Source: Candidatus Hermodarchaeota archaeon (lineage in GTDB: Archaea > Asgardarchaeota > Thorarchaeia > Thorarchaeales > Thorarchaeaceae). Taken from it: 64,000 nucleotides of DNA. The translations under genes and the position numbers were made by a program. This document shows, one piece after another, positions 1 to 64,000 of the stretch. The notes beneath the pieces are model-generated. The model worked only from the letters and a program-made list of their open reading frames with translations, made no database searches and was not told the DNA's origin. Each line of letters starts with the position of its first letter. The stretch's first letter is position 1. Location of the stretch: the NCBI GenBank assembly GCA_048885865.1, contig JBHLLF010000011.1, positions 1 through 64,000 of the forward strand, written 5' to 3'.

Positions 1-224
1 ATTTCAGGTAGCCCTTTCGAAAACTTCGATGTATCGACACCCTCAACTGCTCTCCCCAGTTTGGCAAAGAAGAGCGCGTGACGACCACGACCCATGCCAA
101 GATCAAGAACAGGACCCTTGGGGATTATATCTAGGTATTCGATCAGTTTGAAGTCAGGTCCCTGCTTTCTGTTCTCCACAACCTCCTTGTAGGCTTGAAG
201 CCAGAATGTCTTCTTCTTTGTCAT
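1..224 (-). CDS. Class I SAM-dependent methyltransferase (TehB-like), partial, runs off the window start
   Basis: Not in the ORF track. Manual translation from ATG at 224 gives MTKKKTFWLQAYKEVVENRKQGPDFKLIEYLDIIPKGPVLDLGMGRGRHALFFAKLGRAVEGVDTS, containing SAM motif I (VLDLGMGRG) and the GVD motif. Confidence 0.85.
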   Translation of the reverse strand, partial: MTKKKTFWLQAYKEVVENRKQGPDFKLIEYLDIIPKGPVLDLGMGRGRHALFFAKLGRAVEGVDTSKFSKGLPE

Positions 225-317
225 AATCTGCCCCTAGGCTGGCAAATTGCAGGTTCATGTCAAAGGTCTTGTTATCGAAGCATAAAGCCATTCAGAATGA
301 GTTTTCATTCCAATCTT

Positions 318-728
318 CTATTTCTTATCCAAGACGAGAATCCTTGGAAGCTTCAGAAGCTTTCCCATGTTACGACCAGTAGTGCCGCCCTTGTAGCGCA
401 ACCGTCTATTGCCGAACCTGTTCTTTGAAGTCATCATCTTAATCGTGGAATACTGTCCATTTGTGAAATACATGAGGTCCTCTGGATCGGCAATAAGCTC
501 TAAATCGAACTCTTCTAAGGTTCCCTTGTTGAGTTCGTATTTTCCAGCATCAGCAACCAAGTTCACCCAGAGAATGAAATCCTCTTCCACATGCAAACCA
601 ATGTTAATTCTGGCCCGAAACTCGTCTAGCGTCTTCGTGTTCTTGGGATTCTTTCGCTTGTCAGCAATCACATCTTCAATCACAGTCTTGAATGTCAGGA
701 ATAGTGTCTCCTGTGCTGATTCATCCAC
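318..728 (-). CDS. SCP2 sterol/lipid-carrier-like protein (divergent)
   Basis: Small alpha/beta protein with an SCP2-like pattern (DLELIADPEDLMYFTNGQYSTIKMMT...RLRYKG). It follows a clearer SCP2 gene and has a GGTGA SD before the GTG start. Confidence 0.6.
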   Translation of the reverse strand: MDESAQETLFLTFKTVIEDVIADKRKNPKNTKTLDEFRARINIGLHVEEDFILWVNLVADAGKYELNKGTLEEFDLELIADPEDLMYFTNGQYSTIKMMTSKNRFGNRRLRYKGGTTGRNMGKLLKLPRILVLDKK

Positions 729-747
729 AACGCATCACCTTGCTTAG

Positions 748-1203
748 CTAGAAGTATTCAGTGTCAACCATTCCTGCAGTTCGGACTAGCTCCTTTGCTG
801 CGTCAGTTGCCTTCAGAACTTTTGCCATTTCACCAACGATCTTCGCCTTTCCACTTAGGAGGCCACGGATAGGATCTAGTTCGCCTTTCAGAATCTCCAC
901 CCAAGTATCATATTCAGCTTCATAGGTGTATTCCACTGCGAGTTTGTCGCCGCTTGCTGATTCGCCCGGTTTGACAATCTCGTATTCATCCTCCCCAGCA
1001 ATGGATTTGACACCAGTACACTTTCCATGGGTCAGTCCGATATAGGCCATGACATCATGATCCAAATTTCCGCTGGCTTTGACTATGAAGATAAAATCGC
1101 CAGTCCACCAAGACGCAGCCTTCTCGTAGGCTTCGTTTGCATTGAGTGCATCCTTGTACAGACCTAACCATTCATCTGAGAACAATTTCGGAATTTCAAT
1201 CAC
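748..1203 (-). CDS. SCP2 sterol-binding domain protein
   Basis: N-terminal FSDEW motif and C-terminal YDTWVEILKGELDPIRGLLSGKAKIVGEM, typical of SCP2. True start may be ATT at 1194. Confidence 0.85.
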   Translation of the reverse strand: MIEIPKLFSDEWLGLYKDALNANEAYEKAASWWTGDFIFIVKASGNLDHDVMAYIGLTHGKCTGVKSIAGEDEYEIVKPGESASGDKLAVEYTYEAEYDTWVEILKGELDPIRGLLSGKAKIVGEMAKVLKATDAAKELVRTAGMVDTEYF

Positions 1204-1268
1204 TCCCTTGTTTTCTACTACTCCAACATGCTACGGAAAACCGATTGATAAATTGAGCTTCAGATGGT

Positions 1269-1553
1269 TCAACCGCCTGCCACCAGTGGGAAAATCGATA
1301 TCTCATCTCCAGAGCTCAATTTCGTTTCAATTCCATTCAGGAACTTGATCTCCCTGCCATTGATTAGTATTGTAATATCGGGCTTAACCTTCTGATCCTC
1401 AGCAATCATTGTTTCCTTTATTCCCGAATCTAAGTAGAGTTCATCAAGGAGCTTTGATATTGTTGCACCTTTTTCCAGTTCCACGTCGATTGGCTCTTTC
1501 TTCCCTATGAGGTCTCGAAGTGTTGCATAGAACTTCACTGTGACTTTCATCAT
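1269..1553 (-). CDS. moaD: MoaD/ThiS/SAMP ubiquitin-like sulfur carrier
   Basis: MKVTVKFYATLRD...ILINGREI...GDEISIFPLVAGG with a C-terminal GG. Start trimmed to the ATG at 1553. Confidence 0.92.
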   Translation of the reverse strand: MMKVTVKFYATLRDLIGKKEPIDVELEKGATISKLLDELYLDSGIKETMIAEDQKVKPDITILINGREIKFLNGIETKLSSGDEISIFPLVAGG

Positions 1554-1632
1554 AGCTCCACTCTGAGTCTTCCAAGCATCAGGCTTATAAAACCGTACAA
1601 GGACCGGTTCAGAATTAGGGGTCAATCCAATC

Positions 1633-4600
1633 ATGTTTGGCTACATGGGCAAAATCCTGCGCATCAACCTGACAACATCCACAATAACAGAGGAATTCCC
1701 TGACGAGGATACTTTGAGGAAATATCTCGGTGGTGCTGGACTGGCAACAAAGATACTCTTTGAAGAAACGGAACGAGGCATTGATCCTCTAGGACCAGAA
1801 AACAAGCTGATCTTCATGACTGGCCCCTTGACAGGAACAACCTCGCCCAGCACAGGTCGCTATAGCGTAGTAACAAAGGCTCCACTCACCAATGGATGGG
1901 GACATGCCAATTCAGCGGGGTTCTGGGGGAGGGATTTCAAACGCTCCGGATTTGATGGGGTGATATTTGAGGGCAGAGCACCAAAGCCAGTCTATTTGCT
2001 GACAGAAGACGGGAAAGCTGAACTTGTAGACGCCTCAGAGATATGGGGGAAGAACACTTCAGAAACCACTAGGATACTCCGAGAGAAGCATGGCGAGAAG
2101 TTCAACGTCGCATGTATCGGTATTGCGGGGGAGAACTTGGTCAAGTATGCAGCTATCATGAATGATTGCGATGAGGAGAATTGGGGGCGTGCAGCAGGTC
2201 GTTGCGGTGTGGGTGCAGTGATGGGTTCAAAGAATCTCAAGGCAATTGCTTCCAAGGGAACCATGACAATCCCTATCGCTGAACCCGACACATACAAGGC
2301 AGAAGCCAAACAGAGATTCGACTGGGTGAACCAGAGCATCTTGAAGATGACACTCGAGGTCTATGGAACAGCTACAATGGTAGACTTGGTGAATGTCAAA
2401 GGGGGTATTCCAACACGGAATTGGCAGACAGGAGTCTTTGATAACGCAGAGCTAATCAATGGAACTGCAATTAACGACAACATATTGGTGAAGCGAAAGC
2501 CCTGCTTCGCATGTCCCATTCATTGCGGAAGGATAGCTGAGATCAAGGCGGGTCCATTCAAGAGTAAAGGAGAAGGACCAGAATATGAGTCACTTGCATC
2601 CCTTGGAACAATGTGTGGTGTTGACAATTTAGAGGCAATCACACTTGCACACTTCTTATGCAATGAATACGGTATTGATGTGATATCTGCAGGGAGCACT
2701 ATCGGATTTGCAATGGAGTGCTATCAGAGGGGCATTCTGAAGAACGAAGATGTGGATGGATTGGACTTCTCTTGGGGTAACGCTCAGCTAGTTGTCGACG
2801 TTATTCATAAGATTGGAAAGCGCGAAGGCATCGGTGACCTCCTGGCTGAAGGCACAAAGAGAATGGCGGAGAAACTTGGTCAAGGGTCCGAGCATTTCGC
2901 CATGCATGTCAAGGGACTCGAGCTGCCTGGCTATGATAGCCGTGCTGCAAAAGTAACTGGTCTCGCTTATGCTGTGGCCAACCGTGGTGGCGATCACATC
3001 ACTGCCTATATCGAAGGCCCAGCTTTCCTTGCTATGCCATTTATGATTGTGGAGGACGCAGATATCGGAGACCCCCTCCAAGAGATTCCTGAAACCGCGT
3101 TAGTTGTGAAGAACTTTGAGGACGCACTTGGGAATTTCGATGCGATCGGTGGGTGTAAATTCATGGGCATGGTTCTCACTGCCGAGGACTGGGCTGGACT
3201 GATGTCGGCTTTGATGGGTCTAGACATTACGCCGGAGGAGTTCCGTACCACAGGTGAGAGAATCTACAATTTGGAGCGAGCCTATATTCTGAGAGAAGGC
3301 TTTACTCGAGCCGATGACACATTACCGCCACGGTTGCTGGAAGACCCATTACCTGAAGGCCCCGCAGAGGGACATGTAGTGGATCTGGATGTTCTTCTTG
3401 ATGCGTACTACAAATACCGCGGGTGGGATGAGCAAGGCAGACCAACGATTGAGAAGCTTCAGGAACTTGGGCTGCAATGGCTTATAGATACAGTCCATGC
3501 AGATGCGGGCGAAACCCTAGAATTGATCAAACATAGAACTCACGTAGCTTCCACTGGCTCCAAGAAGAAAGCTGCTGAGTTGCGAACCAAGGAAGTGGTT
3601 GGAGAAAAGCCATGGCTCGAAAACTACCAGATAGGCCCATTCAAGCTCGAGCACTCTATGGCTCCTTATCCTGAGATGAATGTGTATAAGTTTCTTGAAG
3701 ACACAGCAGCAGAATTCCCAGATGTGATCGCATGCGAATATGCGGATGAGGAAATGACCTATCCCGAGTTGAAGGAGAAGGTGGACAGGCTTGCATCAGC
3801 TTTCGTGGCACTGGGTGTTAAGAAGGGCGATGCTGTTGCGACCGTTCTCCCCTCATGTCCTGAATTCATTATCGCAGACTATGCCGCCATGAAGATTGGT
3901 GCTATTCATGTACCTCTCAGTATTCTGCACAAGGCTGACGACCTGAGATATGAACTCAGTGAAAGCAAAGCGAAGATTGTGGTCTGCTCCTACAGGCGAA
4001 TCGAGCGTGTCAATGAGGTTAAACCTGATACCAGTGTGAAGACTGTCATCTACACACCGACCAAGCTATTCCCCGATTATCAGTATCCTGCCATGGAAGA
4101 CATTGATGATGAGAATTATCACCTCATGGATGACTTGATCCGGAATCATGAACCGCATACTGAAACTGTTGAAATTAATGCAAAGGAAGACATTGCTCTT
4201 CTGCCTTTTACAGGGGGTACCACAGGTCAACCCAAGGGAACGATGCTGACTCACTACAACATAACTACCAACGTGAGGCAGACCATGCATTGGATGATGG
4301 ATCCGCTCAAAGAGGGAATCATCGGGAAGAGCTCAGGTGTGATATGCGTACCTATCTTCCATGCATATGGCCACTGGGCGTTGCACTCCTGCATATCATG
4401 GGGACTCAAGATGTACTTGATGGACTCGAGGGACATTCCAAAGATTGTTGAAGTAATCAACCAGCATCGGCCATTTGTGGTGTTTGCAGTTCCGACTCAC
4501 TATATGCTCTTCTCAAAGATGGATATGATCAAGGGACAAATCTTCTATTTCTCAGGCGCGGCAGCGCTTCCCGCAGACCTCGCTGAGGAGTTCGAGGGGA

Positions 4601-5268
4601 AGGCGGGTGTGCCTATGGGCGAAGGTTATGGTGCAACCGAGACATCCGGGGTCGTCACAATAAACATCTCAGCACTTTCGAAGGTCACAGGCTTCATGGC
4701 GGAAACAAAAAGGGGAGTCGGAGTTCCCATCCCTGAAACTGAGATAAAGATTGTCGACCCTGATACTGGCCAGGAGCTACCTATTGGTCAACGTGGCGAG
4801 ATATGGATACGCGGGCCCCAAATCATGCGTGGATATTGGCCGACGCCAGGCAGTGGATTGAAGGAGGGCGGTTGGTTGCCGATGGGCGACGTTGTCGAAA
4901 TGGACGGAGATGGGTACTTCAAGATTGTTGACAGAATCAAGGACATGATTAACGTCTCCGGGAACAAGGTGTATAGCCGAGTAATTGATGACATCCTGCA
5001 TGAACACGAGGCAGTAGATGTCGCAGGTGTCATAGGCATCCCCGACCCGGAGAGACCAGGGAGCGAGAGAGTGAAGGCGTTCATCCAATTGAAGCCTGAA
5101 TATAGAGGAAAGATCTCTGACCAGGACATCATCGATTTCCTGAAGGGGAAAGTGAAGCCCTATGCGATACCAAAGTGGGTTGAGTTCAGAGATGAGCTAC
5201 CACTTACAGTTGTGATGAAGCTGTTCAAGAAGAAGCTAAGAGAAGAAGAGCTTGCTAAGCTTGGCTAG
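1633..5268 (+). CDS. Fusion of aldehyde:ferredoxin oxidoreductase (W/Mo-bis-pterin, 4Fe-4S) and long-chain fatty-acid--CoA ligase
   Basis: aa ~1-620 AOR: GYMGKILRINL, YLGGAGL, AAGRCGVGAVMGSKNLKAI, CFACPIHC, EGPEYE, DTLPPRLL, YYKYRGWD. aa ~660-1211 adenylate-forming ligase: FTGGTTGQPKG, GEGYGATE, MGD, DRIKDMINVSG and the terminal catalytic Lys (LPLTVVMKLFKKKLR). One uninterrupted ORF. Confidence 0.93.
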   Translation: MFGYMGKILRINLTTSTITEEFPDEDTLRKYLGGAGLATKILFEETERGIDPLGPENKLIFMTGPLTGTTSPSTGRYSVVTKAPLTNGWGHANSAGFWGRDFKRSGFDGVIFEGRAPKPVYLLTEDGKAELVDASEIWGKNTSETTRILREKHGEKFNVACIGIAGENLVKYAAIMNDCDEENWGRAAGRCGVGAVMGSKNLKAIASKGTMTIPIAEPDTYKAEAKQRFDWVNQSILKMTLEVYGTATMVDLVNVKGGIPTRNWQTGVFDNAELINGTAINDNILVKRKPCFACPIHCGRIAEIKAGPFKSKGEGPEYESLASLGTMCGVDNLEAITLAHFLCNEYGIDVISAGSTIGFAMECYQRGILKNEDVDGLDFSWGNAQLVVDVIHKIGKREGIGDLLAEGTKRMAEKLGQGSEHFAMHVKGLELPGYDSRAAKVTGLAYAVANRGGDHITAYIEGPAFLAMPFMIVEDADIGDPLQEIPETALVVKNFEDALGNFDAIGGCKFMGMVLTAEDWAGLMSALMGLDITPEEFRTTGERIYNLERAYILREGFTRADDTLPPRLLEDPLPEGPAEGHVVDLDVLLDAYYKYRGWDEQGRPTIEKLQELGLQWLIDTVHADAGETLELIKHRTHVASTGSKKKAAELRTKEVVGEKPWLENYQIGPFKLEHSMAPYPEMNVYKFLEDTAAEFPDVIACEYADEEMTYPELKEKVDRLASAFVALGVKKGDAVATVLPSCPEFIIADYAAMKIGAIHVPLSILHKADDLRYELSESKAKIVVCSYRRIERVNEVKPDTSVKTVIYTPTKLFPDYQYPAMEDIDDENYHLMDDLIRNHEPHTETVEINAKEDIALLPFTGGTTGQPKGTMLTHYNITTNVRQTMHWMMDPLKEGIIGKSSGVICVPIFHAYGHWALHSCISWGLKMYLMDSRDIPKIVEVINQHRPFVVFAVPTHYMLFSKMDMIKGQIFYFSGAAALPADLAEEFEGKAGVPMGEGYGATETSGVVTINISALSKVTGFMAETKRGVGVPIPETEIKIVDPDTGQELPIGQRGEIWIRGPQIMRGYWPTPGSGLKEGGWLPMGDVVEMDGDGYFKIVDRIKDMINVSGNKVYSRVIDDILHEHEAVDVAGVIGIPDPERPGSERVKAFIQLKPEYRGKISDQDIIDFLKGKVKPYAIPKWVEFRDELPLTVVMKLFKKKLREEELAKLG

Positions 5269-5370
5269 CTAGTCCCTCCCAATCCTCTTTACACACGCTA
5301 AGCAAAAGCGGTATATAGTCAACACCTCAAGTTTTCTGGCATGGTATTTCGTGCTGGGTAGGTCGAGAAG

Positions 5371-6951
5371 ATGTCCAGTAACCTCCGCATCATCATGTTC
5401 TTCTTCCTACTACTTGTCATAAACTCAGCACCTTGTATTAATTCGACCCCTTCAATGAAATCTACCGAAGCAGATAATTCACAAATTCTTGAGTCCGCGG
5501 GGGATATATTCACCTCCATATGTGGAGCAGAGGTCAGAATTAGCAAAACTCCCGAAGCCTTTGAAGGATATAATCTCTTTGTCCTTGCAAAAACAGACAA
5601 AGAAACTCTTCAGCGCAATTTGTGGATGCTGATTGTTGATTTGAACGGTGAGGTCTTGCTTGAAGAGTACCTTGGAGTTGACCTATGGATTTCAGACTGT
5701 GCTGCAGAGTTCATAAATCCAGCAACCATCCTCCTTGGAAAGGACTTCTCAGCGGCAATATACAATCTCACTGATGAGTCGACAACCATTCTGCCGTTTG
5801 GAGGGCATCATGATTATGAGTATAATCCTCTTGACGACACCTTCTTTGCATTACAAAGGTATGAATTAGAGATTGATGAGATAATGTACCAGTATGACAC
5901 CGTCGTTGAATTAGATAGAAATGGGAACGTTGTCTGGTCATTCGATACAGCTTCACTGATTAATGTGAACCAATGGTGTCCGTATCAAGATTATGAATTT
6001 AGTCTGCCTGACATCACACACATGAACACGGTTTACTTCGACGCATATGATGATTCAATATACCTAATGTCCCGAAACACCAATACTTTCTGGAAAATCA
6101 ACCATTCAACTGGCGATGTGGTATGGGCGCTTGGAGAATTCGGTGACTTCACACTATATGATCAACGGGGGATACAAAGAAACAATCTGTTCTTTCATGC
6201 TCATGCTGTCGAAAGAGTAGATGATGAAACCTTCATTCTGTTTGACAACGACTATCATAATCAGACTGATGAGTTTAATGAAGTGTCAAGGATTGTCGAG
6301 ATTTCAATTGATGAGGACACAATGACGGCTAACACTACTTGGGAATGGTCCTCGGAAGAATACTACTCATTCTTGTTTGGTGACGCTGATAGATTGCCGA
6401 ATGGGAATAGACTGGGTGTCTTCGGAATTGCAGGATTTCCCAACTCTGAGTATGGAGCAAGGATAGTTGAGGTCAATGAAGAACATGAGATTGTGTGGGA
6501 GATGGCCTTCGCAAACGACGAAACATATTGGTATATGATCTATAGGAATGAACGATTTCAATTTCATCCAATTCTTCAGGTCCTAGATGTAGAGAATTCG
6601 GATTCTGAGGGTAGCATTACTATCAATTTTGGAGCTTATTTCAATTATCGTCCCAAAAGGGACTTACCAGGATTCTATAGCCTCTATATTGATGATGTCT
6701 TAATCGGGGAGGGAGGAGTTATTTTCGACCGATTTTGGCGGCCAGCTATTGTTTCTTGCTCTGTCCCAAATCCAGGAACAGGACACCCTAATGTAACCCT
6801 AATCGTTTGGAATGGAAATGGGGATTCAGCAAGAATAACAGCAGAATTCGGTGTGACCAGCATCGCTGATAATGCATTACTACTCTTCGCAGTTGGGATA
6901 GTAGGAGTTATTGGACTCATCATTCTCTGGAAACATCGGAATTCGAAATGA
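5371..6951 (+). CDS. Arylsulfotransferase (ASST)-family beta-propeller, signal peptide plus C-terminal TM anchor
   Basis: GHHDYEY, DITHMNT, LMSRNTN, FHAHAVE, FDND and GDADRLPNGNRL motifs; hydrophobic N- and C-termini. Confidence 0.82.
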   Translation: MSSNLRIIMFFFLLLVINSAPCINSTPSMKSTEADNSQILESAGDIFTSICGAEVRISKTPEAFEGYNLFVLAKTDKETLQRNLWMLIVDLNGEVLLEEYLGVDLWISDCAAEFINPATILLGKDFSAAIYNLTDESTTILPFGGHHDYEYNPLDDTFFALQRYELEIDEIMYQYDTVVELDRNGNVVWSFDTASLINVNQWCPYQDYEFSLPDITHMNTVYFDAYDDSIYLMSRNTNTFWKINHSTGDVVWALGEFGDFTLYDQRGIQRNNLFFHAHAVERVDDETFILFDNDYHNQTDEFNEVSRIVEISIDEDTMTANTTWEWSSEEYYSFLFGDADRLPNGNRLGVFGIAGFPNSEYGARIVEVNEEHEIVWEMAFANDETYWYMIYRNERFQFHPILQVLDVENSDSEGSITINFGAYFNYRPKRDLPGFYSLYIDDVLIGEGGVIFDRFWRPAIVSCSVPNPGTGHPNVTLIVWNGNGDSARITAEFGVTSIADNALLLFAVGIVGVIGLIILWKHRNSK

Positions 6952-7132
6952 ACCAGGGATTTCATTGAGAAGACAAGCTTTGATGGTATTCCACCGACGC
7001 CAAAGGAAGCAGCAAATACTGTGAAGACGGCTAGGAAACTATCTGACGCCTTGACTTGCTAGGAAAGCAAAAGACATACCGAAGAGTAAATCACTAAGAA
7101 GTGGGGGACCTGCAGCTAACGGAGTAGAAACA

Positions 7133-7840
7133 TTGACGGATTTGCTGGATTGGGAGAGCCTAGAATGGCTATCAAGTGCAAGAAGCCTAGTGAAATGGAT
7201 GAGCCAGAGATCTCCAGAGGAGAGCCTCATGCTTTTCCTACGTCACTCTCATCGTGATGAGATTCCAGACCACTCAGTCCAATTTAGCACGGGACTTACA
7301 GAGATAGGTAAGCGGATGTCATATGAAATGGGAAAGAAACTACCTACTAGCAGACCAATTCGGATCTTCTTCAGCTTCGTTCCAAGATGCTATGATACAG
7401 CAGAGGCACTTGCCAAGGGGCTCAGAGAGAACGGAGCAAACATCGTTGAGTTTGAGGCCATTCCTATACTAGTGATGCCTGAATTTGATGACGAAGCAGT
7501 ATGGGATAATCTCCAGCCTGATGGGATGAATGTGACTCAATTCGTGAACAGCTGGGCCGATGGGGAATTTGGCAATATGATTGAGTCTTTTGAGTCGTAT
7601 AGAGGTAGACTGTTGGAAGCAACAATTGAGAGGCTAAGGAGTGAGAAGGAGTCGGTCATGCACATTCATGTGACTCATGATCTAGCTCTGATGTCAATCA
7701 AGCGAATTCTGTTGCAGCGAACCATAGGAAATCAAGATAGAGAGCCCTATCAAGGAGGTATCTGCATCTCTATCAATAGAGATGGAGTCCCACACCTTTA
7801 CAATTCAGAAGAGGTAACACGCCTTTCACCAATTGGCTAG
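7133..7840 (+). CDS. Histidine phosphatase (phosphoglycerate mutase-like) family protein
   Basis: LFLRHS, LTEIG, S..PRCYDTA and HVTHD motifs. Confidence 0.85.
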   Translation: MTDLLDWESLEWLSSARSLVKWMSQRSPEESLMLFLRHSHRDEIPDHSVQFSTGLTEIGKRMSYEMGKKLPTSRPIRIFFSFVPRCYDTAEALAKGLRENGANIVEFEAIPILVMPEFDDEAVWDNLQPDGMNVTQFVNSWADGEFGNMIESFESYRGRLLEATIERLRSEKESVMHIHVTHDLALMSIKRILLQRTIGNQDREPYQGGICISINRDGVPHLYNSEEVTRLSPIG

Positions 7841-7880
7841 AAGTCTTCACAGTCCTTTGCTTAGGAATCCGAATGATTTA

Positions 7881-7933
7881 TTAACGAGTAGTTAAAGTGT
7901 TTAGGTTAATTCTGTTAAGGTATTCGCATTAAC
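7881..7933. promoter_or_regulatory. Cluster of TTAAC/GTTAA half-sites, putative operator of the downstream HTH regulator
   Basis: Palindrome TTAAC-GAGTA-GTTAA (7881-7895) plus GTTAA at 7905 and 7914 and TTAAC at 7929, just upstream of ATG 7938. Confidence 0.45.
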
Positions 7934-7937
7934 TCGG

Positions 7938-8420
7938 ATGGGCCAAGAAATGTTCAGCTACCTTCGATATCCCACCAAGCAACAGGGCCTTATCTGGCTC
8001 AGGCGCCGCCAGAAGGAAAGACCCTCAGAAATCGCCAAGGATCTGAAGGTATCAAGACCATTTGTCACCATGGCCCAGAAGACAGCAGAGGAACGAATCG
8101 AGCAACTTCTTCAGCATTCTGCATCAGTCAATCGAGTAAAGATAGAGCATCTAAGTCCGAAATATGGCATCGCAAAAGGCTTCTGCCATGCCTATGATAC
8201 AGATACATACATCGTCTATTCTCCCAGAATCGGTCTTCAGAACTGGTATGTCCACAAGGGCGATTGCGGAACTTGCGAAATGGAAGACAAATGCACCAAG
8301 ACACTTCGTACATTAGCTGAAGAGTGGGAAATCCCTCTTCCAGATGACAGGCCTCCAACAGAACTCGGCGTATACCTTTTTGATGTAATTGGGAGGCGAC
8401 TCAAATGGAATCAGACATAG
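7938..8420 (+). CDS. HTH transcriptional regulator with C-terminal Cys/His metal-binding motif
   Basis: RPSEIAKDLKVSRPFVTM HTH; HKGDCGTCEMEDKC. Overlaps the next gene. Confidence 0.7.
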   Translation: MGQEMFSYLRYPTKQQGLIWLRRRQKERPSEIAKDLKVSRPFVTMAQKTAEERIEQLLQHSASVNRVKIEHLSPKYGIAKGFCHAYDTDTYIVYSPRIGLQNWYVHKGDCGTCEMEDKCTKTLRTLAEEWEIPLPDDRPPTELGVYLFDVIGRRLKWNQT

Positions 8421-9739
8421 AAAGAGTATGTCCACATCCTCCTAAGCCTAAGAAGTTCATGAGCCATCTAAAGGGCTATAGAACACTCCTCATGGTTATG
8501 AGCCTAACAGTCATCTTGACGTCAGTTAGTTTCATGCCCCTAATGACTCCTAGTTCTCCTTTGGTGGGTTCCATCAGATGGGAGGTTCCGGTTCAAGGAG
8601 ACGTATTCCTTTTGCGAATGGACGAGAATGGCACTCTCTTATGGAACATGTCTTATGGTGGCCCTTTGAATGAGTGGCCAAATTCTGTTGTAGAGGTGTC
8701 AACAGGTGGATTTGCAATCTTAAGCGGATTTGGAAAGCACGACAATAGAACTGCATTGATCACGCGCATTGATACCAGAGGCGAGGTGATTTGGAACAGG
8801 ACCTATAGTGACATATACATTCATCCAAGAAACTTCAGAAACTTCTTTTTCGAATTGATGGATGGAGGTTTTGCTATCTTCGATGGTAATATTCTGGTAA
8901 CTGATGACATGGGGCAACTTGCAAGAACGCACCTCACAAACGAGAGTCCTTGGGGATATCCGATTAGCATTGTAGAATGTAGTAGCGGGGGATTTGCCTA
9001 TGCCTACGAATATGGATACATGGGTTCATACACAGCTATTCAGCGGATTGATACCAGCAATAACACGCTTTGGTATACCGAGTTTATTTGCCCCAATGCG
9101 TATGCGTGTCATAGTAATGTCGTTGAAGACTCAAATGGCGGCTTTGTTTTCTGGATGGGAGGAGCATACGGGAATAGAGGAGATAATGGAGGTAATCTGA
9201 CGCATATAGACAGTCAAGGAAACAGAACTTGGTGGCGTTATATTCCTCCGTGGAATGAATATTACCAGAAGGGGTTTGATATCATCAAATGCAGCGAGGG
9301 GGGCTTTCTGCTATACTCTATCCACGGCTGCCGACGCGTTGATAATTGGGGACGAACTGAATGGAAAAAGGAAATACCATCATGGAAAGCCATAGAATTG
9401 ACTTCAGGAAGGTTTGTCCTGCTTGAACCTAATTTGGTCAATGGTGAATTGTGGAACACTGTAGGCAGCTTCGCTCTGAGTTGTTTAGATTCAAATGGAA
9501 ATCATCTATGGCGTCAGACTTTGGAAATGCCATCTCACCAGGAGTTTGACTTGGTAGCCTGTGCCGATGGCGGATTCGCTGTAGCAGTGTCAGCTGAGAG
9601 CTCCTTTCATTCGATTGAAATCAATGAAATTCCAGGAGATAGACCAAGACCTCTTGAGGTTGCTGTGATTCCTGGCATGAGCATAATACTAGCAGCCGTC
9701 GGTATGGCACTCAGAAAAATGCGTCAGCTTGCAAAATGA
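8405..9739 (+). CDS. Secreted, membrane-anchored beta-propeller repeat protein
   Basis: Repeats of D..G..LW...Y and EC.DGGFA; N-terminal hydrophobic segment and C-terminal TM with a basic tail. Confidence 0.72.
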   Translation: MESDIERVCPHPPKPKKFMSHLKGYRTLLMVMSLTVILTSVSFMPLMTPSSPLVGSIRWEVPVQGDVFLLRMDENGTLLWNMSYGGPLNEWPNSVVEVSTGGFAILSGFGKHDNRTALITRIDTRGEVIWNRTYSDIYIHPRNFRNFFFELMDGGFAIFDGNILVTDDMGQLARTHLTNESPWGYPISIVECSSGGFAYAYEYGYMGSYTAIQRIDTSNNTLWYTEFICPNAYACHSNVVEDSNGGFVFWMGGAYGNRGDNGGNLTHIDSQGNRTWWRYIPPWNEYYQKGFDIIKCSEGGFLLYSIHGCRRVDNWGRTEWKKEIPSWKAIELTSGRFVLLEPNLVNGELWNTVGSFALSCLDSNGNHLWRQTLEMPSHQEFDLVACADGGFAVAVSAESSFHSIEINEIPGDRPRPLEVAVIPGMSIILAAVGMALRKMRQLAK

Positions 9740-9758
9740 TACCTGACAGAAATGGAAT

Positions 9759-11423
9759 GTGATTGAGGTAAATGAAATGATTAGATATCAGAAGAAATTA
9801 ATCTACTTCTCAATGGTCTATCTTACGCTATCTCTGACCTTGTCACTTTTGTCTCTCGATGTTAGTTCGATGAGTGCAATCTATGCGAACCTATCTCAAG
9901 ATGGACAGACTTTTTCAATAGTCGGAAATCACAGCCCCGGTTATTTGGGCACCCACTTTGATGGAGTCGGTGATGTCAGCGGCGATGGAGTAGATGATTT
10001 CATCATAGGAGAAACCCGGCATCCAGGAACAGGAAAAGCGTACCTATTCTATGGGCGTCTTGATGCCGCTTGGACTAATCTTACACTGTCGGATGCGCAA
10101 GCATCGTTTGTCGGTGAACATAATGAAGATTCCTTCGGTAGATGGATTGCAGGTCTCGGAGATGCTAATGGAGATGGCTATAATGACTTTGCAATATCTG
10201 CAATGTTCAACGATGAAGCAGGCGATATGGCAGGCAAGGTCTATGTCTTCTTTGGGTCAGAAGCTGGTTGGGCAGTGGATACCCTGGCTACTCAGGCCAA
10301 TGTGTCCATTGTTGGTGAAGCAGCCAACGATCGTTTGGGACATGGAGTCTATGGCATAGGAGACACAAATGGCGATGGGTATGATGACATCCTTATCTCG
10401 GGGATGCTGAATGATGAAGGAGGCCTAGATGCAGGACAGGTCTACTTATTCCTAGGACGCCCTCAAAATCTGTGGTTGGAATCCTACTCAGCTGCAGATG
10501 CAAACGCTTCGTGGATTGGTACTCCCGGGTCGGGCTTATCGCTGGATGCTTCTGGAGCTGGCGATGTAAATAATGATGGATTTGCAGACTTCGCAGTTGG
10601 CGCATTTCCAAGGATTAACGGTGCTGCTCAGAGGAAGGTATACCTCATATTTGGGTCTGATAAGGCCAACTGGTCAATGGATCAACCGATTTCAACTTCA
10701 AATGCCTCATTTGTCGGTCCTAGTGACACAGGCGTTGAAACTTTGGCAGTATCTGCGAATTGGATCGCAGGATCTGGAGATGTCAACAACGATGGATTTG
10801 ATGATTTGATAGTTGGTGCCTTTGAGGAGAATGTAGAAGGTGCCCTGTCTGGGCAGACATATCTCTTCTTTGGACGCTCAACTGAGCACTGGACTCATAA
10901 TGTAACATTTTCCAATGCAAACGCATCTTTTCTGGGCATCACAGCTGGCGATTGGGCAGGATGGGAAGTCGATTGCGTTGGCGATGTGAATGGTGACTCA
11001 TACGCAGACATTTTGATTAGCGCTCCGACCAGAATATCTGTCCCATCACAGTCTCTAAGCGCAGGACACGTGTACCTAATTTTGGGCGGACCAAATGACA
11101 AATGGGAAATGGGCACAACTCTGGCCAACGCTGATTCAATCCTCACGTCAGAGCAGACCCATGCTGGCTATGGTTTTCATGTACAGGGAATTGGAGATGT
11201 CAATAATGATGATATTAGCGACTTCGCTATTGGTGCACCAGATTTCGACGATAGTTCCTATAATGTTGGAAAGATCTACCTTGTTTTGAGTTCCGCTACA
11301 ACTGCATCTACAACGACGAATACACCGCCTCCACCTCCCCCAGAACCCCTTGTAATATTGATAATTGCTGGCGCAATGGTTGTGGTTGCAGTTATTGCAC
11401 TAGTACGGAAGAAGAGTCCTTAG
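9759..11423 (+). CDS. FG-GAP (integrin-alpha-type beta-propeller) surface protein with C-terminal TM
   Basis: Seven GD[VAT][NS][GN]D.[YFVI].D Ca-binding repeats, each followed by an SA/GA and G.VYL.[FL]G-type motif; Thr/Pro stalk, TM, RKK tail. Confidence 0.9.
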   Translation: MIEVNEMIRYQKKLIYFSMVYLTLSLTLSLLSLDVSSMSAIYANLSQDGQTFSIVGNHSPGYLGTHFDGVGDVSGDGVDDFIIGETRHPGTGKAYLFYGRLDAAWTNLTLSDAQASFVGEHNEDSFGRWIAGLGDANGDGYNDFAISAMFNDEAGDMAGKVYVFFGSEAGWAVDTLATQANVSIVGEAANDRLGHGVYGIGDTNGDGYDDILISGMLNDEGGLDAGQVYLFLGRPQNLWLESYSAADANASWIGTPGSGLSLDASGAGDVNNDGFADFAVGAFPRINGAAQRKVYLIFGSDKANWSMDQPISTSNASFVGPSDTGVETLAVSANWIAGSGDVNNDGFDDLIVGAFEENVEGALSGQTYLFFGRSTEHWTHNVTFSNANASFLGITAGDWAGWEVDCVGDVNGDSYADILISAPTRISVPSQSLSAGHVYLILGGPNDKWEMGTTLANADSILTSEQTHAGYGFHVQGIGDVNNDDISDFAIGAPDFDDSSYNVGKIYLVLSSATTASTTTNTPPPPPPEPLVILIIAGAMVVVAVIALVRKKSP

Positions 11424-11500
11424 AACACCCTTGCATTTGAGGGATTTTGAAGCTCGACAAATTGAATACAGAGCGAACTCAATGACACACGGCGATTTTC

Positions 11501-11932
11501 GTGACCGGAGGAGATGCAGAAAGCTCGAATAATGCACCTTCAAATAATGAGATGATGAAGTTACTTGGCAGTCAAGGTGGGAGGATGTGGAAGATCATCA
11601 CCAAATACCTCAGAGAGAACTACGAATTCGAACCTGTGAGGGAGAATGATGAGCTTGAAGCCACTATCCGCTACCGCAGAAGTGGCAAGACTCTAATCAC
11701 CTTCTATCCAAAGAAGGAAGAGCTCACAGTTCTCATAATCTTTGGTAAGAAAGAGGTCGAGAAATTCGAGAACTCGAAGGATGAATTCAGCCCCGAAATT
11801 GTGGAGCTCTTTGAGAACACGAAACAGTATCATGATGGAAAATGGTTGCACATCAAGGTCCCACCCTTCGAGGACTTTGAGGATATCAGGAAGCTGCTAC
11901 ACATCAAGAGAAAGCCGAAGAAAGCAACATGA
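11501..11932 (+). CDS. DUF3788 family protein
   Basis: YRRSGKTLITFYP, VLIIFGKKE and KQYHDGKWL motifs. Confidence 0.75.
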   Translation: MTGGDAESSNNAPSNNEMMKLLGSQGGRMWKIITKYLRENYEFEPVRENDELEATIRYRRSGKTLITFYPKKEELTVLIIFGKKEVEKFENSKDEFSPEIVELFENTKQYHDGKWLHIKVPPFEDFEDIRKLLHIKRKPKKAT

Positions 11933-12034
11933 CAGGTGAGGGAGGAAAAGATTTCCCGATTCTTGGAATAGACAGACGAAAGACTTGAAAGCAGGAACGT
12001 TTTGAGCAATCGAATCAAGCAAGGGGAATCAAAC

Positions 12035-12430
12035 ATGGCTCAATTGATCTTCACATATGGAATGTACTTCATAGTAGCAGCATTAATCACTTACTCAATT
12101 GCTGTTTGGGGCGAGCAGATTACTGGGGATCTCAAACCAGTCTTTGTGGTGATGTTCTGCATTGGTGTTCTCTGTGACACTACGGGAACAACCATCATGG
12201 CATTGAACTTAGATACAGGCGGCACTATCTTGGACCCTCTTGATGCGATTTTTCACTCAGTCACCGGACTTGCGGCTATCATCCTAATGCTGATTCATGC
12301 GGTCTGGGCAATCAGAGTGTTGACACGCGGGGATGAGGTCTCAGCTGCGAGGTTTCACCGCTTCTCGAAATTTGTCTGGCTCTTCTGGCTCGTACCATTC
12401 TTTTCTCCAATGGTTGCACAGATGCTCTAG
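12035..12430 (+). CDS. HsmA/TIGR03987-family small membrane protein
   Basis: ALITYSIAVWGE, G..CDTTGT..M, HSVTG..AI.LM.IHA.WA and FHRFS..VW..WL.P motifs. Confidence 0.8.
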   Translation: MAQLIFTYGMYFIVAALITYSIAVWGEQITGDLKPVFVVMFCIGVLCDTTGTTIMALNLDTGGTILDPLDAIFHSVTGLAAIILMLIHAVWAIRVLTRGDEVSAARFHRFSKFVWLFWLVPFFSPMVAQML

Positions 12431-12512
12431 GGTATCAGATTCGCTAGACTTATACTTCAGTGCCAATCTCCGCTTCCCAAGCGTGCTTCATGGCAGCTGA
12501 GGAGATTGTTGG

Positions 12513-13280
12513 ATGAAACTCACAAGAACAATGGAAGAGATAGAAGAACGTTCTAAGAAGTATGCTGAGGGTTATGTGCTCAGCAATGCCACTATGATTA
12601 TCGCCATGTTCACCACGACTGAGGACGCAATCCGGCAGGTCATCCCGGCACCGCTTGAGCCAGGGCCAATCCTTATGGCATCAGCCTATGTGGCTGAATT
12701 CCACGAGTCGAACTTCTGCCCTCCCTATAATGAAGCTGCAGTCTTCCTACCAGTGCAGTATAAAGGAGAAACGGGGAGTTACTGTATATCAATGCCAGTG
12801 GACAATGATATTGCGATGCTAGGGGGAAGAGAGATTTATGGATATCCAAAGAAGATTGCAGACTCCATCACAGTTGAGAGAGCAGGCAACAACGCAAAGG
12901 GAGTTTGTATCAGACGAGGAGTCCCCATTGTAGAGATTGAAGTGACGCTTACTGATGTTATGGAGGAGCGGTCTCCACAGGGACCTCATTTTCTGGTCAA
13001 GTCCATTTTGGACGAGAGAGGTCTTGGTGTCGGTATGAAGCCCTTGCTAATAAGACAGCAGAATAGAACAGAGCTTGTCAAACTGGAGATTGGTGAGGGT
13101 AGTGTGAGGTTCCCTGAATCAAAGTATGATCCATTGCATCAGATTCCAATAGTCGATGTGATGCTAGTGTCCTATACAGAGGGAGCAACGGTGACTATGC
13201 CATTTGGAGAGATAGTGGAGGAACTGGAACCTGATGAGTATGCTCCATATCATTTCATCAAGTACGATTGGGATCCATAG
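12513..13280 (+). CDS. Acetoacetate decarboxylase-like family protein
   Basis: IPAPLEP, PYNEAA and GGREIYGYPKK (Schiff-base Lys). Confidence 0.9.
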   Translation: MKLTRTMEEIEERSKKYAEGYVLSNATMIIAMFTTTEDAIRQVIPAPLEPGPILMASAYVAEFHESNFCPPYNEAAVFLPVQYKGETGSYCISMPVDNDIAMLGGREIYGYPKKIADSITVERAGNNAKGVCIRRGVPIVEIEVTLTDVMEERSPQGPHFLVKSILDERGLGVGMKPLLIRQQNRTELVKLEIGEGSVRFPESKYDPLHQIPIVDVMLVSYTEGATVTMPFGEIVEELEPDEYAPYHFIKYDWDP

Positions 13281-13316
13281 TTTGCATTAATCAGCAGACA
13301 TCGCCACCTGATGTTG

Positions 13317-14282
13317 TCATCCAGCCAATTCAGATGATAGAGTTGAAAGTGACTCCATCTGTTCAGATGTAAGCGAGACGCGCATGGCACCAGCATTCTG
13401 CTCTGCTTGGTAGGGCTTACTGGCTCCCGGAATAGCTACGACCTTGTCCCCATGATAGTTGACTGTCCAACTCAGGGCTACTTGAGCAGCAGTAGCTTCA
13501 TGCTCTCGAGCAATTGCCTCAAGCTCCTCTACTAGCGGTCTACTCTTTTCGATCTTCCCTCTAAGCCTTGAACGCCGAAACCGAGGCATGCTGCTAAACA
13601 ACTCCGGATTGCTGTGCAGTTTCCCTGTGAGGACTCCCATACCAAGGGGAGTGTACGCGGTAATTGTCACATCCAATTCTCTAGCAGCATCAAGCACGCC
13701 ATTATGTTCGACATTTCTATGTAGCAGACTGAACTGCACCTGATTTGTAGCAAGATGAATCCCTCTTTCAGCCAGAGCCTCGTGAGCAGAAGCCATCTTC
13801 TCCTCGGAAAAGTTGCTCACTCCTACGGCCTGCACCAACCCAGCGTCAACAAGATCCGCCATGGCATTCATCTGTGCTTTGACCGATGACCTAGAATATG
13901 GCTGATGGACTAGATACAAGTCAATTGGATACGGGGCGAGTCGATTGGTGCTCTTCTCAGCCGCCTTTCGGATGCTACCAGCACTCTTCAGTACTGGCAT
14001 CCATTTGGTTGTGACAATCACATCTCCAGGAGATTTCCCCGCGGAAGCAAGACCATGAGCCACAGCTTTCTCAGAGGCCCCTCCGCCGTAGACCTCAGCC
14101 GTATCAATCCAGTTCATCCCATTATCAAGGGCAAGCTGCACAATCTCGTCCATACAGTCAGGAGCAATAGGAGCAAGGAAGAATCTGAAGAATCCACTAC
14201 CTCCAGCAAATTGCATAGCTCCTAATCCAATTGGAAAAACTTCAAGGTCTGTCTTTCCAAGCCTACGTTTCTCAATTGCCAT
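13317..14282 (-). CDS. Aldo/keto reductase
   Basis: RRLGKTDLEV..IGLGAM, IDTAEVYG, TTK, IDLYLVHQP, VGVSNFS and AIPGAS motifs. Confidence 0.95.
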   Translation of the reverse strand: MAIEKRRLGKTDLEVFPIGLGAMQFAGGSGFFRFFLAPIAPDCMDEIVQLALDNGMNWIDTAEVYGGGASEKAVAHGLASAGKSPGDVIVTTKWMPVLKSAGSIRKAAEKSTNRLAPYPIDLYLVHQPYSRSSVKAQMNAMADLVDAGLVQAVGVSNFSEEKMASAHEALAERGIHLATNQVQFSLLHRNVEHNGVLDAARELDVTITAYTPLGMGVLTGKLHSNPELFSSMPRFRRSRLRGKIEKSRPLVEELEAIAREHEATAAQVALSWTVNYHGDKVVAIPGASKPYQAEQNAGAMRVSLTSEQMESLSTLSSELAG

Positions 14283-14431
14283 TTTTAACAGACTCTCATT
14301 CTCAACCTGTGCCTTTTAGTTGCTCGGATGTGGCCACATATCCGGGAAAACCGGAAATCTAATAGTACCCATTGATTCCCAGCTGTATAACCCGAAGAAC
14401 AGACAGATTCGGATTCAGGTTGGATAGCGCA

Positions 14432-16006
14432 ATGTCTAGTAAAGAGAGGCTCCTTTGGCATCGGCGGCTACTGCTCATTCTCTTGCTGATCATTCTCATC
14501 CAACCAGCAGCTCCAGCTATGGGTGAAATACAGCAAGCTCCATCCTTTCATGTAGCACAGATCATGCGTGGAGAAGTTGAAGTGACAAAGACTCAGGCAG
14601 CGTTCGAGGGCTATAACGCATTTGTACTCAGAGAACGAGATTTAGAAAATCGTCAGAACAACCAAACCCTGATAATTTGTGACATGGATGGAAATGTTCA
14701 CTATGAGCGCATTCTTACCAACAGCAGTGTCTACGAACTGGCAGACCTGTCAATGGATTTCGTAAGTCCCACGACTCTTCTGGTTGGATACCCATTCAAT
14801 GTGGCTCTTGTAAACCTCTACACCGGTACGACAAGATACCTCAATTGTTATGGACATCACGAATATGAGTACAATCCAAACAACGATACTGTATTCACCT
14901 TCAAATACAACCAGATAGTGATTGATAACGCAACATGTCTTTTCGACTTAATACACGAGTATGACCTCAATGGCAATCTAGTCTGGTCGCTGGATGTTAG
15001 TGAGTTCATAACACCTGAAATGTGGTGTCCTTACGGCGACCTTTTTGGCGGCTATCCGGACATCACCCATTCCAATACTCTGTTCTACGATGCAGATGAG
15101 GATATGATCTACTATAATGCAAGGAACGTGAATACATTCTACAAGATTGATCATAAGACTGGAGAAGTCATCTGGGGTTTGGGTGAATATGGAAATTTCA
15201 CAATGTACGATTCATTCGGTGTCGAAGTTGATCACTTATTCTTCCATCCACATTCTCTGGAGAGGGTAGATGACAATACATTCATCCTCTTTGACAATGA
15301 CCATCACAATCAGAATTTCGAAGGGAACCACAAGTCACGAATGATTGAGATTACAATTGATGAGGATACAATGGAAGCGCATTTGACTTGGGCGTGGAGA
15401 GGGACTGACATACATTGGTCGTTCCTTTGGGGAGATGCTGACAGATTGCCTAATGGAAACCGACTAGGAGTGTTTGGTGCAGCATCGCGACCAGGCTATG
15501 AGCACGGCGCTCATCTAATTGAGGTCACTGAAGAGGGAGATATTGCCTGGCAGTTTACATTTAGAACCAATGAGTTGTATAGATATGGAGTATACAGAAT
15601 GGAACGCTTTCACTATGCTCCAATCCTGCTAAGTCCCACACATCTTCATTTTGAGCCAGAAGAAGAAGTGATTCTTCAATGGCAGGCGTTCTACAATTAC
15701 AGACCTAGAAAGACAGTGGAGGGAAACTACACTTTTAGAAATGGCACAAACCAACTGGATTCTGGCACCTTCCCTTATGACAGATTCTGGAGACCCGCTC
15801 TGCTATCTTTCAATCTTGGAGTTCTTGAGCTTGGTGAACACGAATTTACATTGGAGATTGAAAATGATATCGGGCAGAAGACGAATGACACAGTGATTGT
15901 TGATGTATCCGTCTTGGAGGTCCCATTTCCACTCCCGATATTGGGTGCGTCCATCCTTATCATTGGAATTATTGCTGTCATCGTCGTATTCATGAAACGA
16001 AGTTGA
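14432..16006 (+). CDS. Arylsulfotransferase (ASST)-family protein, paralog of 5371-6951, TM-anchored
   Basis: GHHEYEY, WCPY, DITHSNT, FFHPHSLE and GDADRLPNGNRLGVFG motifs; C-terminal TM. Confidence 0.82.
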   Translation: MSSKERLLWHRRLLLILLLIILIQPAAPAMGEIQQAPSFHVAQIMRGEVEVTKTQAAFEGYNAFVLRERDLENRQNNQTLIICDMDGNVHYERILTNSSVYELADLSMDFVSPTTLLVGYPFNVALVNLYTGTTRYLNCYGHHEYEYNPNNDTVFTFKYNQIVIDNATCLFDLIHEYDLNGNLVWSLDVSEFITPEMWCPYGDLFGGYPDITHSNTLFYDADEDMIYYNARNVNTFYKIDHKTGEVIWGLGEYGNFTMYDSFGVEVDHLFFHPHSLERVDDNTFILFDNDHHNQNFEGNHKSRMIEITIDEDTMEAHLTWAWRGTDIHWSFLWGDADRLPNGNRLGVFGAASRPGYEHGAHLIEVTEEGDIAWQFTFRTNELYRYGVYRMERFHYAPILLSPTHLHFEPEEEVILQWQAFYNYRPRKTVEGNYTFRNGTNQLDSGTFPYDRFWRPALLSFNLGVLELGEHEFTLEIENDIGQKTNDTVIVDVSVLEVPFPLPILGASILIIGIIAVIVVFMKRS

Positions 16007-16195
16007 TAGAGGTAACTTCGGTCCAGAAGAGATCAAGACCATTCTTTGTTAGAATAGAATCACGGGATTTAGTTTGGTATGATGTCGTAAGGCAAAAGCG
16101 GAAGATCGAAGATGCGCAGTTCAGAATCCAATCAAGCAAATCATCATGCGAAATAACTCTTGAGCCGAATTTGCTTTTCTCCTGAAGCCATTGAG

Positions 16196-16903
16196 CTAGC
16201 ACTCAACTCTCTCTGACACAGTCGCACATGAGTCCGCTGGAATCTCTCCGCCCATTGCCACTAGGTTCACTATCATAGTTGCGGGCTGGCTGAGAGGTTT
16301 TTTCCAGTTGCGACGTTTGGTCCCTTGTTCCTCAAATGCACCAACAAGCTCTCTAACCTTGTCGAAAATCTTTGGTGCATCTTCAATGTCCCCCACTCGA
16401 AATGCAATCATCTTGGTGATGACAACGCACTCATCTGAGTCTGCATTGGATGGACTCTGTGCCATTTTCAGCATCAATTCTGTTGTGAAACGATTGAGTG
16501 TGAGGGGCAAGGTCTCCAAAGCCATAACCCAACGGCTGAGAACCTTCTGGTCGTTTCGCTTTGCTCCATATTCCTCTACCCTCTTCGTATAAAGCCGTCT
16601 TGCTAAATCTAGGAGATTCTTTGCAATGTAGTAGTGAAGACCGTATCTTCTATCAGAAACTGCCACTTCTTCTTTTGCCAATATCCCAGCATCATGGAGC
16701 AAGGCTAAATTCCTAAACATCGTCGCTTTGCTTAATCCGGTGACTTCTCGGAGCTTCGCCGGCGTTGTTCGACCGAACAACATCAGATACGAATAGATGA
16801 GCAGGCACGACTCCGTGTCAATGATCTTTTGAAGTTGCTTGATTTTATCGAAATCCTGCTTCACCTTGGCTATTGCAGTATTCTTTGAAGGAATAGGAAC
16901 CAA
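16196..16903 (-). CDS. Winged-helix (ArsR/TrmB-like) transcriptional regulator
   Basis: IYSYLMLFGRTTPAKLREVTGLSKATMFRNLALLHDAGIL HTH. Confidence 0.8.
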   Translation of the reverse strand: MVPIPSKNTAIAKVKQDFDKIKQLQKIIDTESCLLIYSYLMLFGRTTPAKLREVTGLSKATMFRNLALLHDAGILAKEEVAVSDRRYGLHYYIAKNLLDLARRLYTKRVEEYGAKRNDQKVLSRWVMALETLPLTLNRFTTELMLKMAQSPSNADSDECVVITKMIAFRVGDIEDAPKIFDKVRELVGAFEEQGTKRRNWKKPLSQPATMIVNLVAMGGEIPADSCATVSERVEC

Positions 16904-16970
16904 CCTCCTTGTTGCAACCTATCTCAGGGCTGAGCCACTTTAAAGGATTACTTCTTCTCCATTTTGTAAA

Positions 16971-18848
16971 CTAGGTAGCTGATGGCAGTCTAATGATGAA
17001 GGATGCACCTCTGGAGTAGTCACCTTTCACGCGGTCCTCAACACCAATTTCTCCCCCATATCGCTTTACAATCCTTTGGACCAATGTCAGACCGATTCCA
17101 GCTGCCACCTCGCCTTCCTCAGTTAGCCTTGAAAACAGTGTAGCTTTCTTGTTGTCCTTGATACCTGGCCCAAAGTCTTCAAACAGTATTTCGATGGAAT
17201 TTGAGTCTTCATTGATGCTGGCTTTGACGTTTACATTTACTTCATTTCTAGGGTCATGTTTTGCTGCATTGTGAAGCAGATTAAAGAACGCATCAACCAG
17301 GAAATCATCAGCAAATACTTTGAAGTCACCTTTCCTGAAGTTCGTTGTCACATTGATGCTCTTCTCGGGGAATGCGCTACTCACCATAACCTCAGCTGTT
17401 AGGAGTAATGGACTAATGTCGAACTCTGATAATTCCAGGGGTTCCTCAACAACTCTCGAATATTTCCTGACACTAGCAATAATCTCACTGCCGCGTTTAA
17501 CTTGCTCCAATGCAACTTGTACTTGATTCAACGATTTCTGTGAAAGATTGCCACTCATCATAAGTAGCTCAAGACTAGACATGATCCCTTGGTGGATGTT
17601 GTTTAGATCGTGTGCCATTAGGTCGTTGAATAGCTCTGCACGTGCACGTGCCTCCATCGCTGCATCATACGCTTCCATTCGTTCAGTGATGTCTGTAGTA
17701 ATCACAAATTGGACAGGTGTGCCATCATCCTTCCTAGTTGAAGCAAAACGGTTGCTAACATAGCGTCGAGTACCATCCTTTCTTACAGTCCAGAAGTCGA
17801 GCTGATCTGGATACTCACCTGTAGTCATAGATTCAGCCACAATCGCACCTACTCTCTCCTGCTCTTCAGGTGCGACCAAATCTAGTGTGGTCAACTTCAT
17901 GAACTCATCACAAGGGTATCCAAATATCTCACAGGCTCTGTCATTGACATAAGCAACTGGACCACCCTCCATTATTGTGACTCCATCCTGAATGGTTTCG
18001 GCCATACTTCGGAATCGTTCCTCGCTTTCTCGAATCGCATCCTGGGCTCTGAGGATATCTGTCACGTCTGTGGTTATCATGACTACAAGATTGTCAGCTG
18101 GTCTTGTGTAATCAACAATCAAGCGTCGCGCCTCTGCATGAGCAGGAATTGAAGATATCTTGAAGATGATCTCAGCTCGTGATTTTCCGCCTTCATACAT
18201 TGTTGTCCTGATCATTGATGACATCTCGGAGTTGTCAGGAAAGAGATCTTCAGGTGGCCGTCCAAGATATTCCTCTGCCAAGCCATTTGAGAATTGCATC
18301 ATGGCTTGATTGACCATCTGCAATGCAATTGTGCCATCCTTGTTTCTCTCCCATACATAGGCTGGATCTGGAATTGCATCAAAGGTCTGTCTGAAGCGTT
18401 CTTCATTCTCTCTAAGCGCCGTTTCAGCCCGGACTCTTGTTGTCACATCAGTGATGATGGCTTGGTAGATATTCTCCCCTCCAATCGAAACTATTGTGGG
18501 TATGACCTCTATATGCCGCGTTTCTCCATTCGGGTGTACGAAGCTGAGATGAAGCAATCCTTCAGTAGTATTCCCTTTGGCTGTATCTTGATAGAGTTTC
18601 TTGACGTTTTCAGGATCTTCACCTGCCAAGACACCAAGGATGTCGTCCATGCCCCATGAGTATATCTCATCAAGAGGAACACCCGAAATATCTGATAGAG
18701 CTAGATTAGCGTACTGAACCTTATCATTCTTGACAACAACCACACCCTGAGGCAGCTTGCCAAAGATGAGCCGATATAGCTCGAAATCAGGTATCGGGGT
18801 GGTGTTATCTTTTTCTGGTTCCATGTTCGTCCACTTCATGGGATTCAC
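16971..18848 (-). CDS. Cytoplasmic multi-PAS sensor histidine kinase
   Basis: Three PAS domains ending in DVT/DIT; H-box MAHDLNN; N-box NLLHNAAKH; DFGPGI; GIGL. Confidence 0.93.
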   Translation of the reverse strand: MNPMKWTNMEPEKDNTTPIPDFELYRLIFGKLPQGVVVVKNDKVQYANLALSDISGVPLDEIYSWGMDDILGVLAGEDPENVKKLYQDTAKGNTTEGLLHLSFVHPNGETRHIEVIPTIVSIGGENIYQAIITDVTTRVRAETALRENEERFRQTFDAIPDPAYVWERNKDGTIALQMVNQAMMQFSNGLAEEYLGRPPEDLFPDNSEMSSMIRTTMYEGGKSRAEIIFKISSIPAHAEARRLIVDYTRPADNLVVMITTDVTDILRAQDAIRESEERFRSMAETIQDGVTIMEGGPVAYVNDRACEIFGYPCDEFMKLTTLDLVAPEEQERVGAIVAESMTTGEYPDQLDFWTVRKDGTRRYVSNRFASTRKDDGTPVQFVITTDITERMEAYDAAMEARARAELFNDLMAHDLNNIHQGIMSSLELLMMSGNLSQKSLNQVQVALEQVKRGSEIIASVRKYSRVVEEPLELSEFDISPLLLTAEVMVSSAFPEKSINVTTNFRKGDFKVFADDFLVDAFFNLLHNAAKHDPRNEVNVNVKASINEDSNSIEILFEDFGPGIKDNKKATLFSRLTEEGEVAAGIGLTLVQRIVKRYGGEIGVEDRVKGDYSRGASFIIRLPSAT

Positions 18849-19003
18849 GTAGAGCCTTGATTTCTACAAGGAGAATTGCAGCGGTCGCCCTAATCCGGCT
18901 CAGAGTCCTAGTACATGCATGCAGGTAGTCAATAAAACAGTTAGGTGGAGGTAATCGCCAGAGGTTGGCAATGTAGGGGTGCTCAACTGATTAATGAAAG
19001 GTT

Positions 19004-19026
19004 AGCCCAGCCTCGTTGGCTGGGCT
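19004..19026. other. GC-rich perfect hairpin in a 400-nt divergent intergenic region
   Basis: AGCCCAGCC-TCGTT-GGCTGGGCT. Confidence 0.6.
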
Positions 19027-19247
19027 TATGCCTGCCTATTCGCCTGATTGTCTTGGTCTTACTACTGCAAAGTATAGAAATTTGCACCCAAAAATCACTC
19101 AATAAACCGTTGTAGGCGCTCTTTTCTTGGTGGTGGTTGAATTTTCAGATGTGTTGTTTCTGCTTTCTTTCATTGTGGATATATCAGCGTCAGGCAAATA
19201 AGGGCAGAATGCAATACGCCAGATTGCGAGGTAGAGGAACTGTGGCA

Positions 19248-20156
19248 ATGTCTCCGAGGGAAGAGGTGGCTCCCGTCATCAGAATGCGAATTAGCTTGAA
19301 TAAGTCGCTGGATGAGGTTTGGGAGAAGTTCATTGATCCAGTCATTATGCTTCAATGGCTTGGAAACGAGATATCTGCCGACATAAGAGCTGGCGGCTCT
19401 ATCACGTTTCTAGGCAATAATGCGCCAACGACGTCTGAGCTTGGGAACAAATGGGACATTGAAGAGATCACCGAGAAAAAGGGAATTCTCCTTAGCTGGG
19501 ATATCATGGGCACGAAGACGCTCTTCGTGCTGAGATTCCGAGACAGCCCTCGCCGCACTTATCTTGAGCTGAAACATGGTGCAATTCCAGATTCAGCATT
19601 GAATTTCCATCTTCCAGAACACTGGAACATCCTACTAGGCAATTTCAAAGCTGTATTGGAGTTGGGCAGCCCAGCACTGCGATTCGACTACTCGGACTAT
19701 CGACCCCTTAGGATTACACGCTATGATCCCAAAGAGGTTCGAATAGGCGTTCACGTCAAAGCACCCCCGTCACTTCCATTTGATGTGTTCACCAATCCAG
19801 AAAAGCTGAAACGATTTATTCGGGCAGATGACCCCAAAATAGACCCCCAATATGCCGGATTATATACCTGGTGGGCAGAGGGCATGGGTCCAGTGGTCTT
19901 TACTAAAATGTACCAGGATGAAGAGATTGAATTCTCCTGGGTCTATGGGAATGAGCCAGAAACGAAGGTAAACATCCGCTTCGAGGAAATCAATGGTGAC
20001 ACACTTGTTACACTTCATCATCACGGGTTCCAACAGCCGGAATCAGTTGTGGGATATAATATCGGCTGGACCAGCATTCTCTGCGAGCTCAAACTGTTCT
20101 GTGAGCTTGGCGACTCAGGTATTGAACGGCTGAGTCGATGGGAGGAGTCCGTCTAG
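19248..20156 (+). CDS. Tandem SRPBCC/AHSA1 (START-like) ligand-binding protein
   Basis: Two repeats of VW..F.DP....W ... T.V.L.H ... GW...L..LK. Start moved to ATG 19248. Confidence 0.82.
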   Translation: MSPREEVAPVIRMRISLNKSLDEVWEKFIDPVIMLQWLGNEISADIRAGGSITFLGNNAPTTSELGNKWDIEEITEKKGILLSWDIMGTKTLFVLRFRDSPRRTYLELKHGAIPDSALNFHLPEHWNILLGNFKAVLELGSPALRFDYSDYRPLRITRYDPKEVRIGVHVKAPPSLPFDVFTNPEKLKRFIRADDPKIDPQYAGLYTWWAEGMGPVVFTKMYQDEEIEFSWVYGNEPETKVNIRFEEINGDTLVTLHHHGFQQPESVVGYNIGWTSILCELKLFCELGDSGIERLSRWEESV

Positions 20157-20167
20157 TATATTCGGTA

Positions 20168-20914
20168 CTAGACCATCAAGAACCAAAACGCAGTGGTAGG
20201 ATAGAGAATCTGCCACATCACTATTGCAGTTAGAATTGGAATCAAGAAGTTGTCTGTCCAAGCAATACTCAGCAGCTCAATGACCGTTATCACCAATGCT
20301 ACTGTTGCTATTTGTGGGAGGACTAGCAACGGGGATGTTCCTGATGGGAAAATCAACATTGCAGTAGCAACTGAAAGGAGAGAAAATGCAAATACGGCAA
20401 GAGACCCTTCAAATGATTTGCCTTTGATTTGTTTCTTGATGAATCGGCAGCCAAACGGTCTTCCAATTACCTCACCAGCTGCATCACCCCAAGAAACCGC
20501 TAAAATCGATGCAACGATTATTTCTGGCTGTTGAAAGAAGAAGATGAATACCGATCCAAAAGCTATCATCCCCATAAAGCCAGCCGCAAATGTAGCCATT
20601 CTTTGATCACTCTGTCTGCTGCCAGCCAGTAGAAGTTCTTCTATGAGCGTGCTCTTGTGTGCCCATGCGTAGAGAAGTATAGTCAGGAATATGCCCGCCG
20701 CCAATGATGGCCCACTTAGATTGTTGTAATGCATAACAGTCAGTGCAATGATAGTCCCCATACTTATGTGTACAATCTTGCGGGGCTTCCATTTTGCTAC
20801 CCCTTGGGCGGCCCACTTGTACGCAATAGCCAAGACGATGCCTCCCAAGATACCAGTCGAAACGGCCATTATAATGTCAAGTGCATTGGGATCTCCAAAG
20901 ACTAGCTCCACCAT
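20168..20914 (-). CDS. Dolichol/phytol kinase (CTP-dependent polyprenol/diacylglycerol kinase) family
   Basis: RKIVHI, WGDAAGE.IG, GKSFEGS and DNFLIP motifs; multiple TM segments. Confidence 0.88.
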   Translation of the reverse strand: MVELVFGDPNALDIIMAVSTGILGGIVLAIAYKWAAQGVAKWKPRKIVHISMGTIIALTVMHYNNLSGPSLAAGIFLTILLYAWAHKSTLIEELLLAGSRQSDQRMATFAAGFMGMIAFGSVFIFFFQQPEIIVASILAVSWGDAAGEVIGRPFGCRFIKKQIKGKSFEGSLAVFAFSLLSVATAMLIFPSGTSPLLVLPQIATVALVITVIELLSIAWTDNFLIPILTAIVMWQILYPTTAFWFLMV

Positions 20915-20987
20915 AGCAGATTTGGAGAGTCAAACGGTCACATTTCTTTCTTGCTAGTCTGCAAGTCTGCTAGCATCTATCATGGTT

Positions 20988-23714
20988 CTAGAACTGACTT
21001 CCCCAAGATGCATATCGTTGTGCTCGTCTAGCGCGCATGATGACGACAATAACAATCACAATGATAACTCCACCACCGACCAATGAGATATTAGCAACAA
21101 TGAAGTTTACAATCTGATAGATGATGCCTGTCGAATTCCCCCATGCCGTCGTGGTAGTGGTTTCGGATTCGAATTGGACAATGTAGGTGAAGTTGCCTGA
21201 GAAATTCCAGTTTCCTAGTGTGTCACTTGCATGCACTCCAAAAGTCACATTGGTCCCCGCAGGAAATGTCGGAATGCTGCCAATCCAGATCACGCCGCTC
21301 AGAGTCATTGACATCTGGCCAAATGAGCCGCCATCAAGAAAGTATAGGATGTAAGCTTCTTCGACCCCGCTGGCATCTTCGATGATCGCACTCACGAGAA
21401 CAGGTTGACGCTGATTTGGATTCTCTGGAGTGAAGGTAACAGTAATCTCAGGTCCTTCTTGATCATCACCCGCAGTCACAGTGTATGTAAAATTCCCAGC
21501 AGAGTTTCCGTGGCCTAGATCATCCACTGCGTAGACCCAGAACAAAACAGTAGTCCCTGTGGGCTGCGCTGGAATATGACCAGACCATATACCTGCTTCA
21601 TAGTTTAGTTGTATAGTGCCACCATACTCTTCATCCAATAGAAAAACAATCTCCGCATTTGCGACTCCATCTGGGTCGGAAATGGTTGCAGCAACTGTAA
21701 CACTCTCATATTCGGTAGGAGTCTTAGGCCAGTAATCGACATCAATGGCAGGCCCCTCAGATTCATTTAGAACAACATAGGTATAATTGCCAGCAACATT
21801 CCAATTGTCAAGAGTATCTCTGGCATGTACTCCGAAAGACACGACTGTCCCTGCTGGCATTGCTGGAATCGAGCCAGTCCAGAAGAAACCATTTTGAGCT
21901 AATGGTACTTCGCCCCATGTCGAGTTCTCAAGAAACCAGAGTATTAGTGCCTCAGCAACTCCAGAATAATCCTCGATAGTCGCATTCACAAGCACGCTCT
22001 GATCTTTAGTAGGCTCTTCAGGCCAGAAGTAGACATCCAATATGTCAGGTCCATTAAGGTCGTCATCAGTAACGGTGTAGCTATCTAATCCAGTCACTCC
22101 CCAGTTGCCTGCTACATCAGCAGCATAGATTCGATATTCCACAAGCGTCTCATTAGGCTGGCCTGGAATGCTAGCTTCATATTGATTGCCGCCTACTGCA
22201 GTCATAGTCATGTTTATTGGATTCACTCCATTGACGAAGTATTCGAGAATGGCAGTCCCGATATCGCTTGAGTCAGTCACATTTGCAGTAACTATCGCCT
22301 CTTGACCAATCATTGGAAACCACGGATACCTCCAGGATACAATATCAGGACTCGTAGTGTCGCTGCCTGCGATAATGATGAAGTCGCCTCCGCGCGAACC
22401 CCAATTCCCAGCAATATCTTGAGCCATCACAATGAACTCCACATTGATGGGGGCAGGCTGGCCTGGGATCGTGGCAACGTAGCCATCTACCAACGGGGCC
22501 ATGGTGATATTGTACCACGGACCTACACCAACGCGGTATGAAAGCATCACCTGAATGATGCCGTTTCTATCATCTACAAGCGCAGTGATTTGTGTTGGCT
22601 GATTAGTAGGAACTACTATTGGCGGATCTACAAATGAAATCTCAGGCGGAATCCAATCGTATTTCATTGGAAACCGATCAACTGAGCCTGCCAATCCTTC
22701 AATTGGATAGACTCCTGTGCCATTGTAGTCGCTCCACCTATTGCCAATTGATATGCCATCATCCCAGGTGTTTGAACTGCCATTATCAAACCCATTCCCC
22801 CAAGAATTCCATGTGATATTATTCAGGAAAATCTGATTGCCTGTGGAATAAAGCCCCAAATGTACACCATAGCCACTCCCATCTATCACGTAATTTGTGT
22901 CTATTGTCGAGTCACTTGTGTTGAATAGATGAATCCCAGCTTCTACTCCCCCACTTCCTCCTCCTGAGCTTCCTGTCACGTTATTTCCAGAAATGAAACA
23001 GAACGCGCTCCCAAATAGCTCGATGCCCACAATTTGATTTCCTACTACCTTGTTGTTCGTTACATAGCAATCATGAGAATCCTGGATGTATGCGCCCCAC
23101 GAGTTATCGAATAGTCTATTTGCTTCCGCATAAACATGGTGAGAAGAGGACACAGAAATCCCATATACTGTGAATTCTACAGTGTTGTTGACAAGCAAGA
23201 CATCGTAGCTCATCAAAATATTGATGCCGCCAAAGTCACCATTTATTTCATTCCCCGAAACCTCAGATGAGTTGCAATTTCTTATTTCAATAGTGGACGA
23301 GTCATTCGAAGCAGCGTAGGCGACGCAGCTATCGATTATGCCACTCATCATATTAACGAATTTTACCGCACTTCCGGATATACCCATCCTCAATAGCCAG
23401 CAATTCTGAATTCTAAAATGAACATCTGTGTTGTTGACAATTATCGGTGTCACATCCGATGTGATATTGAAGCCTTCAATGATGTATGGATTGCCAATAG
23501 TTCCATTGCCAGGAAAACCATAAGATGAGAATGCGCTGTTATTCTGAATGTTGATAGGTTCAAAAGGGGTGTAAGATGCGGACTCGAATTGTCTATTTCG
23601 AGCGCTTACACTGGCCACATAGCTTGCATGCGGCGAGTCAAAATTCATACTTTGAAGTGACAGGATGGCTATTACAAGCAGGGCTGATATCACGCAGATT
23701 GCTCGTTTCCTCAT
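20988..23714 (-). CDS. Surface glycoprotein: NosD/CASH right-handed beta-helix plus about five Ig-like repeats and TM anchor
   Basis: G.GT..NPYIIEG, PbH1-like repeats, WDDGISIGNRWSDY, repeated P..PT....V.V.A.I.D..GV..A...G.IP..P.GT.V.F.V.A.D..GN; many N-x-S/T sequons. Confidence 0.85.
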   Translation of the reverse strand: MRKRAICVISALLVIAILSLQSMNFDSPHASYVASVSARNRQFESASYTPFEPINIQNNSAFSSYGFPGNGTIGNPYIIEGFNITSDVTPIIVNNTDVHFRIQNCWLLRMGISGSAVKFVNMMSGIIDSCVAYAASNDSSTIEIRNCNSSEVSGNEINGDFGGINILMSYDVLLVNNTVEFTVYGISVSSSHHVYAEANRLFDNSWGAYIQDSHDCYVTNNKVVGNQIVGIELFGSAFCFISGNNVTGSSGGGSGGVEAGIHLFNTSDSTIDTNYVIDGSGYGVHLGLYSTGNQIFLNNITWNSWGNGFDNGSSNTWDDGISIGNRWSDYNGTGVYPIEGLAGSVDRFPMKYDWIPPEISFVDPPIVVPTNQPTQITALVDDRNGIIQVMLSYRVGVGPWYNITMAPLVDGYVATIPGQPAPINVEFIVMAQDIAGNWGSRGGDFIIIAGSDTTSPDIVSWRYPWFPMIGQEAIVTANVTDSSDIGTAILEYFVNGVNPINMTMTAVGGNQYEASIPGQPNETLVEYRIYAADVAGNWGVTGLDSYTVTDDDLNGPDILDVYFWPEEPTKDQSVLVNATIEDYSGVAEALILWFLENSTWGEVPLAQNGFFWTGSIPAMPAGTVVSFGVHARDTLDNWNVAGNYTYVVLNESEGPAIDVDYWPKTPTEYESVTVAATISDPDGVANAEIVFLLDEEYGGTIQLNYEAGIWSGHIPAQPTGTTVLFWVYAVDDLGHGNSAGNFTYTVTAGDDQEGPEITVTFTPENPNQRQPVLVSAIIEDASGVEEAYILYFLDGGSFGQMSMTLSGVIWIGSIPTFPAGTNVTFGVHASDTLGNWNFSGNFTYIVQFESETTTTTAWGNSTGIIYQIVNFIVANISLVGGGVIIVIVIVVIMRARRAQRYASWGSQF

Positions 23715-23789
23715 AACTTATACCCCATAGTCTGAGAGATGTGCCCAGCTGGTCTAATTCTAGAAGTAAGATAAATTTAGCGGGATTCT

Positions 23790-24458
23790 ATGCCTCTCCT
23801 CGATAAACTTAAGAGAAAGCCCAAAGCAAATGATTCGAAAGATTATCTCCTCCCAAATTGGGCAATTGACATTGCTAACAAATCAACGAGTTACACTCGT
23901 TATGGACGCTTTGAGGCGAAGAAATTGAAGATGCGTGAGATACTGAGGATTGATGAACGCGGCAGACTTGTCATACCCAAATCTGCCCGAGAGTATCTTG
24001 GCATTGAGAATCATATTGAACTACTTGAGAAAAGCACCGACACAATCACAATCATAGCAATCATCACTCCAACTGATCGTGCACTAAGGCTGACATCAGT
24101 ATTTAGTGAAGACCACTCTACCACGCCCATAGTTGAAGGAGCTTTGAGAGATGGTGATGATGTAGTCCCTCTCGAAGTCAACAAAGCAGGAAGAATACAC
24201 ACGAGCAGAATTATCCGCAATATGCTAGAAATCACCCGCGATTCCTACTTGATAGCCATTCCTTTTGGTAGACAGGATGGTGTAAAGGAGCTTCGCATTA
24301 TCCCGCTCCTAGATGCCAGCGAGGCACTGATTGTGCGCATCATAAAGAAAAATGCTGTGGAGTGGAGAATACTCACCCCCATTCCTGATGACCCGGAGGC
24401 GCTGAAGAAACGAATCCTCATGATGAAGGGTGTTACGAAGGTAGACTTCTATCTTTGA
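23790..24458 (+). CDS. Protein with two AbrB/MazE/MraZ-type swapped-hairpin domains
   Basis: RIDERGRLVIPKSAREYLGI and EVNKAGRIHTSRIIRNMLEI. Confidence 0.7.
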   Translation: MPLLDKLKRKPKANDSKDYLLPNWAIDIANKSTSYTRYGRFEAKKLKMREILRIDERGRLVIPKSAREYLGIENHIELLEKSTDTITIIAIITPTDRALRLTSVFSEDHSTTPIVEGALRDGDDVVPLEVNKAGRIHTSRIIRNMLEITRDSYLIAIPFGRQDGVKELRIIPLLDASEALIVRIIKKNAVEWRILTPIPDDPEALKKRILMMKGVTKVDFYL

Positions 24459-24498
24459 CAGGTCAGACGCCCACCCAAAATCTTAAATAGAAGATATT

Positions 24499-24526
24499 TC
24501 CCAGATTGGGATGTCCCAAATTGGGA
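24499..24526. promoter_or_regulatory. Tandem palindromic operator TCCCA-N3-TGGGA x2
   Basis: TCCCAGATTGGGA (24499-24511) and TCCCAAATTGGGA (24514-24526), downstream of a TATA-like TTAAATA at 24483. Confidence 0.65.
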
Positions 24527-24533
24527 TACGAAC

Positions 24534-24659
24534 ATGAACGAACTTTGGAATGCAACCTTTCCTTACCTCCTCAAAAGCAAAGCAAATGGTTGGATTTGCA
24601 AGGGACCTGGTGGCGATGGGCCCTGGCCGGGGCTCATTGCCCCTTTACACTGCTTCTAA
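24534..24659 (+). CDS. Candidate 41-aa small peptide
   Basis: MNELWNATFPYLLKSKANGWICKGPGGDGPWPGLIAPLHCF. Fills the gap between converging genes and has its own TATA-like box and operator. Confidence 0.45.
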   Translation: MNELWNATFPYLLKSKANGWICKGPGGDGPWPGLIAPLHCF

Positions 24660-24676
24660 GAATCAACCAATAACTG

Positions 24677-25654
24677 CTATAGGGTCAGCCATGTTCCTAT
24701 GCCCTGTTCTATTGCCCGATGGTATATCAGCGGTGCCACAGCCATGTCATCCAATGCTAGCCCTAGATTCGCAGTCATATTCTTCTCTTCGCGGGTTTGC
24801 CGTCCTGATTTCACCCCTGCAACGAGCTCACCAAGATCTGCATGGACTGGCGGGATGTTCTGGAAGTAGCCAATCTCCTGGTAGTGTCTAAGCTGGGCAG
24901 TGTCATCAGTGCAGAATTTACTACTCTCGCAAAGCGCATCTGGATGCCAATAGGAATCAAAGTCCACAAGCGAGGCAAATGCACCCTCGTCCATCCAGCC
25001 GGCTTTGATAGTCGCATGAGGCTTTTTCAGAATTGGTCCAGCTGTTACAATTATGTCGCATCCTGTCACAGCCTGCTTGGGATTATCGACCAATTCAACT
25101 TCAAGACCAAACCTATCGCGTATCTCCTTTGCATAGAGTTTAGCTGAGTTCTTGCTTATGTCGTAGGCCATCACCTTCTCCAGAGGAAATCCCACCGCCA
25201 AGGCTTCGACATTGCTTCGTCCTTGTACACCACATCCCAATACTCCAACTGATGAAGAGTCATTTCTAGCAAGATATTTTGCTGAAATTGCTGTAGCAGC
25301 TCCTGTTCTCATTGCTGTTATCCAAATGCAGTCCATAACAGATATCGGTAAACCAGTATCTGAATCATTGAGAATCAATAGTCCCGAGATGTATGGAAGC
25401 CCTCTCTTCTCGTTCTCAGGGAAGCCGCTCACCCATTTCATTCCTGCAGATTTTAGGGCAGGGATGTATGCAGGCATTGCATGGATGAAATTGTCTCCGT
25501 CTCCGGGATGTATCCCAGGTTTTGGCGGCATTTCAACGCGCCCTTTCCCCTTCTCTCGAAATGCAACTTCCAACCCGTCCACGATTTCACTCATAGTGAG
25601 CCCGGTAGCGATAACGTCGGCCTGCGAAAGATAGAGCAAACGATTCTCTGACAT
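24677..25654 (-). CDS. Ornithine cyclodeaminase/mu-crystallin (archaeal alanine dehydrogenase-like) family
   Basis: HAMPA, GMKWVSGFPEN, ITAMRTGA, LGCGVQG and GLALDD.A.A motifs. Confidence 0.93.
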   Translation of the reverse strand: MSENRLLYLSQADVIATGLTMSEIVDGLEVAFREKGKGRVEMPPKPGIHPGDGDNFIHAMPAYIPALKSAGMKWVSGFPENEKRGLPYISGLLILNDSDTGLPISVMDCIWITAMRTGAATAISAKYLARNDSSSVGVLGCGVQGRSNVEALAVGFPLEKVMAYDISKNSAKLYAKEIRDRFGLEVELVDNPKQAVTGCDIIVTAGPILKKPHATIKAGWMDEGAFASLVDFDSYWHPDALCESSKFCTDDTAQLRHYQEIGYFQNIPPVHADLGELVAGVKSGRQTREEKNMTANLGLALDDMAVAPLIYHRAIEQGIGTWLTL

Positions 25655-25670
25655 ATTAGTTCACATCCTA

Positions 25671-26477
25671 TCAAATCTGTGGATCTCTCTCATCATTTGG
25701 ATTGAAACCATGGCGTTGGAGAATGGTAAAGAGAGCATCAGCGGACCACCTGCCTTGGCACATCTTTCTTGAAATGTGCTCACACCAAGAATACTGATCA
25801 AAGCCTATGTCATCTTTCCCTTCCTTCAGTTTGACCTTCGTTCTTTCTTTGACATAGTACCCCTGGGCCAACATCCCTTCATCCATCACTTTCATGCACT
25901 CGTCAATGTCACTGTCAGAGTGATCCAAATATGAGTCCTCAAATGCGCTATACTGAATCGGGAATCGAGGACGAATCTCTGTCTTCTCTGCAGGGTCCGG
26001 ATATCCCAAGTTCATGCCCACAACGGGAAACACACGGTTTGGAATATTGAAAGTCTCGGATATGATATCAGCACGGAGAGGGGCGTTCCCAAGGAGAACA
26101 GATCCAAGCCCTAATGCTTCAGCCGTAAGTGTGAGGTTCTCCACTGCCAAGGTGACATCCTGGATACCAAGCCATAGTGTCATCAGGTCATCGTATTCAT
26201 AGATGTGCCCGCGTTTGGCCATAATCTTCTCGAGGCGCCTTACATCGATCAAAAACACCAAGAGCAACGGAGCTGTGGGATATGACCCCATTCTCACCTT
26301 CTTCATCTTGGCCTTGTCCCGAGTATAGACTACCGAACAGAGCTGAGATGCAAATGGAGCTCTCATCCCTGCCTGCAGCACGTTTCTAAGAACCTCATCA
26401 GTCACTGGCGTGTCTAGAAACCATCGCATCGATCGTCTATTGTTGATAATCTCAAATATCGTCTCTACTTCAGTCAT
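25671..26477 (-). CDS. Nitroreductase / flavin reductase (NfsA-like)
   Basis: NRRSMRWF, AGMRAP, AEALGLGS, LGYP and RPRFP motifs. Confidence 0.9.
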   Translation of the reverse strand: MTEVETIFEIINNRRSMRWFLDTPVTDEVLRNVLQAGMRAPFASQLCSVVYTRDKAKMKKVRMGSYPTAPLLLVFLIDVRRLEKIMAKRGHIYEYDDLMTLWLGIQDVTLAVENLTLTAEALGLGSVLLGNAPLRADIISETFNIPNRVFPVVGMNLGYPDPAEKTEIRPRFPIQYSAFEDSYLDHSDSDIDECMKVMDEGMLAQGYYVKERTKVKLKEGKDDIGFDQYSWCEHISRKMCQGRWSADALFTILQRHGFNPNDERDPQI

Positions 26478-26562
26478 GATAGGAAGTGGGCGTACTTCTA
26501 ACCTATGAGGGTTACTGATTTCACTATGGAAACACAGAATAGCACTCATGAAAGAAAAAGAA

Positions 26563-26628
26563 GTGTGGGGCACAGATGCACATGCACCCTTGAGCTCACA
26601 GCTGAGTGTGCGCGTCTGCGTTCCACAC
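26563..26628 (-). terminator. Long imperfect hairpin followed by a U-tract on the minus strand, downstream of the ArsR-GyrI regulator
   Basis: GTGTGGGGCACAGATGCACATGC pairs imperfectly with GTGTGCGCGTCTGCGTTCCACAC. The minus strand then continues TTCTTTTTCTTT. Confidence 0.5.
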
Positions 26629-26643
26629 CATACTAATTTTGTA

Positions 26644-27507
26644 CTACTTCTTGATCGACCAATACAGATCCAGGATTAGGTCGTCTTCAGACGCACCTGG
26701 ATCATGTGCTCTCTCAAGGCATTGCTGATCTCCGAATTCGTACTTGCTGGACTTAATCCAATCACGTAGATATTTCCAAGCACCGATGAAATGATGTCCG
26801 TCTTCAAAGATGGGATCCGCTTTTAGAGGAGTTGTTGTAACAGCGAAAAGGCCGCCTTCGAATTCCTTGATTTCTATGTCGCCTTCAGGCTCAACATAGT
26901 CATCTACCTTGATCCAGAACTCATAACCATACTCTTCTTTTCCTGGAGACGGTTCTGGGTTGTTGAAACCGAAGACGGGGTTCTTCTTTACATCGTCCAA
27001 AAGACCGAGGGGTTCCGCCCATGCACGCAACTTGTTCCACGCTTCATTCTCCGGAGATTTGCTTATGGCTTGAACACTTGCTACCCGCATCGGTTCAAGC
27101 CTTTCTATTCGTACCTCGAGTTCGTCCATCTTGTCCTTCCTCTTGGTATGTACTCGTTGGATGTAGTCTACCCGACGAGCAGCCTCGTGCTCCTGCCTTC
27201 TCCTAGAGGAGGCATATGCGGCACTGATGGATCTGAGAAAGTCAGCACCATCAGAGCTTATCTTGTAAAGGCCTCGGCTGGCATGAACAATAATGCCGCT
27301 CTCTACTAGTCTATTGAGGTGATGTGCAAGTGCCGTCTTGCTGAGTCCCGTTATCTTAAGCAGCTCACTGAACTCTTGGGGCTCATGATATACAGATGTG
27401 AGAATCACCATTCTCGCTTTGCTCGCAATTGCACTCAGAATTGCAGCGACATCTGCCTCCGATCCAGAGACAGTTTCGCTGACATCATTTTCCTGCTTGT
27501 CGGTAAT
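26644..27507 (-). CDS. ArsR-type HTH plus GyrI-like effector-binding domain regulator
   Basis: ILSAIASKARMVILTSV...GLSKTALAHHLNRL HTH; EVRIERLEPMRVAS...YGYEFWI...GGLFAV GyrI domain. Helix 1 lies upstream of ATG 27411, so an ATT start at 27507 is proposed. Confidence 0.85.
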   Translation of the reverse strand: MTDKQENDVSETVSGSEADVAAILSAIASKARMVILTSVYHEPQEFSELLKITGLSKTALAHHLNRLVESGIIVHASRGLYKISSDGADFLRSISAAYASSRRRQEHEAARRVDYIQRVHTKRKDKMDELEVRIERLEPMRVASVQAISKSPENEAWNKLRAWAEPLGLLDDVKKNPVFGFNNPEPSPGKEEYGYEFWIKVDDYVEPEGDIEIKEFEGGLFAVTTTPLKADPIFEDGHHFIGAWKYLRDWIKSSKYEFGDQQCLERAHDPGASEDDLILDLYWSIKK

Positions 27508-27592
27508 GAGACCCCACCCATATGAGTCGCGGATGTAATGCCTATTAAATATTTTGCTGAACTATAGTACTAATTTTACTGAACAGTTATTG

Positions 27593-28165
27593 TCACTTGT
27601 CGATAAAGGAAAGCGTATCCCATTCCTCTATGGTTTCGAACATGGATTTGGATAATGATCTAATCTTATCATAAATCGACTTTGCAGTGGCCGTCTGGAG
27701 CAAAGAAGCCATCTGCTTTTGAATCTCTTCGGCTTCTCGAAATGCGACTCTGAAATCAATGTTCTTCTTTCGAGTCCGATAGACAACCTCTCTGACCAAT
27801 CCGTAGGGTCCTAAAGTCTGGAGCTTATCCGCATCAAAGACAACTTTGGCTTCTATGGTTCGTGCGGTATGTATCGTTGCTGGCTCTATGCATCTTACAC
27901 AATGAACGATTCTATCAATCATATTGGGAGAGACATTTATGCTAATGAGAAACTCATTGACTTGGCCAGCCCCCTCAGGGTGAAACTGGTGTAGGAGTGC
28001 ACCCATTCTGGCAATGAGCTCATCCGCCCCTTCCTTTCTGGCTAGGTAGCTGGATAGGCTAGCTGTCTTTTCACAATGATCTGCTCCATGTGTATCATCT
28101 AGTGACCGATACTTCTTCAGAGCAAATTCCTCTATCAGTGCCAACTGTCGGTCTGTCATCTGCAC
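27593..28165 (-). CDS. HD-domain metal-dependent phosphohydrolase-like protein
   Basis: THGADH, ALLHQ (HD changed to HQ) and VFDADKLQTLG motifs. Confidence 0.8.
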   Translation of the reverse strand: MQMTDRQLALIEEFALKKYRSLDDTHGADHCEKTASLSSYLARKEGADELIARMGALLHQFHPEGAGQVNEFLISINVSPNMIDRIVHCVRCIEPATIHTARTIEAKVVFDADKLQTLGPYGLVREVVYRTRKKNIDFRVAFREAEEIQKQMASLLQTATAKSIYDKIRSLSKSMFETIEEWDTLSFIDK

Positions 28166-28252
28166 CGTTCTGCACCCCTATCGTCTGGCGAACGATAGCA
28201 CGAATCTATCCAGTGCTGTATCTCATATATCCTCGTAATACTATATTGAGGA

Positions 28253-28861
28253 TTAGGCAACAGGTTGACGAATCACAGTCTTGAGCTTCTCAGGAGCAGT
28301 TCTTCGAGGATCGCTTAGGTAAATCTCGTGGTGCTTTCCTCTGAGCTTGAATCCCCGCTCTTCAGCATAGGAATGTAGTCTATCAATTGTAGGCTTTTCC
28401 TCGGACCAAGGACCTAGGTGCAAGATTTGCACTGAATAGCCCTCTCGATAAGACTCAAACCTAAGTTTTCGGAGGGCGACTGGATCCTTCTTCTCCTTGA
28501 CTTCTGGGATAGCCTCAAGGACATCACTTCTGGAAATGGGCTGTGGCTGCATAATCATTGAAGTCCAGTGCCACATTTCTTTTGAATCGATGTCAAAGCC
28601 CTCAGACCCTTCAACCCACCACAATCCCTCCAGAGGCATCACCGTATAATCAGCAATCTTTGCCTTTTTCAATTTGAACTTCAGTGTGAAAGAGGTGGCA
28701 TATAGAGCTTCCATCGCATCTTGGTATTCTTGGGCAGTATTGGGGTCGCCTCGCCCATCAATCATTAAGAAGTTCATCTGAGGCACGTCTACTTCTGATG
28801 GCTGCTTTGAAGATGGCTTATAGAACTCCTTCAAGACTCTCTTGTGGTCCACTTTCTTCAT
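28253..28861 (-). CDS. GyrI-like small-molecule-binding protein
   Basis: FLMIDGRGDPN, YTVMPLEGLWW, WTSMIMQP and HHEIYLSDPRR motifs. Confidence 0.9.
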   Translation of the reverse strand: MKKVDHKRVLKEFYKPSSKQPSEVDVPQMNFLMIDGRGDPNTAQEYQDAMEALYATSFTLKFKLKKAKIADYTVMPLEGLWWVEGSEGFDIDSKEMWHWTSMIMQPQPISRSDVLEAIPEVKEKKDPVALRKLRFESYREGYSVQILHLGPWSEEKPTIDRLHSYAEERGFKLRGKHHEIYLSDPRRTAPEKLKTVIRQPVA

Positions 28862-28914
28862 TGTCTTACACCTCGCCTGAATACCAATCCCGAAATCCTT
28901 ACGAGAATTCACTT

Positions 28915-29772
28915 CTATAAATTCCGGTGAACTGTATTTCTCTTGGATTTGCACACGATTCCCACTATTATGGCAAGCTCAACAGTGATTCCATAAATCA
29001 TGACAAGATCTATTCCAGTAGGCTCGGGTGATTCTGTTGAGTCTGTCGTAGCAATGGTCGATGTCGTAGGATTATTCATTGCTGGGCCGATTGCCACATC
29101 GTCGATGTAGAAGGTTCCGGGCGCGCCATTTGATGCATGATTCTGAAGTCGCAGATATGTGATTTCAAGGTCCTGAGGAGATGAGGGCGCGCCAAATACT
29201 GCAGCATAGTCAGCTACTATGGAGCGGTCAAGAATATGCCACTTGTTAGGCGACCAATTATAGAGGAGGTAATGGGCGCGCGTCACATTCGACTCTGCGT
29301 CACTGCCTGGATAACTGTATCCAGACCAGACGTAGTTTAGTCCCCTAACGACTTCTGTTTCGGTGTTATAGACTGCCACGATGAATGAAGCTCTGCCATA
29401 TTCACCGCATGTTATTCCGGTTCTAGTCGGAAATATCGCGGCGGAGAATCTAGTATCCTCAGTCACCGGTATAGGAGTGGAGAATACTTGGTCAACGAAG
29501 GCCCATATGTAGTATATAGAGTCCATTCGAAGTGCGTATGTTCCTGAGTATACTCGCGAGCTCTGTATTTGATTCTCTGCAGCATTCTCAATGTTGTCCC
29601 AAGAAGAAAAAGCTCCAGATTCGAATCCGGGATTACCTACAGGATTCTCTTGCGAAATCCAATGAGATTCACTAGGATCTAGTGAATGGGTGGTGCTAGA
29701 CAGTGACAACTCATATGATGAGAGTATCAGACCTATGAGAACGAGTCCACCTAGAATGAATCTGCCTCTCAC
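28915..29772 (-). CDS. Secreted galactose-binding-like/CBM jelly-roll protein with C-terminal TM
   Basis: Signal peptide, NPGFESG...SGTYAL...FYIDDV, Thr-rich stalk, TM. Confidence 0.7.
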   Translation of the reverse strand: MRGRFILGGLVLIGLILSSYELSLSSTTHSLDPSESHWISQENPVGNPGFESGAFSSWDNIENAAENQIQSSRVYSGTYALRMDSIYYIWAFVDQVFSTPIPVTEDTRFSAAIFPTRTGITCGEYGRASFIVAVYNTETEVVRGLNYVWSGYSYPGSDAESNVTRAHYLLYNWSPNKWHILDRSIVADYAAVFGAPSSPQDLEITYLRLQNHASNGAPGTFYIDDVAIGPAMNNPTTSTIATTDSTESPEPTGIDLVMIYGITVELAIIVGIVCKSKRNTVHRNL

Positions 29773-29831
29773 GGATTTCCACTTACAGCTCCTGTAATCT
29801 TCAGTGGCTTAAATCTCCTGCCCATTTCTCT

Positions 29832-30668
29832 CTAAGTCTGGCATTTCGGACAGGTATACACGTGGCCTCCACCATGAGCGAGTTTCTCGATCGGAGACCC
29901 GCACTTAGGACATGACTGCCCTTTCATATTAGGCCCCATCAATGGAGTATATTGCCCCTGCTTTCCATAAAGGTCAGTAAATTGATCTTTCCCGCCAAGA
30001 CGCACTCGTTCTTTGATTGTTGTAACAATCGCATCATATAGTGCCTTGATTTGACTACTGCTCAAGTCAGATGCCTTCTTCTTGGGATGTACACCAGCTT
30101 GATAGATTATGTCTTGGAATGTGCTATTCTGAATACCAACGAGTACTGCTTCCTTTCCCACCAATGCCATTTTGATATTCTTTGAAATCTGTGATAGTTG
30201 GTCCTCGAACCATTTGGAAGTGAATCTCTTCTCGTCCGGGGAGACCACGTCCGAGAAATCCCTTCGATATACGTAGTTATTTTCCAGTTCCTCATTTGAG
30301 GCAGCGTCTATACTGCCCCATCCCTTTAGCCTTAAAGAAAAGCGTGTCTTGTCGGAAAAGGTCAGTGTCAGATGGATCTTCTCGGGCAAACTAGTGTCAT
30401 TTTCATGGAATCCAAATGTACCCCCATATTCCGGAGCCAGAAACAAATTCATCTCATCGTCAAGTAGAATTCTTATGCCATTACCTCGTGAAACAACTGA
30501 CTGAACTGTTCTCCCCAGTATTTTGTCGAAGTTCTTCAAGCTCCCTACCATTTTGGACTTCTGCAACTTCTCTAATTCATCCAATTTCCAAGAATCAATC
30601 TTCTTTCCGACCAGCTCTTCGTTCATCTGCCTTGCGAGAATAGAGGCTTCAGGCAATTCAATACTCAT
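29832..30668 (-). CDS. Fpg/Nei-family DNA glycosylase-like protein (H2TH plus zinc finger)
   Basis: IELPE N-terminus, GIQN.....I.YQAGVHP and CPKCG...YTCPKCQ. Confidence 0.85.
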   Translation of the reverse strand: MSIELPEASILARQMNEELVGKKIDSWKLDELEKLQKSKMVGSLKNFDKILGRTVQSVVSRGNGIRILLDDEMNLFLAPEYGGTFGFHENDTSLPEKIHLTLTFSDKTRFSLRLKGWGSIDAASNEELENNYVYRRDFSDVVSPDEKRFTSKWFEDQLSQISKNIKMALVGKEAVLVGIQNSTFQDIIYQAGVHPKKKASDLSSSQIKALYDAIVTTIKERVRLGGKDQFTDLYGKQGQYTPLMGPNMKGQSCPKCGSPIEKLAHGGGHVYTCPKCQT

Positions 30669-30684
30669 TTTCAATACTCTCCGT

Positions 30685-31755
30685 TCATACGCTCAAGAAG
30701 CGCATGTCTCCTTTGGAGAATCGAGAGTATGCCTTTTTATCGTATTCACGGGTCAACTCAATCACATAGGCCTTGAGAGCCCTAGTTGTGGCCTTTCCGC
30801 CGACTCTGTCTGCGAATGAAACCACCAATTCCCATGCGGGTTCATGGGTTTTGGGAACATGGGTCCTCAGGAATCCCATGTCAGTTGTCCACTTGTCATA
30901 CAACTGAATTAGCTTGGCATCTATGCCAAGGTCTCTCAGCATCTTGAAATACAGATTCGCCCGAAACTGGGTAGTAAGGGGGTCTCTTCCTTTCTTGTGC
31001 TCTGCATAGGTGACTCCGTCTATTACGAGATTCTTGCCTCTATTTCGAAGCTCGCCATTCAATATAATTGTCCAAATCAATCTGTATAGGATATCACGAC
31101 GATCTTGTATTATTCCTGCTCCAGCAACTGTATCTGGATGCTTCAATCCGAATTTCGTATTTGCTAGCTCGGAAAGGAATGCATGGACTGCTTTGAGGTC
31201 AGACGACTTTGTTCCCCGGATTTTTGCATTCGCAGGATAGTCAATGACTTTCTTGACAGGAAGCTCCACAGTCTTCGATTCAATTATATCGTCACTGTTC
31301 AGACTCGCTCTAATCAAATCAAGATGGGCTTTTCCTTGGAATGGCTCAATGAATTGCTCATAAGCCTTATCGGGGACCGCCTCACCAAGACGCTCTGAAA
31401 CGCTTTCTCTGGTAATCTCACCTATGTGAGCTTCAATCCAATCACAAGGGTATCTTGAACAATAGGCGCAATTCTGAATCCCGTTGTAGGTGGCACACTC
31501 TCTTGCTAAACACCCACGCACAAAGTTGTGTACACCAACATCCTTAGCAAGCTTCTCATTTGGGATTTGACAAGATTGACATGGCTTGGCTGTTGGCGTG
31601 AAGCCTACATACTTCTTCGCATCATTGCGGTATAATTCCCAGCCCTCCTCAGAGATTCTTGAACGCACAAAGCAGCCCCACGGACAGGTGCCACAATAGT
31701 TCCCGCACTTGCTAATTGCTTGCTCCAATATCCTTTCCTCTTGCTTTAGTAGCAT
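30685..31755 (-). CDS. DUF3795 Cys-rich domain protein
   Basis: CGNYCGTCP, CQSC, CLARECA and NCAYCSRYPC motifs. Confidence 0.75.
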   Translation of the reverse strand: MLLKQEERILEQAISKCGNYCGTCPWGCFVRSRISEEGWELYRNDAKKYVGFTPTAKPCQSCQIPNEKLAKDVGVHNFVRGCLARECATYNGIQNCAYCSRYPCDWIEAHIGEITRESVSERLGEAVPDKAYEQFIEPFQGKAHLDLIRASLNSDDIIESKTVELPVKKVIDYPANAKIRGTKSSDLKAVHAFLSELANTKFGLKHPDTVAGAGIIQDRRDILYRLIWTIILNGELRNRGKNLVIDGVTYAEHKKGRDPLTTQFRANLYFKMLRDLGIDAKLIQLYDKWTTDMGFLRTHVPKTHEPAWELVVSFADRVGGKATTRALKAYVIELTREYDKKAYSRFSKGDMRFLSV

Positions 31756-31866
31756 TGCAGTGATATAAACTTCCAGCCTGAAAAGGCGACGTAGTTCTCT
31801 TAATCCCTCCAGAGTCGAAAAACGCATATCATCGGTTCATCCCACAATACTCCGAGGAAGTCAGTT

Positions 31867-32724
31867 GTGAACGAATCTACTAGCAAAGATGCGGCAACAA
31901 TTCAATCTACAATGATCGGACCATTATGGGCGCGCGCAAAATACTCCCAGCTTTATCCAGATTTACTGAGGGACAACCAAGCCATAGATCTCCTTGAAAA
32001 GGTGAAAAGGGATTACAGTGGATCACAAGAGGACTTTGACATTTTAGAGGATTTCATTGATGAGTTGCTAGGACTTGCGTTTGCTATTAGAGCCAGAACA
32101 TTCGACGACACAATTGCTTCATTTCTTCAAAGCAAACCCAATGCCACAATTGTGAATCTTGGTTGTGGCTTGGACACAACTTTTTCTAGAGTTGACAATG
32201 GGACCTTGCATTGGTTCGATCTTGACCTCCCAGATGCAATAGACTATCGCCAGCGACTAATCCCAGAAACTTCAAGAAGTAGATGCATTGCGAAATCCAT
32301 CTTTGATTTCAGCTGGATGGAAGACGTAGGCTTCAATGTTAGCGAGGGTCTCCTAATGATCGCAGGGGGACTCTTCGCCTATTTTGATGAGGAGGAAGTT
32401 TCACGATTTTTCAAAGCAGTGGCTCAAAGATTTCCTGGGGGAGAGATCATCTTTGATAGTAGTTCATCTCGAGGAAATTGGGTCATAAATAGGCGCTTCA
32501 AAAAGCATGGTATTTCGGGGATAGATCACAAATTCGATGCGAAGAGCCCAAGCCAAATAGAGAGCTGGTCTGAGCATCTTGAAGTAATTGATTGGTTTCC
32601 CTACTTCTCTCGCGTTGAAACTAATCCAAAATGGAAACGTCGCACTCGCCTCATCATGAGTCTTAATTCAAGGTTCAGTCTTGCCAAATTCATCCGTGTG
32701 AGAATCAGGCAGTCTCAACCATAA
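31867..32724 (+). CDS. SAM-dependent methyltransferase, LCM/TcmP family
   Basis: PLWARA, RARTFD, VNLGCGLDT and WFDLDLPD motifs. Confidence 0.9.
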   Translation: MNESTSKDAATIQSTMIGPLWARAKYSQLYPDLLRDNQAIDLLEKVKRDYSGSQEDFDILEDFIDELLGLAFAIRARTFDDTIASFLQSKPNATIVNLGCGLDTTFSRVDNGTLHWFDLDLPDAIDYRQRLIPETSRSRCIAKSIFDFSWMEDVGFNVSEGLLMIAGGLFAYFDEEEVSRFFKAVAQRFPGGEIIFDSSSSRGNWVINRRFKKHGISGIDHKFDAKSPSQIESWSEHLEVIDWFPYFSRVETNPKWKRRTRLIMSLNSRFSLAKFIRVRIRQSQP

Positions 32725-32764
32725 GATAGAATTGTAGGCTTCATTGCTGATATGGACGAGCATC

Positions 32765-33523
32765 TTGAAAATAATCTCCTGGAACGTTAATGGAATTCGG
32801 GCATGTCTCAAGAAAGGACTTCTTGAATTCGTTCAAAGCGAAAATGCTGATGTCTATTGCTTTCAAGAAACGAAGTCGTCATCTGGAATGGATGACATTG
32901 CACCACTAGCACTCAGCGAATATGAGCAACATTGGCATCACGCAGTGAAGAAAGGATACAGTGGCACCATGATCCTTACAAGAGAACCACCAATCTCAAT
33001 TTTTAGAGGCATAGACAAGAAGGGAATTGACACCGAAGGGCGTGCCCTTACGGCAGAATATGACGACTTCTATCTTCTGAACGTGTATTTCCCAAATGCA
33101 GGTCGTATGCTTGAAAGACTGGACTTCAAATTGGATTTTAATGCAAGATTGCTTAGATATGCCCAAGGACTGCGCAAAGAAAAAGGTGTCATCATAACTG
33201 GCGATTTCAACGTTTCACATAAGGAGATAGATATTGCCAGACCCAAGAGCAATCATGGTCATGCGGGTTTCACTGATGAAGAACGAGCATGGTTTGATCG
33301 ACTAATGGCGAAGGGGTATATCGACACGTTCAGAGAATTTACGAAAGACGGTGGTCACTACACCTGGTGGTCATATCTTCATAATGCACGGATAAAGAAT
33401 GTGGGTTGGCGGCTAGATTATTTCATTGTGAGTGATGAACTAAGATCCATCGTTATACAGAGCAAAATACTCAATGATATAATGGGTTCAGACCATTGTC
33501 CTATCAGAATTCAGCTGAAATGA
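32765..33523 (+). CDS. xth: Exodeoxyribonuclease III / AP endonuclease
   Basis: ISWNVNGIRA, FQETK, GYSG, YFPN, GDFN, YTWWSY, GWRLDY and GSDHCP motifs. Confidence 0.96.
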   Translation: MKIISWNVNGIRACLKKGLLEFVQSENADVYCFQETKSSSGMDDIAPLALSEYEQHWHHAVKKGYSGTMILTREPPISIFRGIDKKGIDTEGRALTAEYDDFYLLNVYFPNAGRMLERLDFKLDFNARLLRYAQGLRKEKGVIITGDFNVSHKEIDIARPKSNHGHAGFTDEERAWFDRLMAKGYIDTFREFTKDGGHYTWWSYLHNARIKNVGWRLDYFIVSDELRSIVIQSKILNDIMGSDHCPIRIQLK

Positions 33524-33543
33524 TAGTTTCAAGATTACTGCAA

Positions 33544-34011
33544 TCAAGAGAGCTTCAATTTCCATAGCCGTATCGTTTCCCACCATGCAAAAACCGCTCC
33601 AAGGGCACCAATGGCAAACGCGATGTATCTATCGTAAAGCCCTGGTCTAGCGATGATGGTAAGGACAAGGTAAGCTATAGTCACCATTGTGAAGAAGATA
33701 GCCACGAACATATACCTTGGAAGAAACCTCCCTCGAAAGCCTATGAAATTCCTAAGCACTCCCACCTTTACAACTCTACTGACCTCATACGAATTGTCCG
33801 GAAGTTTCTCGACAAGCTCAAGGTCAACTAGTTTAGATAGATGGTGGCTAGCCACTGAAGGACTTGACATCCCAAGAGTCCTCTGTACTTCTCTAACACC
33901 CACCGAATCGCTTTGTGAGAGCATCAACCAGTATACACGCAATGTGTTTCCTCTTAGTTCCGGGTCGAGAGAAACCTCATCTTTCTTTTCTGACACGGCC
34001 ACCACGCTCAT
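33544..34011 (-). CDS. Membrane-anchored winged-helix regulator (HTH plus 2 TM)
   Basis: LRGNTLRVY..GVREVQRTLGMSSPSVASHHLSKL followed by two hydrophobic helices. Confidence 0.8.
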   Translation of the reverse strand: MSVVAVSEKKDEVSLDPELRGNTLRVYWLMLSQSDSVGVREVQRTLGMSSPSVASHHLSKLVDLELVEKLPDNSYEVSRVVKVGVLRNFIGFRGRFLPRYMFVAIFFTMVTIAYLVLTIIARPGLYDRYIAFAIGALGAVFAWWETIRLWKLKLS

Positions 34012-34135
34012 CTGGTCTTCATCTTCTACAGATTAATCTCTTCTTCCTTATCAGCACCCTCACAAATCTGTTCTAAACCGTGGACAGGGTGTTCTATTCC
34101 ATGGTACTAAGTAGCTTTGAGTATAGGGAAAGGAC

Positions 34136-36394
34136 ATGCATCCAGTCATTGCCAGAGCTATTGATAGCGATATTAAGCAAAAGATGTTTGCCGCAGGACT
34201 TGTATCTGCACTTCTCGCAGTGAGCCTTGTGGGCACTATGGGCTATTTGGGAGGTGCCTTTGGCCCAACAGGACCACTCTCTCATTCGAATGCTCCTGTC
34301 TATACGATTGAGAATATTGTGGCCAGCGGCTTTGCTGATTTTGAGCCTCATGAAGAGTCGTTTGTACCTAATGCACCCGAATACACAGTCTACCAGGGTC
34401 TTTCGAATGTAGCCAATCTTGGCCAATTCGGAACCCTTCCTGCTGACCTGCTTTTCAAGATAGAAACGAGTGGATTTGCTGCTGCCACTCAAATTGAATA
34501 CAAACAGATCCACGAAATATTGCAATTGAATGATGATGAGGATGTTCCTAGTTTCGTTTCTTCAGATGCCGTCCTGCATGCATTCCACGTACTCTACGAC
34601 TTAGCTCTTAGGGAGGTTGAAGTCTATTCCTTCTGGGACCTTCTTGGCAACCTGACCGCCTCTATGCTGGATTCCAGCTATGGACAATATCTAGTGGCCC
34701 CGGAAGGCAGATGGAAAGAAGCGGCATTAAGAAACATGATGTTCTTTACAGTGGCTCTGAAGCTCATCGATAGCAATTACGTGATTCCTCCAGCTTTCCC
34801 AGTTGAGATTGGCACTGAGGTCACTAAGGTGCTTACTCTGATTGATGCACATAATGAAATGACCGATGAGTGGTTCCAAGGATATCGAGAAGACTTCACT
34901 CAATTCGTGCCAAGGGGTCATTACACCCGCAGTGAAACACTGGAACGATATTTCCAAGCAATGATGTGGTTTGGAAGAGTATCATTGCGGCTGCAACCTG
35001 ATCTTCCAGAATTCCCTAATGATAAAGGAAAGGACAACACCGCTCAGGCAATTCTCATTTCTCTGGCTTTGCTGGATGAGATTTCTACCATGCCGAGTGG
35101 AGTGACGGGATATGATCTTTGGGATGCAATCTACGAGCCTACAGTATTCTTTGTGGGTGCTGCTGACGACTTGCTACCTACCGAATACTTGCTATTAGTG
35201 CAAAGCATCTACGGATCGCAAATCACCATTCCTGATCTTGATGATGATGTCCTCTTGGAAGACTTCATTAATGCCGCTTTGGAGCTCCGAGAGCCAGCTA
35301 TATTGGGACATCCAGTTCCAGATACATTGACTCTGGCTCAAACAATGGGACTCCGATTCATGGGGCAACGATACATACCTGATAGCTACATTCTGGGACA
35401 ACTCGTGTACAAGAATGTCGGAACACTATTGAATCCAAGACTCATGCCAATGGGTCTAGATGTGATGGCTGCTCTTGGGTCGGAAAGAGCGTGGGAGCTC
35501 CTTGAACCTGAGAAAGTCTATCAGAACTATGAGTCGCAGATGAACATGCTCTGGGACATGGTAGCCAATATCACTGAAGGAGAATGGACAAGCAACCTCT
35601 ACTATCTGTGGTTGTACACTCTTCTCCCTCTACTGTCCGATCCAGGTGAAGGTTATCCCTTCTTCATGCAAAGCGAGGCTTGGGTAGACAAGCAGCTATC
35701 CACCGCGCTAGGATCATGGGTTGAACTGAGGCACGATACAATTCTCTATGCCAAGCAGTCTTATACTTGGGAATTGACAGGAATGCCACCTCCCGTGAAG
35801 GGATATGTAGAGCCAGTTCCCCGAGTTTATGCGCGTTTGGCTTCATTGTGTAAGATGATGATTGATGGGCTTGATTCTAGGAGCCTTCTGTCCACTTTGA
35901 TTGACAGCAAGCTGAACGCCCTATACGGTCTTCTATTAGATCTTCAGACAATTTCTATCAAGGAGTTGGAGGGAACTCCTCTGGACGAGGCTGAATACCG
36001 CCTCATTGAAGGCTGTGGAAAGACACTAGGATCAATTGTTGCAATGCCACAGGATGACTCCCTTACATCAGATGCTGACGATGACATGGCTGTCATTGCT
36101 GATGTTCACACAGACCCTAATACTTTGAGTGTGCTTGAAGAAGCAGTTGGAAGACCTATGGTCATCTATGTAGCTGTTGAAGTTGATGGACAAGTCATTC
36201 TCACCAGAGGGGGAATATTCTCATACTACGAGTTTACTTGGCCGATGGATGATCGACTTACAGATGAGGCTTGGCAAGATATGCTTACACAGGGTGAGGC
36301 GCCACACCTACCAACTTGGACTGCAAGTTTTGTGACTGACTCCGAGGTCACTTTGCTTGCAGCAAGTGCAATCACCTCTAAGGAATCAGAGTAG
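34136..36394 (+). CDS. DUF3160 family secreted protein
   Basis: PRGHYTRSETLERYFQAMMW, MGQRYIPDS, WVELRHDTILYAKQS, GYVEP, IADVHT and FSYYEF motifs. Confidence 0.9.
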   Translation: MHPVIARAIDSDIKQKMFAAGLVSALLAVSLVGTMGYLGGAFGPTGPLSHSNAPVYTIENIVASGFADFEPHEESFVPNAPEYTVYQGLSNVANLGQFGTLPADLLFKIETSGFAAATQIEYKQIHEILQLNDDEDVPSFVSSDAVLHAFHVLYDLALREVEVYSFWDLLGNLTASMLDSSYGQYLVAPEGRWKEAALRNMMFFTVALKLIDSNYVIPPAFPVEIGTEVTKVLTLIDAHNEMTDEWFQGYREDFTQFVPRGHYTRSETLERYFQAMMWFGRVSLRLQPDLPEFPNDKGKDNTAQAILISLALLDEISTMPSGVTGYDLWDAIYEPTVFFVGAADDLLPTEYLLLVQSIYGSQITIPDLDDDVLLEDFINAALELREPAILGHPVPDTLTLAQTMGLRFMGQRYIPDSYILGQLVYKNVGTLLNPRLMPMGLDVMAALGSERAWELLEPEKVYQNYESQMNMLWDMVANITEGEWTSNLYYLWLYTLLPLLSDPGEGYPFFMQSEAWVDKQLSTALGSWVELRHDTILYAKQSYTWELTGMPPPVKGYVEPVPRVYARLASLCKMMIDGLDSRSLLSTLIDSKLNALYGLLLDLQTISIKELEGTPLDEAEYRLIEGCGKTLGSIVAMPQDDSLTSDADDDMAVIADVHTDPNTLSVLEEAVGRPMVIYVAVEVDGQVILTRGGIFSYYEFTWPMDDRLTDEAWQDMLTQGEAPHLPTWTASFVTDSEVTLLAASAITSKESE

Positions 36395-36410
36395 TCACGG
36401 CGAGGAAGAT

Positions 36411-36448
36411 GGCGAGAGGACGCGGGAAATCGTGGGCGTCCTCTCGCC
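36411..36448. terminator. 13-bp perfect GC hairpin between convergent genes
   Basis: GGCGAGAGGACGC-N12-GCGTCCTCTCGCC. Confidence 0.6.
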
Positions 36449-36560
36449 GCTTAAAAAGTGTTGGTTGTTAATGAAGAAATAAAAGGGAAACAAATCAATA
36501 TACTAAGGAAGGCGATGTTGGGGCCTCGACAGCACAGTGGAAGTCCCGAGTTTAGGTCGT

Positions 36561-36779
36561 CTAGACCTCTTCGCCTTCACCAGGAGATTGCAGTTCAGCT
36601 ATCTTCTCATCTATCTGCTTGATTCTGTCCTCTAAATGTGACCTTAATGCTTCAAGACGTTTGATCGCTGTTTCCTTGCTTTCATAGCCTGGAGCGCAAT
36701 CCATGAATCCAAATAGTCCCGGCATCATTTCGAAGCCAAATCCATGTCTTCCTTTCATGCGTGGATGTGAATCACACAT
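36561..36779 (-). CDS. Small Gly/Met-rich protein with C-terminal coiled coil (DUF5320-like)
   Basis: MCDSHPRMKGRHGFG...KETAIKRLEALRSHLEDRIKQIDEKIAEL. TAATG coupling to the PadR stop; GGAGGTGA SD. Confidence 0.65.
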   Translation of the reverse strand: MCDSHPRMKGRHGFGFEMMPGLFGFMDCAPGYESKETAIKRLEALRSHLEDRIKQIDEKIAELQSPGEGEEV

Positions 36780-37357
36780 TATTCGCTTTTCACCTCCCAC
36801 TCGTCTTCTTCACTTCCGAGTTCCTCCAAACGTTGGTTTACCCAAGCTAATTCGTTCTTCAGGTAATCACGGTACTCCTTGAGGAAATCTTCTCGCATCG
36901 AGAATAGTCCTGGTGACCATCCCGCCTTCTTAAGAGCGGCAAATGCTATAGGGCTCTTGTGACGCTTCGCATGGTCAAAAAGAACAGTAGCAGTTTCACC
37001 TCTTGCAGCTTCCCCAAGGAAACTCCAAAACTTGTCCTGCATATGCATTTCCCCTCCCATGTGTTGGAGCACTCGAGTAAGGACTTCCTCTCCTCTTGGA
37101 GTGATGGAATATTCTATGGCGTCTGGACGTACTTCCTGACGGACCCGCCTCCCCTTGATCAAGCCTCTGTTGGAGAGTCTGCGAAGAGCAGGGTACAATG
37201 TACCGCTCTTCAACAGCATTCCAAGTTGTTCTTTAAGGCCCGATAGAATTGCATAACCGTGAGCAGGTCCTTGTCTCAGCTGAGCTAGGATAAGGAGCTC
37301 TACCCGACTGATGCTTTTTCTTGGGGGGCCCATTCTTCTAGGTCCAGGAAATTCCAA
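36779..37357 (-). CDS. PadR-family transcriptional regulator
   Basis: LLILAQL..GPAHGY, SGTLYPALRRL and YSITPRG motifs. Confidence 0.92.
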   Translation of the reverse strand: MEFPGPRRMGPPRKSISRVELLILAQLRQGPAHGYAILSGLKEQLGMLLKSGTLYPALRRLSNRGLIKGRRVRQEVRPDAIEYSITPRGEEVLTRVLQHMGGEMHMQDKFWSFLGEAARGETATVLFDHAKRHKSPIAFAALKKAGWSPGLFSMREDFLKEYRDYLKNELAWVNQRLEELGSEEDEWEVKSE

Positions 37358-37374
37358 TTATATAGTCACCAACT

Positions 37375-37414
37375 TATGTAGAGTTCTACATATAATTATG
37401 TAGACATCTACATA
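37375..37414. promoter_or_regulatory. Two tandem PadR-type operators (ATGT-N8-ACAT)
   Basis: TATGTAGA-GT-TCTACATA (37375-37392) and TATGTAGA-CA-TCTACATA (37397-37414), directly upstream of padR. Confidence 0.8.
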
Positions 37415-37455
37415 TAAACATTGACTTCCGTGAACCTGGTCTCTGAATCTCTGAA

Positions 37456-38865
37456 TCAGTTTTCGATCAGACTTCTCAGAATCTCCTCTGCTCTATCATG
37501 TATCTTCTTGATGGCTTCACTATCAGCGTATCCATGATAGTAGTTCAAGGTCAAAGTCAATCTTCCATTCATTGTAGCAATGCCGAGTACAATCTCCATC
37601 TTCATGCCAGCTGATGGAGTGAAGAATGCTCTCTGAACTTCAATACCAGAGATCTTGTCAGGGATGCCTAGCTTGCCTAAGTTAGTGCTGATGATATCAG
37701 GTGCTCTGCTTCCAATTCTCTCAAGATATTTCGTAACCATTCCGTCCTTCTTACTCGCATATACGGACAGCTTTGAGTATCTACTCTGATGAGGTTCGAT
37801 TTGGTCACCGTAGAAAGCAACTGACATGGCATCAACCAGAGTCTGGTCAAGATAGTGATGACTGATAACAGTCTCGAAGACATTATTGTTTTCCAAGTCC
37901 TTGCTTACAGCTTTATGGTAGACGCGGACATTGTCCCATAATGACGCATTCTCCTTGTACTTGAATTCCATGAAGGAGCCGCCTGCGTAGAATCCAACTG
38001 CATCACTGCAGTCAATGCGGAGTCGCTTTCTAGCATCCACTGCTGTGGCAACCTTCGCCTTTCCATCGTATGGTCCAACCGCGTCAATCCTTGCTTTTAC
38101 AAGTGCAATTAGAAGTGCGGAGTTGAGGGTAACATCATTCTCTCTGGAAACCTCAATTAATCGTTTGGTCTCAGTCTTATCAAACTCGATAATCTCGATG
38201 CCATAGGATGTGTTCTTCCAAGAAGCCTCCCAGATGTTCACCAGGTCTTCCTCATCAAATAGGACCTTTTCTCTCTGCCAATTCTTGTTGATTCTACCCA
38301 CAAGGCCCCTTTTGACACGCCCCCACTCTGAACCTTTGGGGAATATATCCAAGGTCTGCGGCGGCACATCTAGAAACGCCGGTGATTTCCTTTTGGGATC
38401 GTTGAGATGTAGAAGCACCTCTCTAAGTGCAAACTCTAGAGACCTACCATCACTGATTGTATGATGACAAAATACCATTAGCTCTGAAGTGTTGTTCCCC
38501 TTCACGAGAATGAAGCGGGTCAACGGACCTTTGGAGGGTCTCAGCGGAATAGCATGTTCAAGGTTTAATACATCTATCCAGTGACTATCAGACTCACGTG
38601 GGTACACTTTCACAGGGATCTTTGCAGCCCCCTCAGTCGTAGAGTCATGGACTCCAGCTTCATCCCACTCAATCCGCACTCCGAACTGAGGATAGGTTAT
38701 GAGCATTTTCTCAACAGCCGTTTCCAGCGCCTGTTCTGACACCTGGCCTTTGAGTCTTAGTACCAATGAGATGTGTGCATTGGGACCAAAAAGGAATCGA
38801 CGTTCCTGCCCTGTAATGATTCGCTTGTATGGTTTACTCTCTTCAGTAGTAATCATTTTCTTCAC
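37456..38865 (-). CDS. Stand-alone condensation-domain / PapA5- or alcohol-acyltransferase-like CoA-dependent acyltransferase
   Basis: Catalytic CHHTISDG (HHxxxDG), VTLNSAL, AVDARKR and STNLG motifs. Confidence 0.85.
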   Translation of the reverse strand: MKKMITTEESKPYKRIITGQERRFLFGPNAHISLVLRLKGQVSEQALETAVEKMLITYPQFGVRIEWDEAGVHDSTTEGAAKIPVKVYPRESDSHWIDVLNLEHAIPLRPSKGPLTRFILVKGNNTSELMVFCHHTISDGRSLEFALREVLLHLNDPKRKSPAFLDVPPQTLDIFPKGSEWGRVKRGLVGRINKNWQREKVLFDEEDLVNIWEASWKNTSYGIEIIEFDKTETKRLIEVSRENDVTLNSALLIALVKARIDAVGPYDGKAKVATAVDARKRLRIDCSDAVGFYAGGSFMEFKYKENASLWDNVRVYHKAVSKDLENNNVFETVISHHYLDQTLVDAMSVAFYGDQIEPHQSRYSKLSVYASKKDGMVTKYLERIGSRAPDIISTNLGKLGIPDKISGIEVQRAFFTPSAGMKMEIVLGIATMNGRLTLTLNYYHGYADSEAIKKIHDRAEEILRSLIEN

Positions 38866-38874
38866 GCAATATTA

Positions 38875-38905
38875 TATTTCGTAACTTTTAAATATTTACG
38901 AAATA
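38875..38905. promoter_or_regulatory. Inverted-repeat operator between the divergent acyltransferase and regulator
   Basis: TATTTCGTAA-N11-TTACGAAATA, with a TTTTAAA box in the spacer. Confidence 0.7.
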
Positions 38906-38928
38906 AGCAATCTCAAGAGACTGTAGAC

Positions 38929-40059
38929 ATGAAGCTTGAGAGAGTGAAACGTGACTTCATCCGATACATGGAAGAAGTCCATGGCGCAAATCCCTACCCC
39001 CGCAATTTCTTTGGGTGCGTTATGGCCATTAGTTCTGAAAACGAACCAGTCAGTCAGGATAGGATAATGGAACTTACTGGCTACTCCCAGGCTACAGTAT
39101 CACTTGCTATCCAAAAGATACAGCTGCTTCTACCAATACGTGCTGCAAAGAAGAAGGGTGACCGCAGGAACTACTATGTCTATGATGATGCAGCTAGTAG
39201 CTTTGTTCTTGATCTTCTACAGAGACGAGTGGACGTACAGGATGTTGACATCAATCTAGTTGATTCCATTCTTGAGAAATCCAATGACCGGGATGACAAG
39301 GATGAAACAATCATACGTTTCAGAAGATATCTCAGAAATATGCGGCTCTATCTCAATCTGATTCACCAAATTCGAAGTGCCAGTGTTGAGCCATTCAAGC
39401 AGGCTCTGTCCTCTGGATCTTTGAAAAACCTCGGTCTTCAGGATGAGAGTGTTTTGGAAAAAGGTGCTCTGTCAGAATTCCTTTTGAAGCTCAAGAAGAT
39501 CACCTCGATTACGGAGGAAGAACTCCCTGATGGCGAGGACCATATGACCGGCGACATCTTGCTCCTAAAGAATGAATACTTCACGGGGATTAAGACCTAT
39601 CTGAATCCATTGTTCTCTCAGGCGATGGCCAACCAGCTGGTGGTAGTTCATTGCATCCTGCTTGAAGGCTGTGTCACACAGGATCAAATAGAACGAGCAA
39701 CTCTCCTTCCCAGAAGCATCATTTCAGAAGTTCTTGCCTACGCTGTAAAGAGGGGGATTGTGAAAGTTTCAGGGTCTCGCCCGAAATACTACCGTCCAGT
39801 AGTATCGTTTTCTGATTTGATGCTTGCCAGTTATGATCGTGTAGCAAATTACATCGTTCTCGTTACAAAGCAATTGTCCGAGTTTGTCAAGAAGACTCGC
39901 CAGGTTCGTCCAAAATCCAAAGCGGTCACCGACTTCTTAGATTTCCTGACAGAACTTGAGAACGCCTACAAGCTGGCTCGCGCCTTCTCGATAAATATGA
40001 AAGTACAGACTGTAAAGCAATTGAAAGCGGAATTTGAACATGGGTTTGAGTTTATCTGA
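38929..40059 (+). CDS. Tandem GbsR/MarR-like winged-helix regulator
   Basis: VSQDRIMELTGYSQATVSLAI..KGDRRNYY and VTQDQIERATLLPRSIISEVL..RPKYY. Confidence 0.75.
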   Translation: MKLERVKRDFIRYMEEVHGANPYPRNFFGCVMAISSENEPVSQDRIMELTGYSQATVSLAIQKIQLLLPIRAAKKKGDRRNYYVYDDAASSFVLDLLQRRVDVQDVDINLVDSILEKSNDRDDKDETIIRFRRYLRNMRLYLNLIHQIRSASVEPFKQALSSGSLKNLGLQDESVLEKGALSEFLLKLKKITSITEEELPDGEDHMTGDILLLKNEYFTGIKTYLNPLFSQAMANQLVVVHCILLEGCVTQDQIERATLLPRSIISEVLAYAVKRGIVKVSGSRPKYYRPVVSFSDLMLASYDRVANYIVLVTKQLSEFVKKTRQVRPKSKAVTDFLDFLTELENAYKLARAFSINMKVQTVKQLKAEFEHGFEFI

Positions 40060-40252
40060 AGACGACGAATTCCAATTGCAGAGATTTGGTCTTCTTCTAA
40101 TCAAAGAAAACACTTTCTAAGTAACTTAGATTTCAAGAATAATGATATACTCATTCGATGTCTGGTCGCATGATAGGATGAACTAATTATATTCATCAGG
40201 TCACGCTAGATGTAGGTATTCTGCAAATGTAAGATGAATTCCTAGTTTCTCA

Positions 40253-42982
40253 ATGGAGGGTATTGCATTGAAAAGAACCACAATCACCTTGATTTTCATA
40301 TTGACATTTAGTACATTCTCTGCAGCAGTTCCAATTTCTACAGATTTTGCTACAGCGAGTGAAATTGCAGTTGTGTCTACGACGCTTTCTGCAGCACCAG
40401 GATACGAGGTTGCTGTGATCAGGATAAGCGACGACGCACCTGTATTGGATAGCACTCCAGACACTAATTATGAGCAGTCGAACTTGCTCGACTGCAGTAA
40501 TGCGAGTGGAGATATATCTCGTTCATGGTTGAAGTTCAACCTCACGCACCTACCAAACAACCTTCATTTTGCAAAAGCGACAGTGAATCTGTTTACTGTC
40601 TATGGTTCCGGTTCTGTAGATTACCCCAGAGGGATTTTCATGTCTGAAAATGACTCTTGGACAGAGAAAACCATCACTTGGAATAATCAGCCTGTGTACA
40701 ACTCAATCCCTGCAGATGTAATAGATTCACCAGCAAGTCCAGATATGTTCGACGTTGGTTTTTGGTATACATGGGAGATAACTGAAGAAGTTGTTCAAAC
40801 AATGGAGCAAGATGGAATTCTTACACTAGTTCTATCTTTTGAAAATGAGAGTACCACCGGCACTTCCAATCTAGGGTTTTCATCAAAAGAATATGCAATC
40901 ACTCTCGGTGATTCAGGGTATCATGTTATGCCCCACATATCAATTGAATATGCAGTTCCATCAACTTCAGATCTTTTGGTCGATGGTTTCTCAGAATCAC
41001 CTCAGATTGACTACATAAATAGTGCAAATCCTGAGTTCAGTTGGACATTTAATGATGGAAACCAAGATGATATTCAAAAGAGTTTCGAACTTGAAGTATG
41101 GAACAACTCTGCCTTTGATGATACACTCTTGATGCGGAAAAATAACAGTGAGATTTCAGTTATACACGACACCGGAGGAGCTGGAATAATACCTCCAGGT
41201 GATGCTTTCAACGCCCCCTATGAATTGCGTTTTCAATATAAATGGCCTTCATCAATGATTCCTAAATCTGGCGTTGTTGACAAGCTACTATTTGAGATGG
41301 ACAAATTGTCTGGGACAACAACATACAATGATTTGGCAATCTATATGATCAGTGTAGACGATTCAAGTGACTTAACGACTGATTTCGAGGCTAATTACGA
41401 TGGTGGAACACCAATCCAAGTGTTGAATCGATCCCAATTTACTGGAATAACAAAAGATGGATTCATGGCAATCGATATAGAAAATACATTTGTTGTGTCA
41501 TCTAGCTTAAACCTGATTATTGAATTGCGACACACAGGTGCATCGGGCACAATTGTAAATTGCAACTACACAGTTAGTGGTGGCTCAATTGCAGGTAGCG
41601 CAGATCCTGTGCCTGATGGTGGTGCATATTACGGTTCAACTGCAGATGCTGTTAGTGCCCGAACTCACGGTCTTAGACTTGAAATTGTGAGTAATGATGT
41701 GTTTTCAGATGGTGCTTCGACAAACAGCATTCCGTTTGGGCTAAGTCTGGGAGATTCAGGAAGATTTCAATTCAAATACAATCGAAGTATGATTAACGAT
41801 GAAGGCATCATTGACAGGATTCTCTTTCCTGCAGGTATGACTGGTGATGTCGTATACGAGAATTTCTCAGTTTATCTTATCGAAACTCCACTAGAGGGAG
41901 AACTTAGTCACACAGATATGGATAGCAATTACGCAGGGATGACTCCAACGCTAGTACTATCTACAGATGAGTATATAGTGCGTGATATAGGAGGAGTATT
42001 AGTCATTGATGTGGATGACCTATTCTTCTATTCAAATACATACAATCTCATGCTAGAGTTGAGATTCGACAGTTTTGTCAGTGGAGAGCAACGAGCGATA
42101 TTTCAAACCGGGCAAGGTGGATATCGTGCGTTTGATTCTAAAGCATTCGAAGGAAATGATACTGCAACTTACAACATGATTTTAGATTTCATCTACGAAT
42201 CAAATTCAGTAGAGTATAGCGGCTCACCATTGGTCAATGCAACGACATACTACTGGCGAGTCAGAACTTACGATAGCATGGGAATTTGGAGTCCATGGGC
42301 AACAGGCAGTTTCAGATACGAAATCCTGGAGAGTGCACCAGTTTGGTCCAATCTTGCTGAAACTACGAGTCCGATTGAGCTGGGAGAATCAATGACTATC
42401 TCGATCGATGCTACGCACATCACTGGAATCAATCAGGTTCTATTAGAATTCAATGGAATGAATCACACAATGTCAAAATCAGGTGATTCCTTCTCGTATT
42501 CGTGGATTCCTGATTCAGTTGGAACTATTGCTTATACCGTTTATATGGAACCTTACTCAGGGTCATGGACTTCTGTTTCTGATAGCGTTGGTGTTGTGGA
42601 CACTACAGCGCCTACTTGGATTCAATCTCCAGCAGACAAAGTACTGATGTTCGGAGACCCGTTGAGTTATCAACTGATGGCTACAGACTTGTCCGGTATC
42701 GCTACTTGGACAATCGATGACACGACCAATTTTGAAATCACCAATGGACTGGTGACAAACAAAACTGTCCTAGCTCCAGGAGGCTATCATCTGAGTGTCA
42801 CAGTTACTGACAACGAAGGAAACAGTGCTTCAGCATCATTCATAGTTGCTGTTCTTGAGTCCACAGCCACAACACCGACACAACCAGGCCCCTTCGATGC
42901 TTCGATTGGAGTAATAGCAGCTCTTGTTGGAGTCATTGCTGTTCTCGTGATCATCATTGCTTTGCAGAATCGAAAGTCCTAG
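40253..42982 (+). CDS. DNRLRE/CBM96-like domain surface glycoprotein with Ig-like repeats and TM anchor
   Basis: PDTNY, RSWLKFNL, WTEKTITWNNQP, FSSKE, YYWRVRT and DTTAPTW motifs; C-terminal TM. Confidence 0.78.
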   Translation: MEGIALKRTTITLIFILTFSTFSAAVPISTDFATASEIAVVSTTLSAAPGYEVAVIRISDDAPVLDSTPDTNYEQSNLLDCSNASGDISRSWLKFNLTHLPNNLHFAKATVNLFTVYGSGSVDYPRGIFMSENDSWTEKTITWNNQPVYNSIPADVIDSPASPDMFDVGFWYTWEITEEVVQTMEQDGILTLVLSFENESTTGTSNLGFSSKEYAITLGDSGYHVMPHISIEYAVPSTSDLLVDGFSESPQIDYINSANPEFSWTFNDGNQDDIQKSFELEVWNNSAFDDTLLMRKNNSEISVIHDTGGAGIIPPGDAFNAPYELRFQYKWPSSMIPKSGVVDKLLFEMDKLSGTTTYNDLAIYMISVDDSSDLTTDFEANYDGGTPIQVLNRSQFTGITKDGFMAIDIENTFVVSSSLNLIIELRHTGASGTIVNCNYTVSGGSIAGSADPVPDGGAYYGSTADAVSARTHGLRLEIVSNDVFSDGASTNSIPFGLSLGDSGRFQFKYNRSMINDEGIIDRILFPAGMTGDVVYENFSVYLIETPLEGELSHTDMDSNYAGMTPTLVLSTDEYIVRDIGGVLVIDVDDLFFYSNTYNLMLELRFDSFVSGEQRAIFQTGQGGYRAFDSKAFEGNDTATYNMILDFIYESNSVEYSGSPLVNATTYYWRVRTYDSMGIWSPWATGSFRYEILESAPVWSNLAETTSPIELGESMTISIDATHITGINQVLLEFNGMNHTMSKSGDSFSYSWIPDSVGTIAYTVYMEPYSGSWTSVSDSVGVVDTTAPTWIQSPADKVLMFGDPLSYQLMATDLSGIATWTIDDTTNFEITNGLVTNKTVLAPGGYHLSVTVTDNEGNSASASFIVAVLESTATTPTQPGPFDASIGVIAALVGVIAVLVIIIALQNRKS

Positions 42983-43104
42983 GTTGCGGATGAAGAGCGA
43001 GTTCAAAGCATGATGACCTTCAGAGTAAGCTGAAGCGCCATCTAACAATCAACTCGTTGGCACTGAGAGAAATGCCCTTAAGACAGGTTCTTTGAATTTG
43101 CGTT

Positions 43105-44331
43105 ATGCTTGAGGTCACGCTTGATCAAGCCAGGAGATTCATCCTCGAAACTCAGGGTCTTAGAACCAGTCGCCAGAGTCGTTCAGTACTGGATGTTGCG
43201 AGAAGAATTCACTCCATCCAGATTGACACTATATCAGTTGTAACTCGGAGCCACAACCTCATCACATGGAACAGGTTCCCGAGATACAAGGAGGGAGATG
43301 TCTGGAAAGCTCAGAAGGAAGGAAAGCTGTTTGAATGGTGGTCTCACGCTATGTGTCTGATGCCCATTGAGACGTATCCCTTTACTGCTTGGCGGAAGCA
43401 ATTCTATCCTGATGACCTCTGGAACTCTTTCAAGAAATGGAGTGCGCAGAATAAGCAAACCATAGAGCAGGTGTACAGGAAAGTCAAGAAGGATGGCGCG
43501 GTCAATAGCGCCTCAATGGGAGAGAGGAAGGCAAAGTCCGACGGCTGGTGGGACTGGAAAGCCGAGAAGCGGGCTCTTGAGTATTTATTCTACACAGGGC
43601 GGCTAATGGTGCCCTATCGAAAGGGATTCCAGAAGCATTATGATCTCACAGAGAGGGTACTCCCAGCAGGAATTGACTCTGAGCCACTATCTGATGATGA
43701 AGCTGCAGAGTTCGTCGTGATGACGACATTGGCTTCCCTGGGTCTGGGGAGTCAAGAAGATTTTCGAACCTATATGGGCCGGATGCCATCTCGAGTATTA
43801 TGGAAGAACAAAGCCACGGCTGTTGAAGAGTATCTAGAAGAGGTTGCTCAGGAAGGAGTCATTGAAGAAGTCTCGATTCCAATGCTGAAAGACCGCTACT
43901 TCGTACTCAAAAGGAACCTCCGTCGGCTCAAAATGGCGTCTAATGTGGAGAACGACCAAGTACCAGTTAAAATCCTCAGTCCTTTTGATAATATCATTCG
44001 CGAGCGCCATTATCCAAAGAAGATCTGGAACTTTGAATACGCCCTTGAGTGTTACACACCAGCTGATAAACGCAAGTATGGCTATTTCACGCTTCCACTA
44101 CTTGATGGCAGCAATCTTGTTGGTCGTGTTGATGCAAAGGCTCATCGAAATGAAGGTGTGCTAGAACTGAAGTCACTTTATCTGGAATCTGACTTCTGGA
44201 AAACAGATGAGGGAATCATAAGATTAGTCGAAGGATTGAAGAATTTTGCCAATTTTCATAGAGCTGAGCAACTAAAAATCGAAAAAGTGCGTCCAAAAGA
44301 GGCAAAATCGCCTATTTTGTATCAAATGTGA
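43105..44331 (+). CDS. ycaQ: YcaQ/AlkZ (HTH_42) interstrand-crosslink DNA glycosylase
   Basis: IQIDTISVVTRSH (QxD), LFEWWSH, ILSPFDN, YALECYTP..KRKYGYF.LP and GRVDAKA motifs. Confidence 0.9.
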   Translation: MLEVTLDQARRFILETQGLRTSRQSRSVLDVARRIHSIQIDTISVVTRSHNLITWNRFPRYKEGDVWKAQKEGKLFEWWSHAMCLMPIETYPFTAWRKQFYPDDLWNSFKKWSAQNKQTIEQVYRKVKKDGAVNSASMGERKAKSDGWWDWKAEKRALEYLFYTGRLMVPYRKGFQKHYDLTERVLPAGIDSEPLSDDEAAEFVVMTTLASLGLGSQEDFRTYMGRMPSRVLWKNKATAVEEYLEEVAQEGVIEEVSIPMLKDRYFVLKRNLRRLKMASNVENDQVPVKILSPFDNIIRERHYPKKIWNFEYALECYTPADKRKYGYFTLPLLDGSNLVGRVDAKAHRNEGVLELKSLYLESDFWKTDEGIIRLVEGLKNFANFHRAEQLKIEKVRPKEAKSPILYQM

Positions 44332-44448
44332 ATTATCGCTTCTCTTACGAAAAGAATTATGTGCATAAATGTAAAGCATTTTGTGGATACGTAGTGTGTG
44401 GAACTAGAGACTTGGGTCATTGTTACAGTATCTATTTCCTAGGAGAGT

Positions 44449-45066
44449 TTGAGAATGAGTGATTCCCGGTGGACACGCTGGTATAAGGCAGTCCTCATAG
44501 GCGACGGAGCCGTCGGGAAGACAAGTCTCAAGAGAAACTATCTCGGCGAGGACTTCATGGAAGGTCACCTTCCTACAATTGGAGTTGACTTCGCTCAGAA
44601 GTCAATCGATTATGAAACTGGCACGGTGAAGTTTATCATCTGGGACCTTGCGGGCCAGCCCTCCTTTGAAAGGGTGCGTCGTCACTACTATCAGGGAGCT
44701 AATGGGATATTTCTTGTCTATTCCGTGATAAATAGAAAATCATTCGACAATGCAACGAAGTGGCTTGTTGAAGCCTACAGATACATGGGGAGCTTGCCTC
44801 CGACCATTGTGATTGCCAACAAGATTGATCTCCGGCCCGAAGAGCATGACGATTCAATGATTTCCACAGAGGAGGGGATAAGATTCGCGAACTTCTACAG
44901 CGAGAGGATGGAAGTTCCAACATCATTCAGAGAGACCTCAGCTCTTACTGGCGAAGGAGTGCAGGATGCTTTCAGCGAGCTGATCAGCCTAATGAGTGAA
45001 ACCGGAGAGGTCAATATTCCTGAACGTGCAGAAGTTCGTAGTGGTGGAACTGAGAGCAAAATCTAA
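44449..45066 (+). CDS. Rab-like small GTPase (Ras superfamily)
   Basis: GDGAVGKTS, TIGVDF, WDLAGQ, YYQGA, NKID and ETSA motifs. Confidence 0.95.
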   Translation: MRMSDSRWTRWYKAVLIGDGAVGKTSLKRNYLGEDFMEGHLPTIGVDFAQKSIDYETGTVKFIIWDLAGQPSFERVRRHYYQGANGIFLVYSVINRKSFDNATKWLVEAYRYMGSLPPTIVIANKIDLRPEEHDDSMISTEEGIRFANFYSERMEVPTSFRETSALTGEGVQDAFSELISLMSETGEVNIPERAEVRSGGTESKI

Positions 45067-45205
45067 ACTTGCCGAATCATTTGGCATGATAACACTAACC
45101 TTATCTTGTGTGCTGTAACTAAGGTTGTTCACCAATTCCTAGGCGGCACCCGAGAGCGCTAAATTAGGGCAAAAGAACGCGTTGACGAACATGGAGATGA
45201 GGTAA

Positions 45206-45793
45206 TTGCGAGACCAAGATAATGGAAGCCTAATCTATAAAGCAGTTTTAATCGGCGACGGGGCAGTTGGGAAGACGTCCATACGACGCAATTATCTTGG
45301 AGAAGATTTCATTGAGGGTCACCTCGCAACAATAGGAGTTGACCTCGCAACCAAGAAGGTATTATTTGGCGAAAACGTCGTGAAATTCATCATCTGGGAC
45401 TTGGCAGGTCAACCAACATTCGAGAAGGTCCGAGGGCATTATTATCATGGATGCAACGGAATCGTCCTTGTATATTCAGTGGTTGATCGAGACTCTTTTG
45501 ACAATGCTTCCAAGTGGTTGGTTGAAGCGTTCAAGAATATGGGCCCCCTGCCTCCAACAGTTATTGTTGGGAATAAGATTGACCTCCGACCTTTGCGGCA
45601 AGCAGACAAGATAGTGACCACTGAGGAAGGCAAGAAGTTCATGCAGTACTTCATTGAGAAACTTGGAGTTCCCGCCATCTTTAGAGAAACCAGTGCAAAG
45701 ACAGGCGAGAACATCCTTGATACATTCGAGGAACTTCTTCGCATGATGGCTGAAGCAGAAGCTGGCAAAGAGTCTGACAAATTCGTTGGCTGA
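45206..45793 (+). CDS. Rab-like small GTPase, tandem paralog
   Basis: GDGAVGKTS, TIGVDL, WDLAGQ, YYHGC, GNKID and ETSAK motifs. Confidence 0.95.
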   Translation: MRDQDNGSLIYKAVLIGDGAVGKTSIRRNYLGEDFIEGHLATIGVDLATKKVLFGENVVKFIIWDLAGQPTFEKVRGHYYHGCNGIVLVYSVVDRDSFDNASKWLVEAFKNMGPLPPTVIVGNKIDLRPLRQADKIVTTEEGKKFMQYFIEKLGVPAIFRETSAKTGENILDTFEELLRMMAEAEAGKESDKFVG

Positions 45794-45941
45794 AGCATCC
45801 AGCAACCTTGCATTTTCAATTCGTTTGCCTGAAGTTTAGCTCCATGAGGGCGTGTACTGCTTAGAGAATGCGTTATTCCGAATACAGCTTTGCCTACTGG
45901 TCCCTCACTGCATGAATATAACAAGGAATATTTCATTTTGG

Positions 45942-46014
45942 ATATATCGTATCCGATATATATAAAGCGCAGCTGCAACTATAATACAGTCCCGATATAT
46001 CCTTACGGATATAA
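45942..46014. promoter_or_regulatory. Copper-regulon operators 1-2 (ATATATC-N6-GATATA[TA])
   Basis: ATATATC-GTATCC-GATATAT (45942-45961) and ATATATC-CTTACG-GATATAA (45995-46014). Confidence 0.8.
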
Positions 46015-46115
46015 GCGGCCTTAGGAAATCTGAGCAAGGACTCTTACCTCAATGAAACGATTGTCCGCGTCCAGAGATGCTGATGGCTGCATCTAAGGGA
46101 TTGCAGGTGAATAAA

Positions 46116-46268
46116 ATGCCAAAATGTCCAGTTTGCGGTATGATGGGAAAACCCCACATTAAATCAACCTACAAGGGGAAGACATACTATTTCATGAGCT
46201 TCCAGCATAAGGAGATGTTTGACGCAAATCCAGAGAAATTCAACCTTGAAGTGGGAGTTGACGAATGA
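46116..46268 (+). CDS. Small YHS/TRASH-domain protein (putative Cu chaperone, CopM-like)
   Basis: MPKCPVCGM...YKGKTYYFMSFQHKEMFDANPEKF; GGTGA SD. Confidence 0.85.
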   Translation: MPKCPVCGMMGKPHIKSTYKGKTYYFMSFQHKEMFDANPEKFNLEVGVDE

Positions 46269-46331
46269 TTACAGTGCTACTTTGCCCCAACTCCTTGTGC
46301 TACTGATCAGCTCCCCACTTCCCCTTTTTTT
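46248..46331 (+). terminator. Hairpin overlapping the YHS stop codon, followed by oligo-T
   Basis: GAAGTGGGAGTTGA (46248-46261) pairs with TCAGCTCCCCACTTC (46307-46321), followed by a T7 tract. Confidence 0.6.
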
Positions 46332-46345
46332 ATCTATACAGCCTC

Positions 46346-46378
46346 AATATCTGTACTGATATATCCCATTCGATATAT
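46346..46378. promoter_or_regulatory. Copper-regulon operator 3 (overlapping tandem sites)
   Basis: AATATC-TGTACT-GATATAT overlapping ATATATC-CCATTC-GATATAT (46359-46378). Confidence 0.8.
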
Positions 46379-46438
46379 TTATATTCCTCCTTTCAAGTTT
46401 AGAATTAGACTTGTGCATAGATAGCAAGATTGAGGAAT

Positions 46439-46547
46439 GGCCCCGGTAAATAGGCAACTTTTATGGGGCTGGTGCCTTAATTGGGCTGCAGTTGACGCTG
46501 AGGATCCCTGGAAACAAGAACTGCGGACCATAAGTTAATTGGGCGCT
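46439..46547 (+). ncRNA. Candidate structured 5' leader RNA of the PadR-TRASH regulator
   Basis: Stems GGCCCCG(G)TAAA/TTTATGGGGCT, GGTGCCT(T)AATTGG/TTAATTGGGCGCT and CTGCAGTT/AACTGCGG. All non-WC pairs are G-U on the + strand. Confidence 0.5.
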
Positions 46548-46564
46548 AAGAGGGTGTAATTACG

Positions 46565-47035
46565 TTGGCAGAAGAAAAGACAATGCAGAAGATGAAAGAA
46601 GTAGACCTTGACATTCAAGAGATGCTAGCCGATTTTTCTCAATTCTATATAATATTGATGTTGAACGAGAAACCCTCGCATGGCTATGGTCTCATGAAGG
46701 GATTTGAGCGCCGAACGGGGAAGAAGCTGAGTCCCGGAACGCTCTACCCGTTTCTACAACAGCTCGAAGAAAAAAGACTGGTTACGCAGAAGCAACAAGA
46801 TGTTGGAAAGAAACGGAAGATTATCTACTCATTAACAAAGAAAGGCAAGAAATTGAGTGACCGGTTGTTCAAGCGCTTTGCAGCAATTACTGCTTCTGCA
46901 CTTGGATCCAGTCTTGAGGTATGCGCAAGCTGTGGTGCCCGGATCTATGAAGGTAGCCATCACGAAATAGTGGATGGCACTAATCTTGCGTTTTGCTGTG
47001 TTCATTGCGCAAAAGCATTCAAGCAGAGTTTATAG
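46565..47035 (+). CDS. PadR-family regulator with C-terminal TRASH metal-binding domain (putative copper sensor)
   Basis: PSHGYGL, LSPGTLYPFL and YSLTKKG PadR motifs; CASCG...AFCCVHCA TRASH motif. Confidence 0.88.
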   Translation: MAEEKTMQKMKEVDLDIQEMLADFSQFYIILMLNEKPSHGYGLMKGFERRTGKKLSPGTLYPFLQQLEEKRLVTQKQQDVGKKRKIIYSLTKKGKKLSDRLFKRFAAITASALGSSLEVCASCGARIYEGSHHEIVDGTNLAFCCVHCAKAFKQSL

Positions 47036-47081
47036 ACTGTGACCGCGGGGCAGTCCCAGGAATAGGAGGAACCAAATACTT

Positions 47082-47101
47082 ATATATCGTACACGATATA
47101 T
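47082..47101. promoter_or_regulatory. Copper-regulon operator 4 upstream of copA
   Basis: ATATATC-GTACAC-GATATAT. Confidence 0.8.
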
Positions 47102-47146
47102 CTGATACGACATTATCTGATGAGATACTAACCAAGGTGAAGAAAG

Positions 47147-50002
47147 ATGGCTCAGAAAGCTGAAACTAAAGCAAGGGCGTCAAGAATGTCAATGCGCATT
47201 GAAGGAATGCATTGTGCTTCGTGTGTAGCCAAAATCGAGGACGCCTTGACAAATCAAGACGGAGTAATAAAAGCCAGCGTTAGCTTGCTTGACGAAAAGG
47301 CTGTTGTTGAATACGAATCTACTGTAGTGGATAGAAGTGTTTTGGAGAAGGCTGTAGAGTCAACTGGTTATCGAGCACGACGGCCAACAATGTCCATCAC
47401 TCTTAGCGAAACCTCTTCTTCTCTAGATTGGAATTTGATCATGGAAACCTTGGAGCAACTGGAGGGGGTTATTTCTGCTCGTCAATTCATGGACACTAGG
47501 CGCATTTTGATTGAATATGATGATGAGCAATTGACATACAAGATTGTAAGAAAAACACTGAAGGGCATTGGAGTTGAAATCGAAGAGGCTGCAGGAATTG
47601 AAGCAGATCGAGAATCCCTAGCTAGAGAGAAAGAAATCCAGTATTACTCCCGTCTACTTGCATTCTCAGTTTTGTTGACAATCCCCGTGGTACTTATCCA
47701 CTTTGGCACTCTAACGTCGTGGTTTCCATCTGAAGAGCTGAGGAGGCTTCTCATGTTCCTTCTTGCCACGCCTGTTCAATTCATTGCAGGCTACCCCTTC
47801 TACAAGTCAGCTCTCAAGGCGGCACGCCATTTTACCACGAATATGGATACTCTCATAATGCTGGGCACAAGCGCCGCTTACTTTTACTCGGTGGCCACTA
47901 CCTTCCTACCACAATGGAATGTCTACATGCCATTCTATGATTCAGCAGTTCTTCTTCTGAGCTTCATCCTACTTGGTCGAACACTCGAAGCAATTGCAAA
48001 AGGACGTACGTCAAAAGCAATGCGAAGTTTGATGGATCTGCAGGCCAAGGTCGCCACAATTATACGAGATGGCGAGGAAATGCTACTTCCTATTGAGGAT
48101 GTTGAAGTCGGAGATATTGTCCTCATAAAGCCCGGGGATAAAGTCCCAGTAGATGGCGAAGTCATCGATGGTCAGTCGAGTGTTGACGAGTCAATGATAA
48201 CAGGGGAGCCAGAGCCAGTCAAGAAGAAAGCAGGCGATCCTGTGGTTGGAGCAACTATCAATAAGAATGGTGTTCTTCGAGTCAAAGCAACAAAAGTTGG
48301 AATGGACACGGTCTTATCTCAAATTGTCAAACTTGTAGAAGACGCCCAAACAAATAAGCCGCCCATACAGCGTAAAGCCGACGCAATAGCGAGCAAATTC
48401 ACGCCTGTTGTCATCGTATTAGCACTTTCAACTTTCATATTCTGGCTGTATATTTCCCCAATCCTGAATATTACTGACCCATTCTCGGGCGAGCCTGTTG
48501 AATGGACACAAGCCCTGACTTTCAGTATTGCCGTACTTGTAGCAGCCTGCCCGTGTGCTTTGGGACTTGCTACTCCAACAGCAATCATGGTCGGCATAGG
48601 AAAAGGAGCGCAGCATGGTATTCTGATAAAAGCTGGAGAAGGCCTTGAAGTCATTCCAACTGTTGACGCAATAGTATTCGACAAAACGGGTACTCTCACG
48701 ATCGGAAGGCCCACGGTAACAGATTTGTACACATACGGAGATTACAGTGACGCAGAAGCTCTACGAATCATCTCATCAGTGGAAAAGAACAGCGAACATC
48801 CTCTAGCTGAAGCAGTAGTAAAATACACCGAAGAGCTTGGAATCAACATCCCACATGCGTCTGATTTCGCCTCAACGACTGGAAGAGGAGTCCAGGCATT
48901 GGTAGAAGGACAGTTGGTTCTTGTCGGCAATGATAAGTTCATGAGAGAGAATTCCGTGGAGATTGCAGATGCTGAAGCCCAAGGACAAATGCTACAGGAG
49001 AAAGGAAAGACTACTATCTTTGCCGCAATTGAAGGCGAGATGCTTGCACTCATAGCCATAGCTGACAAGCTCAAAGACACTTCCATCCAAGCAGTTGAGA
49101 GCTTGAAGAGAATGGGCATAGAAGTGTGGATGATTACAGGCGATAAAGAAGCAACTGCACTAGCAATAGCAGAAACCGTTGGAATTGACAAAGTGCTTGC
49201 AGAGGTTTTGCCAGCTGATAAAGCTGAGAAAGTCAAGGAACTGCAGCGCAGTGGATTGACTGTGGCAATGGCAGGTGATGGTGTCAATGATGCAGTTGCA
49301 CTTGCCCAAGCCGATGTCGGCATCGCTTTGGGGTCTGGAACTGACGTATCAGTTGAAACTGGTGATATCGTTCTTGTTAAGGATAATTTACTCGACGTGG
49401 TCACTGGAATCCAGCTGGGCGGAAAAACAATGTCCAAGATAAGGCAGGGATTCTTCTGGGCATTAATCTATAATATAGCCCTACTTCCACTTGCTGCCGG
49501 ACTGTTGTATCCATCAGCAAACCTAGTGTTGCGTCCAGAGATTGCAGGTCTTGCAATGGCATTATCAAGTGTCAGTGTGGTCACCAATGCATTGACTCTG
49601 AACCGTTTCAAGCCTGAGCGCGCAGCGCATCCTATTGGAAGTGCACCTCCCGCCGCCTATCAGGAAGGCGATGTTGCTGTCGACCCGATCTGCAAGATGA
49701 AGGTGGAGATAGCTACAGCAGACCTATTCAGCGACTATAAAGGCAAGAGGTATTACTTCTGCAACCAATACTGCAAGGATACATTTGAAGGGAACCCTGC
49801 GGAGTATGAGGAGCTGACGGCTATGGAAGAAGAGATTCCAAAGGTCGCAGTTGACCCTATCTGCAAAATGGATGTGGATGTGGCCACAGCTGAGCTATTC
49901 AGCGACTTTGATGGGAAGCGATATTATTTCTGCTCGCCTAATTGCAAGCAGACATTTGATGCAGATCCGAAGGAGTATCAAGATCAAGATGCTAGGATAT
50001 AG
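47147..50002 (+). CDS. copA: Cu(I)-exporting P1B-1 ATPase with N-terminal HMA domains and two C-terminal YHS domains
   Basis: GMHCASC, TGE, ACPC, DKTGT, EHP, GDGVND, YN and MALSS motifs; two DPICKM..YYFC..C repeats. Confidence 0.96.
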
Positions 50003-50013
50003 ACGCATGAGAA

Positions 50014-50433
50014 TTAGTCAGAATCAAGCTTGAATTCTTTGGAGCAATTCTGGCATATCACTCTTCGTCCTTCAGAAATCTTCGATGGATAGTAGTAATA
50101 GCTGGCACCGCAAAAGTAACAGGTGCCCCAGTTCTCTTGATGCTTGGCCATTTCAATCTCCCGTTCTACAGGTTCTACATCCCACCGTGGTCCGAAGAAC
50201 CTGAAGTTGCATTCGCCATCTGAGGGGCCTTTCTCAATTGTTATGACAACAGGTATGTATGTTTGATACTCTTGTTTATACCCAACATAGTATTCAATCT
50301 TGAAACCATCGTTTTCCCAAACACGAGAATAGACAGTTTGATATCGTGCGGTCAATCTCCCCATGAGTGCCTCAACGCTTTCTCCGGTGAGTTTCTTTGA
50401 TAGCTCTACATTGTCATTAATCTTAATTGCCAC
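50014..50433 (-). CDS. Hypothetical protein with C-terminal zinc ribbon
   Basis: CYFCG...CQNCSKEF. Probable GTG start at 50433 after a GAGGGAG SD. Confidence 0.65.
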   Translation of the reverse strand: MAIKINDNVELSKKLTGESVEALMGRLTARYQTVYSRVWENDGFKIEYYVGYKQEYQTYIPVVITIEKGPSDGECNFRFFGPRWDVEPVEREIEMAKHQENWGTCYFCGASYYYYPSKISEGRRVICQNCSKEFKLDSD

Positions 50434-50536
50434 ATTGCTCCCTCGTTGCCGTTCGGATAGATTATGATATTGAAGAGATTTAAGGTGCCGCTCCCACAAG
50501 ATTCGTGCTTCATGAATTGAAGGAGGAGAATTGTGA

Positions 50537-51895
50537 ATGCTTCCTTTCTATAAGAAAGTCTCATACGGAATGGGACGCTTTGGGTCGTCGTTTCTATTGA
50601 CTCTAACTGGCCTCACTGCGTTCTGGATATATGGGACTGTTTTTGAGTTAAACTGGTTTCTTGATGGAATAGCACTTGCCGCATCCTATGTTGTCATTGG
50701 TCTAACGCATTGGTACATAGGCTTCTTGAGTGATAGGACTGAGACCAGATGGGGGCGAAGAAAGCCCTACGTTATCTTTGGAGCACCAGGACTGGCAATA
50801 ACCGGATTCCTGCTCTTTGTGCCCAACTGGTTTCTTGACACTGCGGACATAGCTTTAGAGTATGTCATTTTTGGGTATTACTTGTTCTTCATTTGTGCTT
50901 TCAAGTTCTTTTACGCATTCCTTCTCACGGCGTTTCAGGCTTGGTTGCCCGAGATAACTGATGAGGATGAACGTCCTTTGGTTTCAGGCATGCAGAACAC
51001 GGCAAACTGGATTGCTAATGGACTTGGAGTGGTCATTGGATTCGTTACCCCGTTGTTCTTTGTGGCTGCACCTCCAGGCTTGAGTTCGATCGGATTCATG
51101 ATAGTCCTGGCTTTCGCAATCATCACTGTTTTGTTCTACCTGCCATCGATAGCTTTCATCAGGGAAAAACCCGGTCTAGTGCCTACAAGGAGGAGCATGA
51201 GGGAGGAAACAAAGACAGTACTGGAGAACCCTGTATACGTGAGGTGGGTATTCATCTCAGGATTTCTGGCGTTCAGCTTTTCGGCGATAACAACTCAAAT
51301 TGTGGGCTATTCTCAGACTGTGCTACTTCTGACCTCGATGGATCTTTTGCTACCTCCCGCAATTGCCCTTCTTATCTCAATCATCATCTTTCTTTACTTG
51401 TGGGTCAAAATGATTCATAGGGTTGGCAAGGGCCGCCTGTTGTTCTACTCCATGGTCATCCTTGCCTTTCTGATGGCGATGACGCCAGTTCTTGGTTGGC
51501 TTACAGGCGTAATCTCAAATGTCATTGTAGCCTTCTTTTACTTCATTCCTTTGGCGGCTTGTATGGCCGTGTGGTATCTAATGAGCTACATTGTTCCGGC
51601 TGACATCGCACATGTTGACGAACTAGGAACTGGAAAGGGTCGTGCGGGTATGTATGAGGGCTTTAAGGGCGTACCACTAAATATATTCCAAGCCATGACT
51701 GCTGTGTCTCTTGGCAGTCTCATGAGCTTCTCTGTAGCCAGTACAGGCAGCGAGCTTTTTGGTTACCTGTGGTGGGGACCAATCTTCGCGCCATTCCTAC
51801 TGATTTCAGCCTGGATTCTGCGATCGACTAACATTGACCCCGATTTCGAGGCATTGAAGGCTCAGGCACAGGTAGGAGAGGTACACGAACAATAA
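50537..51895 (+). CDS. MFS transporter, GPH/MelB family
   Basis: GFLSDRTETRWGRRKPY, LPEIT..ER and G..RAGMY.G motifs; about 12 TM. Confidence 0.92.
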   Translation: MLPFYKKVSYGMGRFGSSFLLTLTGLTAFWIYGTVFELNWFLDGIALAASYVVIGLTHWYIGFLSDRTETRWGRRKPYVIFGAPGLAITGFLLFVPNWFLDTADIALEYVIFGYYLFFICAFKFFYAFLLTAFQAWLPEITDEDERPLVSGMQNTANWIANGLGVVIGFVTPLFFVAAPPGLSSIGFMIVLAFAIITVLFYLPSIAFIREKPGLVPTRRSMREETKTVLENPVYVRWVFISGFLAFSFSAITTQIVGYSQTVLLLTSMDLLLPPAIALLISIIIFLYLWVKMIHRVGKGRLLFYSMVILAFLMAMTPVLGWLTGVISNVIVAFFYFIPLAACMAVWYLMSYIVPADIAHVDELGTGKGRAGMYEGFKGVPLNIFQAMTAVSLGSLMSFSVASTGSELFGYLWWGPIFAPFLLISAWILRSTNIDPDFEALKAQAQVGEVHEQ

Positions 51896-51963
51896 TCGGA
51901 TGGATACTTTGGAAGTGCCCAGATGGGCTCTTCCACCATCCCATTTTTCAATTGAAAAACAGA

Positions 51964-52869
51964 CTAGAGGAAGAAATTACCTTCTGCGACAAGCTTGACC
52001 TTACCTGAAACTTCCATCCCTTCGAAATCTGCGCCCCCGACAACCTGCGAGATTAAATTGCTTGGCCGCTGTATTTCAAATCCCTGTTCAATGACCACGG
52101 GCTCGGCAATATCGCTCCCACTCTGAACATCATATTTGCGCACATAGGCACCTAGCGGCCCTGCAGCACTTCCCGTCGCAGGATCCTCCAAGACTCCAAC
52201 TCCAGGTGCAAACATCCGTGCATGGACAGAAGAGCCCTCATGGACTGTTTCAGTTGAGAAGATGACAATCTCCTGACTCAATTGGCCAGCTAGTGTATTC
52301 AGGATCTCATTTGGACTTGGTTCTGCTAATTGTACTGCTTTCAGGCTTTTCAATTGTACAATCAAAAAGGGGAATCCAGTTGAGACCCATTGAAGCGGGC
52401 TAGTCTTCGAGATGTCATCAGGACTGACCTGAACTGCTTTGGCGATAGCTTCAATGTCGTTGAATTCAGCAAGAAACTCTGGTTTGCTCTGTCGCATTAG
52501 AACTGTATCACCTGAGAGAAACTCAACAGGAGTAGGCCCAATACCAAGCTCCAAAGTGGCCGCCTTAATCTCCTCTGATATCAAGCCCTTATGCTTCATA
52601 GCAAAAGCAGTGCCAAGAGTCGGGTGTCCTGCAAAAGGAATCTCAGCTCCAGGAGTAAAGATTCGTACCTTTGCGGCGCATTGAGGCTTTTCAGAAGAGA
52701 GTATGAATGTTGTCTCAGAGAAGTTGAATTCCAAAGCCATACCCTGCATTTCTTCAGTCGTTAGATCTAGATTTCGCCTTGAGTTCCAAAACGTAGCAAG
52801 TTGATTTCCGCCAAAACCATACCTATCATCAGTGAATACACTAGTCTGTACATAAGGAAATGAACGCAA
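51964..52869 (-). CDS. PhzF-family isomerase
   Basis: [31 protein letters not shown] and EDPATGSA motifs. Confidence 0.95.
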
Positions 52870-52939
52870 TGCTCTCTCACCTAGGAGTACATACCTCATA
52901 TTCCTGCTTTAAGCAGCTCCTCTGAAGCAAGTTCGTAAA

Positions 52940-53419
52940 TCAGCACTTGACCTTATCGAGCTCGCCCTGACAAATCTCACGGTCTTGCTTATCCTCAAGT
53001 ATGTCAATGAGCTCCTGGGACATCTTGGTGTATTTCTTACATTCGTCCTTGTTGCCTGCTGCAGCATGGGCTTTGGCGATTGCCTCATAGACAAAAGGCA
53101 TGTCAAAACTGGCCCAATTCTCACTATCCTCCTTCTCAGCCTTCTTTGCAAGATCATACATGATGTTTGCATATCTAACAGCCTGGTCCCCATTCTTCAT
53201 GTGAGAGAAGACTCGAGAGATCATGTACACAGCTCGAACATCGTTTGTCAGTGTGCCCACTTGCTTCCAATGATAGCGAGATGTGTAAGCCATTTCAAGG
53301 GCATCTTCAAGCTCAGCATCTGTTGGATTGGCATTGTCCAGAACGCCCCAGACGCCACCATTGGTCTTTGCACCTAGTTTCTTGTGAAACTCGTTGAGAG
53401 TAAGTGTCTCATCAGTCAA
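52940..53419 (-). CDS. Hypothetical all-helical (TPR-like) protein
   Basis: Protein-like helical composition (AYTSRYHW...ISRV...YEAIAKAHA). TTG start after GAGGG. Confidence 0.65.
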   Translation of the reverse strand: MTDETLTLNEFHKKLGAKTNGGVWGVLDNANPTDAELEDALEMAYTSRYHWKQVGTLTNDVRAVYMISRVFSHMKNGDQAVRYANIMYDLAKKAEKEDSENWASFDMPFVYEAIAKAHAAAGNKDECKKYTKMSQELIDILEDKQDREICQGELDKVKC

Positions 53420-53606
53420 AGTTGAACCCTCAAAACAAGACTTAGATAACAATTGTTAATAAGTGTCTCTATTTTAGCTGCTAGATGAGGAGATGCACTT
53501 TCGTCTCAATCGGTCCCAACAACAAGAATCCTAGCCAATTCAATGCAATAATCGTAATATATATAGGATTTATTTGTATTATTAAACCCTAGGAGCAATT
53601 CATCAT

Positions 53607-54083
53607 ATGCTTGACCTAAATTCCCCTACCAATCGTGATCTTGTACATTTCTTCGAAAAACATTCGGAATGGTTGGGATTAGGGCGATATGCTGGTTTAG
53701 CTTTAGCCGCTATAGCAATCAATGAGTTCGAGAATGATGACATGCTTGGCGCTGATGAAATCGCCGAATATACAGGATATTCGCGTAGCAACGTGGGCTT
53801 AATTCTATCTCAGCTTGAGAGTCTTGGTGTGATAACATGGCAGTCTGATCCATCTCAGAGAGGGAGAGGGCGAAAGCGGCATCTATATCGCCTTTCCAAA
53901 GGTGCCAATTCGATAATGCGAATTGGGCTAAAGAAAGTCGTTGATAGGTTGAAGGATGAAGTCAAAGTGCTGCAAATATTGATGGAAACCTATGGAAATG
54001 ACATGCCTCATATCAAGCATATGTTGAAAGACATGAAGGAGGACGCGGAAGAGGCACTATCCTGTGTCACAAATTTGTCTTAG
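53607..54083 (+). CDS. GbsR/MarR-like winged-helix regulator
   Basis: LGADEIAEYTGYSRSNVGLILSQLESLG..GRGRKRHLY. Confidence 0.8.
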   Translation: MLDLNSPTNRDLVHFFEKHSEWLGLGRYAGLALAAIAINEFENDDMLGADEIAEYTGYSRSNVGLILSQLESLGVITWQSDPSQRGRGRKRHLYRLSKGANSIMRIGLKKVVDRLKDEVKVLQILMETYGNDMPHIKHMLKDMKEDAEEALSCVTNLS

Positions 54084-54847
54084 AACGCGAGCCAACCTCC
54101 ATCTACTGCTAGTGTGTGCCCGGTAATATATATCGCATCATCACTAGCAAGGAAACATGCCGCACCTCTTATCCATTCATTCTCAGCGAACATAGGTAAG
54201 GCGGTCCGAGGCTTAATCATCGTGTTTGCAATTTTCTTATCGCGCAGTGCTTCGATTGACATTGCAGTGGGAAAGAAGCCTGGGGCGATAGCATTGACTC
54301 GAATATTATGTTCTCCAAGCTCAACAGCTAGCGCCTTGGTCATAGCCACCATACCACCCTTCGAGGTGTAGTAGCTGATCTCAGTAAACTTGGTCCCTCC
54401 AAATCCGAATGTGGATGAGATATTGATGATGGAGCCAAACCTCTTTGGAATCATCACCTTAGCCACTTCTCGCGTCGCCAGGAATGCGGACGTGAGATTC
54501 ACATCCATCACTTTATTCCAGTCTTTCAGAGTCTGTTCTATCAGTGGTTTTACAATGTACATCCCAGCATTGTTAACCAAAACATCGACTGTGCCTAGCT
54601 TGTCGACTGCTGTCTTGACAAGCTTGACTATATCTTCCTCCTTGGTCACATCACACATGACAGGAATTGCTCTTACATTGTATTCCTCGGCAACTTCTTT
54701 GGCGATTTTCTCCAACAGCTCCATTCTGCGAGCTGCAAGAACAACATGCGCCCCGGATTCTGCAAATCCGTGAGCGAATTGCTCTCCCAAGCCAGCGGAA
54801 GCTCCCGTTATGATGACCACTCTATCAGTGAGGTCGTAGTTCACCAT
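54080..54847 (-). CDS. Short-chain dehydrogenase/reductase
   Basis: TGASAGLG, NNAG, YYTSK, IRVNAIAPG and VDGG motifs. Confidence 0.96.
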   Translation of the reverse strand: MVNYDLTDRVVIITGASAGLGEQFAHGFAESGAHVVLAARRMELLEKIAKEVAEEYNVRAIPVMCDVTKEEDIVKLVKTAVDKLGTVDVLVNNAGMYIVKPLIEQTLKDWNKVMDVNLTSAFLATREVAKVMIPKRFGSIINISSTFGFGGTKFTEISYYTSKGGMVAMTKALAVELGEHNIRVNAIAPGFFPTAMSIEALRDKKIANTMIKPRTALPMFAENEWIRGAACFLASDDAIYITGHTLAVDGGWLAF

Positions 54848-54954
54848 CCTGTTCTCTCTCCAATAGTTATGTTGATAGTGACTTATCGGGGACCTCCATA
54901 TAAACAGTAAAGATTCCTACTGATTCTCGGTGATTGGTGAATATCTATGACACA

Positions 54955-55896
54955 TTATTGTTGAGGCGCATTTTCGCCAGAGTTTTTCCGAATTTGATAG
55001 AACCTAATCAGGCCAATTGGTACCACAATGGCGAGCCAGATAATGATGTCGCCCATAGTAGACATCAACGAGTATTGATTCGCTGGATCCAGCCATAGAG
55101 ACCCCAGCCTCATCATTTTGATAAGTGGGAATACCAAAACCAGACCAAAGGCTCTCTTTAGTTGAACCGCGTTCACTCGAGCTGCCAATGGAGGGCCAAT
55201 CTGTCCACCAACCACCATTCCTGCACCAAGTGCTAGGGCATACGCCGGATCGATGAATCCTGTAACATAATTCAATGCAGTCCCAGCTGAAGCAGTAAAG
55301 ACCATTGTGAACATCGATGTGGAAACAGCGGCCAGCATCGGTAGACCCATGAGAAGACTCAGCACGGGGACTATCACTGCACCTCCACCTATACCAAGTA
55401 GACCAGCTGCTACCCCGCCAATAAAGGCACCAACTAGGGAGAACGCCAATCGCTGATGTGACAACGCCGAGAAATCATAGTTCTCGATCTCTGATCTGTT
55501 ATCATCGTTCTTTCTTCTTTTTGCAAAGAGCATCTTGATTGCAACTGGGAAGAGAGAGATGCCGAATATCAGACGAAGTGCATAGTCCTCCGCAATCAGA
55601 GTCCGTAGGAAAACACCGGTCAAAGATCCCGGGATTGTGGTGATAGCTAGAAATAACCCGGCTTTGGGAATGATTGGACGAGGATTCTGTTTCCAGTATT
55701 TTGGTGTGCTGGCTGCAGCAACGAACAATGCAGCAACCAGAGCCGTAGCTGAGGCGTGCTGTGCATCAAAGAAGAAGACAATAATCAATAACGGAGTGTT
55801 GAAGATGCCACCGCCAATTCCCACCATAGAGGCAATTGTTCCCACTGCCACAGCATAAATAGCTAATAGCAGAACATCGACAATCATCGCTTGCAT
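54955..55896 (-). CDS. TauE/SafE (TSUP) sulfite-exporter family membrane protein
   Basis: Duplicated G.GGG...P motif; AVSTS; LKRAF. Confidence 0.9.
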   Translation of the reverse strand: MQAMIVDVLLLAIYAVAVGTIASMVGIGGGIFNTPLLIIVFFFDAQHASATALVAALFVAAASTPKYWKQNPRPIIPKAGLFLAITTIPGSLTGVFLRTLIAEDYALRLIFGISLFPVAIKMLFAKRRKNDDNRSEIENYDFSALSHQRLAFSLVGAFIGGVAAGLLGIGGGAVIVPVLSLLMGLPMLAAVSTSMFTMVFTASAGTALNYVTGFIDPAYALALGAGMVVGGQIGPPLAARVNAVQLKRAFGLVLVFPLIKMMRLGSLWLDPANQYSLMSTMGDIIIWLAIVVPIGLIRFYQIRKNSGENAPQQ

Positions 55897-55969
55897 CTAT
55901 GAGCTCCGTCCTAAAAGCCGGGGCGAATTTTCCTATACTTAAGGAATCCTATCAGGTCGCTCAATCAGA

Positions 55970-56407
55970 CTACATCGGGGTTGGTCGCCGACTAACCTGG
56001 TAGCCGCCAATAATCATCAGAATAATCCCAATACCAATCGCCGCTATTGCCTGATTTAGCAGTGTAAATGATTGACTTTCAGCTGCGAAGTACGAAACCC
56101 CCATTCCGATGAATATAACAACGAGTCCAATAAAGGCGATGATCCTACCCGGCCGGGAGTCATATCTCAAAAAGGCAGGGCCCTCATCGGATATCTCAAT
56201 CTTTGGAGCCTTGGAGACCTCCACATCTTTTCTAAAGAAGCGTAGGCCATCTGGAGTGACTTTACCTTCCATAATGCCTTCAGTTATCATCTCATTAAGC
56301 ATGGATACAACTTCATCCATCTCAACACCCAACCTGTCACTCATTAGCTGAATGGAACTGATATTATTCTCAACCATCTCCCTTAGGTGACTCCTTGGGT
56401 CGGACAT
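55970..56407 (-). CDS. PCI-like winged-helix domain plus 2 TM protein
   Basis: SIQLMSDRLGVEMDEVVSMLNEMITEGIMEGKVTPDG resembles the PCI wH C-terminus; two TM helices follow. Confidence 0.55.
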   Translation of the reverse strand: MSDPRSHLREMVENNISSIQLMSDRLGVEMDEVVSMLNEMITEGIMEGKVTPDGLRFFRKDVEVSKAPKIEISDEGPAFLRYDSRPGRIIAFIGLVVIFIGMGVSYFAAESQSFTLLNQAIAAIGIGIILMIIGGYQVSRRPTPM

Positions 56408-56432
56408 TCTAGTTTCATCTGGGGTTAATAAT

Positions 56433-56707
56433 AGACTCCACCTAAACCTAACGGTTCAAGAAGCAGCTGGTTTAGAAGCGAATGTATAATGGAGGCATTG
56501 ATCGGAGTGCCAGTGCTCAGCCGAGCCGCCGCCGGAGTCAGGGGCCAGTTGTTGGATGCCCACAATGGTTCTATAGAACTTCCAACTCTGCTGGAAGGGA
56601 AAGGAGCTAGAATTCTGGCAACAGTCCCATTCCAGACTTGAAGCGCCAGTTGCATTGCGCTGATGGAAAGGGAATAGTCACTAATTGCGACCCTAACAGG
56701 TGGCTCT
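56433..56707. ncRNA. Candidate ~270-nt structured non-coding RNA (family not recognised)
   Basis: End-to-end pairing CCACCT/AGGTGG, several internal stems and a K-turn-like GA/GA hairpin; GC-richer than the flanking promoters. Confidence 0.4.
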
Positions 56708-56754
56708 CCGTTATATAGGAACTTTCTCACCTCAGTCTAGGCAAGAGAGGAGCA

Positions 56755-58254
56755 TTGACAGCAATGAGCAGAACCTCGACGTTCATGGGATTCACTGAGG
56801 CTGATGCGAAGGCGATTCACCTTGGCAAGGTATTGATGATTCTCCTTCCAACCGCCAGCATCATCTTCACGCTCAGCTCTACCTTCTATACGATTTTCAT
56901 AGCAGAGGCACTTGGTGGAGGCGACTTCATTCAGGGCCTTAGTCTATTGGGAATTCTAATAGCTATTCAGATGGTTGTGCAGACTGTTTTGGATTATCCG
57001 AGTGGAGCACTTGGAGATTGGATAGGCCAAAGATATGTCATTGCATTGGGTAACTCACTTTACGGTGTCACTTTCTTTATGGTATCCCTTGTCACCTCAG
57101 AGACTCCCTTTGCTTATCTAGCCGCCATATATGCCATGCAAGGAGTAGCGCAGTCCCAGATATCTGGAGCTTGGGATGCATGGTTTGACAATAACTACAA
57201 GGTTGCAATGCCTCAAGATGAGGACAGGAAACAGTACGGGGTATTCTGGGGTCGTATGGGAATGATTTCCCAGATTGCAGCAACGGCTGCTCTCATTCCA
57301 GGAAGCATTCTTGCGGTTGTATTCCGGAGGCCGTTTGTCTTCCAGATTGAAGCAGTGGGTGCGTTCATTTTCGCAATGCTGGTCATGAGGTATATACGTG
57401 ATTTTCCAGAAGTCGAGGCGATGAGAGAGGAGCGACCCTCAATGGGCGAATATATCACTCTCCTGAAGGAAGGAGTCAGCTACCTTTGGCGAACACCATT
57501 TGTAAAATACCTGGTATTTGGCTCCATGCTAGCTGCGAGCGCAATCTCTGTCTGGGGTCAGCTGATTCTATTTCCCCTCTACTTCTCCTATCTCATCACT
57601 GATGTCGCGGTCGCATCTTTCAGAACTCTTGCCTTTCTACCTGGAGTTGTCGCCAACGAGCGATCCGGTATTTGGTCTCAGAAGTTTGAACCCAAGAAAT
57701 GGATACCCCGATTTCGTCTGCTGCAAGCATGTGGATTTGCATTCTATATAGTACTGGCGCTTGTGATGACCATCTTCCCTCCCGCAGCTGAAGGGGCAGA
57801 GATGGTCACACTGCTCTTGCCATTCACATCTCTGGTTCTAATCGAGCTGCCCATCATCCATGTGATTCCAGTAGCACTTCTCTTCACACTCTTCACAGTG
57901 ACAGTGTTCTTCGGAGGATTTGCTGAGATTCTGACCCAGAGAGTTCTTTTAGATGCAATACCCAATCGCAATAGGAACTCCATTTACTCACTTCAGCCCA
58001 CAATCCATCTTTTGCTCGCGATTCCTCAGATTGTGTTCTTTGGATGGTTCATCCCCACCTTTGGATTTCCTTTGACATTGACTGGTTGCGCCTTTGTTTC
58101 ATTAGCAGGTGTCTTGGTCATTAGATATGCGCTGACGCTGGATGTGCCAAAATGCGATGATTTTGCGGAACAGCAAATGCAGACTCCTGAATTAAGTGAA
58201 TCGACAGAAAGCAGGCAAAAGGATACAGAGGCGTTGGCATATCAGTTGGAATGA
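56755..58254 (+). CDS. MFS transporter
   Basis: DYPSGALGDWIGQR (motif A), SGAWDAW; about 12 TM. Confidence 0.9.
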   Translation: MTAMSRTSTFMGFTEADAKAIHLGKVLMILLPTASIIFTLSSTFYTIFIAEALGGGDFIQGLSLLGILIAIQMVVQTVLDYPSGALGDWIGQRYVIALGNSLYGVTFFMVSLVTSETPFAYLAAIYAMQGVAQSQISGAWDAWFDNNYKVAMPQDEDRKQYGVFWGRMGMISQIAATAALIPGSILAVVFRRPFVFQIEAVGAFIFAMLVMRYIRDFPEVEAMREERPSMGEYITLLKEGVSYLWRTPFVKYLVFGSMLAASAISVWGQLILFPLYFSYLITDVAVASFRTLAFLPGVVANERSGIWSQKFEPKKWIPRFRLLQACGFAFYIVLALVMTIFPPAAEGAEMVTLLLPFTSLVLIELPIIHVIPVALLFTLFTVTVFFGGFAEILTQRVLLDAIPNRNRNSIYSLQPTIHLLLAIPQIVFFGWFIPTFGFPLTLTGCAFVSLAGVLVIRYALTLDVPKCDDFAEQQMQTPELSESTESRQKDTEALAYQLE

Positions 58255-58272
58255 TGGTTCAAGCTTTAGAGT

Positions 58273-60450
58273 TTACCTTCTCTTCCTCATCATTAGAATG
58301 ATAGCTCCCGCACCAAGAACTGCGACTCCTGCAATTCCAGTTATCAGCAATGTGCCATTTGCTACAGTTGGTTCAGTTGGGGGCGGAGTAGATGTAGGTG
58401 GAGAAATGCTCGTTGTTTCGGTCGTTCCTGAGGTTGTAGTCTCTGTAGTTGTTTCAGAAGGTTTTGGATTCACTATGACAGTCACTTCATCACTAGCTCT
58501 GTTGCCTGCTATGTCGAGCAACTCCAACCGATAGATGTGTGTACCTGGAGAGAGGCCATCCACTGACACCTCTATGACATGGATAGGCAAAGTCCAGTCA
58601 GCTGTTTCAATTAAGTCCCCATTGAGATATACCTGATACGAATATGGATTCCGATCACTAATAGACCAAGATATAGAATTACCAGTGACTCCCTCGTCGT
58701 AGGCGAAATCAGTAGGACCATCTATTTCTGGAATGATTGTATCTTCAACAGTGATTACAATCTCCGTGAAAATGAAATTCATAGATGGATCGTAGGCCCT
58801 GACTTCTACAGGATAGATGCCCAATGGCAGCACCTCAGTGTCAAGCAAGGTCCCGTCAGCATCTATGGAGAAATGATCAGTATCATTGATCCAATACGTG
58901 GAGATTCCATAGAGGTCGAATGCCTCTATAACGATCATGACTCGATCTCCTTGCTCTATCGTTTCATCCGCTGGAGGAGTAATCCATTCAGGTGGCGTCG
59001 TGTCAACGGAAGTGATTTGCAATGAATGACTCATTCTCCTTCCATCAGTTGTATTGACGCGAAGAGTGAATTTATACATCCCAGGATCGAGAGAAGGAAG
59101 TTCTACATCAATGGATTTCCCATTCCAAGCTCCTTCCTCAAGAGTGAAGCCGTCTTGCTCTACACTGTAATAATCAGGCCGGACTGCAGAAGCATTCCAA
59201 ACGATATTGCTTGCGAATCCAGCCTCAACATTGAAATCGGGAGGATTGCCTGTGGTAAGAATTGGGACTGGATATCGATCAAGGCTCCCTCGATCACCGG
59301 TAATGGGATAGGGATCGAAGTTTGATATGCCGCCCCAGGCATTACCCAAACTGATACCGTCATCCCAATTGTTAGGGAGGGATTTAGTTGCCGGACCGGC
59401 GAAGTCATAGGCATTCCCTCTCAGGTTGTACCCGATATAATTGGCGTAAAGCATGCAATAGGCTGAGTCATAGAAGTATGCCCCAACTCCTTCATTATCG
59501 ACTATGTCGTTTGCTGTGAAGTTGTCGTACCACGAGTGAATCACATAGATTGCATTGCTTTTCATAGTACTGATGTTGTTAGATGAAACAGCATTTCTAT
59601 TGGATGAATCTAGGAAAATCCCGTTCTCCCCATCCTGGATGACATTATGGAGAATCGAGGAGTTAAGCGTGAATTTGGTGTAGATATTAGTTCGCACATT
59701 GACGATTGAATTGGAAGAAATGCTCAATCGTTCGCAAGAGTATAGGGAAATTCCGCTGCTAGCACTCTCAATCACATTTGCAACTATCTTCGTGTCTGTA
59801 CATGTATCCGCGATGATGCCGCTTGTGATGATTTCAATATCATTGCCAATTAGAGTTGTAGAATCAATTTTGTATGCATAGACTCCGTAGTCAAATTCGG
59901 AAATTACACATCCACTTATGCTTGAAGAAGAAACCTTCTCAAGACGAACTCCTCCCTTTCCCTTTGTTATCTGACAGGAACTGATATTCACATTCTGAAC
60001 TTTTAGCAAACTGATCCCTGTAGCCATTCCGCCCACGATGCTGCCCTCTACCACTCCATTGCTGACTCGTTCAATCTCTATTCCCTTGCCATCTACAACA
60101 GCATCCCTATTCTCAAGAAGACAGTTCCTTATGACGAAATAAGATAGGGTGCCTACAATTTTGATACAGTAGATATTGGACTGGATATGAAGTCCTTCAA
60201 TAATGAATGGCTTGTCCTTTGTTCCCTCTCCAGGCCAATCCTTGCTGAAATCATCATCAGAGCCAATGTAAATGGGGCTGTGAGGAACGTATCCCGCCGA
60301 TATTGAGGCAGCGTCAGAATAGGCTGGGAAGTCTGCATGAGTGAGTGGTGCGTTATTCTCTGTATGGACGGAGAGAATTAAAAGAACAAGAACAAAGCTG
60401 AATGCAGAAATCGACCTCAGATTGAACACACGACACCTCTCCATGTCCAT
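58273..60450 (-). CDS. NosD/CASH beta-helix plus Ig-like surface protein, TM anchor
   Basis: GEGTKDKPFIIEGL, PbH1-like repeats, WDDGISLGNAW, DTTPPEW; Thr/Pro stalk, TM, RKRR tail. Confidence 0.85.
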   Translation of the reverse strand: MDMERCRVFNLRSISAFSFVLVLLILSVHTENNAPLTHADFPAYSDAASISAGYVPHSPIYIGSDDDFSKDWPGEGTKDKPFIIEGLHIQSNIYCIKIVGTLSYFVIRNCLLENRDAVVDGKGIEIERVSNGVVEGSIVGGMATGISLLKVQNVNISSCQITKGKGGVRLEKVSSSSISGCVISEFDYGVYAYKIDSTTLIGNDIEIITSGIIADTCTDTKIVANVIESASSGISLYSCERLSISSNSIVNVRTNIYTKFTLNSSILHNVIQDGENGIFLDSSNRNAVSSNNISTMKSNAIYVIHSWYDNFTANDIVDNEGVGAYFYDSAYCMLYANYIGYNLRGNAYDFAGPATKSLPNNWDDGISLGNAWGGISNFDPYPITGDRGSLDRYPVPILTTGNPPDFNVEAGFASNIVWNASAVRPDYYSVEQDGFTLEEGAWNGKSIDVELPSLDPGMYKFTLRVNTTDGRRMSHSLQITSVDTTPPEWITPPADETIEQGDRVMIVIEAFDLYGISTYWINDTDHFSIDADGTLLDTEVLPLGIYPVEVRAYDPSMNFIFTEIVITVEDTIIPEIDGPTDFAYDEGVTGNSISWSISDRNPYSYQVYLNGDLIETADWTLPIHVIEVSVDGLSPGTHIYRLELLDIAGNRASDEVTVIVNPKPSETTTETTTSGTTETTSISPPTSTPPPTEPTVANGTLLITGIAGVAVLGAGAIILMMRKRR

Positions 60451-60664
60451 GTCACCCAGCTAAACAAAGGACTCGAAGGCGAGGGCGTGCATTCCTATTC
60501 AAGTATGATATGATATAGGATACATAAGCTTCTTAGTAAAATCAATCGTATATTAAACAGAAAGCTTCGTCGATTTTTCGAAGACTCTGTGCACCTGTTG
60601 TGACTTATGGTGAATTAACTCTACAGACAATAATCATCTCTGGTAATTATTCTCGCTGCATGAG

Positions 60665-62263
60665 CTATGCAACTTCACGCTTCTTCCCAATGACAAAGAG
60701 AATCGCAAAACCTAGGGCGGTTGGGATTCCGATGCCAGTTGCCACTACTACAGGTTCAATATATGGGCCTGCCATGGAACCATCTGCGGGAGGAGTACCA
60801 GCGACATCAGTCTTGGGCTTCGGAATTGGAGTGGTAGTTGGAACAGGAGTCTTACCTTCTACAGTGACTTTGACTGAAGCGGATGCCGAGTTGCCACCAA
60901 GATCGTACACGTCCATTCGGTATATGTATTCACCTGCAGAGAGACCATCAATGGATATTACTACCGTATCAGAGTTTTCAGGCCAATCAAAGGATTCAAC
61001 TGGTGCACCATCGACATAGATTGTATATGATTTGAGATTGATATCAAAGGCCGACCACTCAAGTGACTTGCCAGTGTCCCCTTCCTTGTATGTCACATCT
61101 TCTGGACCAACTATCTCTGGACTGATGGTGTCTTGTACAGTGACTGTGAAAGTAGCAGAGCAGAAATTATTGAATGGGTCATAGGCACGAACTTCAACAG
61201 TGTATTCTCCAAAGGCCAGCGGCTGATTGCATGTGATGTTTGCCTTGTAATCAACGCTGGAATCAATAAACTCAATGCTGAAGAGATCAGTATCGTCTAT
61301 CCAATAGGTTGAGATACCACTGTCATCGTCTGCTTCGACAACCATCTTGAATGTGTCGCCGCATTCTATTGTCTGCTCTATCGGAGCTGTGATCCACTCC
61401 GGTGCAACGGTATCAGGATCTGAACCAATTGGGTATCGGTCAACACTTCCTCTATCACCAGAAATGGGATACACTCCTATGCCCTCATAGTCATCCCAAT
61501 CGTTTCCAAGGCTTACATCATCATCCCATAGGTTTGAGTAGGTTGCCGAATGGTCACCAATGGCATCTCTTGCATTTACCCACATGTTGGACTCAAAGTA
61601 GTTGCCAAACAAAGTGCAAGAGCCGGAGTCATAGAGAAAGACACCTATTCCGTCATTATTGGCTATCGTGTTGTAGGTCACAGTGCAATCAAATGAGAAA
61701 GCGAGGAAAAGAGCGCACCATTTAGAGTCAGTGATCTCATTATTCATGATCAGTATCGATGAGGAGTGTTTGATTTGGATACCAATTCTCACAGAGCTGA
61801 TTTCATTTCCCTGTATCACAATGTTTTCAGATTTATGAATTCCAAAACCACGATTCACATCAGAAAAGGCACAGTCCTCAATAACTCCATTCTCGACATT
61901 AGCAAGGTAAATACCAGTGCTGCCCCATCCATTGCTTCTACCTTCAAAGATAGAATCTCTGATTATGAAATGAGCAGTTGTGCCCCGGATTCTGATCCCG
62001 AATCCTCTAATTTCAAGTTGAAGCCCCTCTATGATGAATGGTTCATCTTCGGTTCCTTCGCCGCGAAAATCATATTTACGGAAGTCCTCATTTGATTTGA
62101 TGTAGATCCCTTTATTTTTGCAGTCTGGCGAAACTCCTCCATCCACGGAGGTGGGATTCACAAATACTGGAAATACAAGCAGTACTAGAAACAGACTAGC
62201 AGCTATCACAAACCTTCTGCGGAAGACCTGCATCCTCATCATGGGACTCCCATCCGGTACCAA
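60665..62263 (-). CDS. NosD/CASH beta-helix plus Ig-like surface protein, tandem paralog
   Basis: GEGTEDEPFIIEGL, WDDDVSLGNDW, YPISGDRGSVDRYP and DTVAPEW motifs; TM. Confidence 0.85.
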   Translation of the reverse strand: MVPDGSPMMRMQVFRRRFVIAASLFLVLLVFPVFVNPTSVDGGVSPDCKNKGIYIKSNEDFRKYDFRGEGTEDEPFIIEGLQLEIRGFGIRIRGTTAHFIIRDSIFEGRSNGWGSTGIYLANVENGVIEDCAFSDVNRGFGIHKSENIVIQGNEISSVRIGIQIKHSSSILIMNNEITDSKWCALFLAFSFDCTVTYNTIANNDGIGVFLYDSGSCTLFGNYFESNMWVNARDAIGDHSATYSNLWDDDVSLGNDWDDYEGIGVYPISGDRGSVDRYPIGSDPDTVAPEWITAPIEQTIECGDTFKMVVEADDDSGISTYWIDDTDLFSIEFIDSSVDYKANITCNQPLAFGEYTVEVRAYDPFNNFCSATFTVTVQDTISPEIVGPEDVTYKEGDTGKSLEWSAFDINLKSYTIYVDGAPVESFDWPENSDTVVISIDGLSAGEYIYRMDVYDLGGNSASASVKVTVEGKTPVPTTTPIPKPKTDVAGTPPADGSMAGPYIEPVVVATGIGIPTALGFAILFVIGKKREVA

Positions 62264-62462
62264 TCATACCTATGCTCAAATACTGATTGGTATCCTATAA
62301 TATCTATCAATATTCATTCATAAACCATATAGTAAAAGCCTCCCATATGAAAAACCGTCACAAGGCACCAATAAATCGACAGGGCTGACTGAATAACTGC
62401 ACATAATTTTCAAACTGAGCTACTTTGTCAGCCGCGTCTAGTTGAGGGACTCCAATTGATTT

Positions 62463-63527
62463 CTATTTCTCATAGAAGTACTTGCCACTCTTGTAGATGA
62501 TCTCGTCGCCTGCGATGATCTCGCCTTCTTTCATGGTCTTGATCATGTCGACATGTACAGCACTTTCATTTGTACCGTTACAATCCTCGTATGCTCTCCC
62601 AAGAGCACAATGAATAGTGTCACCTATCTTCTCATCAAAGAGCATGTTCAATGTATGTTGTGTAATTCCCCGGTTTGTGCCTATCGCCATCTCGCCTAGC
62701 CTCTTCGAGCCTTCATCAATCTCAATGATAGCTTTCAACGTGGCTTCCTCTTTCTCAGCAGAGAAATCAACAACATCGCCTTTCTCAAATGTGAGTCGCA
62801 CACCCTCGATGACCTTTCCTTGCTGAAGGAACGGAATGTCGAAGTATATCTTGCCCTCAACTGTGTCTTCTACTGGCGCAGTGAACACCTCACCCGATGG
62901 CATGTTGTGTTTGCCATCAGAAGCAATCCAGATTCGACCCTCGGTCGACGCATAAAGGTCGGTTTCAGGCCCCACAAATCTGATATCACTATGGCGTTCA
63001 AGATGCTCTTTCATAACGTACATATTCTTCGACTCTGACTCCCAATTAATGAGAGTAGCTCTATAGACAAAGTCTTTGTACTCCTCCAGACTCATGCTTG
63101 CTTGTTGTGCTAGAGTCAAGCAGGGGTGAACTGTCAAACACCACTTCTTTTTCAAGTATAATGCCGTGATTTCTTGTTGGGTCACCTGGTTCAACATAAT
63201 TCGATTAGGATCAACATTCGCTAGAGCTTTGGTGTTCATGGGAGCTCGTGCTACAATTAGTACATCAAGACTCTCGATTAAAGCCTTATAGTGCCTTGGG
63301 AATAATTGCAGTGTTTCATCACTTGCACCATCATAGAAGGCTCGCGCTGCCTCATCACTATCCATTAAATTGATCACTCGGCCGCCAGCTTTGGCAACCT
63401 CTCTATTCAAAGCGACCACCAAATCATGTGAGAGAGGGCTGCCTATGATTCCAACCATATCACCTGGCTGGATATCGGTGCTCCATTTCACCAAGATCTT
63501 TGCATGTTCAACAATTCGTGGGTCCAT
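62463..63527 (-). CDS. Aminopeptidase, M29 (AmpS/AmpT) family
   Basis: MDPRIVEHAKILV, NMPSGEVFTAP, LGE.AIG, LFDEKIG.TIH.ALG.AY and NESAVHVD motifs. Confidence 0.95.
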   Translation of the reverse strand: MDPRIVEHAKILVKWSTDIQPGDMVGIIGSPLSHDLVVALNREVAKAGGRVINLMDSDEAARAFYDGASDETLQLFPRHYKALIESLDVLIVARAPMNTKALANVDPNRIMLNQVTQQEITALYLKKKWCLTVHPCLTLAQQASMSLEEYKDFVYRATLINWESESKNMYVMKEHLERHSDIRFVGPETDLYASTEGRIWIASDGKHNMPSGEVFTAPVEDTVEGKIYFDIPFLQQGKVIEGVRLTFEKGDVVDFSAEKEEATLKAIIEIDEGSKRLGEMAIGTNRGITQHTLNMLFDEKIGDTIHCALGRAYEDCNGTNESAVHVDMIKTMKEGEIIAGDEIIYKSGKYFYEK

Positions 63528-63632
63528 ATTCTATCTACCAGCGGTAGCGCCCGGACAACATAATCATATAGCTTTTGACTGAGGCCATCATTAGATAGCT
63601 AAAAATAAAACTCGCCATCACTTCGTCTATTC

Positions 63633-64000
63633 ATGAAAGAGAAACTTGGAAAGGCCCTCGCAGCAGGGCTATATGGCAAAGGAACTCACGCAGAATCTCT
63701 GAAGATTGTTGATGGCATTTCGGATGAGCACGCAAAGAAACGGATAACGCAGAATGTCCATTCCTCTTGGGAGCAGCTATTCCACATTGTCTTCTGGCAG
63801 GATCTTTGCATAAAGGCTGCTCGATTGGAGAGAGTTGAATGGCCCAAAGATGGTGAGCCAAGTTGGCCAACTGAATCCGCATCAGTTACTTGGGAAGAAT
63901 TGGTCAGCCGCTTCAAGTCAGGTCTTGAAGAAGCAAGGACACTATCCCTGGAAAGTGACCTAGCTGCCCCCATGGCCTCATGGGCGGACTTCCCTGTTCT
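63633..64000 (+). CDS. DinB family protein, partial, runs off the window end
   Basis: Not in the ORF track. Manual translation: MKEKLGKALAAGLYGKGTHAESLKIVDGISDEHAKKRITQNVHSSWEQLFHIVFWQD...WP...WEELVSRFKSGLEEA. Confidence 0.82.
   Translation, partial: MKEKLGKALAAGLYGKGTHAESLKIVDGISDEHAKKRITQNVHSSWEQLFHIVFWQDLCIKAARLERVEWPKDGEPSWPTESASVTWEELVSRFKSGLEEARTLSLESDLAAPMASWADFPV

Follow-up and report, generated by a model that had tools for sequence, protein, structure and literature searches.

MoaD and two SCP2-fold proteins are encoded beside an aldehyde ferredoxin oxidoreductase–acyl-CoA ligase fusion in a Thorarchaeota archaeon

Introduction

To our knowledge, no enzymes other than aldehyde ferredoxin oxidoreductases (AORs) convert unactivated acids and aldehydes into one another at low potential. 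AORs are usually regarded as stand-alone, broad-range enzymes, and the AOR of Pyrococcus furiosus (1aor), itself broad-range, usually acts on short and amino-acid-derived aldehydes. The tungsten AOR of Aromatoleum aromaticum is encoded in an aorABCDE operon that includes two MoaD-like genes, aorD and aorE, whose products are putative tungsten-cofactor maturation factors (PMC6365974).

The SCP2 fold is tied to acyl-CoA-metabolising enzymes in eukaryotes, where peroxisomal MFE-2 and SCPx carry it fused to a dehydrogenase/hydratase or a thiolase. We know of almost no characterisation of prokaryotic SCP2 proteins, and a literature search for a ligand or function of the Thermus thermophilus SCP2 protein TT1886 (1wfr, 2cx7) found no paper. 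In the SCP2 accessory factors UbiJ and UbiT, the fold holds hydrophobic ubiquinone intermediates for soluble enzymes; the UbiJ and UbiT genes adjoin those of their partner enzymes, with occasional fusions between the two (10.1101/587956).

Here we analyse a 64,000-nt stretch of DNA (the window) from an uncultured Thorarchaeota (Asgard) archaeon (contig JBHLLF010000011.1 of GCA_048885865.1). The host organisms are Asgard archaea that live in sediments, and their part in lipid and hydrocarbon degradation is debated. A sequence-only reading had proposed that the window contains a self-contained lipid-aldehyde module. This proposal is supported in part: the protein folds, the identity of MoaD, the promoter box and the gene linkage stood, while self-containment and a MoaD specific to the module did not. 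In the searchable literature, no paper contains both "aldehyde ferredoxin oxidoreductase" and "sterol carrier protein", and neither an AOR-ligase fusion nor an AOR with SCP2 genes appears there. The SCP2/MoaD/AOR-ligase grouping is conserved and is undescribed in that literature.

Organization of the locus

The four genes expected from the sequence-only reading, moaD, two SCP2-like genes and a fusion gene, are all present (Table 1). The minus-strand run of orfA, orfB and moaD, with 19 nt between orfA and orfB and 65 nt between orfB and moaD, lies back-to-back with the plus-strand AOR::acyl-CoA ligase gene, and the genes of the run may be co-transcribed. Contigs from other samples span the stretch from orfB through moaD and the spacer into the AOR with zero differences.

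Table 1. Coordinates of the features of the locus, numbered from the first letter of the window.
Feature	Position	Strand	Length	Description
orfA	318–728	-	136 aa	Predicted SCP2 fold; no sequence family
orfB	748–1203	-	151 aa	SCP2 protein of the Thermus TT1886 subfamily
moaD	1269–1553	-	94 aa	MoaD/SAMP1-type beta-grasp sulfur carrier; C terminus VAGG
Divergent spacer	1554–1632		79 nt	TATA-like box TTATAAAA at 1585–1592
Fusion gene	1633–5268	+	1211 aa	One open frame: AFOR_N, AFOR_C, AMP-binding, AMP-binding_C
AOR domain	1633–3480	+	about aa 1–616	AFOR_N 262.7 bits, AFOR_C 466.7 bits
Linker	3481–3597	+	~39 aa	Matches the stop codon and 46–58-nt spacer of split forms
AMP-forming acyl-CoA ligase domain	3598–5268	+		AMP-binding 296.9 bits, AMP-binding_C 45.3 bits

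In the fusion protein, both domains of the AOR family (PF02730 and PF01314) are matched over their full length, and the AOR domain aligns with the whole of P. furiosus AOR (548.8 bits, aligned 1–614). Unlike the P. furiosus enzyme, the AOR of the window has an acyl-CoA ligase fused to it and SCP2 genes alongside. The ligase belongs to the ANL acyl-CoA ligases (PF00501 and PF13193), with both the adenylation core and the C-terminal lid domain present.

The box of the divergent promoter region of about 80 nt proposed between the two arms is conserved, being present in all 19 species that were aligned. Spacer length varies only from 77 to 84 nt among these species, and the flanks have diverged around a central ACAnCAnGCTTATAAAA block; the box reads TTATAAAA in 17 of the species and TTTTAAAA in the other two. 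The kept part comprises the TATA-like box and the 8 bases 5′ of it, together with a GGGTC or AGGTC about 10 nt ahead of the AOR ATG. In the window, the end of the box is 40 nt from the AOR ATG and 34 nt from the moaD ATG, with a Shine-Dalgarno-like GGAGC preceding moaD and GGGTC preceding the AOR gene. As judged from the spacer sequence, both arms are probably driven from this one region with its single, near-palindromic TATA box. The moaD start kept among relatives is the ATG at 1550. A 121-aa moaD reading frame reaching 1634 was rejected as a longest-ORF artefact.

Two small proteins with the SCP2 fold

Both small proteins upheld the sequence-only reading in having an SCP2 fold by confident AlphaFold2 models (pLDDT 89.7 for orfA and 90.4 for orfB), and they reach it by different kinds of evidence. 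For orfB, the score against Pfam SCP2 (PF02036) is 18.8 bits, below the cut-off of 21.3; many close homologues carry the domain, and the orthologue in genome G032 scores 23.2 bits. The orfB family profile matches Thermus TT1886 (1wfr/2cx7) in the PDB at E=5e-24, and the model superposes on 2cx7 with a TM-score of 0.76–0.89 and an rmsd of 2.1–2.2 Å; further structural matches are also SCP2 proteins. orfB and TT1886 belong to one sequence subfamily (31–32% identity) and share the WxG and HGxC motifs, within a set of conserved orfB motifs consisting of WxGDF, HGxC and DPIRGL. They differ in that orfB has an insertion of 13–17 residues (about aa 78–95) and an AOR-ligase gene neighbourhood.

Profile searches with orfA gave zero Pfam or NCBIfam matches, and sequence searches gave zero matches in the PDB; a homologue in genome G020 scores 18.3 bits against PF02036, under the cut-off. 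When the orfA model was compared with the PDB by Foldseek, every match with E≤0.001 was an SCP2 protein or domain (TM 0.50–0.61), the best being 1wfr, 3bn8, 2cx7, 6ovp and UbiJ (6h6o). The assignment of 318–728 to the SCP2 fold was thus upheld as a prediction: the likeness of orfA to SCP2 proteins lies in the predicted fold alone, with moderate TM-scores (0.5–0.6). The family is narrow: a search of 1.8 billion proteins gave just 40 representative clusters, mostly from Thorarchaeota going by the source names on the matches. No similarity was detected between the orfA and orfB family profiles (hhalign probability 0.2%).

UbiJ 6h6o is among the structural matches of both models and, like UbiJ and UbiT, orfA and orfB are SCP2 folds encoded beside soluble enzymes. 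The likeness is confined to the fold, with no further sequence relationship; the partners and the pathway differ, and ligand binding by orfA and orfB is putative.

MoaD and cofactor supply

The MoaD/SAMP protein with a C-terminal GG had been identified correctly. It passes the cut-offs of both the archaeal MoaD family (TIGR01687 moaD_arch, 78.7 bits; cut-off 49.5) and SAMP1 (NF041918, 72.7 bits; cut-off 60), and it is the only MoaD copy above the cut-off in the source assembly. The remaining pterin pathway genes form an operon on another contig (C18), which encodes a TOBE protein, MoaA, a MoaE-MoaC fusion, MoaB and MoeA but in which MoaD is absent. The partner MoaE is thus present in the genome, and the unit in the window is not self-contained.

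By its family, the protein would be the sulfur-carrier subunit of molybdopterin synthase. Among the Asgard phylum genomes compared, 34 of 62 MoaD genes above the cut-off lie within 5 kb of an AOR, and the MoaD genes of the phylum have moved from the moa operon to AOR genes. Because MoaD is habitually encoded beside AOR genes and not in the moa operon, it would serve cofactor supply generally and not this module alone. A MoaD specific to the module is also at odds with the operon form of the gene group in other Thorarchaeota genera, from which moaD is missing.

The gene resembles aorD and aorE of A. aromaticum in being a MoaD-like gene encoded with an AOR. In contrast with aorABCDE, the AOR here is of the single-subunit archaeal type, without AorA or AorC partners, and moaD is divergently transcribed in a host whose moa operon contains no MoaD gene. 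That aorD and aorE are described only as putative maturation factors (PMC6365974) is one point in favour of a different role, in which the MoaD-like protein is a SAMP-type ubiquitin-like modifier or an AOR-specific maturation chaperone and not a general pterin sulfur carrier. The SAMP1 equivalog cut-off is also passed, and genomes of the same genus have a second MoaD copy above the cut-off between two other AOR genes, so that the MoaD copies look enzyme-associated. However, with no MoaD in the moa operon, the housekeeping role must fall to some AOR-linked copy. Haloferax SAMP1 does both jobs, as pterin sulfur carrier and as modifier, and the two readings are therefore not mutually exclusive. 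We consider an exclusive modifier or chaperone role very improbable.

Linkage of the SCP2 genes to AOR-ligase in Asgard genomes

Related genomes confirm the proposed association of the SCP2 genes with the enzyme, in three gene orders and with a pattern of shared presence and absence. The first order is the divergent one with a fused enzyme. The AOR-ligase stretch is open in 16 further loci, each from a different species-level genome, and the divergent layout is kept at every fused locus with enough flank; within the same genus, orfA-orfB-moaD faces the fusion in 7 of 7 such loci. In other Asgard lineages the AOR and ligase are split and the same SCP2 genes occur in two other orders, an operon form orfA-orfB-AOR-ligase(-MaoC-GNAT), and AOR-ligase-(moaD)-orfB-HAD. 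At the split Thorarchaeota loci and one locus labelled Promethearchaeota, AOR and ligase are in frame and 46–58 nt apart, with stop codons between them. In the orfB tree, the three orders are spread over at least four clades with good support, but each order corresponds to roughly one evolutionary event, and the independent instances of linkage therefore number only about three or four.

Across 80 orfB loci from species-level genomes, an orthologous AOR (at least 60% identity) lies within 8 kb at 43 and within 1 kb at 36; where both flanks are full, 24 of 41 loci have an orthologous AOR nearby. The tie between orfB and AOR-ligase is not exclusive. One orfB clade, which occupies 27 tree rows, has no AOR-ligase nearby; 16 of these rows have 4 kb or more of flank on each side. 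A DUF1512-orfB-...-HAD-PPDK backbone without AOR-ligase accounts for 16 of the 41 full-flank loci.

These loci raise the alternative that the SCP2 genes have a general lipid-transfer or housekeeping role, and that their place beside AOR-ligase reflects inherited gene order with uncoupled function. Consistent with this, searches with the fusion protein gave nothing at E≤1e-150 in four of five genomes of the AOR-ligase-free clade, a HAD hydrolase gene constantly follows orfB at these loci, and the linkage events are few. In contrast, three rearrangements, among them a strand inversion and an altered order of orfA and orfB, have left the adjacency intact. Within one family, moreover, orfA, the orfB orthologue and AOR-ligase share one pattern of presence and absence: among 41 relatives compared, 11 genomes have all three, and searches of seven other genera of the family (92–97% complete) turned up no orfA and no AOR-ligase orthologue, the best orfB-family match being of the type of a paralogue on contig C31 of the source genome. 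In a relative with a complete chromosome (G004), the AOR has lost its N terminus, and searches for orfA, an orfB orthologue and a moaD above the cut-off found none of them. The C31 paralogue is itself independently linked to another AOR, in the order SCP2-NMO-Fe-ADH-AOR paralogue. Given these observations, uncoupled function seems improbable.

Elsewhere in the source genome, an SCP2 gene on contig C4 lies 3.2 kb from an AOR. One metagenome protein is a TT1886-type SCP2 fused to a LuxC-type acyl-CoA reductase.

Proposed function and candidate substrates

The group most likely provides a carrier-assisted route from a poorly soluble aldehyde to an acyl-CoA. The ferredoxin-dependent, pterin-containing AOR would oxidise the aldehyde to the acid, and the fused AMP-forming ligase would activate the resulting acid to the acyl-CoA. 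By analogy with UbiJ and UbiT, the most likely role of the stand-alone SCP2-fold proteins would be to bind a substrate or product of low solubility, passing it to, or taking it from, the soluble AOR::ligase. In this view the locus is the form that a conserved Asgard gene module takes in the Thorarchaeota clade, and we hold this to be the best explanation as a whole, with moderate confidence. The conserved partnership of AOR and acyl-CoA ligase, fused in one clade, points to an unstudied anaerobic route that would feed water-insoluble aldehydes into CoA-dependent metabolism, a picture to which the two SCP2-fold proteins add; the module also offers prokaryotic SCP2 proteins a concrete, testable function. 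Counted against this explanation are the few instances of linkage, the AOR-ligase-free orfB loci and an orfA fold known from a model. Feruloyl-CoA synthetase kinship, a P. furiosus-like AOR and the moaD-free second gene order were counted in the same way.

We can only infer that the substrate is a lipid, because the nearest solved relatives of the ligase include feruloyl-CoA and fatty-acyl-CoA synthetases alike. The module may instead act on non-lipid hydrophobic aldehydes, with the SCP2 proteins binding the aldehydes or the corresponding CoA esters. Amino-acid fermentation could supply aromatic or branched aldehydes of this kind, and phenylpropanoid aldehydes such as cinnamaldehyde and coniferaldehyde are further candidates. 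Among solved structures, the top relative of the ligase is a feruloyl-CoA synthetase (8wev), with 4-coumarate-CoA ligases next, and the closest relative of the AOR domain is P. furiosus AOR. The operon form in sister genera includes a double-hotdog MaoC hydratase, with a weak match to the N-terminal part of MFE-2 hydratase-2, which would be suited to hydrating a CoA ester of the enoyl or cinnamoyl type. However, a fatty-acyl-CoA synthase (8weu) and FadD-1 (3g7s) score level with 8wev, and the best NCBIfam models of the ligase are all long-chain-fatty-acid-CoA ligase types, though under their cut-offs. The same genome also has an SCP2 gene inside a classical beta-oxidation operon, with acyl-CoA dehydrogenase, enoyl-CoA hydratase and ligase genes (contig C24). 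Non-lipid hydrophobic aldehydes as the substrates are a rather doubtful alternative.

In a more specific and unlikely version of the carrier-assisted route, orfA and orfB would be dedicated substrate-presenting subunits that dock on AOR::ligase, forming a soluble, oxygen-independent, ferredoxin-reducing entry into beta-oxidation for long-chain or isoprenoid aldehydes. Such aldehydes could come from fatty alcohols, wax esters or the side chains of archaeal ether lipids. If true, this arrangement would mean that the eukaryotic partnership between SCP2 and beta-oxidation enzymes has a precedent in Asgard archaea. As in MFE-2 and SCPx, the SCP2 fold in Thorarchaeota is tied to an acyl-CoA-metabolising enzyme, a likeness that we note without a claim of common descent; orfA and orfB stand alone whereas the eukaryotic domains are fused, and the partner here is an AOR-ligase.

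Two SCP2 genes and a moaD gene face an AOR-ligase fusion

The gene for the fused aldehyde ferredoxin oxidoreductase (AOR) and acyl-CoA ligase is separated by a divergent spacer of 79 nt from moaD, behind which lie orfB, after a gap of 65 nt, and orfA, after a further 19 nt. The source genome is metagenome-assembled (3.58 Mb, 87% complete); the window runs for 64 kb from the start of contig C11, and the names of the sources of close homologues assign it to Thorarchaeota, an Asgard lineage. The study's other samples supplied contigs that span orfB, moaD, the spacer and the AOR without any difference, confirming the assembly. The longest ORF at moaD covers 1269-1634; the family models begin to align at an internal MMKVTVKF, which sets the gene limits used here.

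Location of the module and of related features in the compared genomes
Feature	Location	Strand	Description
TehB-like methyltransferase	3-224	-	truncated by contig end (window start)
orfA	318-728	-	136 aa; no Pfam or NCBIfam match
orfB	748-1203	-	151 aa; Pfam SCP2 E=0.002, 18.8 bits, below the 21.3 cut-off
moaD-like gene	1269-1553	-	94 aa, C-terminal VAGG; TIGR01687 78.7 bits and SAMP1 equivalog 72.7 bits, both above cut-off
Promoter box	1585-1592		within the divergent spacer
AOR-ligase fusion	1633-5268	+	one 1211-aa frame: AFOR_N, AFOR_C, AMP-binding, AMP-binding_C
Arylsulfotransferase (ASST) gene	5371-6951		526 aa, directly downstream of AOR-ligase
Pterin-cofactor operon	C18:51581-54916 (L043)		TOBE protein, MoaA, MoaE-MoaC fusion (294 aa), MoaB-type, MoeA
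SCP2 paralogue	C31		heads SCP2, NMO/FabK-like, Fe-ADH, AOR paralogue; 41% identical to orfB
Beta-oxidation-type operon	C24, L057:156-4473		103-aa ORF, acyl-CoA dehydrogenase, enoyl-CoA hydratase, SCP2 (118 aa), acyl-CoA ligase
One-strand run	C4, L056:2234-8807		104-aa ORF, SCP2 (110 aa), 2-hydroxyacid dehydrogenase, FGGY kinase, class II aldolase, AOR paralogue, membrane transporter
SCP2-ASST fusion	C13, L140:3090-5183		697 aa
G004 locus	L016, C1:26734-32628		fusion gene lacking its first 244 codons
G025 AOR	C44, L139:2177-4699		840 aa

The methyltransferase and arylsulfotransferase genes were rejected as further parts of the module because they flank it in only some close relatives. Four close relatives have the former ~95 nt past orfA and one more has it at a distance of ~2.5 kb; as for the latter, G014 shares with the window an ASST gene directly behind AOR-ligase, an arrangement that most relatives lack.

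Both small proteins have a predicted SCP2 fold

orfB is an SCP2 protein. A profile of its family (27 homologues) matches 1wfr and 2cx7, both structures of an SCP2 protein from Thermus thermophilus, with E=5e-24. WxG and HGxC motifs are common to orfB and the Thermus protein, and the AlphaFold model (pLDDT 90.4) aligns with 2cx7 at TM 0.76-0.89. In the family alignment His59-Gly60-x-Cys62 is invariant or nearly so, with the same residues in the Thermus protein TT1886 (LWHGACRG); passive lipid carriers do not usually conserve a His/Cys pair in this way. TT1886 may be TTHA0401, a FadR-regulated gene adjoining a zinc dehydrogenase; this possible identity was set aside.

On its predicted structure, orfA is an SCP2 protein by fold only, with no sequence match in Pfam, NCBIfam, the PDB or the orfB family. 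Every PDB match that Foldseek returned at E<=0.001 for the model (22 sequences, pLDDT 89.7) is an SCP2 protein or domain (TM 0.50-0.61), including those of Thermus, Archaeoglobus AF1534, Yarrowia, human SCP2, MFE-2 and UbiJ. The sequence-only reading had made its case depend on an SCP2 fold at this gene; the predicted model adopts that fold and, since its matches at this threshold are SCP2 proteins or domains exclusively, the objection that the fold is missing fails. No orfA structure was found in the ESM Atlas, which gave a weak 'sterol carrier' lead (0.91). The orfA family is narrow: a set of 1.84 billion proteins yields 40 representative clusters. Recent duplication as the origin of orfA and orfB was rejected, because neither BLASTP nor hhalign finds a relationship between them. 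One orfA homologue, P0242, is 53% identical over residues 1-135; the ~250 residues that follow include several long hydrophobic segments, and the protein looks like a membrane-anchored form.

The linkage to AOR-ligase is conserved in three gene orders

The module is a real, conserved combination of known families. All seven same-genus loci with enough flanking sequence have orfA, orfB and moaD facing the fusion. For a wider survey of orfB we used one genome per species (451 relatives) and analysed the best 80 of 451 loci, counting an AOR as orthologous at >=60% identity to the AOR domain of the window (paralogues reach at most 45%). An orthologous AOR lies within 8 kb of orfB in 43 of these best 80 loci and within 1 kb in 36; of the 41 loci flanked by 4 kb or more on each side, 24 have one.

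This linkage is kept in three arrangements. The divergent order of the window occurs only with the fused enzyme and is repeated at 16 more loci, in each of which the frame runs open through the junction. Other Thorarchaeota genera have orfA, orfB, AOR and ligase in that order on one strand without moaD; genes for a double-hotdog MaoC hydratase and a GNAT often come next. In genomes labelled Promethearchaeota or Hodarchaeota the order is AOR, ligase, moaD (at some loci), orfB and HAD. Where the enzyme is split, in Thorarchaeota and at one Promethearchaeota-labelled locus, AOR and ligase share a frame and are 46-58 nt apart, which indicates that the fusion arose through loss of a stop codon. In a maximum-likelihood tree of orfB the divergent order forms one clade (100/100), the one-strand order one clade plus one extra entry, and the third order two clades. 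The linkage has therefore outlived several rearrangements, with few independent events (~3-4), and the sequence-only reading, which would have fallen without such synteny in related genomes, is upheld on this point.

The distribution of the genes agrees with this conserved linkage. orfA, an orfB orthologue and an AOR-ligase orthologue are all present in 11 of 41 relatives. Seven further genera of the family, with genomes 92-97% complete, yielded neither orfA nor an orthologue of AOR-ligase, and their best match in the orfB family is of the C31-paralogue type. In G004, a relative assembled as a single contig, the fusion gene is truncated and neither orfA, an orfB orthologue nor an over-cut-off moaD was found in the genome; the module looks decayed there.

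orfB also occurs apart from the enzyme. Neither AOR nor ligase is near it in 16 of the 41 full-flank loci, which together form one clade with a backbone of DUF1512, orfB and, further along, HAD and PPDK. G032 has the DUF1512/HAD/PPDK backbone too, but with AOR and ligase placed before orfB. In genome-wide searches at E<=1e-150, four of five genomes with AOR-free loci had nothing that matched the fusion protein, and in the fifth a ligase orthologue alone turned up, on a short contig. orfB is thus not strictly dependent on the fused enzyme.

The divergent spacer retains two elements

Across 19 aligned species the spacer measures 77-84 nt and has diverged except at two elements. The first is a central ACAnCAnGCTTATAAAA block, which reads TTATAAAA in 17 species and TTTTAAAA in two, the latter variant making the palindrome GCTTTTAAAAGC; the second is GGGTC/AGGTC, ~10 nt ahead of the AOR ATG. 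The box earlier proposed as a promoter has thus been conserved while the spacer around it changed. Its ends lie 40 nt from the AOR ATG and 34 nt from the conserved moaD ATG, distances that would suit archaeal promoters with short leaders.

Cofactor supply and proposed function

The moaD of the module is the only over-cut-off MoaD of the assembly. The description of the module as self-contained in cofactor supply was not borne out: the genome's pterin operon, on contig C18, contains no MoaD, and the one-strand order lacks moaD. Same-genus genomes have a second MoaD copy between two other AOR paralogues, a locus apparently absent from the window's assembly or broken up in it. An over-cut-off MoaD lies within 5 kb of a listed AOR in 34 of 62 cases (41 genomes), so this adjacency is a general habit of the phylum; aorD/aorE provide a bacterial parallel (PMC6365974).

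The AOR domain is nearest to P. furiosus AOR (548.8 bits). The ligase has similar scores against feruloyl-CoA synthetase, fatty-acyl-CoA synthase and Archaeoglobus FadD-1 as its nearest structures, and none of its best NCBIfam models, which are of long-chain ligase type, reaches its cut-off. Neighbours at other loci (Fe-ADH, MaoC hydratase, HAD) are compatible with a route from alcohol through aldehyde, acid and acyl-CoA to beta-oxidation. These neighbours leave the carbon skeleton unfixed, and it is the SCP2 fold that suggests a lipid. The genes and their layout thus stand as first described and the interpretation is supported in part, the lipid substrate being inferred from that fold. In the proposed mechanism the SCP2 carriers would assist AOR-ligase in converting aldehyde to acyl-CoA, a plausible scheme towards which we lean slightly. 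The combination is apparently unpublished: a literature search found no paper with both "aldehyde ferredoxin oxidoreductase" and "sterol carrier protein", and a 2025 preprint reports SCP2 domains in Asgard archaea with nothing further on this point (PMC12139934).

SCP2 and AOR genes meet elsewhere

The window's genome has ~13 SCP2-like genes. Four occur within 5 kb of its eight full-length AOR genes, at three loci, against ~0.35 expected by a rough hand estimate. In at least five relatives (G003, G015, G022, G028, G032) one contig carries both the C31-type paralogue and an AOR paralogue, 1-3 kb apart. On C4, 3.2 kb separate SCP2 from AOR, in a run that looks like a deoxy-sugar route ending in aldehyde oxidation. 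Many Promethearchaeota-labelled loci have orfA oriented divergently to an Fe-ADH gene, and at three of them (L096, L103, L136) this Fe-ADH gene directly precedes an AOR paralogue.

A search for longer or fused forms of orfB gave one match, the metagenome protein P0281. In this single record a TT1886-type SCP2 domain, which has the orfB motifs and 31% identity to orfB, is joined to the N-terminal portion of an acyl-CoA reductase of the LuxC type. The G025 AOR was rejected as an AOR-SCP2 fusion, its C-terminal domain belonging to the OMPdecase/HUMPS family (142 bits). ETF beta and alpha genes lie upstream of it, and the fusion may link aldehyde oxidation to hexulose-phosphate chemistry.

Follow-up and report, generated by a model that had tools for sequence, protein, structure and literature searches.

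A single open reading frame in a Thorarchaeota-type Asgard archaeon joins an aldehyde:ferredoxin oxidoreductase to an AMP-forming acyl-CoA ligase

The window under study, the whole analysed stretch of 64,000 nucleotides, stems from a Thorarchaeota-type Asgard archaeon and contains one uninterrupted frame for a protein of 1211 residues (Table 1). No internal stop was detected, and a Pfam scan of the product revealed the domains AFOR_N, AFOR_C, AMP-binding and AMP-binding_C in this order, all of them far above the curated cut-offs. The initial annotation had read this frame as an aldehyde:ferredoxin oxidoreductase (AOR), a linker and an AMP-forming ligase, and the domain order bears this out. 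The motifs quoted there were found as well: CFACPIHC at residues 291-298, GGCKF with Cys508, EGPEYES at 314-320, the P-loop and the catalytic lysine K1196. The fusion combines known kinds of enzymes; for the architecture itself a literature search yielded no publication, matching the earlier statement that no characterised protein of this build was known. Characterised AORs are stand-alone subunits of about 600 aa or subunits of AorABC-type complexes, none with a C-terminal ligase, and in PDB sequence searches AORs and ANL ligases occurred as separate entries only. No fusion of any kind is mentioned in a recent review devoted to enzymes that obligately depend on tungsten (PMC12096430).

Table 1. 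Features of the fusion locus (window positions).
Feature	Position	Strand	Remarks
Second SCP2-fold protein (U136), 136 aa	318..728	-	AF2 pLDDT 89; Foldseek
SCP2-like protein, 151 aa	748..1203	-	orthologues at 43/46 loci; accompanies AOR/ligase more constantly than any other gene
MoaD/ThiS-like small protein with Gly-Gly end	1269..1634	-	Pfam ThiS 2.3e-12, 47.7 bits (cut-off 22.5)
Divergent intergenic region, MoaD-like gene / fusion gene	1551..1632	.	TATA-like TTATAAAA at 1585-1592
AOR::acyl-CoA ligase fusion gene (P0001)	1633..5268	+	single open frame, 1211 aa, four Pfam domains
AOR half	1648..3474	+	AFOR_N residues 6-210, AFOR_C residues 237-614
AOR surface helix, predicted ligase contact patch	2320..2400	+	residues 230-256, DWVNQSILKMTLEV...; complex prediction
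Loop after catalytic His	3013..3072	+	residues 461-480; 8-residue insertion; residues 465-471 in predicted interface
Inter-domain linker	3493..3597	+	residues ~621-655; unconserved sequence of low complexity, disorder predicted
ANL-type AMP-forming ligase half	3694..5211	+	AMP-binding residues 688-1069, AMP-binding_C residues 1118-1193

As the contig belongs to a metagenome-assembled genome with 87 % completeness and 5.3 % contamination, one might suspect that two genes were joined by a sequencing error or on a chimeric contig. However, NCBI, JGI, ENA and Logan assemblies, four sources in all, contributed full-length orthologues with 79-92 % identity and an uninterrupted frame, which fall into more than 33 independent clusters at 90 % identity; four more, of the Hodarchaeota type, share 63-65 % identity. 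The fusion is present in several genera of the source's family, a six-frame search recovered it without an internal stop in at least 17 species-level genomes, and its linker lengths differ by multiples of three. Since more than 33 independent assemblies share the same fusion, it is no assembly artefact. An erroneous assembly or annotation is already effectively refuted, its probability being negligible, and the gene is confirmed as real, with both halves intact as judged from their residues.

In the N-terminal half, both Pfam domains exceed the gathering cut-off over the full length. AFOR_N (E 2.8e-78, 262.7 bits, cut-off 29.8) covers profile positions 1-199 of 199, AFOR_C (E 8.4e-140, 466.7 bits, cut-off 27) positions 16-385 of 385. 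The best solved relative in a PDB sequence search was the AOR of Pyrococcus furiosus (Pf; 1AOR, residues 1-614, 549 bits), followed by the WOR-type 9MQX (523), Clostridium autoethanogenum 9G7J (497) and Aromatoleum aromaticum AorB 8C0Z (437). These four matched end to end, with E values from 1.9e-163 for 1AOR to 1e-129; FOR (381), WOR5 (294) and BamB (224) gave lower bit scores. The four [4Fe-4S] cysteines, the pterin/Mg ligands and the catalytic Glu and His are the same as in AOR-proper enzymes. Cys291, Cys294, Cys298 and Cys508, the counterparts of Pf C288, C291, C295 and C494, are invariant across 57 orthologue rows, and the pterin/Mg residues R76, N93, R186, D349 and D503 as well as the catalytic E319 and H455 (Pf R76, N93, R182, D343, D489, E313 and H448) are all conserved. 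Taken over fused and split orthologues, the Fe-S, pterin/Mg and catalytic positions hardly vary: of the 56-57 rows with a residue there, at least 56 agree. Pf Asp338 is replaced by Asn344, and Asn is also found in the solved AOR 9MQX. The half is probably an aldehyde:ferredoxin oxidoreductase of the AOR-proper type with a [4Fe-4S] cluster and a tungsto- or molybdo-pterin, in which the metal would be tungsten rather than molybdenum.

The C-terminal half belongs to the ANL superfamily, as indicated by AMP-binding (E 2.5e-88, 296.9 bits), AMP-binding_C (E 1.7e-11, 45.3 bits) and the motifs A3, A5, A7, A8 and A10. The core motifs comprise the A3 P-loop FTGGTTGQPKG (859-869), A4 (908-914), A5 (996-1003, with GYGATE at 998-1003), D1086 of A7, the A8 hinge D1100/R1101/K1103/G1110 and the A10 lysine. 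In the 57 orthologue rows, FTGGTTGxPKG, GYGATE, D1086, the hinge residues and K1196 are near-invariant. The same AMP-binding and AMP-binding_C fold is known from Archaeoglobus fulgidus FadD-1 (3G7S), feruloyl-CoA synthetase (8WEV) and 4-coumarate:CoA ligases, and motifs A3, A4, A5, A7, A8 and A10 are shared with stand-alone ANL ligases, to which the half is about 30-40 % related. Unlike these, the ligase is tethered to the AOR by its N-terminus, and A10 reads T-x-x-M-K throughout the clade instead of T-x-S-G-K. The first description as a complete long-chain ligase holds for completeness but not for chain length. No NCBIfam equivalog cut-off was reached by this half (best model PRK06187, 371.5 vs. 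476; FadD model PRK08974, 260 vs. 884), and the label long-chain is for this reason not established. As feruloyl- and coumarate-CoA ligases are among the nearest solved relatives in the PDB search, it is possible that the substrate is aromatic rather than aliphatic. The linker was found where it had been placed before, at about 3490-3600. Its length is 30-40 aa, its sequence varies between and even inside lineages, and its pLDDT in the AF2 model is 27-33. In split relatives the AOR gene meets its stop codon here, and the ligase gene starts after a short spacer.

On the divergent side of the fusion gene lie two small genes whose products can be assigned to SCP2, based on Pfam matches of orthologues and on the predicted fold. 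The copy at 748-1203 gave no Pfam match at E <= 0.001, while its orthologue L007 matched Pfam SCP2 (9e-5) and L012 and L013 did so weakly; alignments of the family (A1/A4) contain 15-31 invariant columns. At the equivalent operon position of a bacterial locus, a 136-aa protein matches Pfam SCP2. U136 occurs in 21 of the 46 loci, mostly in Thor. Its sequence-level evidence is weak (Pfam SCP2 matches in 7 of 18 members), and the best 45 Foldseek PDB matches of its AF2 model were all SCP2-fold proteins. An hhalign comparison of the two families was negative. The third divergent gene encodes a member of the MoaD/ThiS family ending in ...PLVAGG. Its true start is probably Met28/29 (at about nt 1550), giving about 93 aa as in the relatives, and TTATAAAA is a putative promoter element. 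This gene adjoins AOR/ligase in 28 of 46 loci. It parallels the MoaD-like aorD and aorE of the A. aromaticum aorABCDE operon, which are putative W-cofactor maturation factors (PMC6365974), and by this analogy its product most likely serves pterin-cofactor maturation. By contrast, neither a ligase nor an SCP2 partner is present in A. aromaticum, and AorA and AorC electron-transfer subunits are not encoded beside the fusion. An Fe-alcohol dehydrogenase (Fe-ADH) is adjacent to AOR/ligase in 13 of 46 loci. Genes for beta-oxidation, an ADH or ferredoxin do not adjoin the fusion within the window; the nearest Fe-ADH homologue (34 % identity) is located on a different contig, and the genome contains elsewhere six acyl-CoA dehydrogenase, three strong 3-hydroxyacyl-CoA dehydrogenase and five to six thiolase loci. 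A PapA5/wax-synthase-like condensation-domain acyltransferase, one of a group of enzymes with alcohols and acyl-CoA as substrates, is encoded inside the window 32 kb from the fusion.

Bacteria and three further Asgard families encode the two enzymes separately, in adjacent genes with the AOR first. Two separate genes in all close relatives had been named at the outset as a finding that would speak against the fusion enzyme, and relatives with separate genes do exist, but their genes are adjacent and co-oriented, apart from an intervening gene of about 1 kb in two loci (L041, L042), which argues for coupling and not against it. Separate trees of the AOR and ligase halves, suggested at the same time, turned out to be congruent, with each fused clade nested among split forms (support 100/99 for Thor, 98/97 for Hod). 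At least two state changes are needed to account for the fused and split forms, and one common clade of all fused forms was rejected by an AU test (delta lnL 117, p-AU 5.6e-6). On these trees the fusion arose independently at least twice, in the Thor and Hod lineages. Since AOR and ligase genes are neighbours, together with lipid-carrier genes, in many other anaerobes, the two enzymes very probably act in sequence on water-insoluble aldehydes, with acyl-CoA as the product.

A complex of AOR residues 211-620 (without domain 1) and ligase residues 656-1205 was predicted along with three controls. The pair reached a score of 0.81, the best control 0.00; the runs agreed in at least 91 % of the contacts, and the partner pLDDT was at least 88. 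Of 80 solved complexes, 58 attained this mark, as did 2 of 110 mismatched pairs; these numbers are only rough here because our own alignment was used for the prediction. According to the model, the N-terminal domain of the ligase docks onto AOR domains 2/3. The surface helix in the predicted contact patch (DWVNQSxLKMTLEV) is conserved in partnered but variable in unpartnered AORs, and the 8-residue insertion in the loop after the catalytic His is common to partnered AORs of Asgard archaea and bacteria, as seen in an alignment with the bacterial partnered L056 and L059 and the unpartnered L045 and L046. Helix and insertion distinguish this clade from characterised AORs. Among the orthologues, the split-only rows included, the columns of the predicted interface show higher conservation than the remainder of the domain, both in the AOR (0.88 vs. 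0.80) and in the ligase (0.81 vs. 0.75), whereas in unpartnered AORs they are the least conserved (0.30 vs. 0.55). This conservation and the complex prediction are not fully independent since the same alignment stands behind both. The AF2 model of the full-length protein gave a pTM of 0.81 although the linker is disordered, which in our view requires confident inter-domain packing. Functional coupling of AOR and ligase, as supposed at first, is strongly backed by split-gene adjacency, the two fusions, the controlled docking prediction and the lipid-carrier context.

It is fairly probable that the protein represents the bifunctional, fused form of a conserved two-enzyme unit, by which hydrophobic substrates are handed on from aldehyde via acid to acyl-CoA. 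The AOR half would oxidise the aldehyde to the free carboxylic acid and reduce ferredoxin. The ligase half, docked on AOR domains 2/3, would receive this acid directly, adenylate it and pass the acyl group to CoA, yielding acyl-CoA, AMP and PPi. One or two of the SCP2-fold proteins most likely serve as carriers of the substrate or product, which is poorly soluble; the presence of an SCP2-like gene at 43 of 46 loci speaks for a hydrophobic cargo, and so does the SCP2 fold of the second neighbour. In relatives, the Fe-ADH would supply the aldehyde from an alcohol, and the gene order SCP2, Fe-ADH, AOR, ligase in the operon of a Dehalococcoidia MAG agrees with this presumed order of reactions. The acyl-CoA may then be passed on to beta-oxidation, for which the genome has enzymes at other loci.

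Due to the reversibility of AORs, gene order and context formally fit the opposite direction equally well. The unit might reduce an acid, either taken up or released from acyl-CoA by reversal of the ligase reaction (acyl-CoA + AMP + PPi -> acid + ATP + CoA), to the aldehyde at the expense of low-potential ferredoxin, and an ADH would pull the reaction on to the alcohol. This could serve as electron sink or for the supply of fatty or isoprenoid alcohols. We consider this not very likely. AMP-forming ligases normally make acyl-CoA and rarely operate in reverse, the acid/aldehyde couple has a strongly negative potential (about -580 mV) and would demand strongly reduced ferredoxin, and organisms that reduce acids have no need of a CoA ligase beside the AOR. 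All adenylation and thioester motifs, including the A8 hinge and the A10 Lys, are kept, which fits forward catalysis, if not exclusively. On the other hand, acid reduction is physiologically validated for the AOR of C. autoethanogenum (9G7J, a close solved relative; PMC12727526) and occurs at a low rate with that of A. aromaticum (PMC6365974). The PapA5/wax-synthase-like acyltransferase of the window would also suit alcohol formation; the Fe-ADH adjacency (13/46 loci) is neutral with respect to direction. Very unlikely is a ferredoxin-/ATP-driven carboxylic-acid reductase (CAR) of a new type, in which the docked pterin centre reduces the acyl-adenylate (or acyl-CoA) made by the ligase straight to the aldehyde. 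Such a carrier-domain-free tungsten analogue of CAR would avoid reducing the free acid, with its highly unfavourable potential, and feed fatty or isoprenoid alcohol synthesis through the neighbouring Fe-ADH and SCP2 carriers. A CAR-like reductive function had been raised before, and positive support for it was not obtained. The fusion resembles CAR in that an ANL adenylating domain and an acid/aldehyde interconverting activity reside in a single polypeptide, but its redox module is a pterin/[4Fe-4S] enzyme N-terminal to the ligase, and the motifs for CoA thioester formation are all retained. A Pfam scan (E <= 0.01, four families only) detected neither PP-binding nor NAD_binding_4; lacking a phosphopantetheine carrier and an NAD(P)H reductase domain, the protein does not qualify as a CAR.

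It is conceivable, if unlikely, that the halves are catalytically independent and the linker is a flexible tether for co-expression at 1:1 stoichiometry, the acid mixing with the bulk pool without docking or hand-off. The long (30-40 aa), unconserved and presumably disordered linker, the use of separate genes in many lineages and the intervening gene in L041 and L042 are consistent with this. However, the docking prediction with its controls, the pTM of the full-length model, the two independent origins of the fusion, and the clade-specific patch and loop insertion at the predicted interface, conserved also in split and bacterial partnered forms, argue for the bifunctional unit.

Eukaryotes break down fatty alcohols and phytol by alcohol dehydrogenase, fatty aldehyde dehydrogenase and acyl-CoA synthetase, with SCP2 presenting branched acyl-CoA. 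The reaction logic and the SCP2-fold lipid carrier are alike, but the eukaryotic route employs an NAD-dependent ALDH, other protein families, no pterin enzyme and no fusion, and homology is not implied. The chemistry proposed here, from alcohol via aldehyde and, ferredoxin-linked, acid to acyl-CoA, is the same as in unfused ADH, AOR and acyl-CoA synthetase routes of anaerobes. There, the link between AOR and ligase was hypothesised from gene inventories, whereas here it is fixed by operon structure, fusion and predicted interface. Acetogens possess an ADH/AOR pair (PMC12727526), and in alkane-oxidising archaea how alkyl-CoM is turned into acyl-CoA is still unresolved (PMC10322722). The fusion and the widespread SCP2/ADH/AOR/ligase operon of Asgard archaea and anaerobic bacteria point to an unstudied oxygen-free route that would turn lipid-like alcohols or aldehydes into acyl-CoA and yield low-potential ferredoxin. 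The protein is an expressible candidate for the unresolved step from the aldehyde level to acyl-CoA in anaerobic hydrocarbon and lipid degradation (PMC10322722), and it adds to what little is known about how the archaeal relatives of eukaryotes metabolise lipids. If the acid is indeed handed over, the enzyme may be of interest for biocatalysis in both directions, and the predicted interface offers specific residues for mutation.

The gene at 1633-5268 (+) consists of one uninterrupted frame of 1211 codons, and each half of its product clearly belongs to a known family. The N-terminal 614 residues can be aligned end to end with the aldehyde:ferredoxin oxidoreductase (AOR) of P. furiosus (1aor; E 1.9e-163), with successively weaker alignments to FOR, WOR5 and BamB. 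The C-terminal 570 residues resemble ANL ligases, for example FadD-1 of A. fulgidus and the feruloyl- and coumarate-CoA ligases. All motifs quoted in the initial annotation were found at the positions it gave. Its designation of the ligase half as a long-chain enzyme of the FadD type was dropped, since all NCBIfam equivalog and subfamily models, including the best long-chain models, remained below their curated cut-offs; 'acyl-CoA ligase' is thus a safe name, 'long-chain' is not. When 37 fused proteins are aligned with 20 AORs and 20 ligases encoded by separate (split) genes, the [4Fe-4S] cysteines C291, C294, C298 and C508 are invariant or nearly so, as are R76, N93, R186, E319, D349, H455 and D503 of the AOR half (E319 and H455 corresponding to E313 and H448 of the P. 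furiosus enzyme). The same applies in the ligase half to the A3 P-loop, the A5 motif GYGxTE, D1086, the A8 hinge (D1100, R1101, K1103, G1110) and the A10 lysine K1196. The clade has two peculiarities: Asn344 at the place of P. furiosus Asp338, Asn being likewise present in the solved AOR 9mqx, and an A10 motif T-x-x-M-K instead of the usual T-x-S-G-K. Carboxylic acid reductases possess a carrier and a reductase domain. Because a Pfam scan detected neither of them in the fusion, it is not an enzyme of this type.

Domains of the fusion protein, predicted contact sites of its halves, and neighbouring genes (feature, position, remark)
AFOR_N	residues 6-210	Pfam, far above cut-off
AFOR_C	residues 237-614	Pfam, far above cut-off
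AMP-binding	residues 688-1069	Pfam, far above cut-off
AMP-binding_C	residues 1118-1193	Pfam, far above cut-off
Predicted interface, AOR side	helix 230-256; loop 465-471; V514	loop just after catalytic His455; V514 just after Cys508
Predicted interface, ligase side	668-670, 891-901, 945-948, 967-971, 992-994, 1015-1021
SCP2-like protein, ~150 aa	748-1203 (-)	43 of 46 loci
MoaD/ThiS-like protein	1269-1634 (-)	28 of 46 loci
136-aa protein (U136)	318-728 (-)	21 of 46 loci
Fe-alcohol dehydrogenase	none in window	13 of 46 loci: Hod, families f9 and f33; none in Thor

A near-length protein search retrieved more than 33 full-length clusters (90 % identity level) of 1204-1226 aa, which are 79-92 % identical and have the same four domains. 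Their named members are labelled Thorarchaeota, and the sequences originate from NCBI, JGI, ENA and Logan assemblies. Four more fused clusters, one of them labelled Hodarchaeota, were found at 63-65 % identity. In a six-frame search of the genomes of the phylum, the uninterrupted fused frame was present in at least 17 species-level genomes; the length of the linker varies among the copies, the frame being kept in every one. Due to the independent clusters, the number of genomes and the varied in-frame linkers, an assembly artefact, envisaged in the initial annotation as a stop codon or frameshift at the linker, is excluded for practical purposes. The fusion proteins have been deposited in public databases under generic names. 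Neither an AOR-ligase fusion nor an SCP2/AOR/ligase operon was found described in the open-access literature, and the words 'fusion' and 'fused' do not occur in a 2025 review on tungsten enzymes (PMC12096430). One orthologue of the same genus (L009, G004:C1, 4223-7117 (-)), whose genome is one single 2.6-Mb contig, is N-terminally truncated. With 964 aa, it begins near residue 245 of the AOR half, which may reflect a rearrangement or a scaffolding error, or mark the gene as a pseudogene.

To trace the two halves within the phylum, 400 genomes were searched for orthologues of both, and 46 informative loci were taken, in which ORFs were called locally. Four coded families possess close orthologues of both halves, among them Thor (f1), Hod (f18) and the large family f9. 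Most orthologue-bearing genomes carry two separate genes, a situation which, if shared by all close relatives, would according to the initial annotation speak against its reading; at nearly all split loci, however, the AOR gene is directly followed by the ligase gene on the same strand, with a spacing ranging from overlap to ~200 nt. In the genome G020, for instance, the AOR terminates with ...WLIDQIY and the ligase begins 21 nt after the stop. From this order and spacing it can be inferred that the linker of the fusion sits where the old stop codon, the spacer and the N-terminus of the ligase were. An apparent third fusion, an open frame of 1276 aa in G205, was rejected since ORF calling gave two genes 213 nt apart (L033). 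Two Hod-family genomes have a stretch of ~1 kb between the AOR and ligase genes (L041 of G110, 4001-8582; L042 of G107, 3291-7860), and in G399 AOR and SCP2 lie on one contig and the ligase on another.

Maximum-likelihood trees were computed for each half separately, with two AORs lacking a ligase partner as the root of the AOR tree. They were congruent, and the fused forms fell into two clades. All 14 fused sequences from Thor group together in one of them (support 100 and 99 in the two trees), with split forms of the same family and of f9 as sisters. Those from Hod, four in number, make up a clade of their own (support 98 and 97) inside the split Hod forms. Either tree requires at least two state changes, and a constraint uniting all fused forms was 117 log-likelihood units worse (p-AU 5.6e-6). 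Furthermore, the linkers of the Thor and Hod proteins are unrelated in sequence. As bacteria have split forms and such forms also stand at the base of both lineages, the straightforward reading of the trees is that the genes were fused twice independently, in Thor and in Hod.

The fused form was detected in Thor and Hod and not beyond them by the near-length search, which covered matches down to ~40 % identity and is word-seeded, so that absence is not proven. A whole-library search with the ligase half revealed that relatives beyond the clade fall to ~45 % identity. One of them, P0124, is encoded in an operon of SCP2, AOR and ligase; among its own relatives at ~50 % identity are some that carry the labels Dehalococcoidia and Pseudomonadota. 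The Dehalococcoidia locus has the order SCP2, Fe-alcohol dehydrogenase, AOR and ligase on a single strand; at the locus of the Pseudomonadota-labelled relative, the AOR stop codon overlaps the ligase start. These bacterial operons indicate that the AOR-ligase unit is broadly distributed among anaerobes. The notion that every related ligase is partnered by an AOR was abandoned, as P0128 and P0122 (44-54 % identity) lack an adjacent AOR gene.

Clustering of all neighbouring ORFs over the 46 loci yielded the gene counts listed in the table. The MoaD/ThiS-like protein ends with ...VAGG, and its gene probably starts at Met28/29. U136 had no significant sequence-family match and only weak Pfam matches to SCP2. 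Its AF2 model (pLDDT 89), however, gave SCP2-fold structures as all of the first 45 Foldseek matches. On the basis of this fold search and the weak Pfam matches, U136 is predicted to be a second SCP2-fold protein. By hhalign, no likeness was detected between the families of the SCP2-like protein and of U136 (A1 vs. A2 and A4 vs. A5, probability 0.2-0.4). The window begins at base 1 of the contig, and positions 1-317 are all the sequence assembled upstream of the U136 gene. Pfam scans of 30 ORFs of the window revealed no beta-oxidation, alcohol dehydrogenase or ferredoxin gene near the fusion, whose partners in this genome are only the two SCP2 genes and the MoaD gene. The rest of its surroundings (arylsulfotransferase-like, histidine phosphatase, FG-GAP) is unrelated. 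Genes for acyl-CoA dehydrogenases, 3-hydroxyacyl-CoA dehydrogenases and thiolases exist elsewhere in the genome, and an Fe-alcohol dehydrogenase homologue lies on a different contig.

The full-length AF2 model of the fusion protein (pLDDT 86) has a disordered linker (pLDDT about 30) and a pTM of 0.81. Since a value of ~0.55 would be expected, by our estimate, for two halves of 620 and 550 residues that are each rigid but free to move against one another, the model implies that the halves are confidently packed. Complex prediction of AOR domains 2-3 (211-620) with the ligase (656-1205) gave a score of 0.81, while the best of three controls reached 0.00. Of 80 solved complexes, 58 attain this mark, as against two of 110 mismatched pairs; these counts are a rough guide only, as our own alignment was used. 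Between the runs, at least 91 % of the contacts agreed, with a partner pLDDT of at least 88. PDB sequence searches yielded AORs and ANL ligases as separate entries only, and it is therefore unlikely that the docking score merely reproduces a solved complex; accession 9g79, next to that of a solved AOR, is an unrelated AcsA/AcuA complex. All predicted contacts of the ligase belong to its N-terminal domain, where they are grouped about the stretch from motif A3 to motif A5. Among orthologues, conservation is higher at the interface columns than elsewhere in either domain, even if only split forms are considered. In unpartnered AORs, by contrast, the same columns are the least conserved (0.30 vs. 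0.55). Moreover, an insertion of eight residues in the 465-480 loop is common to the partnered Asgard AORs and two bacterial loci and is lacking in unpartnered AORs. Taken together, these data are good circumstantial evidence for a specific complex of AOR and ligase, fused or not, as predicted by the models, and say nothing of a tunnel.

With regard to function, the most economical reading, and probably the correct one, is an oxidative unit leading from aldehyde via acid to acyl-CoA, with SCP2 carriers and a MoaD-like helper. The AOR half would oxidize an aldehyde of low solubility to the corresponding acid, reducing ferredoxin, and the docked ligase would adenylate the acid and then form the CoA thioester. 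The SCP2-fold proteins would serve as shuttles for substrate or product, and the MoaD-like protein would aid maturation of the pterin cofactor, for which the proposed role of AorD and AorE of A. aromaticum in cofactor maturation (PMC6365974) provides a parallel. The colinear bacterial operon of SCP2, alcohol dehydrogenase, AOR and ligase fits a path from alcohol to aldehyde, acid and acyl-CoA. It is conceivable that the unit works in the reverse, reductive direction, as acid reduction by AOR is physiological in C. autoethanogenum (PMC12727526). However, this reaction needs no CoA ligase and AMP-forming ligases seldom operate backwards, which makes the reductive direction unlikely. That the two enzymes are co-expressed without any hand-off appears more improbable still. 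As to the substrate of the oxidative unit, the SCP2 context argues for a lipid-like cargo; an aryl compound would be the alternative, because the solved relatives of the ligase include aryl-CoA ligases.

Some lineage-specific, non-conserved neighbours are hints of acyl-CoA or isoprenoid metabolism. In G020, a gene for a MaoC-type double hot-dog enoyl-CoA hydratase (L008 2448-3317 (-)) lies immediately downstream of the split ligase gene, and a gene for an HMG-CoA-reductase N-terminal domain adjoins the Hod fusions (L012 2-331, L013 6382-6765). The next-nearest AOR relatives, P0053-P0100 (43-48 % identity, ~810-860 aa), which are encoded outside the window, represent a different fusion, in which AFOR_N and AFOR_C are followed by a domain of the 3-hexulose-6-phosphate synthase/OMP-decarboxylase type (PF00215). 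Their hosts are MAGs of Methanomethylicia, Nezhaarchaeales, Hodarchaeota and Heimdallarchaeota. This protein could couple formaldehyde release by the synthase to ferredoxin-linked oxidation.

DUF3788 comes directly after the fusion on a related contig from Thor (L010 11696-12139), while in the window it is located at 11501-11932. The block of ~6 kb in between (5371-11423), with genes for an arylsulfotransferase-like protein, a histidine phosphatase, two unknown proteins and an FG-GAP repeat protein, looks like an insertion by comparison with L010. A stand-alone condensation-domain/PapA5-like acyltransferase (PF00668, 3e-11; PapA_C) and a MarR-like regulator are encoded side by side at 37456-38865 (-) and 38773-40059 (+). 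PapA5-like enzymes form esters out of acyl-CoA and alcohols and are unusual for an archaeon; the gene, 32 kb from the fusion, could have a tie to alcohol or acyl-CoA metabolism. Two genes of the arylsulfotransferase (ASST) family lie less than 10 kb apart (5371-6951 (+), 2e-30; 14372-16006 (+), 9e-20), and a gene of the acetoacetate decarboxylase family (12513-13280 (+)) is convergent with an aldo/keto reductase gene (13317-14282 (-)).
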